This document shows, piece after piece, positions 1 to 64,000 of a stretch of DNA of 64,000 nt. The notes below the pieces were generated by a model. It was not told where the DNA came from. It worked only from the letters and a program-made list of their open reading frames with translations, and made no database searches. How positions within the stretch are numbered: position 1 is the stretch's first letter; each line of letters begins with the position of its first letter. The position numbers and the translations under genes were made by a program. This DNA comes from Macrostomum lignano (taxonomy: Eukaryota), in assembly GCA_002269645.1 (NCBI GenBank), contig NIVC01001523.1:1-64000 (forward strand). The letters are read 5' to 3'.

Positions 1-53
1 TTTTTATTTGTCAATAAATTGGATCACTTTAATAAAGTAATTCTGCATTTCAG

Positions 54-65
54 GCAGATGGCAAG
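54..65 (+). CDS. Possible 12-nt microexon of the SLC15 gene
   Basis: tttcag|GCAGATGGCAAG|gtaaga has strong splice sites on both sides and is phase 1-1 compatible with exon 1668. No homology support. Confidence 0.35.
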
Positions 66-309
66 GTAAGATAAATCGTTGATAGAACTCGTTTGTTTGG
101 TTTGTTAGAAGTGATTTGTATTTTGTGATTTTTTAGTTTTCCACGATTATGGGCAGTTGGCGGTTTTGCAATAAAAATGTTGTGATTGCGTAATTGTCTT
201 GAAATTGCGTTAAATTTGTTTGAAAACCGTGATTATATTTTGAGTTTGGTTGTTTACGGTTTCAGCTATCCAATGTTTAGGCAAACAAGTCTGATGTTTT
301 TATTTATTA

Positions 310-665
310 TTAGAGGCAGGGGGGTTGTGTGCACCCTGGCGCAATTTAAGCGTCATTGGCACACAACCGGCGAGAGGCATTACTGCCCATTCCGCCGACT
401 CCCCTGAGCAGGCATACAAGCGCGCGGATACGTTACGCAGGCATACACTCACACAGGAGTGTACAGCGGCCCTAACTTATCAATTGTTAGGCATGTACAC
501 TTCACTGCGCCTTGGGGGGGGGGGTTGGCTCTCAAGGCCGTTAATTGCACAAGCGAGCCAAGCCAAGATTCCAATCCAGCCCCAAATTAATGTGGCTGCA
601 CTTGGAATCGAGCCTGGGTCGCGGCACACCAGAGCAGCTGCGCTACCGCTGGGCTACGGCCCCCC
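310..665 (-). mobile_element. tRNA-derived SINE, full-length copy 1
   Basis: The minus strand starts GGGGGCCGTAGCCCAGCGGTAGCG (A box) ...GGCTCGATTCC (B box). A clearly similar second copy is at 15480-15836, and the 3' end has a TAA-rich tail. Confidence 0.85.
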
Positions 666-817
666 GATGTTTTTATTTGTCAACAAGAAATTTTACTGCA
701 AGATAATTTAAATTATCGATTTTTCTGATCTAGTTGATTTAGTTGATGAATCTATTATTACGTTTTTTAGAATAAAATTGTATAGATTAGTAGATTATAC
801 ATTACTTTTATAAAACA

Positions 818-1530
818 ATGCAGATTGCACAGTTCCATAGCCAATAAAATACCCCCCTCCCATAAAACAGGCAGATTGCACAGTTCTATAGCCAATAAAC
901 AACCCCCCATAAAACAGGCAGATTGCACAGTTCTATAGCCAATAAACAACCCCCCCCCCATAAAACAGGCAGATTGCACAGTTCTATAGCCAATAAACAA
1001 CCCCCCATAAAACAGGCAGATTGCACAGTTCTATAGCCAATAAACAACCCCCCATAAAACAGGCAGATTGCACAGTTCTATAGCCAATAAACAACCCCCC
1101 ATAAAACAGGCAGATTGCACAGTTCTATAGCCAATAAACAACCCCCATAAAACAGGCAGATTGCACAGTTCTATAGCCAATAAACAACCCCCATAAAACA
1201 GGCAGATTGCACAGTTCTATAGCCAATAAACAACCCCCCATAAAACAGGCAGATTGCACAGTTCTATAGCCAATAAACAACCCCCCATAAAACAGGCAGA
1301 TTGCACAGTTCTATAGCCAATAAACAACCCCCATAAAACAGGCAGATTGCACAGTTCTATAGCCAATAAACAACCCCCCATAAAACAGGCAGATTGCACA
1401 GTTCTATAGCCAATAAACAACCCCCCATAAAACAGGCAGATTGCACAGTTCTATAGCCAATAAACAACCCCCATAAAACAGGCAGATTGCACAGTTCTAT
1501 AGCCAATAAACAACCCCCCATAAAACAGGC
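818..1530. repeat. 46-47 bp minisatellite (caggcagattgcacagttctatagccaataaacaaccccccataaaa), about 15 copies
   Basis: Direct tandem periodicity; lies in an SLC15 intron. Confidence 0.95.
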
Positions 1531-1667
1531 ATAATCGGATTAAGGTAAAATAATACAGGGTCTGTGATTATTGATCTATTTTGAAAAAAGGTAATGCAAG
1601 GTGTTAATATAACGTTTAATGCACGTTTTTTAATCGCTCCACGCATTGATTGATTGCTCCGCAACAG

Positions 1668-4600
1668 GTAAGCTGCACCTGTCTACCACCCTGTGCAAGC
1701 GAATGGGCGTCGGCATGCTGTTGGCCTCTTCTGCCTTCATCGCCGCCATGGCCGTCCAGATGCGCATCGACGCGGAGCTGCCCACCGTGCCCAAAACTGG
1801 CCAGATCAAGCTGAAGTTCGTCAATTCCTTGACTGGCACGTCTTCGCCCTGCGGAGTCATCTTCGAGTACGACGGCGTCACTCGGGATCTAGCGCATCTC
1901 GGTTTCTCTAGGGCCAGCCTGCATACCAAGGTGAGCTGATGACGGATCCCCTGTTGCTGGACCAGCCTCCCAGATCCTCAGTTGTTGGGCCAGCCTCCAA
2001 ATCCTCAGCTGCTGGGCCAGCCTCCCAAATCCTCAGCTGCTGGGCCAGCCTCCCAGATCCCCTGTTGCTGGACCAGCCTCCCAGATCCTCAGCTGCTGGG
2101 CCAGCCTCCCAGATCCTCAGTTGCTGGGCCAGCCTCCCAGAGTGTCAGTTGCTGGGCCAGCCTCCCAGATCCTCTGTTGCTGGGCCAGCCTCCCAGAGTG
2201 TCAGTTGCTGGGCCAGCCTCCCAGATCCTCAGTTGCTGGGCCAGCCTCCCAGAGTGTCAGTTGCTGGGCCAGCCTCCCAGATCCCCTGTTGCTGGGCCAG
2301 CCTCCCAGATCCCACGTTGCTGGGCCAGCCTCCCAGATCCCACGTTGCTGGGCCAGCCTCCCAGATCCCACGTTGCTGGGCCAGTCTCCCAGATTCCACG
2401 TTGCTGGGCCAGCCTCCCAGATCCCACGTTGCTGGGCCAGTCTCCCAGATTCCACGTTGCTGGGCCAGCCTCCCAGATCCCACGTTGCTGGGCCATTCTC
2501 CCAGATCCTCAGTTTCTTGGCCAGCCTCCAAGATCCTCAGATCCCCAGTTGCTGGGCCAGTCTCCCAGATCCGCAGTTGCTTTTCTAAATGTTAGACTCT
2601 AGCCAGTTCTCCAGCTGGGATGGCTGAAGCCAATCCATGGATTCCCACTCCACCACAGACGCCTCATCTGTGGAACGTAGCGATGCACACGAGTCCGGAC
2701 TGCCCAGACACTGTGAAAAGAGCCGCCAATCTCACCCTGCCGGGCGGCAACAACTCCTATGACGTCATAGTCTATGGCTCCGGCAGGCTGGCCGCGGTCC
2801 CGGCAGCCACCGAGAAGAACCGCAAAGGCCTCAGCCTCATCCGCGTGATGCTGACCAATCCGAAACTGGCCGATCGTCTGCTCGACGACAAGCTGATTCT
2901 TAGAAAGATCAGCCGAGTCAAAGAGGGCATCGATTTCGCCTTAAATTTAACAGCCAGCCCGAAAAGTTCGGTTGCTAAGGGCGATATTCGGTTCACGGAT
3001 TACCAACCGGTGCACAGTGGATTTTATTCTGTTCAGCTGGTTGGCAACTACACTGGCCGGGGCGAGCCGGAGCTGCCTAATGTTGGCTTTAGCAGTGAGT
3101 TATTTTACTTATGGACACCTGTCAATCAAACTGTTTGGCAATTGGGTATTCCTTTGGTAACACAGGAATGTAATGTTTTTTAAACCGGTTCTAAATATAG
3201 TAGTTTCTGCCTGAATGATTCTTGAAATGTGTAAAAAATCTTCTCGTTAATCCACCCCCTCTAAGTCGTTCCTTAACCACCTCTAAACCGTTGCTTAATC
3301 CTTCCCTAAAAACTCCTTAATCCTTTCCTAAACCGTTCCTTAATCCTTCCCTAAACCGTTCCTTAATCCTTCCCTAAACCGTTCCTTAATCCTTCCCTAA
3401 ACCGTTCCTTAATCCTTCCCTAAACCGTTCCTTAATCCTTCCCTAAACCGTTCCTTAATCCCATTTTCTAAACGGCTCCTGTCTTTAGCAAATACATGAA
3501 CCTTAGGAGTTGGGCATTCAAATGGCGAACACAGACACCAAAATATTTATTAAAATAATTACTTCTAACAGTGTATTTGTAATGTGTAAATATAGGATCT
3601 GTAAGCTCAGATTGGATGCATCACGGTCGTAAGTATGGCGCTTAAATCTCATTATGTTTACAAGTTAATAATTTAATGTATGTCAAACTGATTGCGATTA
3701 TGCAGTTGATTGTTTGTTCGTTGGGGTATTATTGCCTTCGCTTTTTGCAACGATTTGTACGCATCAAGAAGTCAGGTTATTATTTCGGTTTTATTGATGA
3801 ATTATGCTTTGCCCATAGACTAATGATGGGTGGAGATATCTTGGCCATAGACTAATGATAAGTGGAGATATCTTGGCCATAGACTAATGGTGAGTGGAAA
3901 TATCTTGGCCATAGACTAATGATGAGTGGAGATATCTTGGCCATAGACTAATGATGAGTGGAAATATCTTGGCCATAGACTAATAGTGAGTGGAGATATC
4001 TTGGCCATAGACTAATGGTGAGTGGAAATATCTTGGCCATAGACTAATGATAAGTGGAGATATCTTGGCCATAGACTAATGGTGAGTGGAAATATCTTGG
4101 CCATAGACTAATGATGAGTGGAGATATCTTGGCCATAGACTAATAGTGAGTGGAGATATCTTGGCCATAGGCTAATGGTGAGTGGAGATATCTTGGCCAT
4201 AGACTAATGGTGAGTGGAAATATCTTGGCCATAGACTAATGATGAGTGGAGATATCTTGGCCATAGACTAATGATAAGTGGAAATATCTTGGCCATAGAC
4301 TAATGATAAGTGGAAATATCTTGGCCATAGAATAGGTAAAAATATAACTTCTTAAAATCACGATTTTTTAAATTACATTTTCACAACAAAATTTTAACTG
4401 CTTGAGTTGAGCTGACAGCAGATTAAAAGCGACCCAGCCTGCTTCCTGGCGATAAGAATGTTGGGATTGGATCGAAAGAGAGTTAACTTTGAAATTGGAA
4501 TATACTTTTTCACAAGAAATACCCTATAGGCGGTCCCCTAGGAAATCTGAGTGAGTTTACCCCCAACCCCAGTTAATCTCGCACGCGATCCTAAGCGGAT

Positions 4601-7067
4601 ATTAAAAATGTTAGAAAAAATAAGAAGGCAATGTTGTCCGCTTCCGAGATACTTCCAGAAAGTATGGAAGAAGTTTCTTTTAGATTTCTTACATTTTTTG
4701 GAATTTTTAGGCACACTAAACCAGAATAGAAAGTTGATACAGGGCTTGGTCAATTTTTTTATTAGTCTGGCAAAGAAGCAAACTCACTTTAGATAGGGTA
4801 AAAAATAAAGTGAAATATAATTTTTAACCATAGACTATTGTAACAAACTATTTGTACCATAGACTATTGTACCATAGACTATTGTACCATAGACTATCGT
4901 ACCATAGACTATTGTACCATAGACTATTGTACCATAGACTATTGTACCATAGATTATCGTACCATAGACTATCGTACCATAGACTATTGTACCATAGACT
5001 ATCGTACCATAGACTATCGTACCATAGACTATTGTACCATAGACTATTGTACCATAGACTATTGTACCATAGACTATTGTACCATAGACTAGTGTACCAT
5101 AGACTATTGTACCATAGACTATTGTACCATAGACTATCGTACCATAGACTATCGTACCATAGACTAGTGTACCATAGACTATCGTACCATAGACTATCGT
5201 ACCATAGACTAGTGTACCATAGACTATTGTACCATAGACTATTGTACCATAGACTATTGTACCATAGACTATTGTACCATAGACTATTGTACCATAGACT
5301 ATTGTACCATAGACTATTGTACCATAGACTATCGTACCATAGACTATTGTACCATTGACTATCGTACCATAGACTATTGTACCATAGACTATTGTTCCAT
5401 AGACTATTGTACCATAGACTATTGTACCATAGACTATTGTACCATAGACTAGTGTACCATAGACTATCGTACCATAGACTAGTGTACCATAAACTATTTC
5501 ATTATAGACAGCCCGTCAAGAGAAGTGTTTAACATCAATTTTCGACGCTACAATAGATCTACCTGGTATATAGTCCTTTAAAAACGATGCTCGAGCTTTA
5601 ACTAAATTATTAGCAAACTTTTTTTATTACGAAACCATTCTTGTTAATAGTTTTTTTTATTAAAATAGTTCATACATTTGAAGCCTGACCAAACCAGTGC
5701 TATTGTTGACCATGGGTTAAATTTAGCTATAAAACATAATTGTATGGCAGCTGAGCACGAGCAATGAGAATAGCGTGTTCAGGGGTATCTCAACAGTGTG
5801 TGAGAGTGTATGTGTGTGTGTGTAAATAATCTAGGCTGAGTGAGAGATGCTAAGAGAGGCAGTTTGGGCGTGGCTTGTAACTTTTTGACAGCGGAAATTC
5901 ATAATTTTACTAGTATATGCAATTTCACATGCATACTGTCAGGGTTCCACTTTGGCACTGGTATTTTGGAATTTAGAAATGTTTGCAATTTTCTGTTTGA
6001 CAAGTTCATTAAAGATTTCATGCTTTATTGTTGGATTGTTAAAGTTTGACTTGGTCTGGTCTTTCCGTTTCTACTCTCACCTCTCCGCTCTTCCACTCTC
6101 TCTCCCACTCTGTCCGCTCTCTCCCCCGCTCTGTCCGCTCTCCCCCGCTCTGTCCGCTCTCTCCCGCTCTCTCCCACTCTCCGCTCTTCCACTCTCTCAC
6201 TCTCCCCGCTCTCTCCCACTCTTTCCGCTCTCTCCCACTCTGTCCGCTCTCTCCCACTCTGTCCGCTCTCTCCCACTCTGTCCGCTCTCTTCCACTCTGT
6301 CCGCTCTCTCCCACTCCGTCCGCTCTCTTCCACTCTGTCCGCTCTCTCCCACTCTCCGCTCTCTCCCACTCTGTCCGCTCTCTCCCACTCTCCGCTCTCT
6401 CCCACTCTGTCCGCTCTCTCCCACTCTCCGCTCTCTCCCACTCTGTCCGCTCTCTCCACTCTCTTTCCGCTTTTGTTTTCCCTAACTCCTCGCGGTCCCT
6501 TCGATCTGTACCTGATTCCCATCTCCCCTAATTACGCTCGTAGCGCATTAACCATCGCGCAGCCGCCCGCCCCCACCCGCAGACGGCCAGATTATCTCTC
6601 TGGTTCTCTACGAAGACTCTGACGGTAAAATTCGCTCCTTCCTAATCGAAGAGGTCCGAGCTAATTCCGTATCAATGATGTGGCAGGTGCCGCAGTACGT
6701 GCTAATCTCAATCGCTGAAGTGCTCTTCTCCATCTCCGGCCTGGCTCTCTCCTATGCTGAAGCGCCAGCCTCCATGAAATCTCTTGTCCAAGCGCTCTGG
6801 CTAATGTGCGTTGCTATTGGCAACGTGGTTGTTATGGTTGTAAGCGAGGTTAGAATCATACCCTATCAGAGCTACGAGTTCCTGATGTTCGCCCTGCTAA
6901 TGCTGCTGAACGTGTTTGTCTTCATCCTATTGGCCATGCGCTATCAGCCATTCAGTGCGGACCCCGACAGTGAGCTGCCAATGGTGCCGCCAACTTCTAA
7001 ACCGGCCCCATTAACCGAGCAAGATGATAAGAGCAACGTTAACAGCGGATACACTGCCGAAGACTAA
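1668..7067 (+). CDS. SLC15A1/2: Proton-coupled oligopeptide transporter PEPT1/PEPT2 (SLC15/POT family), 3' part; exons 1668-1930, 2596-3094, 6583-7067; 5' exons lie outside the window
   Basis: KRMGVGMLLASSAFIAAMAVQMRIDAELP matches the PEPT TM9 region. SMMWQVPQYVLISIAEVLFSISGLALSYAEAPASMKS matches the TM10-12 motif (QIPQY...EVxFS...YxxAPxxMKS). The exons join in frame through GT-AG sites (aag|gtgagc, ttag|act, agca|gtgagt, cgcag|ac). Confidence 0.93.
1940..2575. repeat. 28 bp minisatellite (cagttgctgggccagcctcccagatcct) filling an SLC15 intron
   Basis: Direct tandem periodicity, about 22 copies. Confidence 0.95.
3270..3465. repeat. 23 bp minisatellite (ccctaaaccgttccttaatcctt)
   Basis: Tandem periodicity. 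Confidence 0.9.
3810..4335. repeat. 32 bp minisatellite (gccatagactaatgatgagtggagatatcttg)
   Basis: Tandem periodicity, about 16 copies. Confidence 0.95.
4826..5495. repeat. 15 bp minisatellite (ccatagactattgta)
   Basis: Tandem periodicity, about 44 copies. Confidence 0.95.
6070..6470. repeat. CT-rich 18-20 bp minisatellite (ccactctgtccgctctctc)
   Basis: Tandem periodicity. Confidence 0.9.
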
Positions 7068-7269
7068 GGGGATGACAGCTTATTTTGTTAAGCGTAATTA
7101 AGCTGCTGAAAATGCGTCTTAAGACTGAAGATTTCTTCATTATATTTTTTGTTGTCAGTCAGTTTTTTTTTCATCTCCGCCTCTTGTGCGTACCTCATTA
7201 TTTATAACTGTGTACTTAACTCCTCCGGTAGCAACTGTCCTTTGTGATGCCTGCCTGTGCTTTACATTG

Positions 7270-7990
7270 GGTGATATTGCTGTCAAACAGCTGTGTTCTG
7301 AAGGGTGAGATTTTGCTGTCAAACAGCTGTTCTGAAGGGTGAGATTTTGCTGTCAAACAGCTGTGTTCTGAAGGGTGAGATTTTGCTGTCAAACAGCTGT
7401 TCTGAAGGGTGAGATTTTGCTGTCAAACAGCTGTTCTGAAGGGTGAGATTTTGCCGTCAAACCGCTGTTTTGAAGGGTGAGATTTTGTAGTCAAACTGAT
7501 ATTTTGAAGGGTAAGATTTTGCTGTCAATCAGATGTTTTTGTAGGGTGAGATTTTGTAGTCAAACTGATATTTTGAAGGGTAAGATTTTGCTGTCAATCA
7601 GATGTTTTTGTAGGGTGAGATTTTGTAGTCAAACTGATATTTTGAAGGGTAAGATTTTGCTGTCAATCAGATGTTTTTGTAGGGTGAGATTTTGTAGTCA
7701 AACTGATATTTTGAAGGGTAAGATTTTGCTGTCAATCAGATGTTTTTGTAGTTAAACAGACATTTTAAAGTGGGAGATTTTGTATTCAAGCTGATGTTTT
7801 GAAGGATGAGACTTTTAGTAAAATACATGTTTTAAACTGTGAGATTTTTAGTCAAACGGCTGTTTTGGACGGTGAGATTTTGTGGTCAAACGACTGTTTT
7901 GAAGGGTGAGATTTTGTGGTCAAACGACTGTTTTGAAGGGTGAGATTTTGTGGTCAAACGGCTGTTTTGAAGGGTGAGATTTTGTTGAAA
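7270..7990. repeat. About 33 bp degenerate minisatellite (gggtgagattttgctgtcaaacagctgttctgaa) with a 66-bp dimeric higher-order block at about 7477-7750
   Basis: Tandem periodicity; the alternating A/B units are copied identically about four times. Confidence 0.85.
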
Positions 7991-9389
7991 TAAGCAGGTC
8001 TTCTCCAGAGAGATTTTGATATCATAAGTGTCTTGTAAAGGATGAGATATTGCTTAAAAGTATTTGTCAATATCACGCACAGATCATCGCTCTCTGGAGA
8101 GTGTGCACTCGTTACATCGATAATTAATTTATTATTTTCTATTCTCAAACGACTACTCCTGCGCTCCTGGATTTTAGAATTTTCTCTTGAAGAATTTTGA
8201 CCTACATTGATACTTCATTTTGCATTGCGCGTTGACTATTTAAATCAACTTTAAGAATTATTATTAGAGTAAATAAGTATTTGCGTTGTCGCGAGCAATC
8301 AATATAAACATTATGTAGGCGGCATATCGCATTACTTTCTATGGAGTATTAAATATTATTACCTGCTTGTCAGGTATGATGAGGTGAATCGTTATCGTTT
8401 AATTTAATTCTTATTGGCAGGATATCCGTGACGTTTTGATAAGTCTGTTTCATTTTTCTGTCAGGCAGACGGACTTAATGTGACGGAGCGTAAATTATAT
8501 TCCATTCGAATTTATTTTAAATTTTATTTTTGTTTTAATTGATAAAAGTTTTTAGTCTTATAGATTTGTTTGTTTTTTTGTTTAAAATTTCTATAGGCCA
8601 CGGATTTCCCGTGCTTGATTTAAAAAATTATTCAATTTTTGTTTAAATGCTTTGTTATAATTGATTTGTGTTGTTTTTTTTGTTTTACTAAACTCAGTGA
8701 AAAAAAATCCGTAAGCGCTCTATTGCAAATCTTCCTATATGTTTAATCTGTCTTTATATTTGTTATAATCTTTTTCAGCGCTTTCTTGACCAACTATTTT
8801 TCCTATATAGAAGTTCCAAATGTACTTGCGTTTTTATTGTTTGTCGGTTTTGTCCGTGGCTTATTGACCTGTATTATTATTATTTTATTATCACTGCTAA
8901 TATTATTTTGACGTCTCTTATTGCGGCTCTTCCCTGTTCTTGTTTATTTTTAAACAATGAACGATTAAAACACCTGAATTGTCTTAGCAAAGTTATATTT
9001 ATTTTTAATATGTACAATGAAATGCTGTTATTCAATAGGCTTATCTTATAACATCAACAGCATAGTTAATTAGATTTTTTGGGTTGGTATAACATTATTA
9101 TTATTGTCGAAACTGATAAGTTTTATTTATTTTTTTCAGTGTTTTTATGCTCGATATTTATATTATTAAATATATATATATATATGTCTGCACACACCAT
9201 CAGCCCGTGTGCTTTTCTCTCGTCCCAGTGTGTGCCCGCTTTTTGTGTCGCAGAAAGTCTGTCTGTGTCCATTTTTTTTGTTTAAATTGTTTGTTTAAGT
9301 CTTGAAGCATTTGCCCAGCTAGGACTACTTGCGTGTAGCGTCTGGACGAGTATCTTGTGTCCTCGCTCGCGTGCTTCGCCTCTCTTACT

Positions 9390-9760
9390 TCTCCCTCTCT
9401 CTATCTCTCATCTTCCCTTCCCCACTCTCCCCTCTATCTCCCTACTCTCCATCTCCCCTCCATCTCCTCTCTCCCCTCCATCTCCTCTCTCCCCTCCATC
9501 TCCTCTCTCCCCTCCATCTATTTTCAATCTCCTTTCTCCCCTCCATCTCCCTCTCTCTTCCATCTCCCCTCTCCCCTTCATCTCCCTTTTCTTCTCTATC
9601 ACTTGATCTCCCTTCTCTCAATCTCTCCTCCATCTCCCTTCTCTCCATCTCCCTTCCATCTCCCCTCTCTCCTCCATCTCCCCTCCTCCCTCTCCATCTC
9701 CCCTCTCCCCTCCATCTCCCTTCCACCTCCCCTCTTCCCTCCACTCCCATCTCCCTTTGC
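9390..9760. repeat. CT-rich low-complexity tract
   Basis: Polypyrimidine with ctccatctcc subunits. Confidence 0.85.
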
Positions 9761-9887
9761 CCTGTTAGAACTGCGATCGGATATTCGATAGTGCACTGTT
9801 GCTGGGGAAGTTTCGCTTTAGTGAAGTGACTAAAGTGACTTAGGTGACTAATCTAAAATTTCCAAGTTGATTTTTGTTTTGCTTTTC

Positions 9888-10532
9888 ATGAGTCAATCTG
9901 TCATCATGGCAACAGCTCCACGCGGCGGAAGAGGCGGCAGCGGCTTGTCTCCACAGAAGCGGCAGCCGCAGCTGGCTCCGACCGCATCGCCTCTGCTGTC
10001 AATCTCTCAACGGCCAGCTGGCTCTGCGCCGTCCACCGTGTCGCCAGCTGCCGCGGCGTCCAGACGGCGTCAACAGGCATCTCAGCCCGCCGCCTCGCCT
10101 GCCTCGGCCTCGTCAACGTCTCGCAGCAGCGGACTTGACAGCGGCATCGGCAGCGCCAGACAGACGTCAGCAGCGACCGGCGCTTCCGCCGCAGGTCCAG
10201 CGACGCCACGCCGGGAGGCTCCCAACGAACTGCTAATGGAATTCGTCGAATGCGTTATGACTAAAGATTTTAATAACGCGGCAAAACTATGCGAAATGAT
10301 TCTGCTGTACGAGCCTAACAATCTGGAGGCGCTGCAGTTCAGAGCCGTCATCTCAGACAGGCTGCTGCTGGATCAGCTGAGCTCTGGCAACGAAGATGAC
10401 GACGATGACGACACCGAGGATGGCGATGATAGCGACGATGACGACGAAGACGATGACGATGATCAAGAGGATGGAGAAGCTGGAACCGAAGAGGACGAAG
10501 GATTGGGCAGCGATTCTAATAGAAATCCTTGA
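9888..10532 (+). CDS. ERICH2: Glutamate-rich protein 2 homolog (single coding exon; start at ATG 9888 or 9906)
   Basis: APNELLMEFVECVMTKDFNNAAKLCEMILLYEPNNLEALQF resembles the ERICH2 core as recalled (APxELxxEFxxxVMxxDxxxAxKLCxMILxYEPxNxEAxxF) and is followed by an acidic D/E tail. Confidence 0.8.
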   Translation: MSQSVIMATAPRGGRGGSGLSPQKRQPQLAPTASPLLSISQRPAGSAPSTVSPAAAASRRRQQASQPAASPASASSTSRSSGLDSGIGSARQTSAATGASAAGPATPRREAPNELLMEFVECVMTKDFNNAAKLCEMILLYEPNNLEALQFRAVISDRLLLDQLSSGNEDDDDDDTEDGDDSDDDDEDDDDDQEDGEAGTEEDEGLGSDSNRNP

Positions 10533-10579
10533 TGTTGGCTGCTTGATTCACTGTGGGAAGTAGCTTATCTGAGATATGT

Positions 10580-10810
10580 TTTCCCTTTGATATGCCGCCG
10601 GAATTTCCCTTTGATGTGCCGCCGATATCTCCCTATGATGTGCCGCTGGAATTTTCCTTTGATGTGCCGCCGGTATCTCCCTTTGATGTGCCGCCGGAAT
10701 TTCCCTTTGATGTGCCGCCGGAATTTCCCTTTGATGTGCCGCCGGAATTTCCCTTTGATGTGCCGCCGGGATTTCCATTCCATCTCAGCTGTCCTAACTT
10801 CCCTTTAATG
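10580..10810. repeat. 24 bp minisatellite (ccctttgatgtgccgccggaattt)
   Basis: Tandem periodicity in the ERICH2 3' region. Confidence 0.9.
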
Positions 10811-11457
10811 TGTCGTCGCTTTTTCTTTTTGAAGTACCGCCGTTATTTTCCTAAATTGATGCTTCTCTACTAGTTTTTTGGAGCCATCCAGAGTAATTCA
10901 TAGTTGGCTTGCCTTAAATACTGAAAGAAAGTTCCGTGCCTTTTCCAACTTTAACCAAGCTGTTCCGCCCAAATATTGGAACAATTTTTATTCGTTATTA
11001 TGGCCTTTTTATTTTTTACTTTTTCATTCCTCACCGAGTAGGTTTTGTGATATTTTTGCTGAATTGGCGTTAAAGTTTCCTGTATGACTAGATCCGCTCT
11101 GTAAAGTCCTTTTTCGATACATATCGGCGAGAAATAAAAAATGACTTTTTGTGAGTAAATAAATCTAGGCTCTTTGTTTTGTACATTTTATTGAGTAGTT
11201 GTTTAGTGCATAGCATTCCCTTTACGGCAAGTTCTATTTTATTCTCTTTTTTTTAATTACTAGATGTAAATTAGCAGTTTTTTTACCTGTCTATTGAACT
11301 TTTTTAATTAACCAAATGACCTGCAGATTTTATGAACGCACAAGAAGCTTTTAAATAATTGATTTTCTGCAGTCCTATATTCTTTCTGTTTCTATTTAGG
11401 AACTATCATAGTCTAGACAATCAATTATATTGAGTGTCTTCTGCCAGTAGCTATGTT

Positions 11458-11459
<2 letters not shown>

Positions 11460-11555
<96 letters not shown>

Positions 11556-11585
11556 GTGCCTCTCTGTGTGCTTGTCTGTCTGCCT
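11460..11585. repeat. (TCTG)n microsatellite
   Basis: Direct observation. Confidence 0.95.
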
Positions 11586-11643
11586 ACCGAAATACCTTAT
11601 GTCTAATATACTTAATATAGGTATTTTCATGTATATGTAGATG

Positions 11644-11645
11644 AT

Positions 11646-11685
<40 letters not shown>

Positions 11686-11750
11686 CAGACAGATAGATAG
11701 ATAGATAGACCGATAGATAGATAGATAGATAGATAGATTGATAGATAGAC

Positions 11751-11801
<51 letters not shown>

Positions 11802-11913
11802 CAGATAGATAGGTAGATAGGTAGATAGATAGATAGATAGATAGGTAGATAGATAGATAGATAGGTAGATAGGTAGATAGATAGATAGGTAGATAGATAG
11901 ATAGGTAGATAGG

Positions 11914-11944
<31 letters not shown>

Positions 11945-11969
11945 GTAGATAGATAGATAGATAGATAGG

Positions 11970-12021
<52 letters not shown>
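11644..12021. repeat. (GATA)n microsatellite
   Basis: Direct observation. Confidence 0.95.
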
Positions 12022-12022
<1 letters not shown>

Positions 12023-12061
12023 TCTATAGTACCAGTACACAAACACTTGCATGCCGGCGCA

Positions 12062-15000
12062 ATGAACTACTTGAATCGGAACGGCTCGCCAATGCTGCAC
12101 TTCGACACCGAGGTGCCCTTGGATCAGGACACGCATAAGAAAATCGTGGCTGAGTATGAGAAGCAAAGCCAGACTCGATCGCGTGAGTGACTTACTATTT
12201 TCTCTGGGTAGAGACCATATAGTGATTAGAGTTGGAAATTTTGAAATTTGTATTGTGCATCGACTGATTTCATGAGTGATGGATATTTACAGGAAATGAC
12301 GAGGGATACAGGGATTGAATGATGAGAGATCCAGGAAGTGAATGAGAGATGCAGGGAGTGAATGAGAGATCCAGGAAGTGAATGAGAGATGCAGAGAGTG
12401 AATGAGAGATGCAGGGAGTGAATGAGAGATGCAGGGAGTGAATGAGAGATCCAGGAAGTGAATGAGAGATGCAGAGAGTGAATGAGAGATGCAGGGAGTT
12501 AATGAGAGATGCAGGGAGTGAATGAGAGATCCAGGAAGTGAATGAGAGATGCAGAGAGTGAATGAGAGATGCAGGGAGTGAATGAGAGATCCAGGGAGTA
12601 AATGAGAGATGCAGAGAGGGAAAGAGAGATGCAGTGAGTGAATGAGAGATGCAGAGAGTGAATGAGAGATGCAGGGAGTGAATGAGAGATGCAGGGAGTG
12701 AATGAGAGATCCAGGGAGTAAATGAGAGATGCAGGTGTATAATTTATGCATCCTTACTTTAGTAGTCATCCGGTCTCCTACTCATAATCGAATTTTAGCA
12801 TTTCAAATTGGCTCAGTTGAGCTTATCAGCCAAAGAATTGGCAAGCTCGACCGGAAGTTAAAAGAGTTCACACCGGACGATGTGTCTAAGGAGAGCCTCT
12901 TTGTGGATGACATTGATGTGCGAGCAAATATGAGCGTTGAAGACATTGTTACTGGTAAGTGCCAATGTTGGACTACAGACACTGTGCAATCTCTGGTGCT
13001 ACAAAGACACCTCATACTTTGGATCAATATCTGGTGCTACAAAGACCTCATTCTTTGGATCAATCTTTGGTGCTACAAAGACCCCTCATACTTTGGATCA
13101 ATATCTGGTGCTACAAAGACCCCTCATCCTTTGGATCAATATCTGGTGCTACAAAGACCTCATTCTTTGGATCAACATCTGGTGCTACAAAGAGCCCTCA
13201 TCCTTTGGATCAATCTTTAGTGCTACAAAGACCCCTCATCCTTTGTATCAATCTTTGGTGCTACAAAGACCCCAGCTCATACTTTGGATCAATATCTGGT
13301 GCTACAAAGACCCCTCATCCTTTGGATCAATCTTTGGTGCTACAAAGACCCCAGCTCATACTTTGGATCAATATCTGGTGCTACAAAGAGCCCTCATCCT
13401 TTGGATCAATCTTTAGTGCTACAAAGACCCCTCATCCTTTGGATCAATCTTTGGTGCTACAAAGACCCCAGCTCATACTTTGGATCAATATCTGGTGCTA
13501 CAAAGACCCCTCATCCTTTGGATCAATCTTTGGTGCTACAAAGACCCCAGCTCATACTTTGGATCAATATCTGGTGCTACAAAGAGCCCTCATCCTTTGG
13601 ATCAATCTTTGGTGCTACAAAGACCCCTCATCCTTTGGATCAATCTTTGGTGCTACAAAGACCTTAGGTCATACTTTGGATCAATCTCTGGTGCTACAAA
13701 GAACCATCGCTTTTTTGTGATCTCTAGTGCTACAAAGACCCTTAACTTTACTTTATGCTTTATAAATTTGGATTTAAGCCAACCAGAAAATTTACACAGA
13801 CTCCACTCCTCAGTTCAGTTTTGGTAAGCAATTTGCTTTCTTTTAGCTTAAGATAATTATTTAGTATTCTTAGATTTTATTATTAAGAAGTTTATTAAAT
13901 CCCTACCACTTGTTACTTGCCTACTAACAGTAGCTGAATTAGTGTTCGATGTGCGTAGCTATTTTCAGTGTTTTATGCTTAAGGGATGCGCCAATTTGTA
14001 TTTTATTATTATTTCTCATTAAAAAATTCAACAGACCAGCAGATGCTTGAGAAAACCAAATTTGCTGGTGTTTATTCCTTCGGAACCAGTGAGATCCTTG
14101 TTTGTTGGCTTGTTTTGTTTGTTTCCTACTCATCATAACGATTCAAACTCCTAAAAAAACGTTTGACCTTCAACTGTTTGACGAGTGCTTTCTAAACAAC
14201 TAGCTCAAGGTTTATTTCAGTTTTTCAATAAAGCAGATAAATTATAGTTAACATACTCGTATTCTCGTGTTGCCTACTCATAGTAGAGTGTTTGAAATGG
14301 AGTAACTTTTTAACAGGATAACTGCAAAAAAACTAGAAAACGTTAGCTATACGTATAGCAACATAAAATTCTTACCCAATTATTCCAGACTTCGGCCTGC
14401 CCAACTCTGAACGAGTGAAAAAGATTGAGAAGATCTCAATGCAAAAGAAGACATCGAATTTCTACTCGTCGCCAAAAGGCGCACAAAATGACAGGCCACA
14501 ATTTGTTGAGGTGCGAATTTTACTTTTTTATCTCCTACTATCTCTCATTTTATAATGCTCTTAATTATCTCTTCATAAGCGGGGTTGGGAGAGGCCGGAC
14601 CTGAAGGCGTCCGAACGTCGCGCAGAAGGTCGCGAGTTCGATCCCCTGTAGCGGCAAAATTAATATTCCGGAATTTTCTCAGATCAATAGCATCTGTTGT
14701 GTAACTCACGCCCGTTATTAGTCCTTGTTTCTTCCATCTTCTTGCAGCTGTGCCAGTTTCCCGGCTACAATCAGCGCGAGTTGACGCCGCTGCCGTGCGG
14801 AGTTCAACCGGTTGACATCCTGATTCGAGTCATGGCTGCTCAGCCTGGCAGATTCTCGGTGAGACTGGCTGACAGAGAGACTAGTGAGAGCTAGAGAGGG
14901 AGATTGTAGAGCCATGTAGGACCAGCGCTGCCATGTAGAACTTGTCGTTTAGTGCGCTACTGTTGGAGAACTTTTGCAAGGACGGCTTCTTCTGTGCTTG

Positions 15001-18000
15001 AGCTTAGTTGTCTATGACTGATTAGGTAGTTGTCTATGACTGATTAGGTAGTTGTCTATGACTGATTAGGTAGTTGTCTATGACTGATTAGGTAGTTGTC
15101 TATGACTGATTAGGTAGTTGTCTATGACTGATTAGGTAGTTGTCTATGACTGATTAGGTAGTTGTCTATGACTGATTAGGTAGTTGTCTATGACTGATTA
15201 GGTAGTTGTCTATGACTGATTAGGTAGTTGTCTATGACTGATTAGGTAGTTGTCTATGACTGATTAGGTAGTTGTCTATGACTGATTAGGTAGTTGTCTA
15301 TTACTGATTAGGTAGTTGTCTATTACTGATTAGGTAGTTGTCTATGACTGATTAGGTAGTTGTCTATGACTGATTAGGTAATTATCTATGACTCAAGACT
15401 CAAATCATGAGTTGTCTTAAGCCAAATACTGAAGCATGTTTCATTGGCCAGCATATACAGTATTGCTTCGTTTTTTCAGTTAGAGGCAGGGGGGTTGTGT
15501 GCACCCTGGCGCACTTTAAGCGACATTGTCACACAACCGGCGAGAGGCATTGCTGCCCATTTCGCCGACTCCCCTGAGCAGGCACACAAGCGCGCGTATA
15601 CGTACGCAGTCACACGCACAGGCACACACTCACACAGGAGTGTACAGCGGCCCTAACTTTATTTATCGTTAGGCATGTACACTTCACTGTGCTTTGAAGG
15701 CTTGGCCCTCAAGGCCGTTAAGCGGAGCCAAGCCGAGATTCCAATTTAGCCCCAAATTAATGTGACTGCACTTGGAATCGAGCCTGGGACCGCTGGCACG
15801 TCAGAACGCCGCGCCAGACCACTGGGCTACGGACCCAATCTATATTACTTGGTTAGGTATTATAAAATGCAGCTGGGAACTTATGACACTTTTGCTAACA
15901 GTGTCACTAATGCAAAAAAACTTCGCAGAGCCAGTACAAAGCTCAACTGGATCGCTGCTTTCTAAGCGAGGCGTCAAAAGCTGTCCTTCAAGACGCGTTT
16001 TGGCATCACTTTCTGGACCATTACGGTCAGGACTATGATAAGCCGGAGATGCCCAGGTTTTACAATCGCATCGCTCATAACTACTCGCAGATGCTGTTCA
16101 TGATCAAGGTGGAACATTTTCGCGATGCGTTTCTCAAGTTTGGATAAGCTTTTTCTGTGCCCTATGCTTTTTTGATGACACCTTTATCTAGCAGGTAGAC
16201 AACAAGTAGACTGTTAGACAACAGGTAGTCTAACAGGTAGACACACCCCTGTCTAACAGGTGGACACTCCTGTCTAACAGGTGGACACTCCTGTCTAACA
16301 GGTGGACACTCCTGTCTAACAGGTAGACAACCCCTGTCTAACAGGTGGACACTCCTGTCTAACAGGTGGACACTCCTGTCTAACAGGTGGACACTCCTGT
16401 TTAACCGATGGACACTCCTGTCTAACAGGTCCCCGTCCAGTCTAACAGCAGGTCCCAGTCCAGGATAGACACTCCTGTCTAACAGGTCCCAGTCCAGGAT
16501 AGACACTCCTGTCTAACAGGTCCCAGTCCAGGATAGACACTCCTGTCTAACAGGTCCCAGTCCAGGATAGACACTCCTGTCTAACAGGTCCCAGTCCAGG
16601 ATAGACACTCCTGTCTAACAGGTCCCAGTCCAGTCTAACGGGTCCCAGTCCAGTCTAACAGGTCCCAGTCGAGTCTAACATGTCCCAGTCCAGTCTAACA
16701 GGTCCCAGTCCAGTCTAACAGGTCCCAGTCCAGTCTAACAGGTCCCAGTCCAGTCTAACAGGTCCCAGTCCAGTCTAACAGGTCCCAGTCCAGTCTAACA
16801 GGTCCCCGTCCAGTCTAACAGCAGGTCCCAGTCCAGGATAGACACTCCTGTCTAACAGGTCCCAGTCCAGTCTAACGGGTCCCAGTCCAGTCTAACGGGT
16901 CCCAGTCCAGTCTAACAGGTCCCCGTATAGTCTAACAGCAGGTCCCAGTCCAGGATAGACACTCCTGTCTAACAGATCCCAGTCCAGTCTAACAGGTCCC
17001 AGTCCAGTCTAACGGGTCCCAGTCCAGTCTAACAGGTCCCAGTCCGTCTAACATGTCCCAGTCCAGTCTAACAGGTCCCACTTCAGTCTAACAGGTCCTG
17101 CTCCTGTCTAAATCCCTACCGCCATTGCAGAGCTACCCCAGTCTGCTCTCCCAGGCGGTGTACAGTGTCTACTGCAACGCATTTCCGCACAGCTATAGCA
17201 AATTCCAAGCCGAATTCAAAGAAGGCATCGTGTGCCTGGTACACCGATGGCTGACCGGTCTGCAACCCCGGTGCCGCCTGTGGCTGGACTGGAACAAGGA
17301 CGCTCTGGAGCCGAGCGTCATTCGCCATAGAGAGGAATTGCTCAAAGCCGAAAGCGAGAAAAAAGGTTAGATAAAGTTTAGAATGTTGATTTTTGTCTAC
17401 CGATATGTTGCGTAGTAAAGATTTAAGATAATTCAATTTAATAAGAATTTTGTATGTCTGTCTACTCCAACGGGGGTCATGAATATGTATTTTTCTCGGA
17501 GACAGTCAACTGACCTCCCTAAACCCCCTCCTCCCCTGCGAATCCGCCACATCAGTGTGACTGTGACCTAAGTTATTCATCTAAAATAAACCACAGATAC
17601 TAGAATAACTAGATGGGCCACTCAGCACATTTGCGTGTAAGCTACTGTCAGTTCAGTTAGCAAGTTAAGCAGAAGCATTTTATTGTTTTTTAAAGCCAAT
17701 GCTCATTTATTGGCTCTTACCCTCACAACTTAAACCCTCCAACCGCGCCTACCACACTACCCCCCGCCCCGCCCGCCCGAATTTTTATTGCCTTTCTCGG
17801 AATTCCAGCCTAAAGCTGCCATGTACATTTCAGTGGACTGGCCAATGTACATTATTGCTAAACCAATTAGCAAGCTGTTTACGCCTGCAAGCTTGGGCTT
17901 CTAAATTTATCAAAGTCATTTCAGCTGCCTTTATTTTTATAAAACAGCTTATGTATTCTTCTTTGCTACTGAACTGAAAGTAGAAAGCCGTTTTACTAAG

Positions 18001-20773
18001 TAAATGTGCCTGAGTGGCCCATCTAGTTATTTTATTAAAACCTAATAATGCAATCAACTAATGCAAAGTAAAGCGCTACTCAAACTCAAATCAAATCAAT
18101 CAGTCAGCAAGGCGATACTCAGGCAACGTAAAATTAAGCAACACTACAAAGGTAAGTTCGTAGCTCCCTTTGGTATCCGATTTGATAAGCATGCTACTCT
18201 ATCTTGTATTCGCACCTCTACACTCGAGTTAACAACCTGATATGTACATGAAAGTCACGAAATTGTTCATGGTATCAATTGACAGCTCGCATTGCAATAC
18301 AGCATTCATTTGTGAACACAAATTTGTTATTTAAGTTCAATTATTATACAACTGGCACTGGCGCGCACCGTTACCTGCATATTTCTTTTATAACTCGCAG
18401 TCATATAGAATAAAATGTTATACTGGTTGCCAGCTGCTGCAGAGCAGTTAGAAATAAAGCCCTTAGTTATTTTGTACCTCGTATTAGTATGTAAATAATT
18501 ACACAAATATGCAAATAATTTCATCCATCATGATGTTGGCTAGACTAGCAATCCATTCTATTCCTTCATCCTTCATGATGTTGGCTAGACTAGCAATCCA
18601 TTCTATTCCTTCATCCTTCATGTTATTGTCTAGATTAGCAATCCATTCTATTCCTTCATCCTTCATGATGTTGGCTAGACTAGCAATCCATTCTATTCCT
18701 TCATCCTTCATGATATTGTCTAGATTAGCAATCCATTCTGTTCCTTCATCCTTCATGATGTTGATTAGACTAGCAATCCATTCTATTCCTTCATCCTTCA
18801 TGATGTTGGCTAGACTAGCAATCCATTCTATTCCTTCATCCTTCATGATGTTGATTAGACTAGCAATCCATTCTATTCCTTCATCCTTCATGATGTTGGC
18901 TAGACTAGCAATCCATTCTATTCCTTCATCCTTCATGATGTTGGCTAGACTAGCAATCCATTCTATTCCTTCATCCATCATGATGTTGGCTAGACTAGCA
19001 ATCCATTCTATTCCTTCATCCATCATGATGTTGGCTAGACTAGCAATCCATTCTATTCCTTCATCCTTCATGATGTTGGCTAGACTAGCAATCCACCGCA
19101 CTCCCCCGCCGGCAGACACCTTCCAGCTGCTGGACAAGGCTCTTGTTCAGAGCGGCAGCTCAGCTCCAAACGACTCAGCCACGCAGATAGCAGGGGAAGC
19201 CACAACGTCTGCTGTCAGTCTTCAGCAGCAGCAAGGGCTGCTTCAGAGTCGCTCAAAGGCTACAAACTTGACCGCTCGATCGCTAGCTAAATCCGGTTCT
19301 TCGATGAAGTCTCCCAGTGCTGCCCGGCTGTCGACGGGCAAAAAGGTGGGTTAGGGCTTTGATGCCATCTATGCTTTGTATCCTATTGCTTAAGAATATA
19401 ATCTGTTACAGATAAAAAATGAATTACTATAAAAGTTATAGTCATCAGCTTCTTGGTGCAACTTTTTTAGCTAGTGAAACGTACTAAAAGTAGTGTAAAA
19501 TGCTAAATTGTAACTATTTTGGCCCCCAAAGGTAATGAAATGATAAAAATTGCTAAATATTAACTATTTTAGCTACTGAAGCCTACTAACAGTAGCATAA
19601 ACTGCTAAACTAAACTAAAACCCGAAAATGGCACTGCCAAATCTGTTTAGAATGCACATTTAACTGGGAAAAAATGATATACCCCTATCTTCTATGCGAA
19701 ACCCTCCAAGCAGGAGTCGCATCCCCTTGGCCCGGGCCCAACCGAACGGCATTTGGTATTCAACACAAACGGCCGGTCGCCAATGGTGCGCCAGTTTCTC
19801 TCCCGGCATCGTCTGCTGTCCGAGGCCGGCACCGATGCCCTAGTCGGCCGGCTTGAACTGCGCGACCTGCCAGCGATGGACGCGCCGACCTACGCTGAAT
19901 TTTTGGCCGCCGAGACCCAGAAACAGGCGGCCGAATCTGCGGCGTTCAGGGCGAAGCGACGGCGAGGCGAGGCGGCTCTGCTGGCCCAGTTAGTGTCGCT
20001 TGGTTTTGCGCTGCAATTCTCTACTGTTTTTGTGCCTGTTTCTTACTGTATTCTGCCTGTTTTTTACTGTATGCTGCCTGTTTCTTACTGTATTCTGCCT
20101 GTTTCTTACTGTATTCTGCCTGTTTTTTACTGTATGCTGCCTGTTTCTTACTGTATTCTGCCTGTTTCTTACTGTATTCTGCCTGTTTTTTACTGTATGC
20201 TGCCTGTTTCTTACTGTATTCTGCCTGTTTCTTACTGTATTCTGCCTGTTTTTTACTGTATGCTGCCTGTTTCTTACTGTATTCTGCCTGTTTCTTACTG
20301 TATTCTGCCTGTTTTTTACTGTATGCTGCCTGTTTCTTACTGTATTGTCTGTTTCTTACTGTATTCTGTCTGTTTTTTACTGTATGCTGCCTGTTTTTTA
20401 CTGTATTCTGTCTGTTTCTTACTGTATTCTGCCGGTTTTTTACCGTATTGTCTGTTTCTTACTGTATTCTGCCTGTTATTAGTGTACTGTAGACAGCAGA
20501 ATGGGCAGAATTTCCTCAGCCCTCCTGCGACAACTAATTATAAACTAATCTCCACCCATCTCCCCTCGCAGGCAGAAACGCCACATCGAACACTCGCGCT
20601 CCCTGGACCGCGCCCGCGACGCCCTCCTGGCTGACCGAGGCGAAGTCGGCCGACTGGCTGACCTCATCCTCCGAGAGAGCCAACGCCAACCAGACGACGA
20701 ACCAGTTGGCGCCGCCGCCGCTGTCGAAACGGCGCTCATCCAGCGAAGCCGACGCGCCGGCGCCGCCTCTTGA
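12062..20773 (+). CDS. FAM227A: FAM227A homolog (FWWh domain); exons 12062-12182, 12799-12954, 14389-14510, 14748-14858, 15929-16138, 17131-17365, (18104-18151), 19116-19345, 19714-19988, 20572-20773
   Basis: [48 protein letters not shown]...[22 protein letters not shown] and SHPLGPGP...[15 protein letters not shown] match FAM227 blocks as recalled. Exon phases are consistent except at the exon 5/6 junction (see findings). Confidence 0.85.
12315..12735. repeat. 20 bp minisatellite (gtgaatgagagatgcaggga)
   Basis: Tandem periodicity, intronic. Confidence 0.92.
12990..13740. repeat. 35-41 bp minisatellite (ctttggatcaatatctggtgctacaaagacccctcatc) with alternating variants
   Basis: Tandem periodicity, intronic. 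Confidence 0.92.
14575..14660 (+). pseudogene. Degenerate tRNA-like / SINE-head fragment in FAM227A intron 3
   Basis: gaaggtcgcgagttcgatccc is a variable-loop plus T-arm with B box. The acceptor stem and D arm are not convincing. Confidence 0.45.
15005..15390. repeat. 22 bp minisatellite (tagttgtctatgactgattagg)
   Basis: Near-perfect tandem, about 17 copies. Confidence 0.95.
15480..15836 (-). mobile_element. tRNA-derived SINE, copy 2 (same family as 310-665)
   Basis: Colinear similarity with 310-665 over its full length; A and B boxes on the minus strand. Confidence 0.85.
16190..17100. repeat. Composite 20-21 bp minisatellite with the core TCTAACAGGT (ctcctgtctaacaggtggaca / ccagtctaacaggtcccagt)
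   Basis: Tandem periodicity in FAM227A intron 5. Confidence 0.92.
18515..19095. repeat. 45 bp minisatellite (catccttcatgatgttggctagactagcaatccattctattcctt)
   Basis: About 13 near-identical copies, ending about 20 nt before a splice acceptor. Confidence 0.95.
20030..20475. repeat. 21 bp minisatellite (tttcttactgtattctgcctg) with a 63-bp trimeric higher-order repeat
   Basis: Tandem periodicity; the atgctg variant recurs every third unit. Confidence 0.92.
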
Positions 20774-21279
20774 GAGGCCGATAGAAACTTTATTTTTTAT
20801 ATGTAGAGTACAAGTTGCACTTTTCGAATTATTTACCTGTCGGGAATTTCAGACTATATGTACTGTAAATATTCTATCAGTAGTATGCTGAGTGAGATTG
20901 AGTTCACGAACTTCCGTTTGTATTGATTACAATTCAATACAAAATTGAACTTGATAGTTGGTACAGGAAAAAATGTACTTTTATAATATTTGATAACAGA
21001 GTTCTGGATGTACTTGTGAAAAAAACTTTTCACTGTATTGCCACATAGCAGAGAGCTTTGAAATTTTGTTCCTTCCGTCATGAAGACTTAGTGCCCTATT
21101 TTTATTTATCCGCCTATACTACTGCTGTGATATCGTAAAAGTTGCCGATGTAGAGCGCACCGTGTGATTTTTAAGAAATAAATTTCTTTTGTTTTTTTAT
21201 TTTTAGCGTGCGAAATTCTTATTGAATAGCAAATCGCATTAAAGTTTTATTTTTACTTTTTTTCAGTGCGTTTAATCCG

Positions 21280-22900
21280 CATGTTGATAATCTCATCCCT
21301 AAGAGCCATGCTAACGATATCTCATTCTTAAGAAACATGACAATGATAATCTCAACCCTCTAAACTATGCCAATGATAATCTCATCCCTGAGAACAATGG
21401 CAATGATAATCTCATCCATGAGAACCATGCCAATGATAATCTCATCCCTGAGAACAATGGCAATGATAATCTCATCCCTGAGAACCATGCCAATGATAAT
21501 CTCATCCCTGAGAACCATGCCAATGATAATCTCATCCATGAGAACCATGATAATCTCATCCCTGAGAACAATGCAAATGATAATCCCATCCATGAGAACC
21601 ATGCCAATGATAATCTCATCCATGAGAACAATGCCAATGATAATCTCATCCCTGAGAACAATGCAAATGATAATCTCATCCATGAGAACCATGCCAATGA
21701 TAATCTCATCCCTGAGAACAATGGCAATGATAATCTCATCCCTGAGAACAATGCAAATGATAATCTCATCCATGAGAACCATGCCAATGATAATCTCATC
21801 CCTGAGAACAATGGCAATGATAATCTCATCCATGAGAACAATGCCAATGATAATCTCATCCATGAGAACAATGCCAATGATAATCTCATCCCTGAGAACA
21901 ATGGCAATGATAATCTCATCCATGAGAACAATGGCAATAATAATCTCATCCATGAGAACAATGCCAATGATAATCTCATCCATGAGAACCATGCCAATGA
22001 TAATCTCATCCCTGAGAACAATGGCAATGATAATCTCATCCATGAGAACAATGCCAATGATAATCTCATCCATGAGAACAATGCAAATGATAATCTCATC
22101 CATGAAAACCATGCCAATGATAATCTCATCCCTGAGAACAATGGCAATGATAATCTCATCCATGAGAACCATGCCAATGATAATCTCATCCATGAGAACA
22201 ATGCCAATGATAATCTCATCCATGAGAACAATGCAAATGATAATCTCATCCATGAAAACCATGCCAATGATAATCTCATCCCTGAGAACAATGGCAATGA
22301 TAATCTCATCCATGAGAACAATGGCAATGATAATCTCATCCATGAGAACAATGGCAATGATAATCTCATCCATGAGAACAATGGCAATGATAATCTCATC
22401 CATGAGAACAATGCCAATGATAATCTCATCCATGAGAACCATGCCAATGATAATCTCATCCCTGAGAACAATGGCAATGATAATCTCATCCCTGAGAACT
22501 ATGCCAATGATAATCTCATCTATGAGAACCATGATAATCTCATCCCTGAGAACAATGGCAATGATAATCTCATCCATGAGAACCATGATAATCTCATCCC
22601 TGAGAACAATGGCAATGATAATCTCATCCATGAGAACCATGATAATCTCATCCCTGAGAACAATGCCAATGATAATCTCATCCATGAAAACCATGCCAAT
22701 GATAATCTCATCCCTGAGAACAATGGCAATGATAATCTTATCCATGAGAACAATGCCAATGATGATCTCATCTTTATTGAGAACTTCGGCAATGCGAAAT
22801 AAGAATCTCATCTCATAAGAATCTCAATCTCATCTAGGCAATGATAATGTCTTTATTGAGAACTTCGGCAATGAGAAATAAGAATCTCATCTCTCAGATC
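21280..22900. repeat. 30 bp minisatellite (gataatctcatccctgagaacaatggcaat)
   Basis: About 50 copies; source of the 483-aa ORFs on both strands. Confidence 0.95.
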
Positions 22901-23929
22901 TTCGGCAATGATAATATCTATTCTGTGAACTTTGGCATTGAGGAACTCGACTCTGAGAACCTCGACGAAGATAATCTATTGTAATAGTACTTTAGTACTG
23001 TAGGAAACTTGCGACAAAATTTTGCATTAACGAATTCGCGAACTGTTACGATATACATTTAGCTCGTAGTTAGCATGGCCACAGGGCCCTTCAACCTTGC
23101 TTGGCTAGGCTGTTAGTAAGGTAAACCAATTTTGGCAATAAAAATTTTCGCCAGCTACAACTGTTTCTATTAAAATATGATTTTTTCTTGTTCGTTTTTC
23201 GCCGAACTAAGTTGTGCTTTATCCTCTTGTCTTGGCTTGGCTCTGGAATTCGACGCAGAGAGAAGGAAGGGGGCAAAGCGAGTTGAATTGATTCTATTTT
23301 TAGACTGAACAGTGAAGGCCACGCTTGGGGGCTTGGGGGTTCAGCTGAGGACATTGTGCAGCGACTTGTAAAAGACTAAGGGGAGGGAGGGGGGGTTCTC
23401 TCTTCTCTGCCCCCTCTGACACCGCGCGCGCCCCGCCACCCCACCACCCCTCCCACTGCCGCCGCAAGTGTAATGGAGTTGGAAAAATTGAGGACGGTGG
23501 GGGAGAGGGTTGGGCCTGAAGCCCGCTCGCCAGTGTTATAGGGGTAACCCCATCCACCCCACCCCGGGTTACCTCATTTGACCCCGTATGCTCTCCCGCT
23601 CAGTTTTGAACCGAAGAGAGCCAATGAATGCGTGGCCGTGGCCTCACCTCGCTTGGTTCGCTTTTCCCCAGATATTTTCTATGCTATATAAACTTCTTTT
23701 AGTGTATTATACATATCCTACTAGAGATCTCCGATAAACTCAGAGGATTTTTAGAGGGCATAAAATCCTTCAACTAGACCTTATTACCCGGTGCTAGTCC
23801 TAAAAAACATGTAATTTCTGTTTAAATTGTGTTTTCTGTTTAACGCTTGGCTTCTATCGTTAAGATGTCAACATTAACAGTAAGTAAATTTGGAATATTT
23901 ATGAGAATGATATTCTAACAATAAATCCC

Positions 23930-24840
23930 CACTAAACCCACCCTGATACTCATCTAAACCCGCCCCTGATACTTCACTAAACCCGCCCCTGATACTCCAC
24001 TTAACCGCCCCTGATACTTCCCTAAAATCGCCCCTGATGCTCCACTAAACCCCCCCTCCTGATGCTCCACTAAACCCCCCCCTGATGCTCCACTAAACCC
24101 CCCTCCTGATGCTCCACTAAACCCCCCCCCCTGATGCTCCACTAACCCCCCCCCCTGATACTAATAAACCCGCCCCTGATACTTCCCTAAACCCGCCCCT
24201 GATGCTCCACTAAACCCCCCTCCTGATGCTCCACTAAACCCCCCCCCCCTGATGCTCCACTAACCCCCCCCCCCCTGATACTAATAAACCCGCCCCTGAT
24301 ACTTCCCTAAACCCGCCCCTGATACTCCACTAAACCCGCCCCTGATACTCCACTTAACCGCCCCTGATACTCCACTTAACCGCCCCTGATACTCCACTTA
24401 ACCGCCCCTGATACTCCACTTAACCGCCCCTGATACTCCACTTAACCGCCCCTGATACTCCACTTAACCGCCCCTCATACTCCACTTAACCGCCCCTGAT
24501 ACTCCACTTAACCGCCCCTGATACTCCACTTAACCGCCCCTGATACTCCACTTAACCGCCCCTGATACTCCACTTAACCGCCCCTGATACTCCACTTAAC
24601 CGCCCCTGATACTCCACTTAACCGCCCCTGATACTCCACTTAACCGCCCCTGATGCTCCACTTAACCGCCCCTCATACTCCACTTAACCGCCCCTGATAC
24701 TCCACTTAACCGCCCCTGATACTTCCCTAAAATCGCCCCTGATGCTCCACTAACCCCCCCCCCCTGATACTAATAAAACCCCGCCTCTGACACTCCACTA
24801 AACCCGCCTCTGATACTTTACTAAACCCGCCCCTGATACA
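23930..24840. repeat. C-rich 22 bp minisatellite (aaccgcccctgatactccactt)
   Basis: Tandem periodicity with variable C runs. Confidence 0.92.
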
Positions 24841-25429
24841 TGTATTTCTAGATGTGATTTTCATTGTCATTTTACAAGACGTTCTGACAACAGAATAGGC
24901 AAAGCAAAGGAAAAAATGTGCCCCTCTGAATCAGCCTTGCTTTCTCATTTTTTGTTTTGTAATTATTTTCAGAAGGATTCTGGTCAACTATACTCAAGGT
25001 CTTAGTCATGGATTATTTTCCCTTCGAACCAAACCTTGCTAAATTGGAACCATGAGTTTTGATTTTATCTTGCTTTATATTGCATTTAACCTTCCCATGT
25101 AACCTTAGCAACAATACAGCAGTGATGTCATAAAAAACTTCAACAATAAAAATCAACAAAGCCATTAAAGTCATAAATCAAAGTCTTGAAACTTATGGCT
25201 CTTGAAAATTTACATATGCGAGCTAGAATTCAACATTTGTAGCAAAGTTCCTAATGCTCTTTCGTTTGAGAGCCATCTCGTTAAAATATTGGAGCTTTTT
25301 TATAGATCGAGATCTACTTGACATTGTTTTATTGCCACCGCTGCTTAAACTCTGAACTTCCATTCTTTCAGTGCAGTCATTAAATTATCCCCTTCCTCTC
25401 GTTTCTCCCTTTATCAACTCTCCGTTCCT

Positions 25430-27165
25430 TTATCCTCTCTCCCTCCATCATCTCTCCCTCCCTCATCTCTCCCTCCATCATCTTTCCCTCCATCATCTCT
25501 CCGTCCCTCATCTCTCCCTCCATCATCTCTCCGTCACTCATCTCTCCCTCCATCATCTCTCCCTCCATCATCTCTCCGTCCATCATCTCTCCGTCCCTCA
25601 TCTCTCCCTCCATCATCTCTCCCTCCATCATCTCTCCCTCCATCATCTCTCCCTCCATCATCTCTCCCTCCCTCATCTCTCCCTCCATCATCTCTCCCTC
25701 CATCATCTCTCCCTCCATCATCTCTCCGTCCCTCATCTCTCCCTCCATCATCTCTCCCTCCATCATCTCTCCCTCCATCATCTCTCCCTCCATCATCTCT
25801 CCCTCCATCATCTCTCCGTCCATCATCTCTCCGTCCCTCATCTCTCCCTCCATCATCTCTCCCTCCATCATCTCTCCGTCACTCATCTCTCCCTCCATCA
25901 TCTCTCCCTCCATTATCTCTCCCTCCATCATCTCTCCCTCCATCATCTCTCCGTCCCTCATCTCTCCCTCCATCATCTCTCCCTCCATCATCTCTCCCTC
26001 CATCATCTCTCCCTCCATCATCTCTCCGTCCATCATCTCTCCGTCCCTCATCTCTCCCTCCATCATCTCTCCCTCCCTCATCTCTCCCTCCATCATCTCT
26101 CCCTCCATCATCTCTCCGTCCCTCATCTCTCCCTCCATCATCTCTCCGTCCATCATCTCTCCCTCCATCATCTCTCCCTCCATCATCTCTCCGTCCCTCA
26201 TCTCTCCCTCCATCATCTCTCCGTCCATCATCTCTCCGTCCCTCATCTCTCCCTCCATCATCTCTCCCTCCCTCATCTCTCCCTCCATCATCTCTCCCTC
26301 CCTCATCTCTCCCTCCATCATCTCTCCCTCCATCATCTCTCCGTCCCTCATCTCTCCCTCCATCATCTCTCCGTCCCTCATCTCTCCCTCCATCATCTCT
26401 CCCTCCCTCATCTCTCCCTCCATCATCTCTCCCTCCATTATCTCTCCCTCCATCATCTCTCCCTCCATCATCTCTCCGTCCCTCATCTCTCCCTCCATCA
26501 TCTCTCCCTCCATCATCTCTCCCTCCATCATCTCTCCCTCCATCATCTCTCCGTCCATCATCTCTCCGTCCCTCATCTCTCCCTCCATCATCTCTCCCTC
26601 CATCATCTCTCCCTCCATCATCTCTCCCTCCATTATCTCTCCCTCCATCATCTCTCCCTCCATCATCTCTCCGTCCCTCATCTCTCCCTCCATCATCTCT
26701 CCCTCCATCATCTCTCCCTCCATCATCTCTCCGTCCCTCATCTCTCCCTCCATCATCTCTCCGTCCCTCATCTCTCCCTCCATCATCTCTCCCTCCCTCA
26801 TCTCTCCCTCCATTATCTCTCCCTCCATCATCTCTCCGTCACTCATCTCTCTCTCCATCATCTCTCCCTCCATCATCTCTCTCCCTCCCTCATCTCTCCG
26901 TCCCTCATCTCTCCGTCCCTCATCTCTCCGTCCCTCATCTCTCTCTCCATCATCTCTCCGTCCCTCATCTCTCCCACCATCATCTCTCCCTACCTCATCT
27001 CTCCGTCCCTCATCTCTCCCTCCATCATCTCTCCGTCCCTCATCTCTCCCTCCATCATCTCTCCCTACCTCATCTCTCTGTCCCTCGTCTCTCCCTCCCT
27101 CATCTCTCCGTCCCTCATATCTCCCTCTCATCTATCCCTCCCTCCCGCCCTCATCTCTCCCTCCT
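25430..27165. repeat. 15 bp CT-rich minisatellite (ctctccctccatcat)
   Basis: More than 100 copies; source of the HHLSL/MMEGE pseudo-ORFs. Confidence 0.95.
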
Positions 27166-27266
27166 GAATTATCCTACATGAATTTATGAACTCAAAGCCG
27201 CTTCTATATGAAAATTGTTGCCACATCAACCGATGTCCCACTCCCACCTCTTCCACACTCCCTAAG

Positions 27267-27743
27267 CCTCAACCATCACCCGCCGGAGGACCCGCCTGCG
27301 ACCACAACGACATCGTGAACTTGAATGTCGGCGGTCGGCACTTCAGCACAACCCGGGGTACCCTTTGCCGCGACCCCGACTCCATGCTGGCTGCCATGTT
27401 CGGCGGCCGCTTTCTGCCCGGCGTGCGCGACAGCGACGACCGCGTCTTCATCGACAGAGACGGCGATGTGTTCTGTCACGTGATCAACTACCTGAGATCC
27501 ATGCGGCTGCAGGTCTGTCTGTCTGTGTGTCTGTGTGTCTGTCTGCCTGTCTGTTTGTGTGTCTGTCTGTGTCTGTCTGGCTGTGTGTCTGTCTGTCTGT
27601 GTGTCTTTCTGTGTCTGCCTGTCTCTGTGTCTTCCTGTCTGTGTGTCTGCCTGTCTGTGTGTCTGTCTGTGTGTGTGTGTGTCTGTCTGTCTGTCTGTGT
27701 GTCTGCCTGTCTGTGTGTCTGTGTGTCTGTCTGTGTGTGTGTG

Positions 27744-27774
<31 letters not shown>

Positions 27775-30700
27775 GTGTGTGTGTGTGTCTGTCTGTCTGT
27801 CTGTGTATCTGTGTGTCTGTCTCCTATCTACCTGTCTCCATATCTACCTGTCTCCATATCTACCTGTCTCCATATCTACCTGTCTCCATATCTACTTGTC
27901 TCCATATCTACTTGTCTCCATATCTACCTGTCTCCATATCTACCTGTCTCCATATCTACCTGTCTCCATATCTACCTGTCTCCATATCTACCTGTCTCCA
28001 TATCTACCTGTCTCCATATCTACCTGTCTCCATATCTACCTGTCTCCATATCTACCTGTCTCCATATCTACCTGTCTCCATATCCACCCCCAGGTTCCGG
28101 AGAACTTTGCCGACCGGGCCAGACTGCTTGCTGAAGCTGAATACTTCGGCCTGCGCCATTTGCAGGTGAGATTTCAGCTGATATTGTGAAACGATAAATT
28201 GTCTAATAAGCGAGAGGTTTCATAGCATGGACTGTCAATCAAAACCTGAGTGGTACTCTACTCCCCCGGCATGTGTACATGCACAGACAGACCCCAGACC
28301 GTTTGGGGCGGACTGGGGCGGTAAGTTGCGGTCAAACGAAGACCACCCAGAGCTGGGGGGGGGGGTCGAGAAGGGCGAGAGAAGTGAGGATCGGGGAGAG
28401 TTTTGGACTTTGGGGGAAAATGGGAAGAATTATTTTCAAGCTTCGCCTCCCTTCCCCGATCCCGCTAGCCAACCAACCCAGGGCTGAATTTCCCGCGTCC
28501 CTTCTCCCCTCTCACCGCCTCCTTTGCCTTCCCAGCCCCTCCTCAGCCCTAAGTCCATCCCACCCTGCCAAGACTCGGCTTCAGCGCTGCAAGCCCTCCC
28601 TGTTTCTGGCAAGTTGCCAAGCTGTTTAAAAAGCAGTTAACCCGCACTTTTCTACCAAAGCTGGATACGATCTAAGATTGACAAAGGGGAGAGGGGCAGT
28701 TGCCGCTTGGCAACTCGCTCTGCACTCCATCTGAGTAGATGGGTCGGTGAGCTCGAACTCGAACAGAACTCAAGGAGACAGCCGGTCAACTATTAAACAT
28801 TTATTGTTCATATTGATTATATTATTGCTATACTAGTAGTTTAAATTTGTTTATTAATAAACCAAAAAAGCATTTTGCGACAAGGTGAGAAGAGGTCATG
28901 CAGTTTGATGAAAACATGTTTTTTAATTGCTCATTCATGACTGAAATTAATCATTGTATATGAGCTTCATCTGATGCTGTTTATGAGCTTCATCTGATGC
29001 TGTTTATGAGCTTCATCTGATGCTGTTTATGAGCTTCATCTGATGCTGTTTATGAGCTTCATCTGGTGCTGTTTATGAGCTTCATCTGATGCTGTTTATG
29101 AGCTTCATCTGATGCTGTTTATGAGCTTCATCTGATGCTGTTTATGAGCTTCATCTGATGCTGTTTATAAGCTTGATCTGATGATGTTTATGAGCTTGAT
29201 CTGATGCTGTTTATGAGTTTCATCTGATGCTGTTTATGAGCTTGATCTGATGCTGTTTATGAGCTTGATCTGATGCTATATATGAGCTTCATCTGATGCT
29301 GTTTATGAGCTTGATCTGATGCTGTTTATGAGCTTCATCTGATGCTGTTTATGAGCTTGATCTGATGCTGTTTATGAGCTTCATCTGATGCTGTTTATGA
29401 GCTTCATCTGATGCTGTTTATGAGCTTGATCTGATGCTGTTTATGAGCTTGATCTGATGCTATATATGAGCTTGATCTGATGCTGTTTATGAGTTTCATC
29501 TGATGCTATTTATGAGTTTAATCTGATGCTATTTATGAGCTTCATCTGATGCTGTTTGTGAGCTTCATCTGATGATGTTTATGAGCTTGATCTGATGCTG
29601 TTTATGAGCTTGATCTGATGCTGTTTATGAGCTTGATCTGATGCTGTTTATGAGCTTCATCTGATGCTGTTTATGAGCTTGATCTGATGCTGTTTATGAG
29701 CTTGATCTGATGCTGTTTATGAGTTTCATCTGATGCTATTTATGAGCTTCATCTGATGCTGTTTGTGAGCTTCATCTGATGATGTTTATGAGCTTGATCT
29801 GATGCTGTTTATGAGCTTGATCTGATGCTTTTTATGAGCTTCATCTGATGCTGTTTATGAGCTTGATCTGATGCTGTTTATGAGCTTGATCTGATGCTGT
29901 TTATGAGTTTCATCTGATGCTATTTATGAGTTTAATCTGATGCTATTTATGAGCTTCATCTGATGCTGTTTGTGAGCTTCATCTGATGATGTTTATGAGC
30001 TTGATCTGATGCTGTTTATGAGCTTGATCTGATGCTGTTTATGAGCTTCATCTGATGCTTTTTATGAGCTTCATCTGATGCTGTTTATAAGCTTGATCTG
30101 ATGATGTTTATGAGCTTGATCTGATGCTGTTTATGAGTTTCATCTGATGCTGTTTATGAGTTTCATCTGATGCTGTTTATGAGCTTTATCTGATGCTGTT
30201 TATGAGCTTGATCTGATGCTATATATGAGCTTCATCTGATGCTGTTTATGAGCTTGATCTGATGCTGTTTATGAGCTTGATCTGATGCTGTTTATGAGCT
30301 TCATCTGATGCTGTTTATGAGCTTCATCTGATGCTGTTTATGAGCTTCATCTGATGCTGTTTATGAGCTTGATCTGATGCTGTTTATGAGCTTGATCTGA
30401 TGCTATATATGAGCTTCATCTGATGCTGTTTTTGAGCTTGATCTGATGCTGTTTATGAGCTTGATCTGATGCTATATATGAGCTTCATCTGATGCTGTTT
30501 ATGAGCTTGATCTGATGCTGTTTGTGAGCTTCATCTGATGATGTTTATGAGCTTGATCTGATGCTGTTTATGAGCTTCATCTGATGCTGTTTATGAGCTT
30601 CATCTGATGCTTTTTATGAGCTTCATCTGATGCTGTTTATGAGCTTGATCTGATGCTGTTTATGAGTTTCATCTGATGCTATTTATGAGCTTCATCTGAT

Positions 30701-31352
30701 GCTGTTTGTGAGCTTCATCTGACCCCGTCATTCGTATTAGTTTTTATTAGAATCTCAAAATTACCTGACACCAACTGTGACCTGGCCAATTCCTCAGGAG
30801 CTGCTCACCAGCCACCGCTCCGTCGAGCAGCACTCGACAGCAAAGCGATTCGTGGAGCTCTGGCTGATGGAGTCGGCGCCCAGCTGCCTGGAGCAGTTCT
30901 ACCATCCGCACTACGCCAAGACAAAAACTGTGGCCAGAATCAGCGGCCCCGAAGCCGTCATCCGCCGTCTGGAACTCGACTGCACCTGCCAGAGAGAGGA
31001 CTCAAAGTTGGCGAGTACGCCAACCGAGCGCTCCCAGATGGACAGGTGTCGAACGATGCGTCTGGAGCTGCAGGACAATCAGGACAAGTTGAACTACCTC
31101 GCCGAGCTGTGCAGAATTGGCGGCAGAATTGTCAGCCACAGCAGCAGCATGACGATTGACAGCCAGCCAAGTCCACCCTGCCATCGCAGCTTCGAACGCT
31201 ACCTGCTCGAGTTCAGCTTTGTTGATCCCTCCGCTGAGCAGAAGGAGAATGACGGCGCTGGCGCTACTCAGGTCTGCGGCGACTGCGTGGGAGCCCGGCT
31301 GCCCTTGGGGTCACTTATGGTTGACAAGGCGGTGCCCATTGTGATTGATTGA
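27267..31352 (+). CDS. KCTD-family BTB/T1-domain protein; exons about 27267-27512 (5' end uncertain, genomic ATG at 27186), 28094-28165, 30798-31352
   Basis: [31 protein letters not shown]...[17 protein letters not shown]...[10 protein letters not shown] is a classic KCTD T1 domain. Phase-0 GT-AG joins. Confidence 0.88.
27513..28083. repeat. (GTCT/GT)n microsatellite followed by a 16 bp repeat (ctacctgtctccatat); together they make up KCTD intron 1
   Basis: Direct observation. Confidence 0.92.
28962..30722. repeat. 23 bp minisatellite (gagcttcatctgatgctgtttat)
   Basis: About 76 copies in KCTD intron 2. Confidence 0.95.
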
Positions 31353-31384
31353 TTGCTGTCAGTGCTGCGACAAGAGATGACCGG

Positions 31385-31905
31385 CTCCATTCTTCCCCTT
31401 CTACCGCCTCCATTCTTCCCCTTCTACCGCCTCCATTCTTCCCTTCTACCACCTCCATTCTTCCCCTTCTACCCCCTCCATTCTTCCCCTTCTACCGCCT
31501 CCATTCTTCCCCTTCTACCGCCTCCATTCTTCCCTTCTACCGCCTCCATTCTTCCCCTTCTACCGCCTCCATTCTTCCCTTCTACCGCCTCCATTCTTCC
31601 CCTTCTACCACCTCCATTCTTCCCTCAACCACCTTCATTATTCCCCTTCTACCACCTTCATTCTTCCCCTTCTACCGCCTCCATTCTTCCCTTCTACCGC
31701 CTCCATTCTTCCCTCAACCACCTTCATTCTTCCCCTTCTACCGCCTCCATTCTTCCCCTTCTACCGCCTCCATTCTTCCCCTTCTACCGCCTCCATTCTT
31801 CCCCTTTTACCGCCTCCATTCTTCCCCTTCTACCGCCTCCATTCTTCCCCTTCTACCGCCTCCATTCTTCCCCTTCTACCGCCTCCATTCTTCCCTCAAC
31901 CACCT
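31385..31905. repeat. 23 bp CT-rich minisatellite (ccgcctccattcttccccttcta)
   Basis: Tandem periodicity in the KCTD 3' region. Confidence 0.92.
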
Positions 31906-33884
31906 CCGCGGTAGGAAGCCAGTTTTGCAGCCATAAAGTCAGTCAACTCAGGTAAGCTTCAAAGTCAATCTACCAATTAAAATTAGTGGAATTCAAATTA
32001 CAGAACTTTAGCAACTTTGGATAGTCAAGGTTTTCAATAAAATAAAAAATTCAACAAACTTTATTTCGTTTTGTCATTATCGAATTTGTTATAATTAGCA
32101 GAAATTTTCATTACAACCACTTCTCATCGTGCGTTTTCAAGTTCACGAACTTCAGTCTCAGTGGTGCAGCCTGGCACCCAGTAGTTAAATGTTTTATTTG
32201 GTTAGTATTTGCTTTAACTTTATCACTCGGTTTTAGTTAGTTTTCTTTAATAAGTAAAAAATTACTAAGAAGCAACAGCAAGTTGACAACAGAATGCTAC
32301 CTCACAGCCTTGGGCGCAGTTCTCTAATCCCTCTGATTGAGGTAAAACTGTACCCACAGGTGTAATAAATTTTACCTCGTGTCACGTAAAATATCGCAAC
32401 AAGTTTTGTTATAATCGTATTCTTAATTCCATAATTTACCTAGGAATCCACAATGTCATTGTTAATATTCATATTGCTAAAATTTTTGTTTGATTTAACT
32501 ACAAAACATTTTGTTTTGTGGAACTAAAATTTCATGGCTGAAATTAAAAAAAACAATTCTAGATTGAGTTCAAACTTTAATTTAAAAGTATTTATTCATA
32601 CCAATTATTAAAGCTTTAACTTTTAGTTCATTTCGAAAAGGAAATCATACCAGGATTAATAAAAGCTACGAGTAATTAATTGAACTAATTAAAAGTTTAA
32701 TCTCAATTGTGCACTCATTTATCTGCTTCAATATTAAAACTATACAATTAAAACAAATATCATTTGTTAATTAACTAGTTAACTAAAGTGCCACGAAATT
32801 TATGAAAAACAATGCTATCAAAAAGAGAAGAATTCGTTAATTTTGCTTTCTTTTCTTTTAATTTATTATAACAAATCAAATGTGCTCTCAACCGTGGACG
32901 AGATGGCGCCCGAAAGTTTGTAAATAGAATTTAGTTTTTACCGTTCCTTAATCGCTAGGCTTAGGTCGTTCCCATACAAATTTGTGCATCATTCACGCCA
33001 TCACGTCGAACAGAATTGAAAATAAACGCAGCGTTTTGAAAGATCCCGAGAATGTCTGTACAATATTCAATATGGCTATTGCATGGTTTGGTATGGTGGG
33101 ATAGAGAACCTGCTCTCACTTATTTTCTCATTAAAAATTCACGCCAATTGTAATAAAATCTATTCGCTTCAATCATTTCTGTCGCTTTTGCTTTTTTGCT
33201 TATCTGATCCGAATCAAAAAATAATAAAAATGTCAAACCAAAAATCTTTTATTCTAGTGGTTTCTGCACTACTCTACTTAGATCACGATGTGTTAGTAGT
33301 GTGTGACGCGTTGTTTTCTTACTTTTCAGTCTGATTCGCTTGAAACTGTCTCTGATACTTTTCTGTGTTGTATTTTTTGTTAAAATTCAACAGCCAGTTA
33401 TACTTGGCCGAGTTGCGGACGCGCTTCAATGGTACACACTTCTGTATAGATTTGCCTGCTCGATCTATTACGTACTTAAACTATTGAAATTGATCAATAC
33501 ATACGATTTGCACCCTTATTTTCTTAGCCGTTATCAAAACTATCCAACCTATTCAATTTTAAATGCATGTCTACAAGTAGAATTACGAGGCTAAATATTT
33601 GTTGTTTTATTTTTTGGCGCTCTCCCATCTAAACACCCAGCTCTATTGAATGATGCAAGTTTTCCTGAAAGGTACTTCGGCTAGAGGAACAAATATATTT
33701 GCTGTCTAATGGGTCATCAACTCATAGCTTTTGTTTGAATTTTTTCGTAAATTTGCGTCGCAAAAGATCGTAATATTGACTGACTCCTGGCACTGATGCG
33801 CAGTTGACCAAAGCAGGAGTTTTCATTTAGGGGGGCCGCAACCCTTGGGGCGCCAATATTCGGTATCTATATTGGCACCCCTGT

Positions 33885-34210
33885 CTCGGGTTGGCGCCCC
33901 TGTCTCTTCGTTGGCGCCCCTGTCTGTCTTGGGTTGGCGCCCCTGTCTCTTGGGTTGGCGCCCCTGTCTCTTGGTTGGCGCCCCTGTCTCTTGGGTTGGC
34001 GCCCCTGTCTCTTGGGTTGGCGCCCCTGTCTCTTGGTTGGCGCCCCTGTCTCTTGGGTTGGCGCCCCTGTCTCTTGGGTTGGCGCCCCTGTCTCTTGGGT
34101 TGGCGCCCCTGTCTCTCGGGTTGGCGCCCCTGTCTCGGGTTGGCGCCCCTGTCTGTCTTGGGTTGGCGCCCCTGTCTGTCTTGGGTTGGCGCCCTGTCTC
34201 TTCGTTGGCG
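33885..34210. repeat. About 21 bp minisatellite (gttggcgcccctgtctcttgg)
   Basis: Tandem periodicity. Confidence 0.92.
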
Positions 34211-34576
34211 CGCCACTCCTGTCTCAGCTACATGTAGGCCTGTGGATGCCAGGTCTAAGAGGTGATAAAAGTTGCGCTCCTGTCATTTTTGTCAGCTTGG
34301 TTGCAGCTCTTTCATCTTCAGTTTTTTGACGATCGTGGCCCCCTCCCCCTGCCCCAATCTGTGTAGGCCATTTGTGTTGTAAAAAAGGCTTTATTCAAAA
34401 TGCTTTTGCCATTTAGCATGCCGATACCATGAGCATGCAAGGGTTGCCACGCCCATTAATTACATGTAATAACTGGCAATTTTAATGTACAAAGGTAATT
34501 ATAAATTGGTAAACAATATTAGATCTCAGTCTAAATTCCTGCCTTCTAAAATTTATGAGGTATATCATATTTTTAT

Positions 34577-35147
34577 CCCAAGATGGCGCTCCCAAGATGG
34601 CGCTCCCAAGATGGCGCTACCAAGATGGCGCTGCCAAGATGGCGCTCTCAAAATATGGCGCTCCCAAGATGGCGCTGCCAAGATGGCGCTATCAAGATGG
34701 CGCTACCAAGATGGCGCTCCCAAAAGATGGCGCTCCCAAGATGGCGCTCCCAAGATGGCGTTACCAAGATGGCGCTACCAAGATGGCGCTATCAAGATGG
34801 CGCTGCCAAGATGGCGCTACTAAGATGGCGCTACCAAGATGGCGCTACCAAGATGGCGCTCCCAAAAGATGGCGCTCCCAAGATGGCGCTACCAAGATGG
34901 CGCTACCAAGATGGCGCTCCCAAGATGGCGCTACCAAGATGGCGCTACCAAGATGGCGCTCCCAAGATGGCGCTCCCAAAAGATGGCGCTCCCAAGATGG
35001 CGCTACCAAGATGGCGCTCCCAAGATGGCGCTACCAAGATGGCGCTACCAAGATGGCGCTCCCAAGATGGCGCTACCAAGATGGCGCTACCAAGATGGCG
35101 CTCCCAAGATGGCGCTACCAAGATGGCGCTACCAAGATGGCGCCTCT
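34577..35147. repeat. 14 bp minisatellite (ccaagatggcgct[a/c]), about 40 copies
   Basis: Tandem periodicity; nearly every unit contains CAAGATGGCG. Confidence 0.95.
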
Positions 35148-35884
35148 ATGGTGTGACCCCAAGGACAGAGCCCCAAAATGGCGCCCCAAGGCATCCCCAC
35201 GTCATGCAGCTAATTAGCTGGCCATAGTAAGCCCTAGAATACCCTGGAGCGTGATTAAGGCTATTTAGCTAACAACGAAACCACAGGTACCCGCGCAGCT
35301 CCTGCTTCAAACGGCCTTATGCAGGTAGCTAATGATGAAGCTCTTTGCAACCCGTCTATCTCACCTCATGCATCATGCTGTAAAAAAACCACCCCCTGCA
35401 GAGGCCAATGCAAATCAAAATAATAAAGCGATAAAATTATCCAGTAGGAATTTATGACTATCAATCTATTTATCAATTATACTAGTTTAAATATTTAATG
35501 ACTTTATGAGGCTGACGCATAATGACTGTACATCTGCGCTGTCTTTGATGAATTTCAACGCATTTCATTGGTTGGAGTTTGAGCAATCAGTTTTCCCAGA
35601 GCCCTGTCCCCATTCTCCCACCCCATTTGTGTTGATATTCTGTTGCAGCGGACTCACTTGAGACTGGAATCCCCGTAGCCCTCAGCTGCACTCCACTAGC
35701 TACATTATAGCATCTGACTGGTTTCCTACTGCTGATCAAATGCACCAGCAGATTGTTCAACAATTTAAATCTGCTTAGCTTTGCGAATCTCTTCTACTCC
35801 ATTTGGGGTAAGCTTGGCGTTGCTTCGGTGTGGCTACTGCTTGACGTGTGTTGCACTTTAGCGATTGTAGCTGTAGCTATCGAG

Positions 35885-36245
35885 TCATCTTGTCATCTAA
35901 TCTAGCTGTCTCTCAGGTATCTAGTCATCTTGTCATCTAATCTAGGTGTCTCTCAGGTATCTAGTCATCTTGTCATCTAATCTAGGTGTCTCTTAGGTAT
36001 CTAGTCATCTTGTCATCTAATCTAGGTGTCTCTTAGGTATCTAGTCATCTTGTCATCTAATCTAGGTGTCTCTTAGGTATCTAGTCATCTTGTCATCTAA
36101 TCTAGGTGTCTCTCAGGTATCTAGTCATCTTGTCATCTAATCTAGCTGTCTCTCAGGTATCTAGTCATCTTGTCATCTAATCTAGCTGTCTCTCAGGTAT
36201 CTAGTCATCTTGTCATCTAATCTAGCTAGGTAAGCATCTAGTCAT
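35885..36245. repeat. 40 bp minisatellite (atctagtcatcttgtcatctaatctaggtgtctctcaggt)
   Basis: About 9 copies. Confidence 0.93.
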
Positions 36246-36664
36246 CTAATTCAAAACTATCTAAAACTCACTCATCTGCAGTTCGTACTCAAAGTTTAAC
36301 AAAGTCATCTAAAGGCAGAGGGACAAATCAAGTTTCAACTAAGCAGCATGCAGCCCCATCATCATTGAATACCAGTCTCCGCTCAGGACTGTTGGATTGG
36401 GAGGGCGCATATTTTGATTAAATTAACTGGTTTTTTCACTTCATACGCGTCCGCTCCCATCTGTATGCAGCGCCTGCAGTATTTCTCGATTCTCTTCTCT
36501 TTTTGGCGTGTTCGATTTGCGGCAGAAAAAAAGCTGGACTACGGGAACGCATTGTCTGTCAGTTCAGTCAGCTGGGCCTCCTGTCGTTTTCTCTGCTGTG
36601 CATCCGGGTTTTTTTTATTGCATCCTCTGCTGCATCATCGTTTGACCGACACTGCTGCCTCATC

Positions 36665-37500
36665 TCCTAGTCTCTAGATTGTTGTCTCTAGTCTCTATAT
36701 TAATGCTCTAGTCTCTAGATTGATGCCTCTAGTCTCTAGATTGATGCCTCTAGTCTCTAGATTGTTGTCTCTAGTCTCTAGATTGATGCCTCTAGTCTCT
36801 AGATTGTTGTCTCTAGTCTCTATATTAATGCTCTAGTCTCTAGATTGATGCCTCTAGTCTCTAGATTGATGCCTCTAGTCTCTAGATTGTTGTCTCTAGT
36901 CTCTAGATTGATGCCTCTAGTCTCTAGATTGTTGTATCTAGTCTCTATATTAATGCTCTAGTCTCTATATTAATGCCTCTAGTCTCTAGATTGATGCCTC
37001 TAGTCTCTAGATTGATGCCTCTAGTCTCTAGATTGATGCCTCTAGTCTCTAGATTGATGCCTCTAGTCTCTAGATTGATGCCTCTAGTCTCTAGATTGAT
37101 GCCTCTAGTCTCTAGATTGATGCCTCTATAGTCTCTAGATTGTTGTCTCTAGTCTCTAGATTGTTGTCTCTAGTCTCTAGATTGATGCCTCTAGTCTCTA
37201 GATTGATGCCTCTAGTCTCTAGATTGATGCCTCTAGTCTCTAGATTGATGCCTCTAGTCTCTAGATTGATGCCTCTAGTCTCTAGATTGATGCCTCTAGT
37301 CTCTAGAATAACGCCTCTTGTCTCTTGTTGTCCCTGGTCTCTAGATTGTGGTCTCTAGTCTCTAGATGGTTGTCTCTAGTCTCTAGATTGTGGTCTCTAG
37401 TCTCTAGATTGTTGCCTCTAGTCCCTAGATTATTGTCTCTAGTCTCTAGATCAGTGTCTCTAGATTATATATATTTGTCTCTAAGTCTCTAGAATATTGT
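36665..37500. repeat. 21 bp minisatellite (ctctagtctctagattgatgc)
   Basis: Tandem periodicity. Confidence 0.93.
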
Positions 37501-38054
37501 CTCAAGTTTCTAGATTACTCTCCAGACGCTAGATTATTGTTTAAATAGTCTAGTCTCGGTCTCTAGTATCTAGGTATCTACACACTTCTCTGTCCTCCAT
37601 TCCCTCCCTCTTCCCTCTGCACAGTTTATCTGGAAAGTCTAATTTAATAATGTTCTTAAACCGCCACAGAAATTAGACTACACTATTTTATGCAGTTACA
37701 TGCCACTAGCGCCTGCTCAACCGCAAGGACTGGTTCATCTGAATAATTGAAATTCTGAAACTCTCCGGAGGGGGGGGGTAAAACTTCTCCAACAACACCT
37801 GCATCGTATCTTTGGCGCTATCGTGAATCTAAAATTCCGCTATCTATCGATGCGTTGTTGGATGTCTGATATTGAGGTCAGCGGAATGTAGACACAATCA
37901 ACTGCCCGCCCGCTTCAAGCCCTAACCCCCCCCCCTGATACCTTTAGCTGAAGGATTTCTTTATTTATTTATTTATGTATTCACACCGGGGCACCGTTGA
38001 GATTTGATCTCAAATTACTTAGAAATTGCGTTTGAATTAGATAGCTTCTCCGCC

Positions 38055-38650
38055 GTATCTCTCCCTCTCCTTCTCATCTTCCCCTCTCTTCTCTCCCTCT
38101 CCCTCTCTTCTCTCCCTCTCCCTCTCTTCTCTCCCTCTCCCTCTCTTCTCTCCCTCTCTCTCCCTCTCCATATCTTCTCTCCCTCTCCCTCTCTTCTCTC
38201 CCTCTCCATATCTTCTCTCCCTCTCCATATCTTCTCTCCCTCTCCCTCTCTTCTCTCCCTCTCCCTCTCTTCTCTCCCTCTCCCTCTCTTCTCTCCCTCT
38301 CCCTCTCTTCTCTCCCTCTCTCTCCCTCTCCATATCTTCTCTCCCTCTCCCTCTCTTCTCTCCTCTCCATATCTTCTCTCCCTCTCCATATCTTCTCTCC
38401 CTCTCCCTCTCTTCTCTCCCTCTCCCTCTCTTCTCTCCCTCTCTCTCCCTCTCCATATCTTCTCTCCCTCTCCCTCTCTTCTCTCCCTCTCCATATCTTC
38501 TCTCCCTCTCCATATCTTCTCTCCCTCTCCCTCTCTTCTCTCCCTCTCCCTCTCTTCTCTGCCTCTCCGCTCTTTCTCTCACCTCTCCCTCTCTGCTCTC
38601 CCTCTACCGCTCTTCTACTCTACCATCTCCAATCTCCCTCTCCGCTGTCT
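38055..38650. repeat. CT-rich low-complexity repeat
   Basis: Direct observation. Confidence 0.9.
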
Positions 38651-39139
38651 CCCTAATTCTCATCTCCAGTTTCCCTATAAAGATGACTACTGATAGCAGT
38701 ACGCTCTCAGCTGAGCCATAACACATCCCAGTTCCACTTTGTCATACATTCACGTTGATTCCCCCGCAAATGTCAAACATGCAGTGCAATGCAGCAGCTT
38801 AGCGAGTCTCAACAATCTAAGCAAGTCTACATTAGTAGGCCTGTGTTTTTCAATATAATACTATGGGGCAATGCCCAGGACTCAAACTGCTCACTACTCA
38901 GTCTCTCTGTTGCTAAGCCTAAGCTTCCTCACAGCATAGTCCCATTCTGTGGTAAATTTAGCACTGAGATCCTTCTACTCTCCCTGCCACAGCTCTCTGT
39001 TTTGTTTCATCTCAAACTGCTCAATCTAGCCGCCTACTGAACTGGAACTGGGTACAGTCTATTAATTTCTGCACTTCTCGTCCAGGTAGGAACTCTGCAG
39101 TCTCCAATCTCCATCAATTACTGCTCTCATCTTCTATCT

Positions 39140-39615
39140 CTCTTTCTACTCTTCGTCTACTCTCTCACATTTTCTAGCCTCTCTCTACTCTCTACTCTCA
39201 AATCTACTCTACTCTCTCACGAACTCTCTACTCTCTACTCTCTCTACTCTCTCTACTCTCTCTACTCTCTCTACTCTCTCTACTCTCTCTACTCCTTCTA
39301 CTCTCTCTACTCTCTCTACCTATAATCTCTACTCTCTACTCTCTCTACTCTCTACTTTCTAGTCTTTCGACACTCTACTCTCTACTCTCTCTACTCTGTC
39401 TACTCTTTCTACTCTCTCTACTCTCTCTACTCTCTCTACTCTCTCTACTCTGTCTACTCTTTCTACCTATAATCACTACTCTCTCTACCCTCTCTACTCT
39501 TTACTCTGTCCACTCTGTATTCTCTAATGTCTCTACTCTCTCTACTATCTACCCTTCATTTACACTTTACTCTCCCACTACTCTCTACTCTCTACTCTCT
39601 ACTCTCTCTAATTCC
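39140..39615. repeat. (CTCTCTA/CTCTA)n-type degenerate microsatellite
   Basis: Direct observation. Confidence 0.88.
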
Positions 39616-39844
39616 TTTACTCTCGCCTGTCGCTTTATCGCAAGCTGAAACATTCACTCAAAAATTCTCAACACAAATTTCAGCAATCTCTGCATTCTAA
39701 TTGCAGACTTAGAAAAGCGAGTGATAACAATGAGGGTCTTGTGTGGCCTATGCAAAAGAAATGAGAATAGATGCGCTTAGAGGACATTTGAATAGGTAAA
39801 AGCAATTGAGGCCTACGTAAACTGTAGAAAACTGTCACCTTGCC

Positions 39845-39982
39845 CTCCCACTGAGTCTGAATTCCCACTGAGTGTGAATTCCCACTGAGTCTGAATTCCC
39901 ACTGAGTCTGAATTCCCACTGAGTGTGAATTCCCACTGAGTCTGAATTCCCACTGAGTCTGAATTCCCACTGAGTGTGAGTT
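39845..39982. repeat. 17 bp minisatellite (attcccactgagt[c/g]tga)
   Basis: About 8 copies. Confidence 0.9.
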
Positions 39983-40937
39983 TTCCTCCGCAAACTGTCC
40001 TTATTCATCAGCGGGCGCATCACTTTATAGACTTTTTCTCGAGTGTTTTAACACAACCTAACCACTGACACAGCTTGAAGCCGCCTGAAATTCCTTTGAG
40101 TAATTAAAAAATTTTCATTACTCGTAGTTTTATGATAATATGAGGATTATTTAAGGATTACATGTAGGAAAATAGGGAGAGGAGAGAAAGGGGAGAGAGA
40201 GGGAGGGAGAAGAGACGAGGAGAGGGACAGGTAGAGGGAGGAGGCAGAGAGGGAGGGGTAGAGGGAGAGAGGAGGGTGAGAGTCAGAGGGAGTGGGAGAG
40301 GGAGAGAGAGAGAGACAGGGAGAGAAGGAGGGTGAGAGGGAGAGAGGTATGTGATGAATTTTAGTGTTATAAAATAAAATAAATTTTCAAGTTTAATCGA
40401 ATACCATACGAATACAGACAAAGCAGTAAATATGACTAATTAAACTAATTAAAAGGTCAAAAACAGCTACACTCCGAAGTATCTACTTTAAAAACCATTG
40501 AGTTTGTTTGGCATCGATCTCTATATTCACTTTACCCCCGAGCTTCCCTCTCGCTCGTCAATAAAAGTTGAATTCATCCCGACAACGCAGCCCCAATCTG
40601 GGAGAATCTCGGGAGGAGAGATGCAGGAAGCCTTCTGCTCGGTCGGAGAGTTGAGTAGCTGCCTCATCAAATCAGAGAGAGCCGGGGTCATTTTCGCCGC
40701 TATTAAAAATGTCTTAAAACCGATATTATTTAGCTATCGCTTAGCTAAGCAGGTACATATATATATGGGTGTTTTTTCAACCCAATATATCTGACTGGCA
40801 GGTGGGGATAGATCAGACAGGAATCTGATGAGGATGATGAGAGAGCTGCTGCTGCTGCTGGTCAATCGAGTATGCTCGGCTTGTTCATTATATTAGAGTG
40901 ACGGAACACTTCACAGCTGCTGCCCTCCAATCGTCTC

Positions 40938-41012
<75 letters not shown>
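40938..41012. repeat. (TC)n microsatellite
   Basis: Direct observation. Confidence 0.95.
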
Positions 41013-41015
<3 letters not shown>

Positions 41016-41194
41016 CTGCTCCTTTCGTCAGATCGATGGACCGCAGGACATGCCTTGGATGTGAGAGGGAGGCAGGGCATGGATAATGATGGCCCCTCAC
41101 TCCATAGGAATTGGAGCGTTTATCTGTTGTCTTAAATTTGTGCTACTTTTCTTATTCTCAGGGAAAGAGAAGTTGACATATACTCTTTTCTTTG

Positions 41195-41860
41195 TCAGAG
41201 AAGTAGACAGGTAGAAGTTAAAGAAGTAGACAGTTAGGAGCTTGAGAAGTAGACATTTAGGAGTCAGAGAAGTAGACAGCCAGGAGCTTGAGAAGTAGAC
41301 AGCTAGGAGCTTGAGAAGAAGACAGCTACGAACTTGAGAAGCAGACAGTTACGCTCTTGCGAAGTAGGCAGTTACGAGTTTGAGACGTAGACAGTTAGGA
41401 GCTTGAGAAGTAGGCAGTTAGGAACTTGAAAAGTAGACAATTAGAAGCTTGAGAAGTAGACAGCTAGGAGCTTGAGAAGTAGACAGGAGCTTGAGAAGTA
41501 AACAGGAGCTTGAGAAGTAGACAATTAGGAGCTTGAGAAGTAGACAGCTAGGAGCTTGAGAAGTAGACAGTTACGAGCTTGAGAAGTAGACAGGAGCTTG
41601 AGAAGTAGACAGTTACGAGTTTGAGACGTAGACAGCTAGGAGCTTGAGAAGTAGACAGTTACGAGCTTGAGAAGTAGATAGTCAGGAGGCGGGAGCTTGA
41701 GAATTCGACAGTCTGGAGCTTGAGAAGTAGACAGTTAGGAGTCAAAGAACTAGACAGCTTGTAATTATAGAAGTAGACAGAAGTTTGAGAAGTACATGTA
41801 GATTGATAGTTGAGAAGTAGATAGTGGAGAATCGAGTAGAGGTAAGACTACCTACCAGCA
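41195..41860. repeat. About 23 bp degenerate minisatellite (gagaagtagacagttaggagctt)
   Basis: Tandem periodicity. Confidence 0.88.
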
Positions 41861-42225
41861 AGATAAGGAGAGAAAGCAGTACTATGCAATGAGCAAACAG
41901 CCAATACAAATTAAAATTTATCATAAGGTATTACAATAGGAAAAAATATTAATTTCTCAAAGTGCCCCTATCGCTGCCCTGAGACACGGCATGGAATTCG
42001 TTTGTGTGCACTTCTTATGTGCGGGATTTCTGGTTAGAGACTTTTCAGGTTTACTTGTGGCAATTATTTTTTTTAGCTTCTGGGTGGGAGCTTCTGCCCA
42101 GTGGCTATGAGTAATGCTTTGCTTCCGGTAGGATAAATCCTCTTAGTCTCCAAAGCCCGCCGGTCCACGCAGCTTTTACCTTTATTAATTTGCTTATCTG
42201 GGATGCTGCTACTTATAGGTAGCTG

Positions 42226-42706
<481 letters not shown>

Positions 42707-43005
42707 GATAGAATGACTTTCGCACGCCATCGCAGCCATTACTTAGCTAAATAATTATTCCAACAGTGAACTGATTGCAGGACAAGGATAAATGGATAGA
42801 TCCCCATCCCATTGTATTCCTGCTCCGCATTAATGCGTGTAACTGAATGATTCTAAAATTAGATTCGCTGTCGATGACAGAAGCAGCAGAGCTCGTACTG
42901 AATCAATAGATAATAGTCGCGCGAAAAAAACAGTCGGGATGACAGACAGACAAAATAGCAGGCGACGTCAACAAGCGGCTCCTAGATTAGGATATATCAA
43001 AAAAG

Positions 43006-43963
43006 AGTGGACCAGACAGACACAGAGTGGACCAGACAGACACAGAGTGGACCAGACAGACACAGAGTGGACCAGACAGACACAGAGTGGACCAGACAGA
43101 CGCATACTGGACCAAACAGACGCATACTGGACCAGACAGACACAGAGTGGACCAGACAGACACAGAGTGGACCAGACAGACGCATAGTGGACCAGACAGA
43201 CGCATAGTGGACCAGACAGACACAGAGTAGACCAGACAGACGCATAGTGGACCAGACAGACACAGAGTGGACCAGACAGACGCATAGTGGACCAGACAGA
43301 CACAGAGTGGACCAGAGTGATATAAAGTGGACCAGACAGACACAGAGTGGACCAGACAGACACAGAGTGGACCAGACAGACACAGAGTGGACCAGAGTGA
43401 TATAAAGTGGACCAGACAGACACAGAGTGGACCAGACAGACACAGAGTGGACCAGACAGACACAGAGTGGACCAGAGTGATATAAAGTGGACCAGACAGA
43501 CACAGAGTGGACCAGACAGACACAGAGTGGACCAGACAGACACAGAGTGGACCAGACAGACTCAGAGTGGACCAGACAGACACAGAGTGGACCAGACAGA
43601 CACAGAGTGGACCAGACAGACACAGAGTGGACCAGACAGACACAGAGTGGACCAGACAGACACAGAGTGGACCAGACAGACACAGAGTGGACCAGACAGA
43701 CACAGAGTGGACCAGACAGACACAGAGTGGACCAGACAGACACAGAGTGGACCAGACAGACACAGAGTGGACCAGACAGACACAGAGTGGACCAGACAGA
43801 CTCAGAGTGGACCAGACAGACTCAGAGTGGACCAGACACACACAGAGTGGACCAGACAGACACAGAGTGGACCAGACAGACACAGAGTGGACCAGACAGA
43901 CACAGAGTGGACCAGACAGACACAGAGTGGACCAGACAGACTCAGAGTGGACCAGACAGACAG
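43006..43963. repeat. 20 bp minisatellite (gtggaccagacagacacaga)
   Basis: About 48 copies. Confidence 0.95.
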
Positions 43964-44444
43964 AACGGTTCGGATGGAAGCAGACAAATGATTTAAAGCG
44001 ATTTAACTGGTCAGCTATACATGCAGTCTATTGGCTCAATGCTGCCCTTATCGAGGACAAATATTGATAAAACATACGTGCTACATTAATCTCTATGCAG
44101 CTACATAACTGCCATCCCTTTTTCAATAGCCTTTATTATCAGAAATTGTATGCGAAACTGCGGACCACTTGACCACTGCTGAACCTCCTGGCGTTCGTTG
44201 GCGCAATGTCCCCGACTCTCTCCCTAGACCTAAAGATCCTGAGCTCGATTCCGAGCACACTCTACCAGCACCAAGGGATGTCAGCACCAAAGGATGTCAG
44301 CACCAAGGGATGTCAGCACCAAGGGATGTCAGCACCAAGGGATGTCAGCACCAAGGGATGTCAACACCAAGGGATGTCAGCACCAAGGGATGTCAGCACC
44401 AAGGGATGTCAGCACCAAGGGATGTCAGCACCAAGGGATGTCAG

Positions 44445-44692
44445 TGTTGTGTATTGCAAAGGCATGCGATGCGTAGGGGTAGTTCGGGGACAGCGTTTCT
44501 AGAAACTTCCACCGCGGACTTGTTTACGCATAGTTCCAGAAGTTTCCTTCCCCGGTCTTTCTAGAACTTTCCTTCCCAGCGTGCATAAATATACGAGCCG
44601 CCCTCCTATTGGCCAAGCCCTCTTTTGGTGCCACTGAGCGCCCGGATAATTATCTATCTTGTTTCTGCGTTCGTTAATTCAACAACAGAACA
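44445..44692 (+). mobile_element. Solo-LTR-like insertion (TG...CA termini, 5-bp TSD GTCAG)
   Basis: gat-GTCAG|TGTTGTGT...ACAGAACA|GTCAG-cac. The host unit has only one GTCAG, so it has been duplicated. The ends form a short imperfect inverted repeat (7/8), and promoter motifs lie inside. Confidence 0.72.
44497..44591 (+). promoter_or_regulatory. Three perfect heat-shock elements (TTCnnGAAnnTTC) plus a TATA-like box
   Basis: TTCtaGAAacTTC at 44497-44509, TTCcaGAAgtTTC at 44534-44546, TTCtaGAActTTC at 44559-44571, and CATAAATA at 44584-44591. Confidence 0.8.
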
Positions 44693-45989
44693 GTCAGCAC
44701 GAAGGGATGTCAGCACCAGGGGATGTCAACACCAAGGGATGTCAGCACCAAGGGATGTCAGCACCAAGGGATGTCAGCACCAAGGGATGTCAGCACGAAG
44801 GGATGTCAACACCAAGGGATGTCAGCACCAAGGGATGTCAGCACCAAGGGATGTCAGCACCAAGGGATGTATGTCAACACCAAGGGATGTCAACACCAAG
44901 GGATGTCAGCACCAAGGGATGTCAGCACCAAGGGATGTCAGCACCAAGGGATGTCAGCACCAAGGGATGTCAACACCAAGGGATGTCAACACCAAGGGAT
45001 GTCAACACCAAGGGATGTCAGCACCAAGGGATGTATGTCAACACCAAGGGATGTCAACACCAAGGGATGTCAACACCAAGGGATGTCAACACCAAGGGAT
45101 GTCAGCACCAAGGGATGTCAGCACCAAGGGATGTCAGCACCAAGGGATGTCAGCACCAAGGGATGTCAGCACGAAGGGATGTCAGCACCAGGGGATGTCA
45201 ACACCAAGGGATGTCAGCACCAAGGGATGTCAGCACCAAGGGATGTCAGCACCAAGGGATGTCAGCACGAAGGGATGTCAACACCAAGGGATGTCAGCAC
45301 CAAGGGATGTCAGCACCAAGGGATGTCAGCACGAAGGGATGTCAGCACGAAGGGATGTCAACACCAAGGGATGTCAACACCAAGGGATGTCAACACCAAG
45401 GGATGTCAACACCAAGGGATGTCAGCACCAAGGGATGTCAGCACCAAGGGATGTCAGCACCAAGGGATGTCAACACCAAGGGATGTCAGCACCAAGGGAT
45501 GTCAGCACCAGGGGATGTCAGCACCAAGGGATGTCAGCACCAGGGGATGTCAGCACCAAGGGGCGCCTACAGATCGTCTGTTACCTTTACTTGTTGGCAG
45601 TTTGGCTGCCAAACTACGAGCTAATTACATTCTTGCGATGGTTAGAATCCTTGATGAAATTTAACACCTTTAATATTGAGACTCTCAACTTAATTTTCTT
45701 TGTTTCCTTGCAGATTAACTTACATAGTATACAGTTATGAATTTCTTTATAACAGGTACTCATTTTAAATCCTAAATTTCAGTTTTGAAACCTGATCTCA
45801 CTGATCAATTTAATCTGATCTGAACGGAAGTTGTCAAAAAAGTTTATACTTTGCAACTTTAAACAAAGCTTTTGAAAACCTCAAACAATAGGGAGCAAAA
45901 CTTTGGGAACTTTGGGCTCATCAGTGCTAACGAAATCCAACAGGTATCAAGACGCAACGTTGCATAGCGATCTGAAGCACCTGTTTGCT

Positions 45990-46792
45990 TTAGACAGTAG
46001 ATTGAGACACCTGCTAGATATCAGGTTGAGACACCTGTTAGATATTAGACTGAGACACCTGTTAGATATCAGACTGAGACACCTGTTAGATATTAGATCG
46101 AGACACCTGTTAGATATCAGACTGAGACACCTGCTAGATATCAGGTTGAGACACCTGTTAGATATTAGACTGAGACACCTGTTAGATATCAGACTGAGAC
46201 ACCTGTTAGATATTAGATCGAGACACCTGTTAGATATCAGACTGAGACACCTGTTAGATATTAGATCGAGACACATGTTAGATATGAGAGTGAGACACCT
46301 GTTAGATATCAGACTGAGACACCTGTTAGATATTAGATCGAGACACATGTTAGATATGAGAGTTAGATACCTGTTAGATATGAGAGTGAGACACCTGTTA
46401 TTAATAGATATGAGAGTGAGACACCTGTTAGATATCAGACTGAGACACCTGTTAGATATTAGACTAAGACACCTGTTAGACATGAGAGTGAGACACCTGT
46501 TAGATATCAGGTTGAGACACCTGTTAGATATTAGACTGAGACACCTGTTAGATATTAGACTGAGACACCTGTTAGATATTAGACTGAGACACCTGTTAGA
46601 TATTAGACTGAGAAACCTGTTAGATATTAGACTGAGACACCTGTTAGATATTAGATCGAGACACATGTTAGATATGAGAGTGAGACACCTGTTAGATATG
46701 AGAGTGAGACACCTGTTAGATATCAGACTGAGACACCTGTTAGATATTAGACTGAGACACCTGTTAGATATTAGACTGAGACACCTGTTAGA
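45990..46792. repeat. 24 bp minisatellite (gagacacctgttagatattagact)
   Basis: About 33 copies; core ACCTGTTAGA. Confidence 0.93.
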
Positions 46793-46917
46793 TGCTATAA
46801 TAAGAATCCCTGCTAGATCGATCATGAAATGCCATAATTTTTCAGTCGCCAAGCAGTCGCAATCCAGCAGGAATATGAAACAGTTAAAAAACAAACAATA
46901 AACAAATTTCAGTCGCT

Positions 46918-49900
46918 ATGCGATCATTTCTTCGCGACCGACAGCGACTGAACGCGGCGGCGGCGGCGACAGCAGCGGCGACTTCTTCGCAGCTGTCGAG
47001 CGCAGAAGTCGGCGACGAAGCCGACATGTCGAGGCGGCGCGCGTCCTGCTTCCAGCACGGCAATCACGGAGGTGACGATAGCGATGAAGAGCAGAGGCTG
47101 ATCAAGGTAACAGTTTCTTTATTCCGGCATTGATTTTTGTTTATCTTGCCTTGTAAAATTTGTTATAATTTACGAATACGAAAGGAATTCTAATTGAAAT
47201 TCTCTTAAAAGGTTTACAAAAGTTAAATGAAGCAAAACCATCTCGAAAGACAGATTGTCTACATCAGCTCCGGCTTGTTGAAAGAGGCGATGGCGTCTGG
47301 ATGAGGACTGAATGCTGGAGAGACTGGCTAAGGATGTCCAGCAGTTGAGGTTTCTCCACTTGTCGAGGCTTGATCAGTTTGCAACACGTGTCCATATTCA
47401 CCTGGTGCCACCTGTTAAAGGTCCAGAAGCTTCGCTTGTGTGAAGTCTAGTGACCAAGGAAGTCAACCAAGGAAGTTGACCATGTGGTCAACGTGCTAAG
47501 GCGCAGTGCTGGCGCACAGGGGTACACTGAATACACTGGCGCTTATGGGAAAAATCCGACCTTCTGGCAGTGCTATTGAATATCTCGACGGCCCGGAAGG
47601 CTGGCGAATTGATTCTCGTTTGACAAGGTTGCGCAACAAAAGTTAGCCCTAAAGAAAGTTATTTGATTTCGTGTGCCTGGGTTTCTCCGAAATGGCTTGG
47701 TACTTGTATCCCTACTGATAAAACGAGCCATTTAAGATTTTCTAGGAAACAAAGTCTTATTTCTAAGAAATAAGAAACAAAATTAATTTAAAAAGTGGCA
47801 CGCCATCGACGAGTCGCAGTCCTACACCCAGACATCGTAAAAACAAGTTAAAAAGACGTTAAAGAAGTCAACACGCCCAAATTCTAGCAGTTTTTGAATG
47901 CCTAATTAAGGACTAAGGCCGATTGACGGACTTTTTTTGCTTTTATTCATTCCCGGCTTAATCTTTTCTTTACAAGTTGAACCTACAAAAAGAAAAGGTC
48001 AACTGGTTCGTGCTTTGTCAGAGATACTCGTAGTTGCACATTTTTAGACTACTCTATTTTCCAAAAATTGGAAGCATTAATTAAAACAAAGTTTAGAGTT
48101 TTTAAAATTTAAACTTCATATCACATCGTGACATCTATACTGGCTAATTAAATCTATTTGCAAATATATGAGATTCAATTTTGATAGTTTATGTTTCAAT
48201 TTACTTAAAAATTAAACTTTTGTCTATCATAAAAAACAAAAAATCTGAGTCGAAAAAAGTGAATTGAAAAATACAAACTCAAACAAATTATGTACAACAA
48301 ATGGCACCTCAGACTAACAAGGGATACTTAGGTGATTCACCTCTCAAACAGGTTACACTGTCCAATCAAACGGGTTACACTGTCCAATCAAACGGGTTAC
48401 ACTGTCCAATCAAACAGGTTACACTGTCCAATCAAACGGGTTACACTGTCCAATCAAACGGGTTACACTGTCCAATCAAACGGGTTAAACTGTCCAATCA
48501 AACGGGTTACACTGTCCAATCAAACTGGTTACACTGTCCAATCAAACTGGTTACACTGTCCAATCAAACTGGTTACACTGTCCAATCAAACAGGTTACAC
48601 TGTCCAATCAAACGGGTTACACTGTCCAATCAAACAGGTTACACTGTCCTATCAAACGGGTTACACTGTCCAATCAAACGGGTTACACTGTCCAATCAAA
48701 CGGGTTACACTGTCCACAAACGGGTTACACTGTCCAATCAAACGGGTTACACTGTCCAATCAAACGGGTTACACTGTCCAATCAAACGGGTTACACTGTC
48801 CAATCAAACGGGTTAAACTGTCCAATCAAACGAGTTAAACTGTCCAATCAAACTGGTTACACTGTCCAATCAAACTGGTTACACTGTCCAATCAAACTGG
48901 TTACACTGTCCAATCAAACTGGTTACACTGTCCAATCAAACGGGTTAAACTGTCCAATCAAACGGGTTACACTGTCCAATCAAACAGGTTACACTGTCCA
49001 ATCAAACAGGTTACACTGGATTTCAAGCTCAATGCAGTGTGTTTCTACACGCCCGAAATAATTCGAAAACCTCTTCCAACCCTCACTGAAGCGTCAAGTG
49101 TACATCTGCGTGGTGTTCATGAAAATCGGCGAAATTGACACCATCAAGGAGCAATTCGCTGCAGACGTGCTGATCAAAGCCAAATGGAGAGAACCGGAGC
49201 TTGACCATATGAACGCTCAGGAGGGGAGGCTTGTGAGTTATGAAAATCCTATTTCTCAAGTTCCTACCTCTCATGTTTCCCACATCCTAATTCCCATATC
49301 ACAAGTTTCGCACACTCTAATTCCCATACCACAAATTTCCCACACTTTAATTCCCAATCCTACAAGTTTTCCTACACCCCAATACCATCCCACAAGTTTT
49401 CCATACCCTAATTATCATCCCACAAGTTTCCTACCCCCTAAATCCCATATTACAAGTTTCCCACACCCTAATTCCCATCCTAAAAGTTTTCCTACACGCT
49501 AATTCCCATACCACAAGTTTATAAAAAAACTAAAGACTTAGGACTTATAAAAAAAGTCCTACGATAAACTTAGCTGAACTTTCTGCGTCCACTCCAGCAA
49601 TACGACTGGGCTAATAGCTGGACCCCGAAGCTCTACATCGAGAACACCATTGGTGAGAGCAAGGAGAACGTCTACCAGATGATCTCCTTCAACGAAGTCG
49701 GTCACGCGTTTTTATTCGAGAAGCGGAGAGTGTCCGGTGTATTCTTGGAAAATCTCGAGCTCAACCATTTCCCGTTTGATGTCCAGGTGAGGATGCGATT
49801 TGGGTAAGGAGTCAGGTGAATGATTGGGTCAGGAGTCAGGTGAGCTATTGGGTCAGGAGTCAGGTGAATGATTAGGTCAGGAGTTAGGTGAGCGATTGGG

Positions 49901-52900
49901 TCAGGAGTCAGGTGAGCTATTGGGTCAGGAGTCAGGTGAGCGATTGGGTCAGGAGTCAGGTGAATGATTGGGTCAGGAGTTAGGTGAGCGATTGGGTCAG
50001 GAGTCAGGTGAATGATTGGGTCAGGAGTCAGGTGAATGATTGGGTCAGGAGTCAGGTGAATGATTGGGTCAGGAGTTAGGTGAGCGATTGGGTCAGGAGT
50101 CAGGTGAATGATTGGGTCAGGAGTCAGGTGAATGATTGGGTCAGGAGTCAGGTGAGCTATTGGGTAAGGAGTCAGGTGAATGATTGGGTCAGGAGTCAGG
50201 TGAATGATTGGGTCAGGAGTCAGGTGAATGATTGGGTCAGGAGTCAGGTCAGCTACTGGGTCAGGAGTCAGGTGAGCTATTGGGTCAGGAGTCAGGTGAA
50301 CTATTGGGTCAGGAGTCAGGTGAACTATTGGGTCAGGAGTCAGGTGAGCTATTGGGTCTAGAGTCAGGTGAGCGATTGGGTCAGGAGTCAATTGAACTAT
50401 TGGTGAGGACTCGGGAATCGGGTGAATGATTGGGTCAGGAGTCATGTGAGCGATTTGATAAGAATTCATGAGACAAATCACGATAAAAAAGCGCTCAGGT
50501 ATATAGTTTCTATTTCAGATCATTACTAACAAATCCGACAGCAGGCCTCCATGAAACGCACCAGCGGATTGGGATCTGGCTAATTATATATCATAGTTCC
50601 AGTTGTGCTCCATTAAAAAAATACCCCAGTCAGCAGGTAACTGAAACTCCAGACAGGGAGATAGAGAGACATTGGGAAGAGATTTTTTTAGTCGGGAAAT
50701 GTGAACGTTTTTAGATGATTTGCCAATTTATTTGATGGGACTTTACGTGCACCAGTAGTTAGTCGCAAATATGATCATATATTAGATTGCCCAGATTCGT
50801 AATTAAGTCATGCATCAGCAATCGGGCTGAGAAGTTTTGGCGCAATTAGAGTATGGGTCCGTCCTAAAATATATGATATAGGGATTTATAAGGTGTCTAA
50901 TGGCTTTGCAATAGATAACCAGGCGCTTCGTCTCTTGGGCAGCACCCAAAGACATTCCCAAAGACAGCGCTCCCTCCCAAAGACAGCGTCCCTTTCCCAA
51001 AGACAGCGTCCCTTTCTCAAAGACAGCGTCCCTTTCCCAAAGACAGTGTCCCTTTCTCAAAGACAGCGTCCCTTTCTCAAAGACAGCGTCCCTTTCTCAA
51101 AGACAGCGTCCCTTTCTCAAAGACAGCGTCCCTTTCCCAAAGACAGCGTCCCTTTCTCAAAGACAGCGTCCCTTTCCCAAAGACAGCGTCCCTTTCTGAA
51201 AGACAGCGTCCCTTTCCCAAAGACAGCCTCCCTTTCTCAAAGACAGCGTCCCTTTCCCAAAGACAGCGTCCCTTTTTCAAAGACAGCGTCCCTTTCCCAA
51301 AGACAGCGTCCCTTTCTCAAAGACAGCGTCCCTTTCTCAAAGACAGCGTCCCTTTCTCAAAGACAGCGTCCCTTTTACAAAGACAGCGTCCCTTTCTCAA
51401 AGACAGAGTCCCTTTCTCAAAAACAGAGTCCCTTTCTCAAAGACAGCGTTCCTTTTGCAAAGACAGCGTCCCTTTCTCAAAGACAGCGTCCCTTTCCCAA
51501 AGACAGCGTCCCTTTCTCAAAGACAGCGTTCCTTTCTCAAAGACAGCGTCCCTTTCTCAAAGACAGCGTCCCTTTCTCAAAGACAGCGTCCCTTTCTCAA
51601 AGACAGCGTCCCTTTTACAAAGACAGTGTCCCTTTCTCAAAGACAGAGTCCCTTTCTCAAAAGCAGCGTCCCTTTCTCAAAGACAGCGTTCCTTTTGCAA
51701 AGACAGCGTCCCTTTCCCAAAGACAGCGTCCCTTTCTCAAAGACAGCGTCCCTTTCTCAAAGACAGCGTCCCTTTCCCAAAGACAGCGTCCCTTTCCCAA
51801 AGACAGCGTCTCTTTCCCAAAGACAGCGTCCCTTTCCCAAAGACAGCGTCCCTTTCCCAAAGACAGCGTCCCTTTCTCAAAGACAGCGTCCCTTTCCCAA
51901 AGACAGCGTCCCTTTCTCAAAGACAGCGTCCCTTTCTCAAAGACAGCGTCCCTTTCCCAAAGACAGCGTCCCTTTCTCAAATACAGCGTCCCTTTCTCAA
52001 AGACAGCGTCCCTTTCTCAAAGACAGCGTCCCTTTCTCAAAGACAGCGTCCCTTTCCCAAAGACAGCGTCCCTTTCTCAAAGACAGCGTCCCTTTCCCAA
52101 AGACAGCGTCCCTTTCTCAAAGACAGCGTCCCTTTCCCAAAGACAGCGTCCCTTTCTCAAAGACAGCGTCCCTTTCCCAAAGACAGCGTCCCTTTTGCAA
52201 AGACAGCGCTCCTTCTCAAAGAGCCTCTTCACGGCAATCGGTTCTAGAACCAGAATAAATTCGAGTTCTAGAACCAGAACCAGTGTGATTGTGAAATGAG
52301 GAGCTTCGAACCCATTTATGTTTGACAGTCTTTACAATTTAATTTTGTCGTTCTTTGACTTTGTTTCCTCTTGGATATGACAAGAAACGGAATAATTATA
52401 CAACAATAATAGAAAATTGACGATTTCAAATATATTTTACTGTTAAAGTGTAAACATGACAACGGTTCGAGAAAATTTCTCGAACCATATTCCAGAACCT
52501 GAACCATGTTCCGGAACTGATTCTGTTTTTCGAACCATCGATATGAAGAGCGTCGAACCCGTTCGGAACTGGTTCCGTTTTTCGAACCGGCGATATGAAG
52601 AGGCTCAAAGACAGCGCTCCCTCCCAAAGACAGCGTCCTTTCGCAAAGACAGCAACCCTTACCAAATGCAGCACCCCTCCCTTACGACAGCAGCCCTTTT
52701 CAATGACACGGTTGTTACCTAAGGACAGCACAAAAAACTTTTGATATGAGAAGAAGCAAAAACCACTTTCTAAATATTTCCAACACTATAGTCCACCTCT
52801 ATTCGTGTTTCTCAGGACTTAACTATCACTGTGGCTTCGAATCTGTCGTCGGCAGAAATTCGTTTAGTGAACGACCCAGATGAGCCGCACAGAATCAATA

Positions 52901-54560
52901 AGCAATCTTTTATCGGTGAGTCGTATTTGAAACGATATTAGCTATCAATTAAAATTCAGTTGAGCTCCAGTTTACCCTGATGCGATTGGGTTGCAGCTCT
53001 GAGCTGCGCTAGAAATACAGGACCCTACACAGTGCCAGCACTGTACAAGGCCACCTTACTGCAACGGGTCCAGAGTATTTCCATATGCAGGTACATGTAA
53101 ACGCGTTTACCTGCAAAGATTCAGCTTGCTTGTGTACTGATCGTTGCGTGCGCTTTTATAACGCACGTTAGGATCCGGCCCTCCTGGATGCACAAGCAAA
53201 CCCCAAATCGACATGCAACCACCCTGACATGTTCATGTCAAACTGTACCACTTTGGCACGAACACAACTTGAACATTTAAATCAATCATTTTGCAAATGA
53301 GCAGATGAGCAAGAGTGGTTCCTGTACAAGCACATCGAGACGGAGCAGAAAGAGCTGGCATGCGAGTACACGGACCCTGGCTCGATCCGGCCAGCCCTGT
53401 CTGTCAAGTGCAGAGCGGCTCGGAGACCGGCTTATTTTATTTGGAATATTTTTCTGGTCACGGTAAGATGCTGATTGTTTGGGTGTTATCAATCACTGTC
53501 TAGCTAAAATGACTCTGACTCTCACACCACACGACCCCAATCTGGCGTTGTGGTGCGATTAACGCCAGCAGGACCAGTGTACACATGCCTGACGATTAAA
53601 AGTAACACCCTGTGCGAGAGTGTGCATGAGTGCAGTGCCTGAGTTCAGTATTGGCGCACCTAAATGTGCTCAGGAGGGAAGAATTGCCTCAGCGCTAGTG
53701 GTCCAGGACGATGTCTCCCGAAGCTCTGCGCCAGCTCAGCCGTCCTGTTTATATTATTATTTTAAATAATATTAGTAACTGTTGCTCGAAAATATATTCG
53801 TCCGTGAGGCTAGAGTGTGCTTATATTTATTTTATAAGCGGAACAATGGCTTTTTAGAGTCGAGAAGAGTCTCAATAAAATCTATATACAAATTCGGGGG
53901 CTATTTAGGCACTTAATTAACTCTCTCAATATGAATTTACTTCATCACAATTGCATTCAATTAATTCTCTCATCGCCTACTGCAGTTCCTAATCTGCTCC
54001 CTGTCGCTAGTGACATTCGCGGTGAAGCGCGATCTGCCTCAGAACCGGCTCCAGCTGACGTTCACTCTCGTGCTCACTTTGGTCGCCTTTAAATTTGTCG
54101 TCAATCAATGCCTGCCTAAGATATCCTACTTAACTTATTTGGTAAGTAGCAAATTGAGCGTTTTTTCTAGTAAATTTATCATTTTTACTCAAAATAAATA
54201 ATTTCAATATTTTTCGGACCAGGACAAGTACGTGATCAGTAGTTTGTTTATCCTGACGCTGATCTGTCTCTGGCATGGACTCATAGTAGTTATTGACAAG
54301 ATCATTCTGGAGCACTTCGGCATGGTTTGGGACAACCTTGAGACCTACGTCATCATTGGCATGGCGTTCAGCTATGTGGCTTACAATGTTGGCTTTGTAA
54401 TCATGATCTTTTCTGTGGTAAGTTACACTGAAGACACAAAGATCGAATGAATACTACTGTAGTTGTAGTATGATAACTTTCCTAATATTGTCGTTCGCAT
54501 TTCAAACCCCAGGCATGCAAGAGACGGAGAATCATGAAACAAAAGGACAGAGAGTACACG
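46918..54560 (+). CDS. Cys-less (Pro-loop) pentameric ligand-gated ion channel subunit; exons 46918-47106, 49092-49232, 49598-49786, 52816-52915, 53305-53462, 53986-54141, 54223-54417, 54513-54560; last exon uncertain
   Basis: IGEIDTIKEQFAADV...WREPEL, WTPKLYIEN, LELNHFPFDVQDL (Pro-loop with no cysteines) and RRPAYFIWNIF (pre-M1/M1). M2 is RLQLTFTLVLTLVAF with L9', followed by LPKISYLTYLDKY and M3/M4 with a very short loop. All splice phases are consistent. Confidence 0.9.
48345..49018. repeat. 22 bp minisatellite (gttacactgtccaatcaaacgg)
   Basis: About 30 copies in pLGIC intron 1. Confidence 0.95.
49240..49520. repeat. Degenerate 30 bp repeat (cccataccacaagtttcccacactctaatt)
   Basis: Imperfect periodicity in pLGIC intron 2. 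Confidence 0.7.
49800..50455. repeat. 24 bp minisatellite (gagtcaggtgaatgattgggtcag)
   Basis: About 27 copies starting next to the exon 3 donor. Confidence 0.93.
50950..52220. repeat. 20 bp minisatellite (aagacagcgtccctttctca)
   Basis: About 63 copies; a few more units resume after the MITE at 52610. Confidence 0.95.
52221..52606. mobile_element. PIF/Harbinger-type MITE, copy A
   Basis: TIRs GAGCCTCTTCA / TGAAGAGGCTC, with a 3-bp TSD (AAA) from the host repeat unit ttctc-aaa-gacagcg. Internal GTTC..GAAC palindromes. Confidence 0.75.
53520..53750 (+). mobile_element. 5'-truncated, diverged SINE sharing the central body of the 310/15480 family
   Basis: The blocks aatctggc..gtgcgattaacgcc, agtgtacacatgcctgacgatt, tgctcagg and tgcgccag are colinear with the reverse complement of copies 1 and 2. 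Confidence 0.6.
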
Positions 54561-54827
54561 GTAAGCTGATCCAGGCTACATAATAACATATACATGTACT
54601 AATTGTTAAGTCCCTGTGTTTGGTAAGGGTTAATGATAGCACCTTTCAGTAGGTACGTATAGGTGACAGGGTTAATGATACTATCTTCGATCAAGCACCT
54701 GTCAATAAGTCTGTAGGTATGAGGGTTAATATGATACTATCCTTAGGCGCATGTCTGCTAGTCTGTATAGGTTACGGGGGGCTAGTACTATCCTCCCAAT
54801 GAAGTGGTGCCTGTAAATACTGTCCAG

Positions 54828-55076
54828 TTTACTAAAATTGGCAATGTAGGAGCGAGTGAAAATGCAGATGCGCTCAAAAGGAATGCGAGCGAAACGGATG
54901 CTGCAACAGACGCATCAGCTGCACGAGGTGAAGGAGAACGGACAGTCGCCTGCGGTTGCATTCATATAAACGTAAAAACAATGACTTTTTTCTCAATTCC
55001 CAAAATCTTATTCTGCATGTACTTCGTAATTTTGATAGTATATGTACCTGCTTTTACACGATGTACATGTAACTAA
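54828..55076 (+). CDS. Candidate terminal exon of the Cys-less pLGIC (FTKIGNVGASENADALKRN...)
   Basis: tactgtccag| is a phase-0 acceptor followed by a GC/Ala-rich open frame. An alternative acceptor at 54649 would give an immediate TAG. Confidence 0.4.
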   Translation, partial: FTKIGNVGASENADALKRNASETDAATDASAARGEGERTVACGCIHINVKTMTFFSIPKILFCMYFVILIVYVPAFTRCTCN

Positions 55077-55339
55077 GGTTGTTGGTATCGAAACTTTTTT
55101 GAACTCGACTTTAAGAATACTTTTAAAAACCCAGTGATATTACTCGTATATAATAAGTCATAATTATAGATGTATGACCTGCACGAATTGCAGCAATTTG
55201 TACCGATTTGCATAAATTTGGATAACCTGAAGAATGTACATATATGAATGGCTATGCCACTGCAACACTGTAAAATGATTGTTTTCTTGATAGAGGAAAC
55301 TTCCACCAAAGAATTTTCGCCAAGCTGTTAGATAGGAAC

Positions 55340-55892
55340 TTCACCTGTTAGACAAGAGTGTCACCTGTTAGACAGGAGTGTCACCTGATGGATAGGGATG
55401 TCACCTGTTAGACAGAGGTGTTATCTGTTAGACAGGGATGTTATCTTTTAGACAGAGATGTCATCTGTTAGACAGGGATGTTACCTGTTAGACAGAGATG
55501 TCATCTGTTAGACAGGGATGTTTTTTGTTAGACAGAGATGTTATCTGCTAGACAGGGATGTTATTTGTTAGACAGAGATGTTATCTGCTAGACAGAGATG
55601 TTATCTGTTAGACAGGGATGTTATTTGTTAGACAGAGATGTTATCTGCTAGACAGAGATGTTATCTGTTAGACAGGGATGTTATTTGTTAGACAGAGATG
55701 TTATCTGCTAGACAGAGATGTTATCTGTTAGACAGGGATGTCACCTGTTAGACAGGGATGTCACCTGTTAGACAGGGATGTCATCTAGACAGGGATGTCA
55801 CCTGTTAAACAGGGATGTCACCTGTTAAACAGGGATGTCACCTGTTAAACAGGGATGTCATCTGTTAGCCAACAGTGTTACCTGTTAGAAAA
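55340..55892. repeat. 20 bp minisatellite (cacctgttagacagggatgt)
   Basis: Tandem periodicity; reverse complement of the 16250 unit family. Confidence 0.92.
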
Positions 55893-57372
55893 TATGACCA
55901 AACTTTTTATCAAATCACGGCGTGTGGGATGACCTTTACAATAAGCTACCAACTCTTAGCACCTTAAAAACGAGAAACCCTTAATCAGTTCATACTACCC
56001 ATAGTACCCATACCATCCACAGCGCTTCATATAACTTTAAGATTGCTTGCACTACGAGTATACACTAGTTCAATACTACATAATTGACATATCATACAAA
56101 TATACATAAACTTAAGTTATTATTCGTTCGATTTCGTACAAACATATTTTCCTAACACTTTTTAGATTTGCTTAACAATTTTATATAACATCTGTTGCGA
56201 TACTACTACTGATACTATTTTGTAGCTGCAGTATCGTGCAACTTTTGTTAATTTACTACTTGTAAATAGTTTCTCACGTTACTTGGTTATTTCGAAAATT
56301 ACCTAAATTACAATTGAGTATATTACATGTACCTAAATATTATGATTGTCATTTTCGCATACTTCGTACTTAATCAAATTAACTCTGAATTTTATTTGAC
56401 CATATAGGGGTTGTCGATCAAATATGTGTACCATTATTTTAACTGCAATCTATATTGCACTTAAAGCGACTACATACAATGTCTCAATTTCTTCTCTTTG
56501 ATTATATTTTAAAATGTGACTACTTTTTTACTTAACACGAATCTATCATACTTATCCTTGCAAAGAACTTGTCATAATTACGCTCATATACTCAACAATA
56601 CAGACCTAACAACCGATTTTGAGTCTGTTGCAAAATTTTCTCTAATATTTTGCACGCCTACTTGTAGTAGTGTAAATAGGAACTGCATCTCAGTTGAATA
56701 ATAATTCATAAAATATTATCTATTTTCCAAATAAATGAACACGTGACTTCATTTGTTGCAGTTTCATGTTTTTGTAGCTTTAAAAAGCAACGCAAGTGAG
56801 TCTAAACAACTGACAAGAAGTTTCAGCTGCATGGGGACAAGTTATAAAAAACAACTGCAGTTATGATTTTTTTCTAGATCTTTCGCCTTCAGCTCAAAGA
56901 TAGAGACTACAGGTAATACTTTTTATCTGACACAAAAACGGAATTAGCCCGAGACGAGAGAGAAAGGTCACGAGCTGAGCTGGGTAAAAGTAGAACATTA
57001 TTTTCAATACGATACATTAGTTTTAATCCAATGACGTCTAATTTGCTTCACCCGTCAGATCTACTGTAATAATCGTACTGATCGTGACTAACACAAGTGA
57101 AGCCTGCTGCAGCAACAAGACAATTTCCCTGACTGAATCTCTCTCTGACCTACGCATTTCCTTGCCCCCACCCCACCACCTCATTTACTTCGTGCGTCAC
57201 GCATTTGCCTCGTGCTTTTGGGGAAAAAGGGGCAAAGGGCCTTGTCGCAAGACCTGAGACAGCTAGGTCCTGGGGAGGGGGGAGTCGGGAGGTTACGGTT
57301 GTGTTTGATGACGGCTTCAACCTTTTCTGGTTAGTTAAAGACAGCTGCCCTCGGCCCGGCCCGTCCCTCAGG

Positions 57373-58266
57373 TAGGGATTCCAAAATCCCGACATTTTAC
57401 AATCCCGGGATTGAATAGTCCCGAAATCCCGATGCTGTTGAAATCCCGGGATTCAAAATCCCGGAATCCCGGTGCTTTTGCAATCCCGGGATTAAAAATC
57501 CCGGGATTCGATTCCCAAAAAAATCCCGGGATTCAAATCCCGGATTTTTGGCCCCAATCCCGGGATCCCGGGATCCCGGGATTGGAATCCTAAGACGGAC
57601 TGTGCGGCGTGCCGCGTGCAGTAGTCATGGTCTCGCGACTCTCAGAGTCTCAGGGCCTTTTCATATTACCAATTCCAGAACCAGAATCGGTTCGGAATTC
57701 CAAGAAAAACAGCAGTATAACTATTAAACTCTGTTAATATTTGACTGCCTTAACAGCCTCACTTTGCACGATTTTTCACTTTCTTTTTGGCGACTGTCAT
57801 TCAATGATAAAAACTTTATAGCACGTATCTCCCTCTAGTTATGGAGACAAAAAGTTATACTTCACAAATTGGTTCTGGTTCTGGAACCAGAACAAGCACT
57901 ATGAAAAGGCCCTCAGTCTCGTCTCGTGGTGTAAAACGAAAAAAAGTTAAAATTATCTATCATTTACAGTTCACATTAACAATTTTTAGCTCAATTAGGA
58001 CAGGAGCTTTGCAAAATGTTTAACGTTTCATTGAGAAACAGCAAAAACAAATAAATGTTTTATTATTCAAATAAACGTTTAGACTTTAAATTATCTAATT
58101 TAGGCATCGAAAGGTTGTTCTAATCCCGGACCAATCCCGGGATTAAGGCCTTGAAATCCCGGGATCCCGATCCCGGACTTTTGCAATCCCGGGATTAGAA
58201 ATCCCGGGATTCGATTCCCAAAAAAATCCCGGGATTCAAATCCCGGATTTTTGGCCCCAATCCCTA
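57373..58266. mobile_element. Non-autonomous hAT element with (AATCCCGGGATT)-rich arms
   Basis: TIRs TAGGGATT / AATCCCTA and an exact 8-bp TSD CCCTCAGG at 57365-57372 and 58267-58274. Confidence 0.8.
57653..57912. mobile_element. PIF/Harbinger-type MITE, copy B, nested in the hAT element
   Basis: TIRs GGGCCTTTTCATA / TATGAAAAGGCCC and a 3-bp TSD (TCA). The TIR is related to that of 52221-52606. Confidence 0.78.
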
Positions 58267-58774
58267 CCCTCAGGCCTCAGGCTAACTAAGAATTAACAGC
58301 CATCTTTCTCCGGCAACTGCACTGCACTGCATAGTGCATACAGGCGTATAGTTGTAGGTCAATTTCTTTAGCATTTCTATCTATTCCTATAGCTGTGCCA
58401 TAAATTTTACCGTCAATTGTAGCTCGTATTAGCTCGAGAATGCAGTGCAGACAAAAGCGATATAAAGATCCAGACTCAGTTCTCTCTGCATATACTACGA
58501 GTGTAGGTCAGACTGAATAAACTTGAGATTGAGAGCGTCCATGTGCAGTTATTATAATTGCCCCCAGCGATATCCAGGCCTAGCTCTCAACCTGCAACTG
58601 CAACCAACAGAATAAAAGGCCCCTGGGGTCTGGACTCCGTCTCGTGTCTATATTCAATTGACGAGATGCGTATACGATACAACTCACATGAAAACAATTT
58701 TGCTCCGACTGGTTTTAATTTGTTTTAAAATGAGCACAAAGTTTGAACTCTAATTTAAGCCGGTTCGGTCCAGA

Positions 58775-59349
58775 CTCCGGAGTCCGGCTTGCGGGCCATA
58801 TATGCGGCCCGCAAAGCCTCTCTATCCGGTTCATTGGACACTTAAGAATAGCAATCCGGCCCGCTCAAGGTTTGTCTCTTCTCAGTTATCTCTCCTGTTC
58901 TCCTCTCATCTCTCCTCTCCTCTTGGCTCTCTCCTCTTCTCTCCGATTCTCTTCTCTCCTCTCTTCTCTTCGACTCTACTCTCTCGTCTCATCTCATCTC
59001 CTCCCTCTCATCTCCTCTCTCCTCTCCTCTCCTATCCGCTCCTCTCCTCTCCGCTCCTCTCCTCTCCTCTTGGCTCGCTTATCTCCTCTCCTCTTCTCTC
59101 CGCTCCTCTACTCTACTCTCTCATCTCATCTCTCCCCTCTCATCTCAGCTCCTCAGTCCTCTCCCCTCTCCTCTATCTCTTTTTTCATAGCCGCTCTCAT
59201 CTCGCTTCTCACCTCCACTCTCTTTTGTCATCTCTCATCTCATCTTTCTTCTCTCTCCCCCATTCCCTCTCCTTTCCACTCTCATCTGGCCCGCAGCCAT
59301 GAGCTTGATTCTTTATCTGGCCCTTGAGGTCAAAAGTTTGCCCACCCCT
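58775..59349. mobile_element. Truncated hAT-Charlie-like element with an internal CT tract
   Basis: The right end AAGTTTGCCCACCCCTG (reverse complement CAGGGGTGGGCAAACTT) and ggcccgc subterminal motifs are typical of the family. The left TIR was not found. Confidence 0.55.
58880..59285. repeat. CT-rich low-complexity tract
   Basis: Direct observation. Confidence 0.9.
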
Positions 59350-60920
59350 GCTCTAAGAGCGCCAGAATGTACGCTCTTAAGTCTGCACATGTTACTGTCG
59401 TGTGCAGTTACAGTCGCGTGGACCACCCACGAGTTCGTGTGTGATTCAAGCGATTCGTACAGTATAGCAAAACAACAATGCAACCTATGCAAGGCAACAT
59501 GATAATAAGTGATCATAGAAATTTCTCAACAAGGCCAAAAAGTCATGTTTGCATTATTTAACGTGTGAATCATGGACTGATCAACTATGCGAGACTAATC
59601 ACGAAGCCATTTTAGTAGCCTATATTTACTGTATGCATGCCATAAGTCTACTCAAATAGAATTCTAATGGTTTATATTTTTGCCAATTGCCAGTATTGAA
59701 AAAGAAATTAATACATTAATACACGCTATTGCGTGGTATGTGTATCAAGTATGTATAGTTATTTAAAGGAAATATTAAATTGACAATGCCAATACGCTTG
59801 CCACTGCTAATGAATAAGTGAGCATCTGTAGATTACCACTCTGCACGAACACGAACATGCACAGAGACTAGGTACACATCCATCCTTGACTGCACAGGCA
59901 TGGCAAAGACATCGCTAGCTACTTCGCTATAGGTAGAGGCCCAGAGTGGCAGAGTATATGATATGACAAGCTACATGTATAGCTACATGCATATTATTAT
60001 GTTGCGCATTTCCGGCAACAGACCAACAGCTGCAATATTGTGCATGTGCATGCAGTACAGAACCGGCCAGCCGCCACTACAGTATAAATTACGACTTACG
60101 AGTCTATTTAATTGCATCATAATCATAACTATTGTAATAATTGGGCGGGTCTCTTAATCATTGCCAATTGCCCATGTATTATAGTATAATACATATTAGC
60201 TAGCTAGCTTACCACGTTATTTACATTGTCATTGAGTAATGCAGTAGTAGCCCCAAGTGGGGCTTGCTTAGTAAATGAATGAGTAAGTCAGTAAAATTCT
60301 ACCCCACGTCTTTCCGCACACCGCATGAACGTGCACAAATGGTATTATAATAGCCGAATTTCTAGAAAATGCTGAAAGAAAAACGAATGTACGCGCTTGT
60401 TAGTATTGTACTGTTGTACATACTGCCAAACGTACAAAGCATAACGTACATAAATCGTTGCCCCAGTGTACAATCAACAAATGCCTTAATTTTTACTGTA
60501 AGTAGGTAAAACGAATTTTGCATACAAATTTTATCTACCAGCTTAGTCAACACTACAATGCTGAAGCCAACAGTGACAGTTCATGCTTGCTCTTGTGCAA
60601 TAATAACGACCTTGAAATTTCTGTTACAAAATTTTTATCAGAAAATTGTAAATTGACTCTTACTATTTTTAATGATTGATTTTAAAAGGAATGAGAAAGG
60701 TTTTGAGTTTTATTTTTGTCAACAAATAAGGAAATATTTGTGTAGAAAAATAGTGGATCTACTTTATCCTACTTCACAGAGAAAACGTGACTCAGGCGAG
60801 TGGTGCCTTAAAAACGCTACTTCTTCACGTTAGACTCGTTTGATATCTCATCGAAAGCGCGCACGCACCGACATTTTACGTCTGCATTCTACATATCTTG
60901 CCGAATAATCAAAACTCAGT

Positions 60921-62817
60921 ATGTCGTCCTCCATGTCTGGCTGGCTCACTTCCTCCAACATCTCTGGACGGGAGGATCTGGTGCACATTGCGAAGCTCGC
61001 CGAGCAGGCTGAGCGATATGACGACATGGCGACTGCCATGAAGGCCGTGACTGAAAAAGGTCAGGAGCTGGGTAATGAGGAGAGAAATCTGCTCTCTGTT
61101 GCCTACAAAAACGTTGTCGGCGCTAGGAGGTCTTCGTGGCGTGTGATCTCTAGCATCGAGAGCAAGACCGAGGGCAGCGAGAGGAAGCAGTCAATGGCTA
61201 AAGAATACCGTCAGAAGATTGAGAGCGAACTGCAGAGGATCTGCAAGGAAGTGTTGGTAAGTCGCTCATCATTTTGAAAGTAAATTGAAATTTATGTAAC
61301 GTTGTTATTATGGCATGGAGCTTGTCGCTTATTGCCATATTGTATAGTACTATCTTATTAATTAATTATTAATTTAAAAAGTTCACAGGTAATATCAATG
61401 ACAATGTTCAGTGACTGATCGATAATATTAGCCCTTTAGCATTAGGGAATTAAAAATACAAATTCTGATAGGTAGGGGCCTAGGCTAGTTCTAGTATCAA
61501 TGCCAATTGCTAATAGTATCATCTAATATGGCAAAATCTATTGCCAGTACTGGTATCAATTAGACATTATGTCTTGTGATTCTTAAATTTAAGATTAGGC
61601 CTAAGACAATTATATTTTAATTTTTGTTACACTTAAGCTATAAGGTAGATATAGTTTATTTAATTTAATAATTCTAGTTGCTCTAAATCTATATTATTCA
61701 TTATTACAATAAAATAATTTTAGTAAGTAGATGCTTCTTAATCTTAGGCTGTTTTATTGTTAAACTATTGATTAAATGATAAAGTAATATATTTGTGATA
61801 AATTTAAAGAAAACATATCTGTATCAATGTTATGGCCTATCATAGCTTCAGTTTTTTTGTTGAGTATATTTTAATGTAATTCTTGCATGCTTAATCAAAT
61901 TCATGAATATTATATAATTAATAAAGTAATCCCATAAATAACTGAATAATTCAAATTAATTTTTTTAAATGTTAGCAAAAATTTGGTTTTGTTGAACTCA
62001 ACTTTCAATGCATGAAGACTGAAATCTGTATAGTAAGGTGCAACATTAAGGATTAAGCTTGAAAATTTGCATGGTTCTATTTGTTTGATCCCATTTTTTG
62101 CTTCTAGTGCATGTTGGTACAATAACGTTTGCTGTGTTATGCCATTTTTTAAACTAACATTTTTAGAGCCTCTTGGATGACTACCTAATTAAGAATGCTC
62201 CCAACTCGGAGTCGAAGGTTTTCTACTTCAAGATGAAGGGCGATTATTTCCGCTACCTAGCCGAGGTGGCCACCGGCGATGAGCGCAAGAACGTTGTCGA
62301 CAGCTCCGAGGGCGCCTACAAGTCCGCCACTGACCACGCCGAAACTGAGCTGGCCACCACCCATCCCATCCGCCTTGGCCTGGCCCTCAATTATTCAGTG
62401 TTCTTCTACGAGATCAAGAACGACCCGGAGCGGGCTTGCCAACTGGCCAAGAAGGTGGGCGATTTGTTTATTTCACGATGGCTTGCTGTAAATTTTACTG
62501 GCCTTTTAAGCACTTGGATGATTTTAAAGTTCTCGTCGCACTTTTTTTATACAGGCCTTCGACAATGCGATTGCGGATCTCGACGATCTGGCCGAAGAGT
62601 CCTACAAGGATTCCACTCTGATAATGCAGTTGCTGAGGGACAATCTGACTGTAAGTATATTAGCAAATTTATTAAATTCTGTCCAATAGATCAATTTCTT
62701 TTCATTTAATAAAATTTATTACACTTTTCTGATTAATTTTTTCTCCAAACCCCTTCAAATTTGCAGCTCTGGACCTCCGAGCAGGGCGGCGACGATGGCG
62801 AACAGCAGGACAACTGA
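60921..62817 (+). CDS. 14-3-3zeta: 14-3-3 protein, non-epsilon (zeta-like), 256 aa; exons 60921-61256, 62167-62454, 62555-62650, 62767-62817
   Basis: [73 protein letters not shown] and [21 protein letters not shown]. Canonical phase-0 introns. Confidence 0.98.
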
Positions 62818-63788
62818 AATTAATTTATTAATAATTAATCATAAATCATACTAAGCGCAAATGTTAAAATGTAGAACAGAAGCAACACCCGCTACACGAA
62901 TCAAACCAGTTTATTCAATTAGTTACTGAAGTATTTGAGACCATTATTGAACACATTCAACACGGACTGGCATATTAATAATAACTAATATATGTATACA
63001 ATTTAATGTAATATACGCGTACTTGTTCTCTGCTAAGCATACAAGACTGACTAAAAGTACTAAATGCTAATCTTAGGCGTTGGTTTTGACCGCAACTGAG
63101 GCGTGTAAATCTTGCTGTGTTTCTTTTTAAAAACAAAGTCTGTCATTGGATTATAGAATAGCATAAATTGCTTCGCGCATTCTGCATATATATTTTTTAC
63201 AAATTCGGTATCTATATTTATAGATCTATATTAGCGTAAATAGTGGATTTCAAAAGAAAGGAGTTTTTTACGCTGAGAGAGATGGTTTTGCACAACAAGT
63301 CAAAGTAAAGAATGGACTTTACTATATATCTAGCCAGGCATAAAATTAGCAAAGAACTAGGCTTGTTATCTGTTGTCCGTGGCTAATATTATTCGTCAAA
63401 TAATCTTTGAGCATCGTATAAAGCTTATTTGAACTACTTTTTTTAGTTGGCGTGCTTTTCAATTTGTCCATCCGTAAGCTTTTCTGTTATCAACTTTATT
63501 AACCCTATATAAACTCGACCTCTCTTTTTTTCGGCCACCCTTTTTCTACTGTCTCGAATCAGTCAAATCTGCGTTTAGGCGAAAGAAAGCTTTGGTTGAG
63601 CTTTAATTATTTGGTTATTATTAGTTAAAAAATCTGCCGTTAGAGTCAATTCTATTCAGGTCAGAAACTAAGTAGTAATGCTAGAATTCGTTAATATATT
63701 TCAGAAACCGTAGTTGGTTTGTTAGTATTTTATATATAACTGTATGTGTAAGCAAAGCACCAAGTTGCATTCAAGTTATTATTATTAT

Positions 63789-63892
63789 TCACAATAGGAA
63801 TTCGGTACGCCTCTGGCGAAACGGTGTTCTAAGATCTGTCGCTTTGTACTCAGTCTGCAGCGTCGTCAGTCTGTCCTTTTTGGCTTTTTGAG
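63789..63892 (-). CDS. Possible last coding exon of an unidentified gene entering from the right edge (xQKAKKDRLTTLQTEYKATDLRTPFRQRRTEFLL*)
   Basis: GC-richer open frame after ttatttttattgatcaag|, ending in TGA. No family recognised. Confidence 0.35.
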
Positions 63893-64000
63893 CTTGATCA
63901 ATAAAAATAAGCTTTCTTATCCAATTCAACACACCCAAATATATATTTGGCCTTGCTGCGCTTGACTTCAATCAATTACTAATTTCTGCTTTGAAAGCAT

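What the first reader, a model, noticed from the sequence alone, without database searches (positions are those of the whole stretch)
46918..54560. Bacterial-style Cys-less (Pro-loop) pentameric channel in an animal
Seen: loop 7 reads FLENLELNHFPFDVQDL with neither cysteine of the Cys-loop. The M3-M4 linker is only about 18 aa, and the M1-M2 selectivity segment is KRDLPQNR rather than PAR (anion) or GEK (cation). Known: absent Cys-loop cysteines and a short M3-M4 loop are features of prokaryotic GLIC/ELIC and of a poorly characterised invertebrate Cys-less clade, whose ligands are largely unknown. Here the gene is intron-rich, so it is a real nuclear gene and not contamination.
Basis: partly seen in the sequence, partly recalled or inferred. 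Interest (0 to 1): 0.7.

Follow-up and report, generated by a model that had tools for sequence, protein, structure and literature searches.

The report
Cys-less flatworm channel, possibly inside-out
This is an intact, intron-rich flatworm gene for a subunit of an already described but uncharacterised animal family of "Cys-less" pentameric ion channels, and the family's sequences suggest, without proving, that its ligand-binding domain faces the cell interior rather than the outside.

Summary
[quoted passage not shown] Loop 7 reads FLENLELNHFPFDVQDL, with E and L where the Cys-loop cysteines would be. The M3-M4 link is 17 aa and the pre-M2 segment is KRDLPQNR.

The closest relative is Macrostomum lignano (95% identity over the C-terminal 172 aa). 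The gene belongs to the "Cys-less Pro-loop" clade of spiralian animals already described by Jaiteh 2016 and Johnson 2023. None of 229 relatives has the cysteine pair. Three intron positions are shared with a mollusc orthologue. It is therefore neither contamination nor a recent cysteine loss, and as stated it is a new member of a known kind.

I found the following feature in no paper. The whole family lacks a signal peptide and carries hydrophilic N-extensions (median 90 aa). It has a conserved polybasic helix after M4 ([KR][KR]RRxMxxKD[RK]E[YH]). It holds about 15 Lys/Arg on the N/C side of the membrane against 3 on the other side, where bacterial relatives have 4 against 4. It has no conserved glycosylation site.

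These features predict an N-in/C-in topology, with the ligand-binding domain in the cytosol. That is inference only, at roughly 50%. Ligand and ion selectivity remain unknown.

The parts
46918..47106 (+). Exon 1: start codon plus a hydrophilic N-terminal extension (aa 1-63: basic start, Ala-rich stretch, acidic linker). It contains no convincing signal peptide.
   Evidence: ORF with a GT donor, phase 0. There is an in-frame stop 33 nt upstream and a possible (trans-)splice acceptor tttcag at 46907-46912. The exon is not supported by homology because the region is variable. Maximum 8-residue Kyte-Doolittle mean is 1.49.
49092..49232 (+). Exon 2: beta1-beta2 of the ligand-binding domain, including the family-invariant KIGEIDTIKEQ loop.
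   Evidence: tblastn matches from cestode, nemertean, Macrostomum and annelid proteins; invariant columns F72 K74 G76 E77 T80 K82 E83.
49598..49786 (+). Exon 3: loop A (WTPKLYIEN) through the first 15 residues of loop 7 (FLENLELNHFPFDVQ, nt 49742-49786). The phase-0 intron falls after Q173.
   Evidence: The intron position is shared with Aplysia P0038 and M. lignano P0092.
52816..52915 (+). Exon 4: end of loop 7 (DL, with L175 at the second 'Cys' position) and beta7-beta8.
53305..53462 (+). Exon 5: the conserved DEQEW motif, the beta9-beta10 hairpin (variable loop C), the basic pre-M1 segment KCRAARRP, and the first part of M1.
   Evidence: C242 is 97% conserved; R246 is invariant.
53986..54141 (+). 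Exon 6: rest of M1, the KRDLPQNR segment (54025-54048), the M2 pore helix (54046-54102; N-1', Q2', T6', L9', A13', F16') and the M2-M3 loop.
   Evidence: M. lignano fragment P0123 starts exactly here.
54223..54417 (+). Exon 7: M3 (54229-54294), the 17-aa acidic M3-M4 link (54295-54345) and M4 (54346-54417).
54513..54560 (+). Exon 8: a 48-nt mini-exon encoding the conserved juxtamembrane motif ACKRRRIMKQKDREYT.
   Evidence: R381 98%, R382 88%, M384 86%, K387 91%, D388 92%. The AlphaFold2 model shows a helix continuous with M4 at pLDDT about 90.
54850..54969 (+). Exon 9: the distal basic C-terminal tail and the stop codon.
   Evidence: 87% identical to the C-terminus of M. lignano P0123.
48344..49018 (.). 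Minisatellite in intron 1 (22-bp unit, about 31 copies).
   Evidence: Tandem Repeats Finder.
49800..50455 (.). Minisatellite in intron 3 (24-bp unit, about 27 copies).
   Evidence: Tandem Repeats Finder.
50955..52222 (.). Minisatellite in intron 3 (20-bp unit, about 64 copies).
   Evidence: Tandem Repeats Finder.

Best explanation
The locus is an intact gene of a Macrostomum-type flatworm. [quoted passage not shown] The pore helix has the same pore-facing residues as ELIC (Q2', T6', L9', A13', F16') but a neutral N at -1' instead of a glutamate. Family membership is clear, and the gene has been in animal genomes for a long time. INFERRED (about 50-55%): the protein inserts with its N- and C-termini in the cytosol. 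The 'extracellular' domain of textbook receptors would then sit on the cytoplasmic face of the plasma membrane or of an organelle. M1 would act as an N-in signal anchor behind a basic pre-M1 segment. The short acidic M1-M2 and M3-M4 links would face outward or into a lumen. The conserved polybasic helix continuing from M4 would lie at the inner leaflet beside the domain. On this reading the channel would be gated by a cytosolic ligand or ion acting on the beta-sandwich and transmitted through the conserved loop 2 / loop 7 / M2-M3 interface to the L9' gate. The ligand is unknown. The invariant acidic clusters GEID, ExxE and DEQE near the domain-membrane interface make a divalent cation or pH a candidate, which is speculation. 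Ion selectivity is undetermined because the usual -1' charge is absent.
For: Gene and fold: nine GT-AG exons; homologues at E down to 7e-172; AlphaFold2 mean pLDDT 82.5, above 90 in the beta-sandwich; Foldseek hits GABA-A, ELIC and GlyR at probability 1.00. Clade: 0 of 229 relatives carry the cysteine pair; 202 clusters at 50% identity score E<=1e-30; three intron positions are shared across phyla. Topology: (a) There is no signal peptide. The maximum 8-residue hydrophobicity in the first 40 aa has a median of 1.29 in 114 family proteins with an N-extension of at least 25 aa, and 1.8% reach 2.4; in 110 bacterial ELIC-like relatives the median is 2.92 and 84% reach 2.4. (b) N-extensions are hydrophilic, with a median of 90 aa, a 90th percentile of 260 and a maximum of 912 (the Aplysia protein has about 880 disordered residues). 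(c) Two transcript contigs have in-frame stops upstream of the ATG, so those N-termini are complete. (d) Lys+Arg counts are a median of 15 on the pre-M1 + M2-M3 + post-M4 side against 3 on the M1-M2 + M3-M4 side; bacterial relatives have 4 against 4. (e) The post-M4 tail has a median of 44 aa with 8 Lys/Arg in its first 25 residues, against 0 aa and 0 in bacteria, and its motif is conserved from rotifers to molluscs. (f) There is no conserved N-glycosylation sequon (median 0 per domain), no disulphide pair, and one near-invariant unpaired Cys242. The positive-inside rule and the charge-difference rule for signal anchors (established knowledge, von Heijne; Hartmann) then predict N-in. None of the 15 papers listed for my inverted-topology query concerns pLGIC orientation. 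Jaiteh 2016 contains no occurrence of 'signal peptide'. The text of Johnson 2023 that I read does not discuss it.
Against: Every experimentally studied pLGIC has its ligand-binding domain outside the cell or in the periplasm, and no topology experiment exists for this family. The basic post-M4 residues could instead be structural: one helical face is conserved (R381, M384, K387/D388, Y391), and it might salt-bridge to the invariant loop-7 glutamates in a normal orientation. Some paralogues (Schistosoma, Paragonimus, a second Macrostomum gene) have long M3-M4 inserts of 59-121 aa ending in a basic pre-M4 segment that resembles the cytoplasmic MA helix of canonical receptors. A few proteins are known to translocate long N-terminal domains without a signal peptide (neuregulin-1; from my own knowledge). 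The window protein's own unverified exon 1 has a basic start followed by an Ala-rich stretch that loosely resembles a weak signal peptide. I had no dedicated topology or signal-peptide predictor, and I could not retrieve full-length canonical eukaryotic receptors as a control.
Confidence: 0.5

Rival explanations
1. It is the same gene and family but with the conventional orientation. The beta-sandwich would be extracellular, reached by an unconventional or weak signal or by N-tail translocation. The channel would be a surface receptor for an extracellular transmitter, amine, proton or ion, as ELIC is for GABA and cysteamine. The basic post-M4 helix would be an extracellular 'latch' packing on the domain.
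For: All characterised pLGICs have this orientation. ELIC-like pore residues are present. One conserved face of the post-M4 helix suggests protein-protein packing, and AlphaFold2 models it confidently. Long, basic-ended M3-M4 inserts in some paralogues look like a canonical intracellular domain. Planarian homologues are reported in mechanosensory neurons with neuro-behavioural RNAi phenotypes (Ross 2018 as summarised in PMC9874803), which fits a conventional neuronal receptor.
Against: There is no signal peptide in 98% of 114 full N-termini, against 84% positive in bacterial relatives. Complete transcripts have upstream stops. Hydrophilic N-extensions reach about 900 aa. Translocating 8-10 Lys/Arg just after M4 and 3-5 just before M1 goes against the positive-inside rule. 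There are no conserved glycosylation sites or disulphides.
Confidence: 0.4
2. It is a canonical Cys-loop receptor (GABA/Gly-like or nicotinic-like) that lost its cysteines recently, like the 'secondary' Cys-less channels of nematodes.
For: A family profile scores GABA-A gamma2 and GlyR only about 13-15 bits below ELIC. Some database names call relatives 'GABA receptor subunit'.
Against: E and L at the two positions are found in 217 and 218 of 229 relatives from at least six phyla, and none has the pair. There is no second Cys-loop. Published trees place the clade apart from canonical families (PMC4795631, PMC9874803). ELIC is the best solved-structure match with both the single sequence and the profile.
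Confidence: 0.03
3. It is bacterial contamination or a recent horizontal transfer of an ELIC-like gene.
For: The best solved-structure hit is bacterial ELIC. The cysteines are absent and the M3-M4 link is short.
Against: The gene has eight spliceosomal introns with minisatellites typical of the surrounding genome. Intron positions are shared with a mollusc and a paralogue. Identity to ELIC is only about 20%, against 40-76% to animal proteins.
Confidence: 0.01
4. It is a decaying duplicate (pseudogene) in a genome known for duplicated genes.
For: M. lignano carries at least three >90% identical copies of the C-terminal fragment. Exon 1 is not verified.
Against: The 431-codon frame is uninterrupted and all 16 splice sites are canonical. 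All family-invariant residues are retained. The protein is 95% identical to the Macrostomum copy.
Confidence: 0.05

Closest known systems
Metazoan 'Cys-less Pro-loop receptor' clade (Jaiteh, Taly & Henin 2016), including the schistosome 'Cys-less' LGICs (Johnson et al. 2023; Smp_336620, Smp_334630, Smp_135040)
   Same: Both lack the loop-7 cysteines and retain the FPxD motif. Neither has a second Cys-loop or a PAR/GEK motif. The distribution centres on spiralian animals. The window protein is 53% identical to the Schistosoma members over 64% of its length.
   Different: The window protein belongs to the FPFDVQ subfamily, with Q rather than E at -2' and a 10-21 aa M3-M4 link. The schistosome proteins retrieved here are of the FPLDVQ type, with E at -2' and inserts of about 120 aa. 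Neither paper discusses signal peptides, the post-M4 motif or membrane orientation.
ELIC (Erwinia/Dickeya ligand-gated ion channel; e.g. PDB 2VL0, 8D67)
   Same: It is the best solved-structure match (69 bits with the single sequence, 84 bits with the profile). It has no Cys pair and a short M3-M4 link, and its pore-facing residues Q2', T6', L9', A13' and F16' are identical.
   Different: ELIC has a signal peptide, essentially no post-M4 tail, a glutamate just before M2 and balanced Lys/Arg counts (4 against 4). The window family has none of these features. ELIC is also prokaryotic and intronless.
GLIC and DeCLIC (other prokaryotic pLGICs)
   Same: They are Cys-less, share the fold and have a short M3-M4 link. 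DeCLIC shows that pLGICs can carry extra N-terminal domains and be controlled by Ca2+ (PMC9897478, listed).
   Different: Their similarity is weaker (about 40-43 bits). They are periplasm-facing and have signal sequences.
Canonical anionic Cys-loop receptors (GABA-A beta3/gamma2, GlyR alpha)
   Same: They share the overall fold (Foldseek E about 1e-18, TM-score about 0.55-0.72), the R0' and L9' residues, the pre-M1 Arg and the M2-M3 Pro.
   Different: They have the Cys pair, a signal peptide, N-glycans, the PAR motif and a long basic cytoplasmic M3-M4 domain, and they lack a basic post-M4 tail.
'Secondary' Cys-less nematode channels (Dirofilaria immitis Q70GM3, C. elegans lgc-34)
   Same: They lack the first Cys-loop cysteines.
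   Different: According to PMC4795631 and PMC9874803 they nest inside the anionic Cys-loop clade and keep the second Cys-loop. They are therefore not related to this clade by descent of the Cys-less state.

Membership tests
pLGIC / Pro-loop receptor superfamily | [quoted passage not shown] | tested here: met
   The AlphaFold2 model has 10 strands and then helices 248-271, 277-301, 307-339 and 344-420, with pLDDT 82.5. Foldseek gives probability 1.00 to GABA-A, ELIC and GlyR. Homologues carry Pfam PF02931 and PF02932.
pLGIC / Pro-loop receptor superfamily | Loop-7 [FY]PxD motif with the invariant proline, plus the pre-M1 Arg and the M2-M3 loop Pro at the domain interface | tested here: met
   F168, P169, D171, R246 and P303 are invariant in 64 aligned sequences.
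pLGIC / Pro-loop receptor superfamily | Pentameric assembly and ligand-gated ion conduction | not testable with these tools
   Only a monomer could be modelled, and there are no functional data for any clade member (PMC4795631, PMC9874803).
Canonical metazoan Cys-loop receptors | A disulphide-forming cysteine pair flanking loop 7 (C-x13-C) | tested here: not met
   E161 and L175 occupy these positions, and 0 of 229 relatives have the pair.
Canonical metazoan Cys-loop receptors | A cleavable N-terminal signal peptide and a glycosylated extracellular domain | tested here: not met
   Hydrophobicity of the N-termini is far below that of signal-bearing bacterial relatives. The median number of sequons per domain is 0 and none is conserved. 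No dedicated predictor was available.
Canonical metazoan Cys-loop receptors | A PAR (anion) or GEK/GER (cation) motif before M2 | tested here: not met
   The window has LPQNR; family consensus is P-3', Q-2', N-1', R0'.
Metazoan Cys-less Pro-loop clade (Jaiteh 2016; Johnson 2023) | Cys-less loop 7 with FPxD and no second Cys-loop | tested here: met
   There is no Cys pair in the beta9-beta10 region; only the single Cys242 is conserved.
Metazoan Cys-less Pro-loop clade (Jaiteh 2016; Johnson 2023) | Close sequence relationship to named members (Schistosoma, Capitella, Lottia, Crassostrea, Aplysia proteins) | tested here: met
   E-values range from 1e-85 to 1e-172 and identities from 40% to 76%.
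Metazoan Cys-less Pro-loop clade (Jaiteh 2016; Johnson 2023) | Monophyly apart from canonical Cys-loop families in a tree | not tested
   I could not retrieve full-length canonical sequences, so I rely on the published trees. My support is indirect: the PDB score ranking and the clade-wide E/L state.
Prokaryotic pLGICs (ELIC/GLIC type) | Cys-less loop 7 and an M3-M4 link of about 10-15 aa | tested here: met
   The link is 17 aa in the window, with a family median of 12 and a bacterial median of 14.
Prokaryotic pLGICs (ELIC/GLIC type) | A signal peptide, a C-terminus ending at M4, and a prokaryotic intronless gene | tested here: not met
   for the signal peptide and tail; eight introns.

The most novel reading that the evidence does not exclude
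The whole spiralian Cys-less family, with at least 200 clusters at 50% identity across flatworms, molluscs, annelids, nemerteans, brachiopods and rotifers, may be an 'inside-out' pLGIC. Its beta-sandwich domain, N-extension and polybasic post-M4 helix would be cytosolic. The channel would then sense an intracellular ligand or ion at the plasma membrane or on an organelle. That would be the first pLGIC lineage with inverted membrane orientation, and it would explain why the family dispensed with the disulphide, glycans and signal peptide.
Probability: 0.45. Interest if true: 0.85.

Novelty: new member of a known kind. Interest (0 to 1): 0.55.

Why it matters
The family is absent from vertebrates, insects and C. 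elegans, and its ligand, selectivity and biology are all unknown. Johnson 2023 proposed the family as an anthelmintic target, so a Macrostomum orthologue offers a safe laboratory model for working out what it does.

The larger point is the family-wide signature found here: no signal peptide, long hydrophilic N-extensions, a conserved polybasic post-M4 helix, a reversed Lys/Arg bias, and no glycosylation sites or disulphides. If that signature means the ligand-binding domain is cytosolic, the receptor superfamily best known for sensing extracellular transmitters would also contain intracellular sensors. It would also explain why bath-applied ligand screens would not deorphanise the family.

Tried and rejected
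1. My first exon-2 acceptor (49028) broke the frame; the acceptor at 49091/49092 restores it and matches homologues.

2. I searched for further pLGIC exons or tandem paralogues in the window with tblastn and found none.

3. I tried to obtain full-length canonical Cys-loop receptors as a control. I therefore built no tree of my own, and the only empirical control is the bacterial set.

4. A handful of family proteins have hydrophobic N-termini (P0063, P0117, P0054, P0076, P0044). On inspection they are truncated or old gene models in which beta1 falls in the first 40 residues, or they look like translated UTR or intron. They are not evidence for signal peptides.

5. The 'Cys-less' clade of the MolluscaGenes preprint is defined by loss of the YxCC loop-C motif within nicotinic-type receptors. 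It is probably a different group, so I did not use it.

6. I looked for planarian expression detail in the pou4-2 paper and found no mention of these genes.

7. Literature searches for inverted or cytosolic pLGIC topology returned nothing relevant.

8. I considered sequon depletion as evidence. A median of 0 sequons is compatible with chance in a domain of about 190 aa, so I cite only the lack of conserved sites.

9. ORF 2620-3183 had no match to any solved structure.

Full report
**1. The observation**

I read 46500-55000 and assembled a + strand gene of nine exons. They are 46918-47106, 49092-49232, 49598-49786, 52816-52915, 53305-53462, 53986-54141, 54223-54417, 54513-54560 and 54850-54969. 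Every internal boundary is AG/GT, the phases are consistent, and the product is 431 aa.

- Loop 7 reads FLENLELNHFPFDVQDL (aa 159-175), split by a phase-0 intron after VQ.
- Against the canonical C-x6-FPFD-x3-C spacing, the cysteine positions hold E161 and L175.
- The pre-M2 segment is KRDLPQNR (aa 273-280).
- The M3-M4 link is 17 aa. In the AlphaFold2 model only four residues (340-343) between the two helices are non-helical.

A ninth exon carries the last 39 codons, and it is confirmed by a Macrostomum lignano fragment (P0123). That fragment is 95% identical, begins exactly at exon 6 and ends at the same C-terminus. Exon 1 is supported only by ORF and splice logic.

**2. What it is**

- Sequence search of solved structures gives ELIC as best hit (3e-18), ahead of GlyR, a nicotinic subunit and DeCLIC at about 1e-10.
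- The AlphaFold2 model built on a 64-sequence alignment is confident (mean pLDDT 82.5, above 90 across the beta-sandwich).
- Foldseek matches GABA-A beta3, ELIC and GlyR chains at probability 1.00.
- The large protein database returns 256 relatives. These include cestodes (75-76% identity), a monogenean, nemerteans, molluscs, annelids, a brachiopod, rotifers and trematodes including Schistosoma. [quoted passage not shown]
- An exhaustive HMMER scan finds 202 clusters at 50% identity with E<=1e-30, out of 6546 pLGIC-like clusters at E<=1e-3.

The organism is Macrostomum lignano or a close relative. This fits the extraordinary minisatellite load of the window.

**3. Comparison with what is published**

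Jaiteh, Taly and Henin (2016, PMC4795631) described Cys-less 'Pro-loop' receptors in invertebrates. They form a Lophotrochozoa-dominated clade that groups with protist Cys-less channels and is separate from the canonical anionic and cationic clades. The paper noted that the biology of these channels is undocumented.

Johnson et al. (2023, PMC9874803) found eight such genes in schistosomes and noted the missing PAR/GEK motif and the missing second Cys-loop. They cited planarian homologues expressed in mechanosensory neurons, whose RNAi gives seizure-like movements.

The window gene is a member of this clade. None of 229 relatives with a recognisable loop 7 has the cysteine pair. The positions are E in 217 and L in 218, and both are invariant or nearly so in my 64-sequence alignment spanning six phyla.

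Three intron positions are shared by the window gene, a second Macrostomum paralogue and the Aplysia orthologue: after FPFDVQ, within M1 at VT|FLIC, and at LTY[LM]|DKY. This excludes contamination or recent transfer.

'Bacterial-style' needs tempering. With a family profile, ELIC leads GABA-A gamma2 and GlyR by only 13-15 bits.

**4. The pore**

M2 is almost invariant across the family. R0', L1', L7', L9', F14' and K15' are invariant and Q2', L3', F5' and T10' nearly so; T6' is the majority residue (54 of 64). The pore-facing residues Q2', T6', L9', A13' and F16' are identical to ELIC's. Where ELIC has a glutamate just before M2, the family has N at -1', Q (sometimes E or H) at -2' and P at -3'. 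The usual charge determinant is therefore missing. I do not think selectivity can be called from sequence.

**5. A family-wide feature I found in none of the papers I searched**

No member has a convincing signal peptide.

- In 114 family proteins with at least 25 residues before beta1, the maximum 8-residue Kyte-Doolittle mean within the first 40 residues has a median of 1.29, and 1.8% reach 2.4. In 110 bacterial ELIC-like relatives retrieved as a control the median is 2.92 and 84% reach 2.4. A 10-residue window gives the same separation.
- The few high scorers are truncated or dubious gene models.
- The N-extensions are hydrophilic, with a median of 90 aa and a maximum of about 900 aa in an Aplysia protein.
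- Two transcript-derived contigs carry in-frame stops upstream of the start codon, so those N-termini are complete.

After M4 the family carries a tail with a median of 44 aa, where bacterial relatives end essentially at M4. The tail opens with the conserved motif [KR][KR]RRxMxxKD[RK]E[YH], which in the window is encoded by a 48-nt mini-exon. AlphaFold2 models it as a straight continuation of the M4 helix at pLDDT about 90 up to residue 400.

Lys+Arg counts have a median of 15 on the pre-M1 + M2-M3 + post-M4 side against 3 on the M1-M2 + M3-M4 side, a net charge of +11 against -1. Aligned bacterial relatives have 4 against 4.

The domain has no conserved N-glycosylation sequon (median 0 per domain), no conserved cysteine pair and one near-invariant lone Cys242.

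**6. How it most likely works**

Two established rules apply. One is the positive-inside rule. The other is the charge-difference rule for the first signal-anchor, which acts together with the tendency of long or folded N-terminal domains to stay cytosolic. Both predict that M1 inserts N-in.

With four helices the C-terminus is then also cytosolic. The M2-M3 loop stays on the same side as the beta-sandwich, as the fold requires, and the short acidic M1-M2 and M3-M4 links face outward or into a lumen.

I therefore commit, at roughly even odds, to an inverted channel whose ligand-binding domain is cytosolic. It would be gated through the conserved loop 2 (KIGEIDTxKEQ), loop 7 and M2-M3 interface onto the L9' gate.

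What is shown is the fold, the clade, the gene structure and the sequence statistics. What is inferred is the orientation, the pentameric state and the gating. The identity of the ligand is speculation; the invariant acidic clusters GEID, ExxE and DEQE near the interface hint at a cation or pH.

**7. Evidence against, and the main rival**

- Every studied pLGIC faces outward.
- The conserved face of the post-M4 helix (R381, M384, K387/D388, Y391) could reflect packing against the invariant loop-7 glutamates in a normal orientation, rather than a topogenic signal.
- Paralogues with 59-121 aa M3-M4 inserts end those inserts in a basic segment reminiscent of the cytoplasmic MA helix.
- Rare proteins do translocate long N-domains without signal peptides.
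- The window protein's unverified exon 1 has a basic start plus an Ala-rich stretch that is weakly signal-like (maximum 8-residue mean 1.49).
- I lacked SignalP and DeepTMHMM, and I lacked a canonical eukaryotic control set.

I put the conventional orientation at about 0.4.

**8. Verdict**

The finding is real and correctly interpreted. As stated, however, it is a new member of a clade already in the literature.

Its value lies in two things. It provides an orthologue in a tractable, harmless flatworm, and it exposes a coherent, family-wide set of features that predict an unconventional membrane orientation. That prediction is cheap to test and would be surprising if confirmed.

Noticed in passing
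window 1-64000 (e.g. 810-1531, 21285-22772, 25432-27145, 28955-30722, 43004-43962, 45990-46793): The window is saturated with long minisatellite arrays. Tandem Repeats Finder returns 43 rows with score >=400, with periods mostly 14-47 bp and up to 114 copies. Each array has a different unit. Three arrays lie inside introns of the channel gene and one ends 125 bp upstream of its start codon. Most of the long 'ORFs' in the window are translations of these arrays.
   Followed up: partly
window 27186-27500 (+): An exon-like ORF encodes a BTB/POZ tetramerisation (T1-type) domain. The best solved-structure match is KCTD7 (2.5e-14), followed by SHKBP1, KCTD9, KCTD17 and KCTD5. The ORF then runs into a CT-rich repeat, so only the N-terminal part looks coding.
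   Followed up: partly
window 9867-10532 (+) and 2620-3183 (+): Two non-repetitive ORFs may be exons of other genes. The first has a Ser/Ala-rich start, a helical stretch (NELLMEFVECVMTKDFNNAAKLCEMILLYEPNNLEALQF) and a poly-Asp/Glu tail. The second had no match to any solved structure.
   Followed up: partly
window 46907-46917 (+): A tttcag acceptor-like site lies 5 nt before the start codon, with an in-frame stop 33 nt upstream. From my own knowledge, Macrostomum uses spliced-leader trans-splicing, so this may be a trans-splice or 5'-UTR acceptor.
   Followed up: no
related proteins P0218/P0261 (1160 aa), P0121 (592 aa), P0122 (1034 aa): Some relatives encode two or three complete subunits in one chain. 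P0218, from transcript-sized contigs, has three. P0122 is fused to a reverse-transcriptase-like N-terminus and is probably a gene-model artefact. A genuine concatenated subunit would be unusual.
   Followed up: no
related proteins P0061, P0054, P0092, P0088, P0175, P0195, P0182 (N-extensions): The FPLDVQ sister subfamily and more distant members share a predicted amphipathic helix in the N-extension. Examples are LDPTERLIEAIESLRDTISDNT, ISRLLIDLTNAVKENTQVL and LNDIRDLLVSIREYLTSNG. Mollusc orthologues of the window gene share an N-terminal M[TS]S[VI]AY[SN][FY]M motif. Both suggest functional, conserved N-terminal regions rather than cleaved leaders.
   Followed up: no
protein P0123 and cluster mates (M. 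lignano UniRef A0A1I8HD80, A0A1I8IIQ5, A0A1I8FLM4): The nearest database relatives are 172-aa fragments that UniRef labels as 'G_PROTEIN_RECEP_F3_4 / F1_2 domain-containing protein'. That is a misannotation of a pLGIC transmembrane half. Three >90% identical copies exist, which fits the duplicated M. lignano genome.
   Followed up: no
window 11646-12022 and 42226-42712: Two long (TAGA)n microsatellites of 94 and 122 copies.
   Followed up: no
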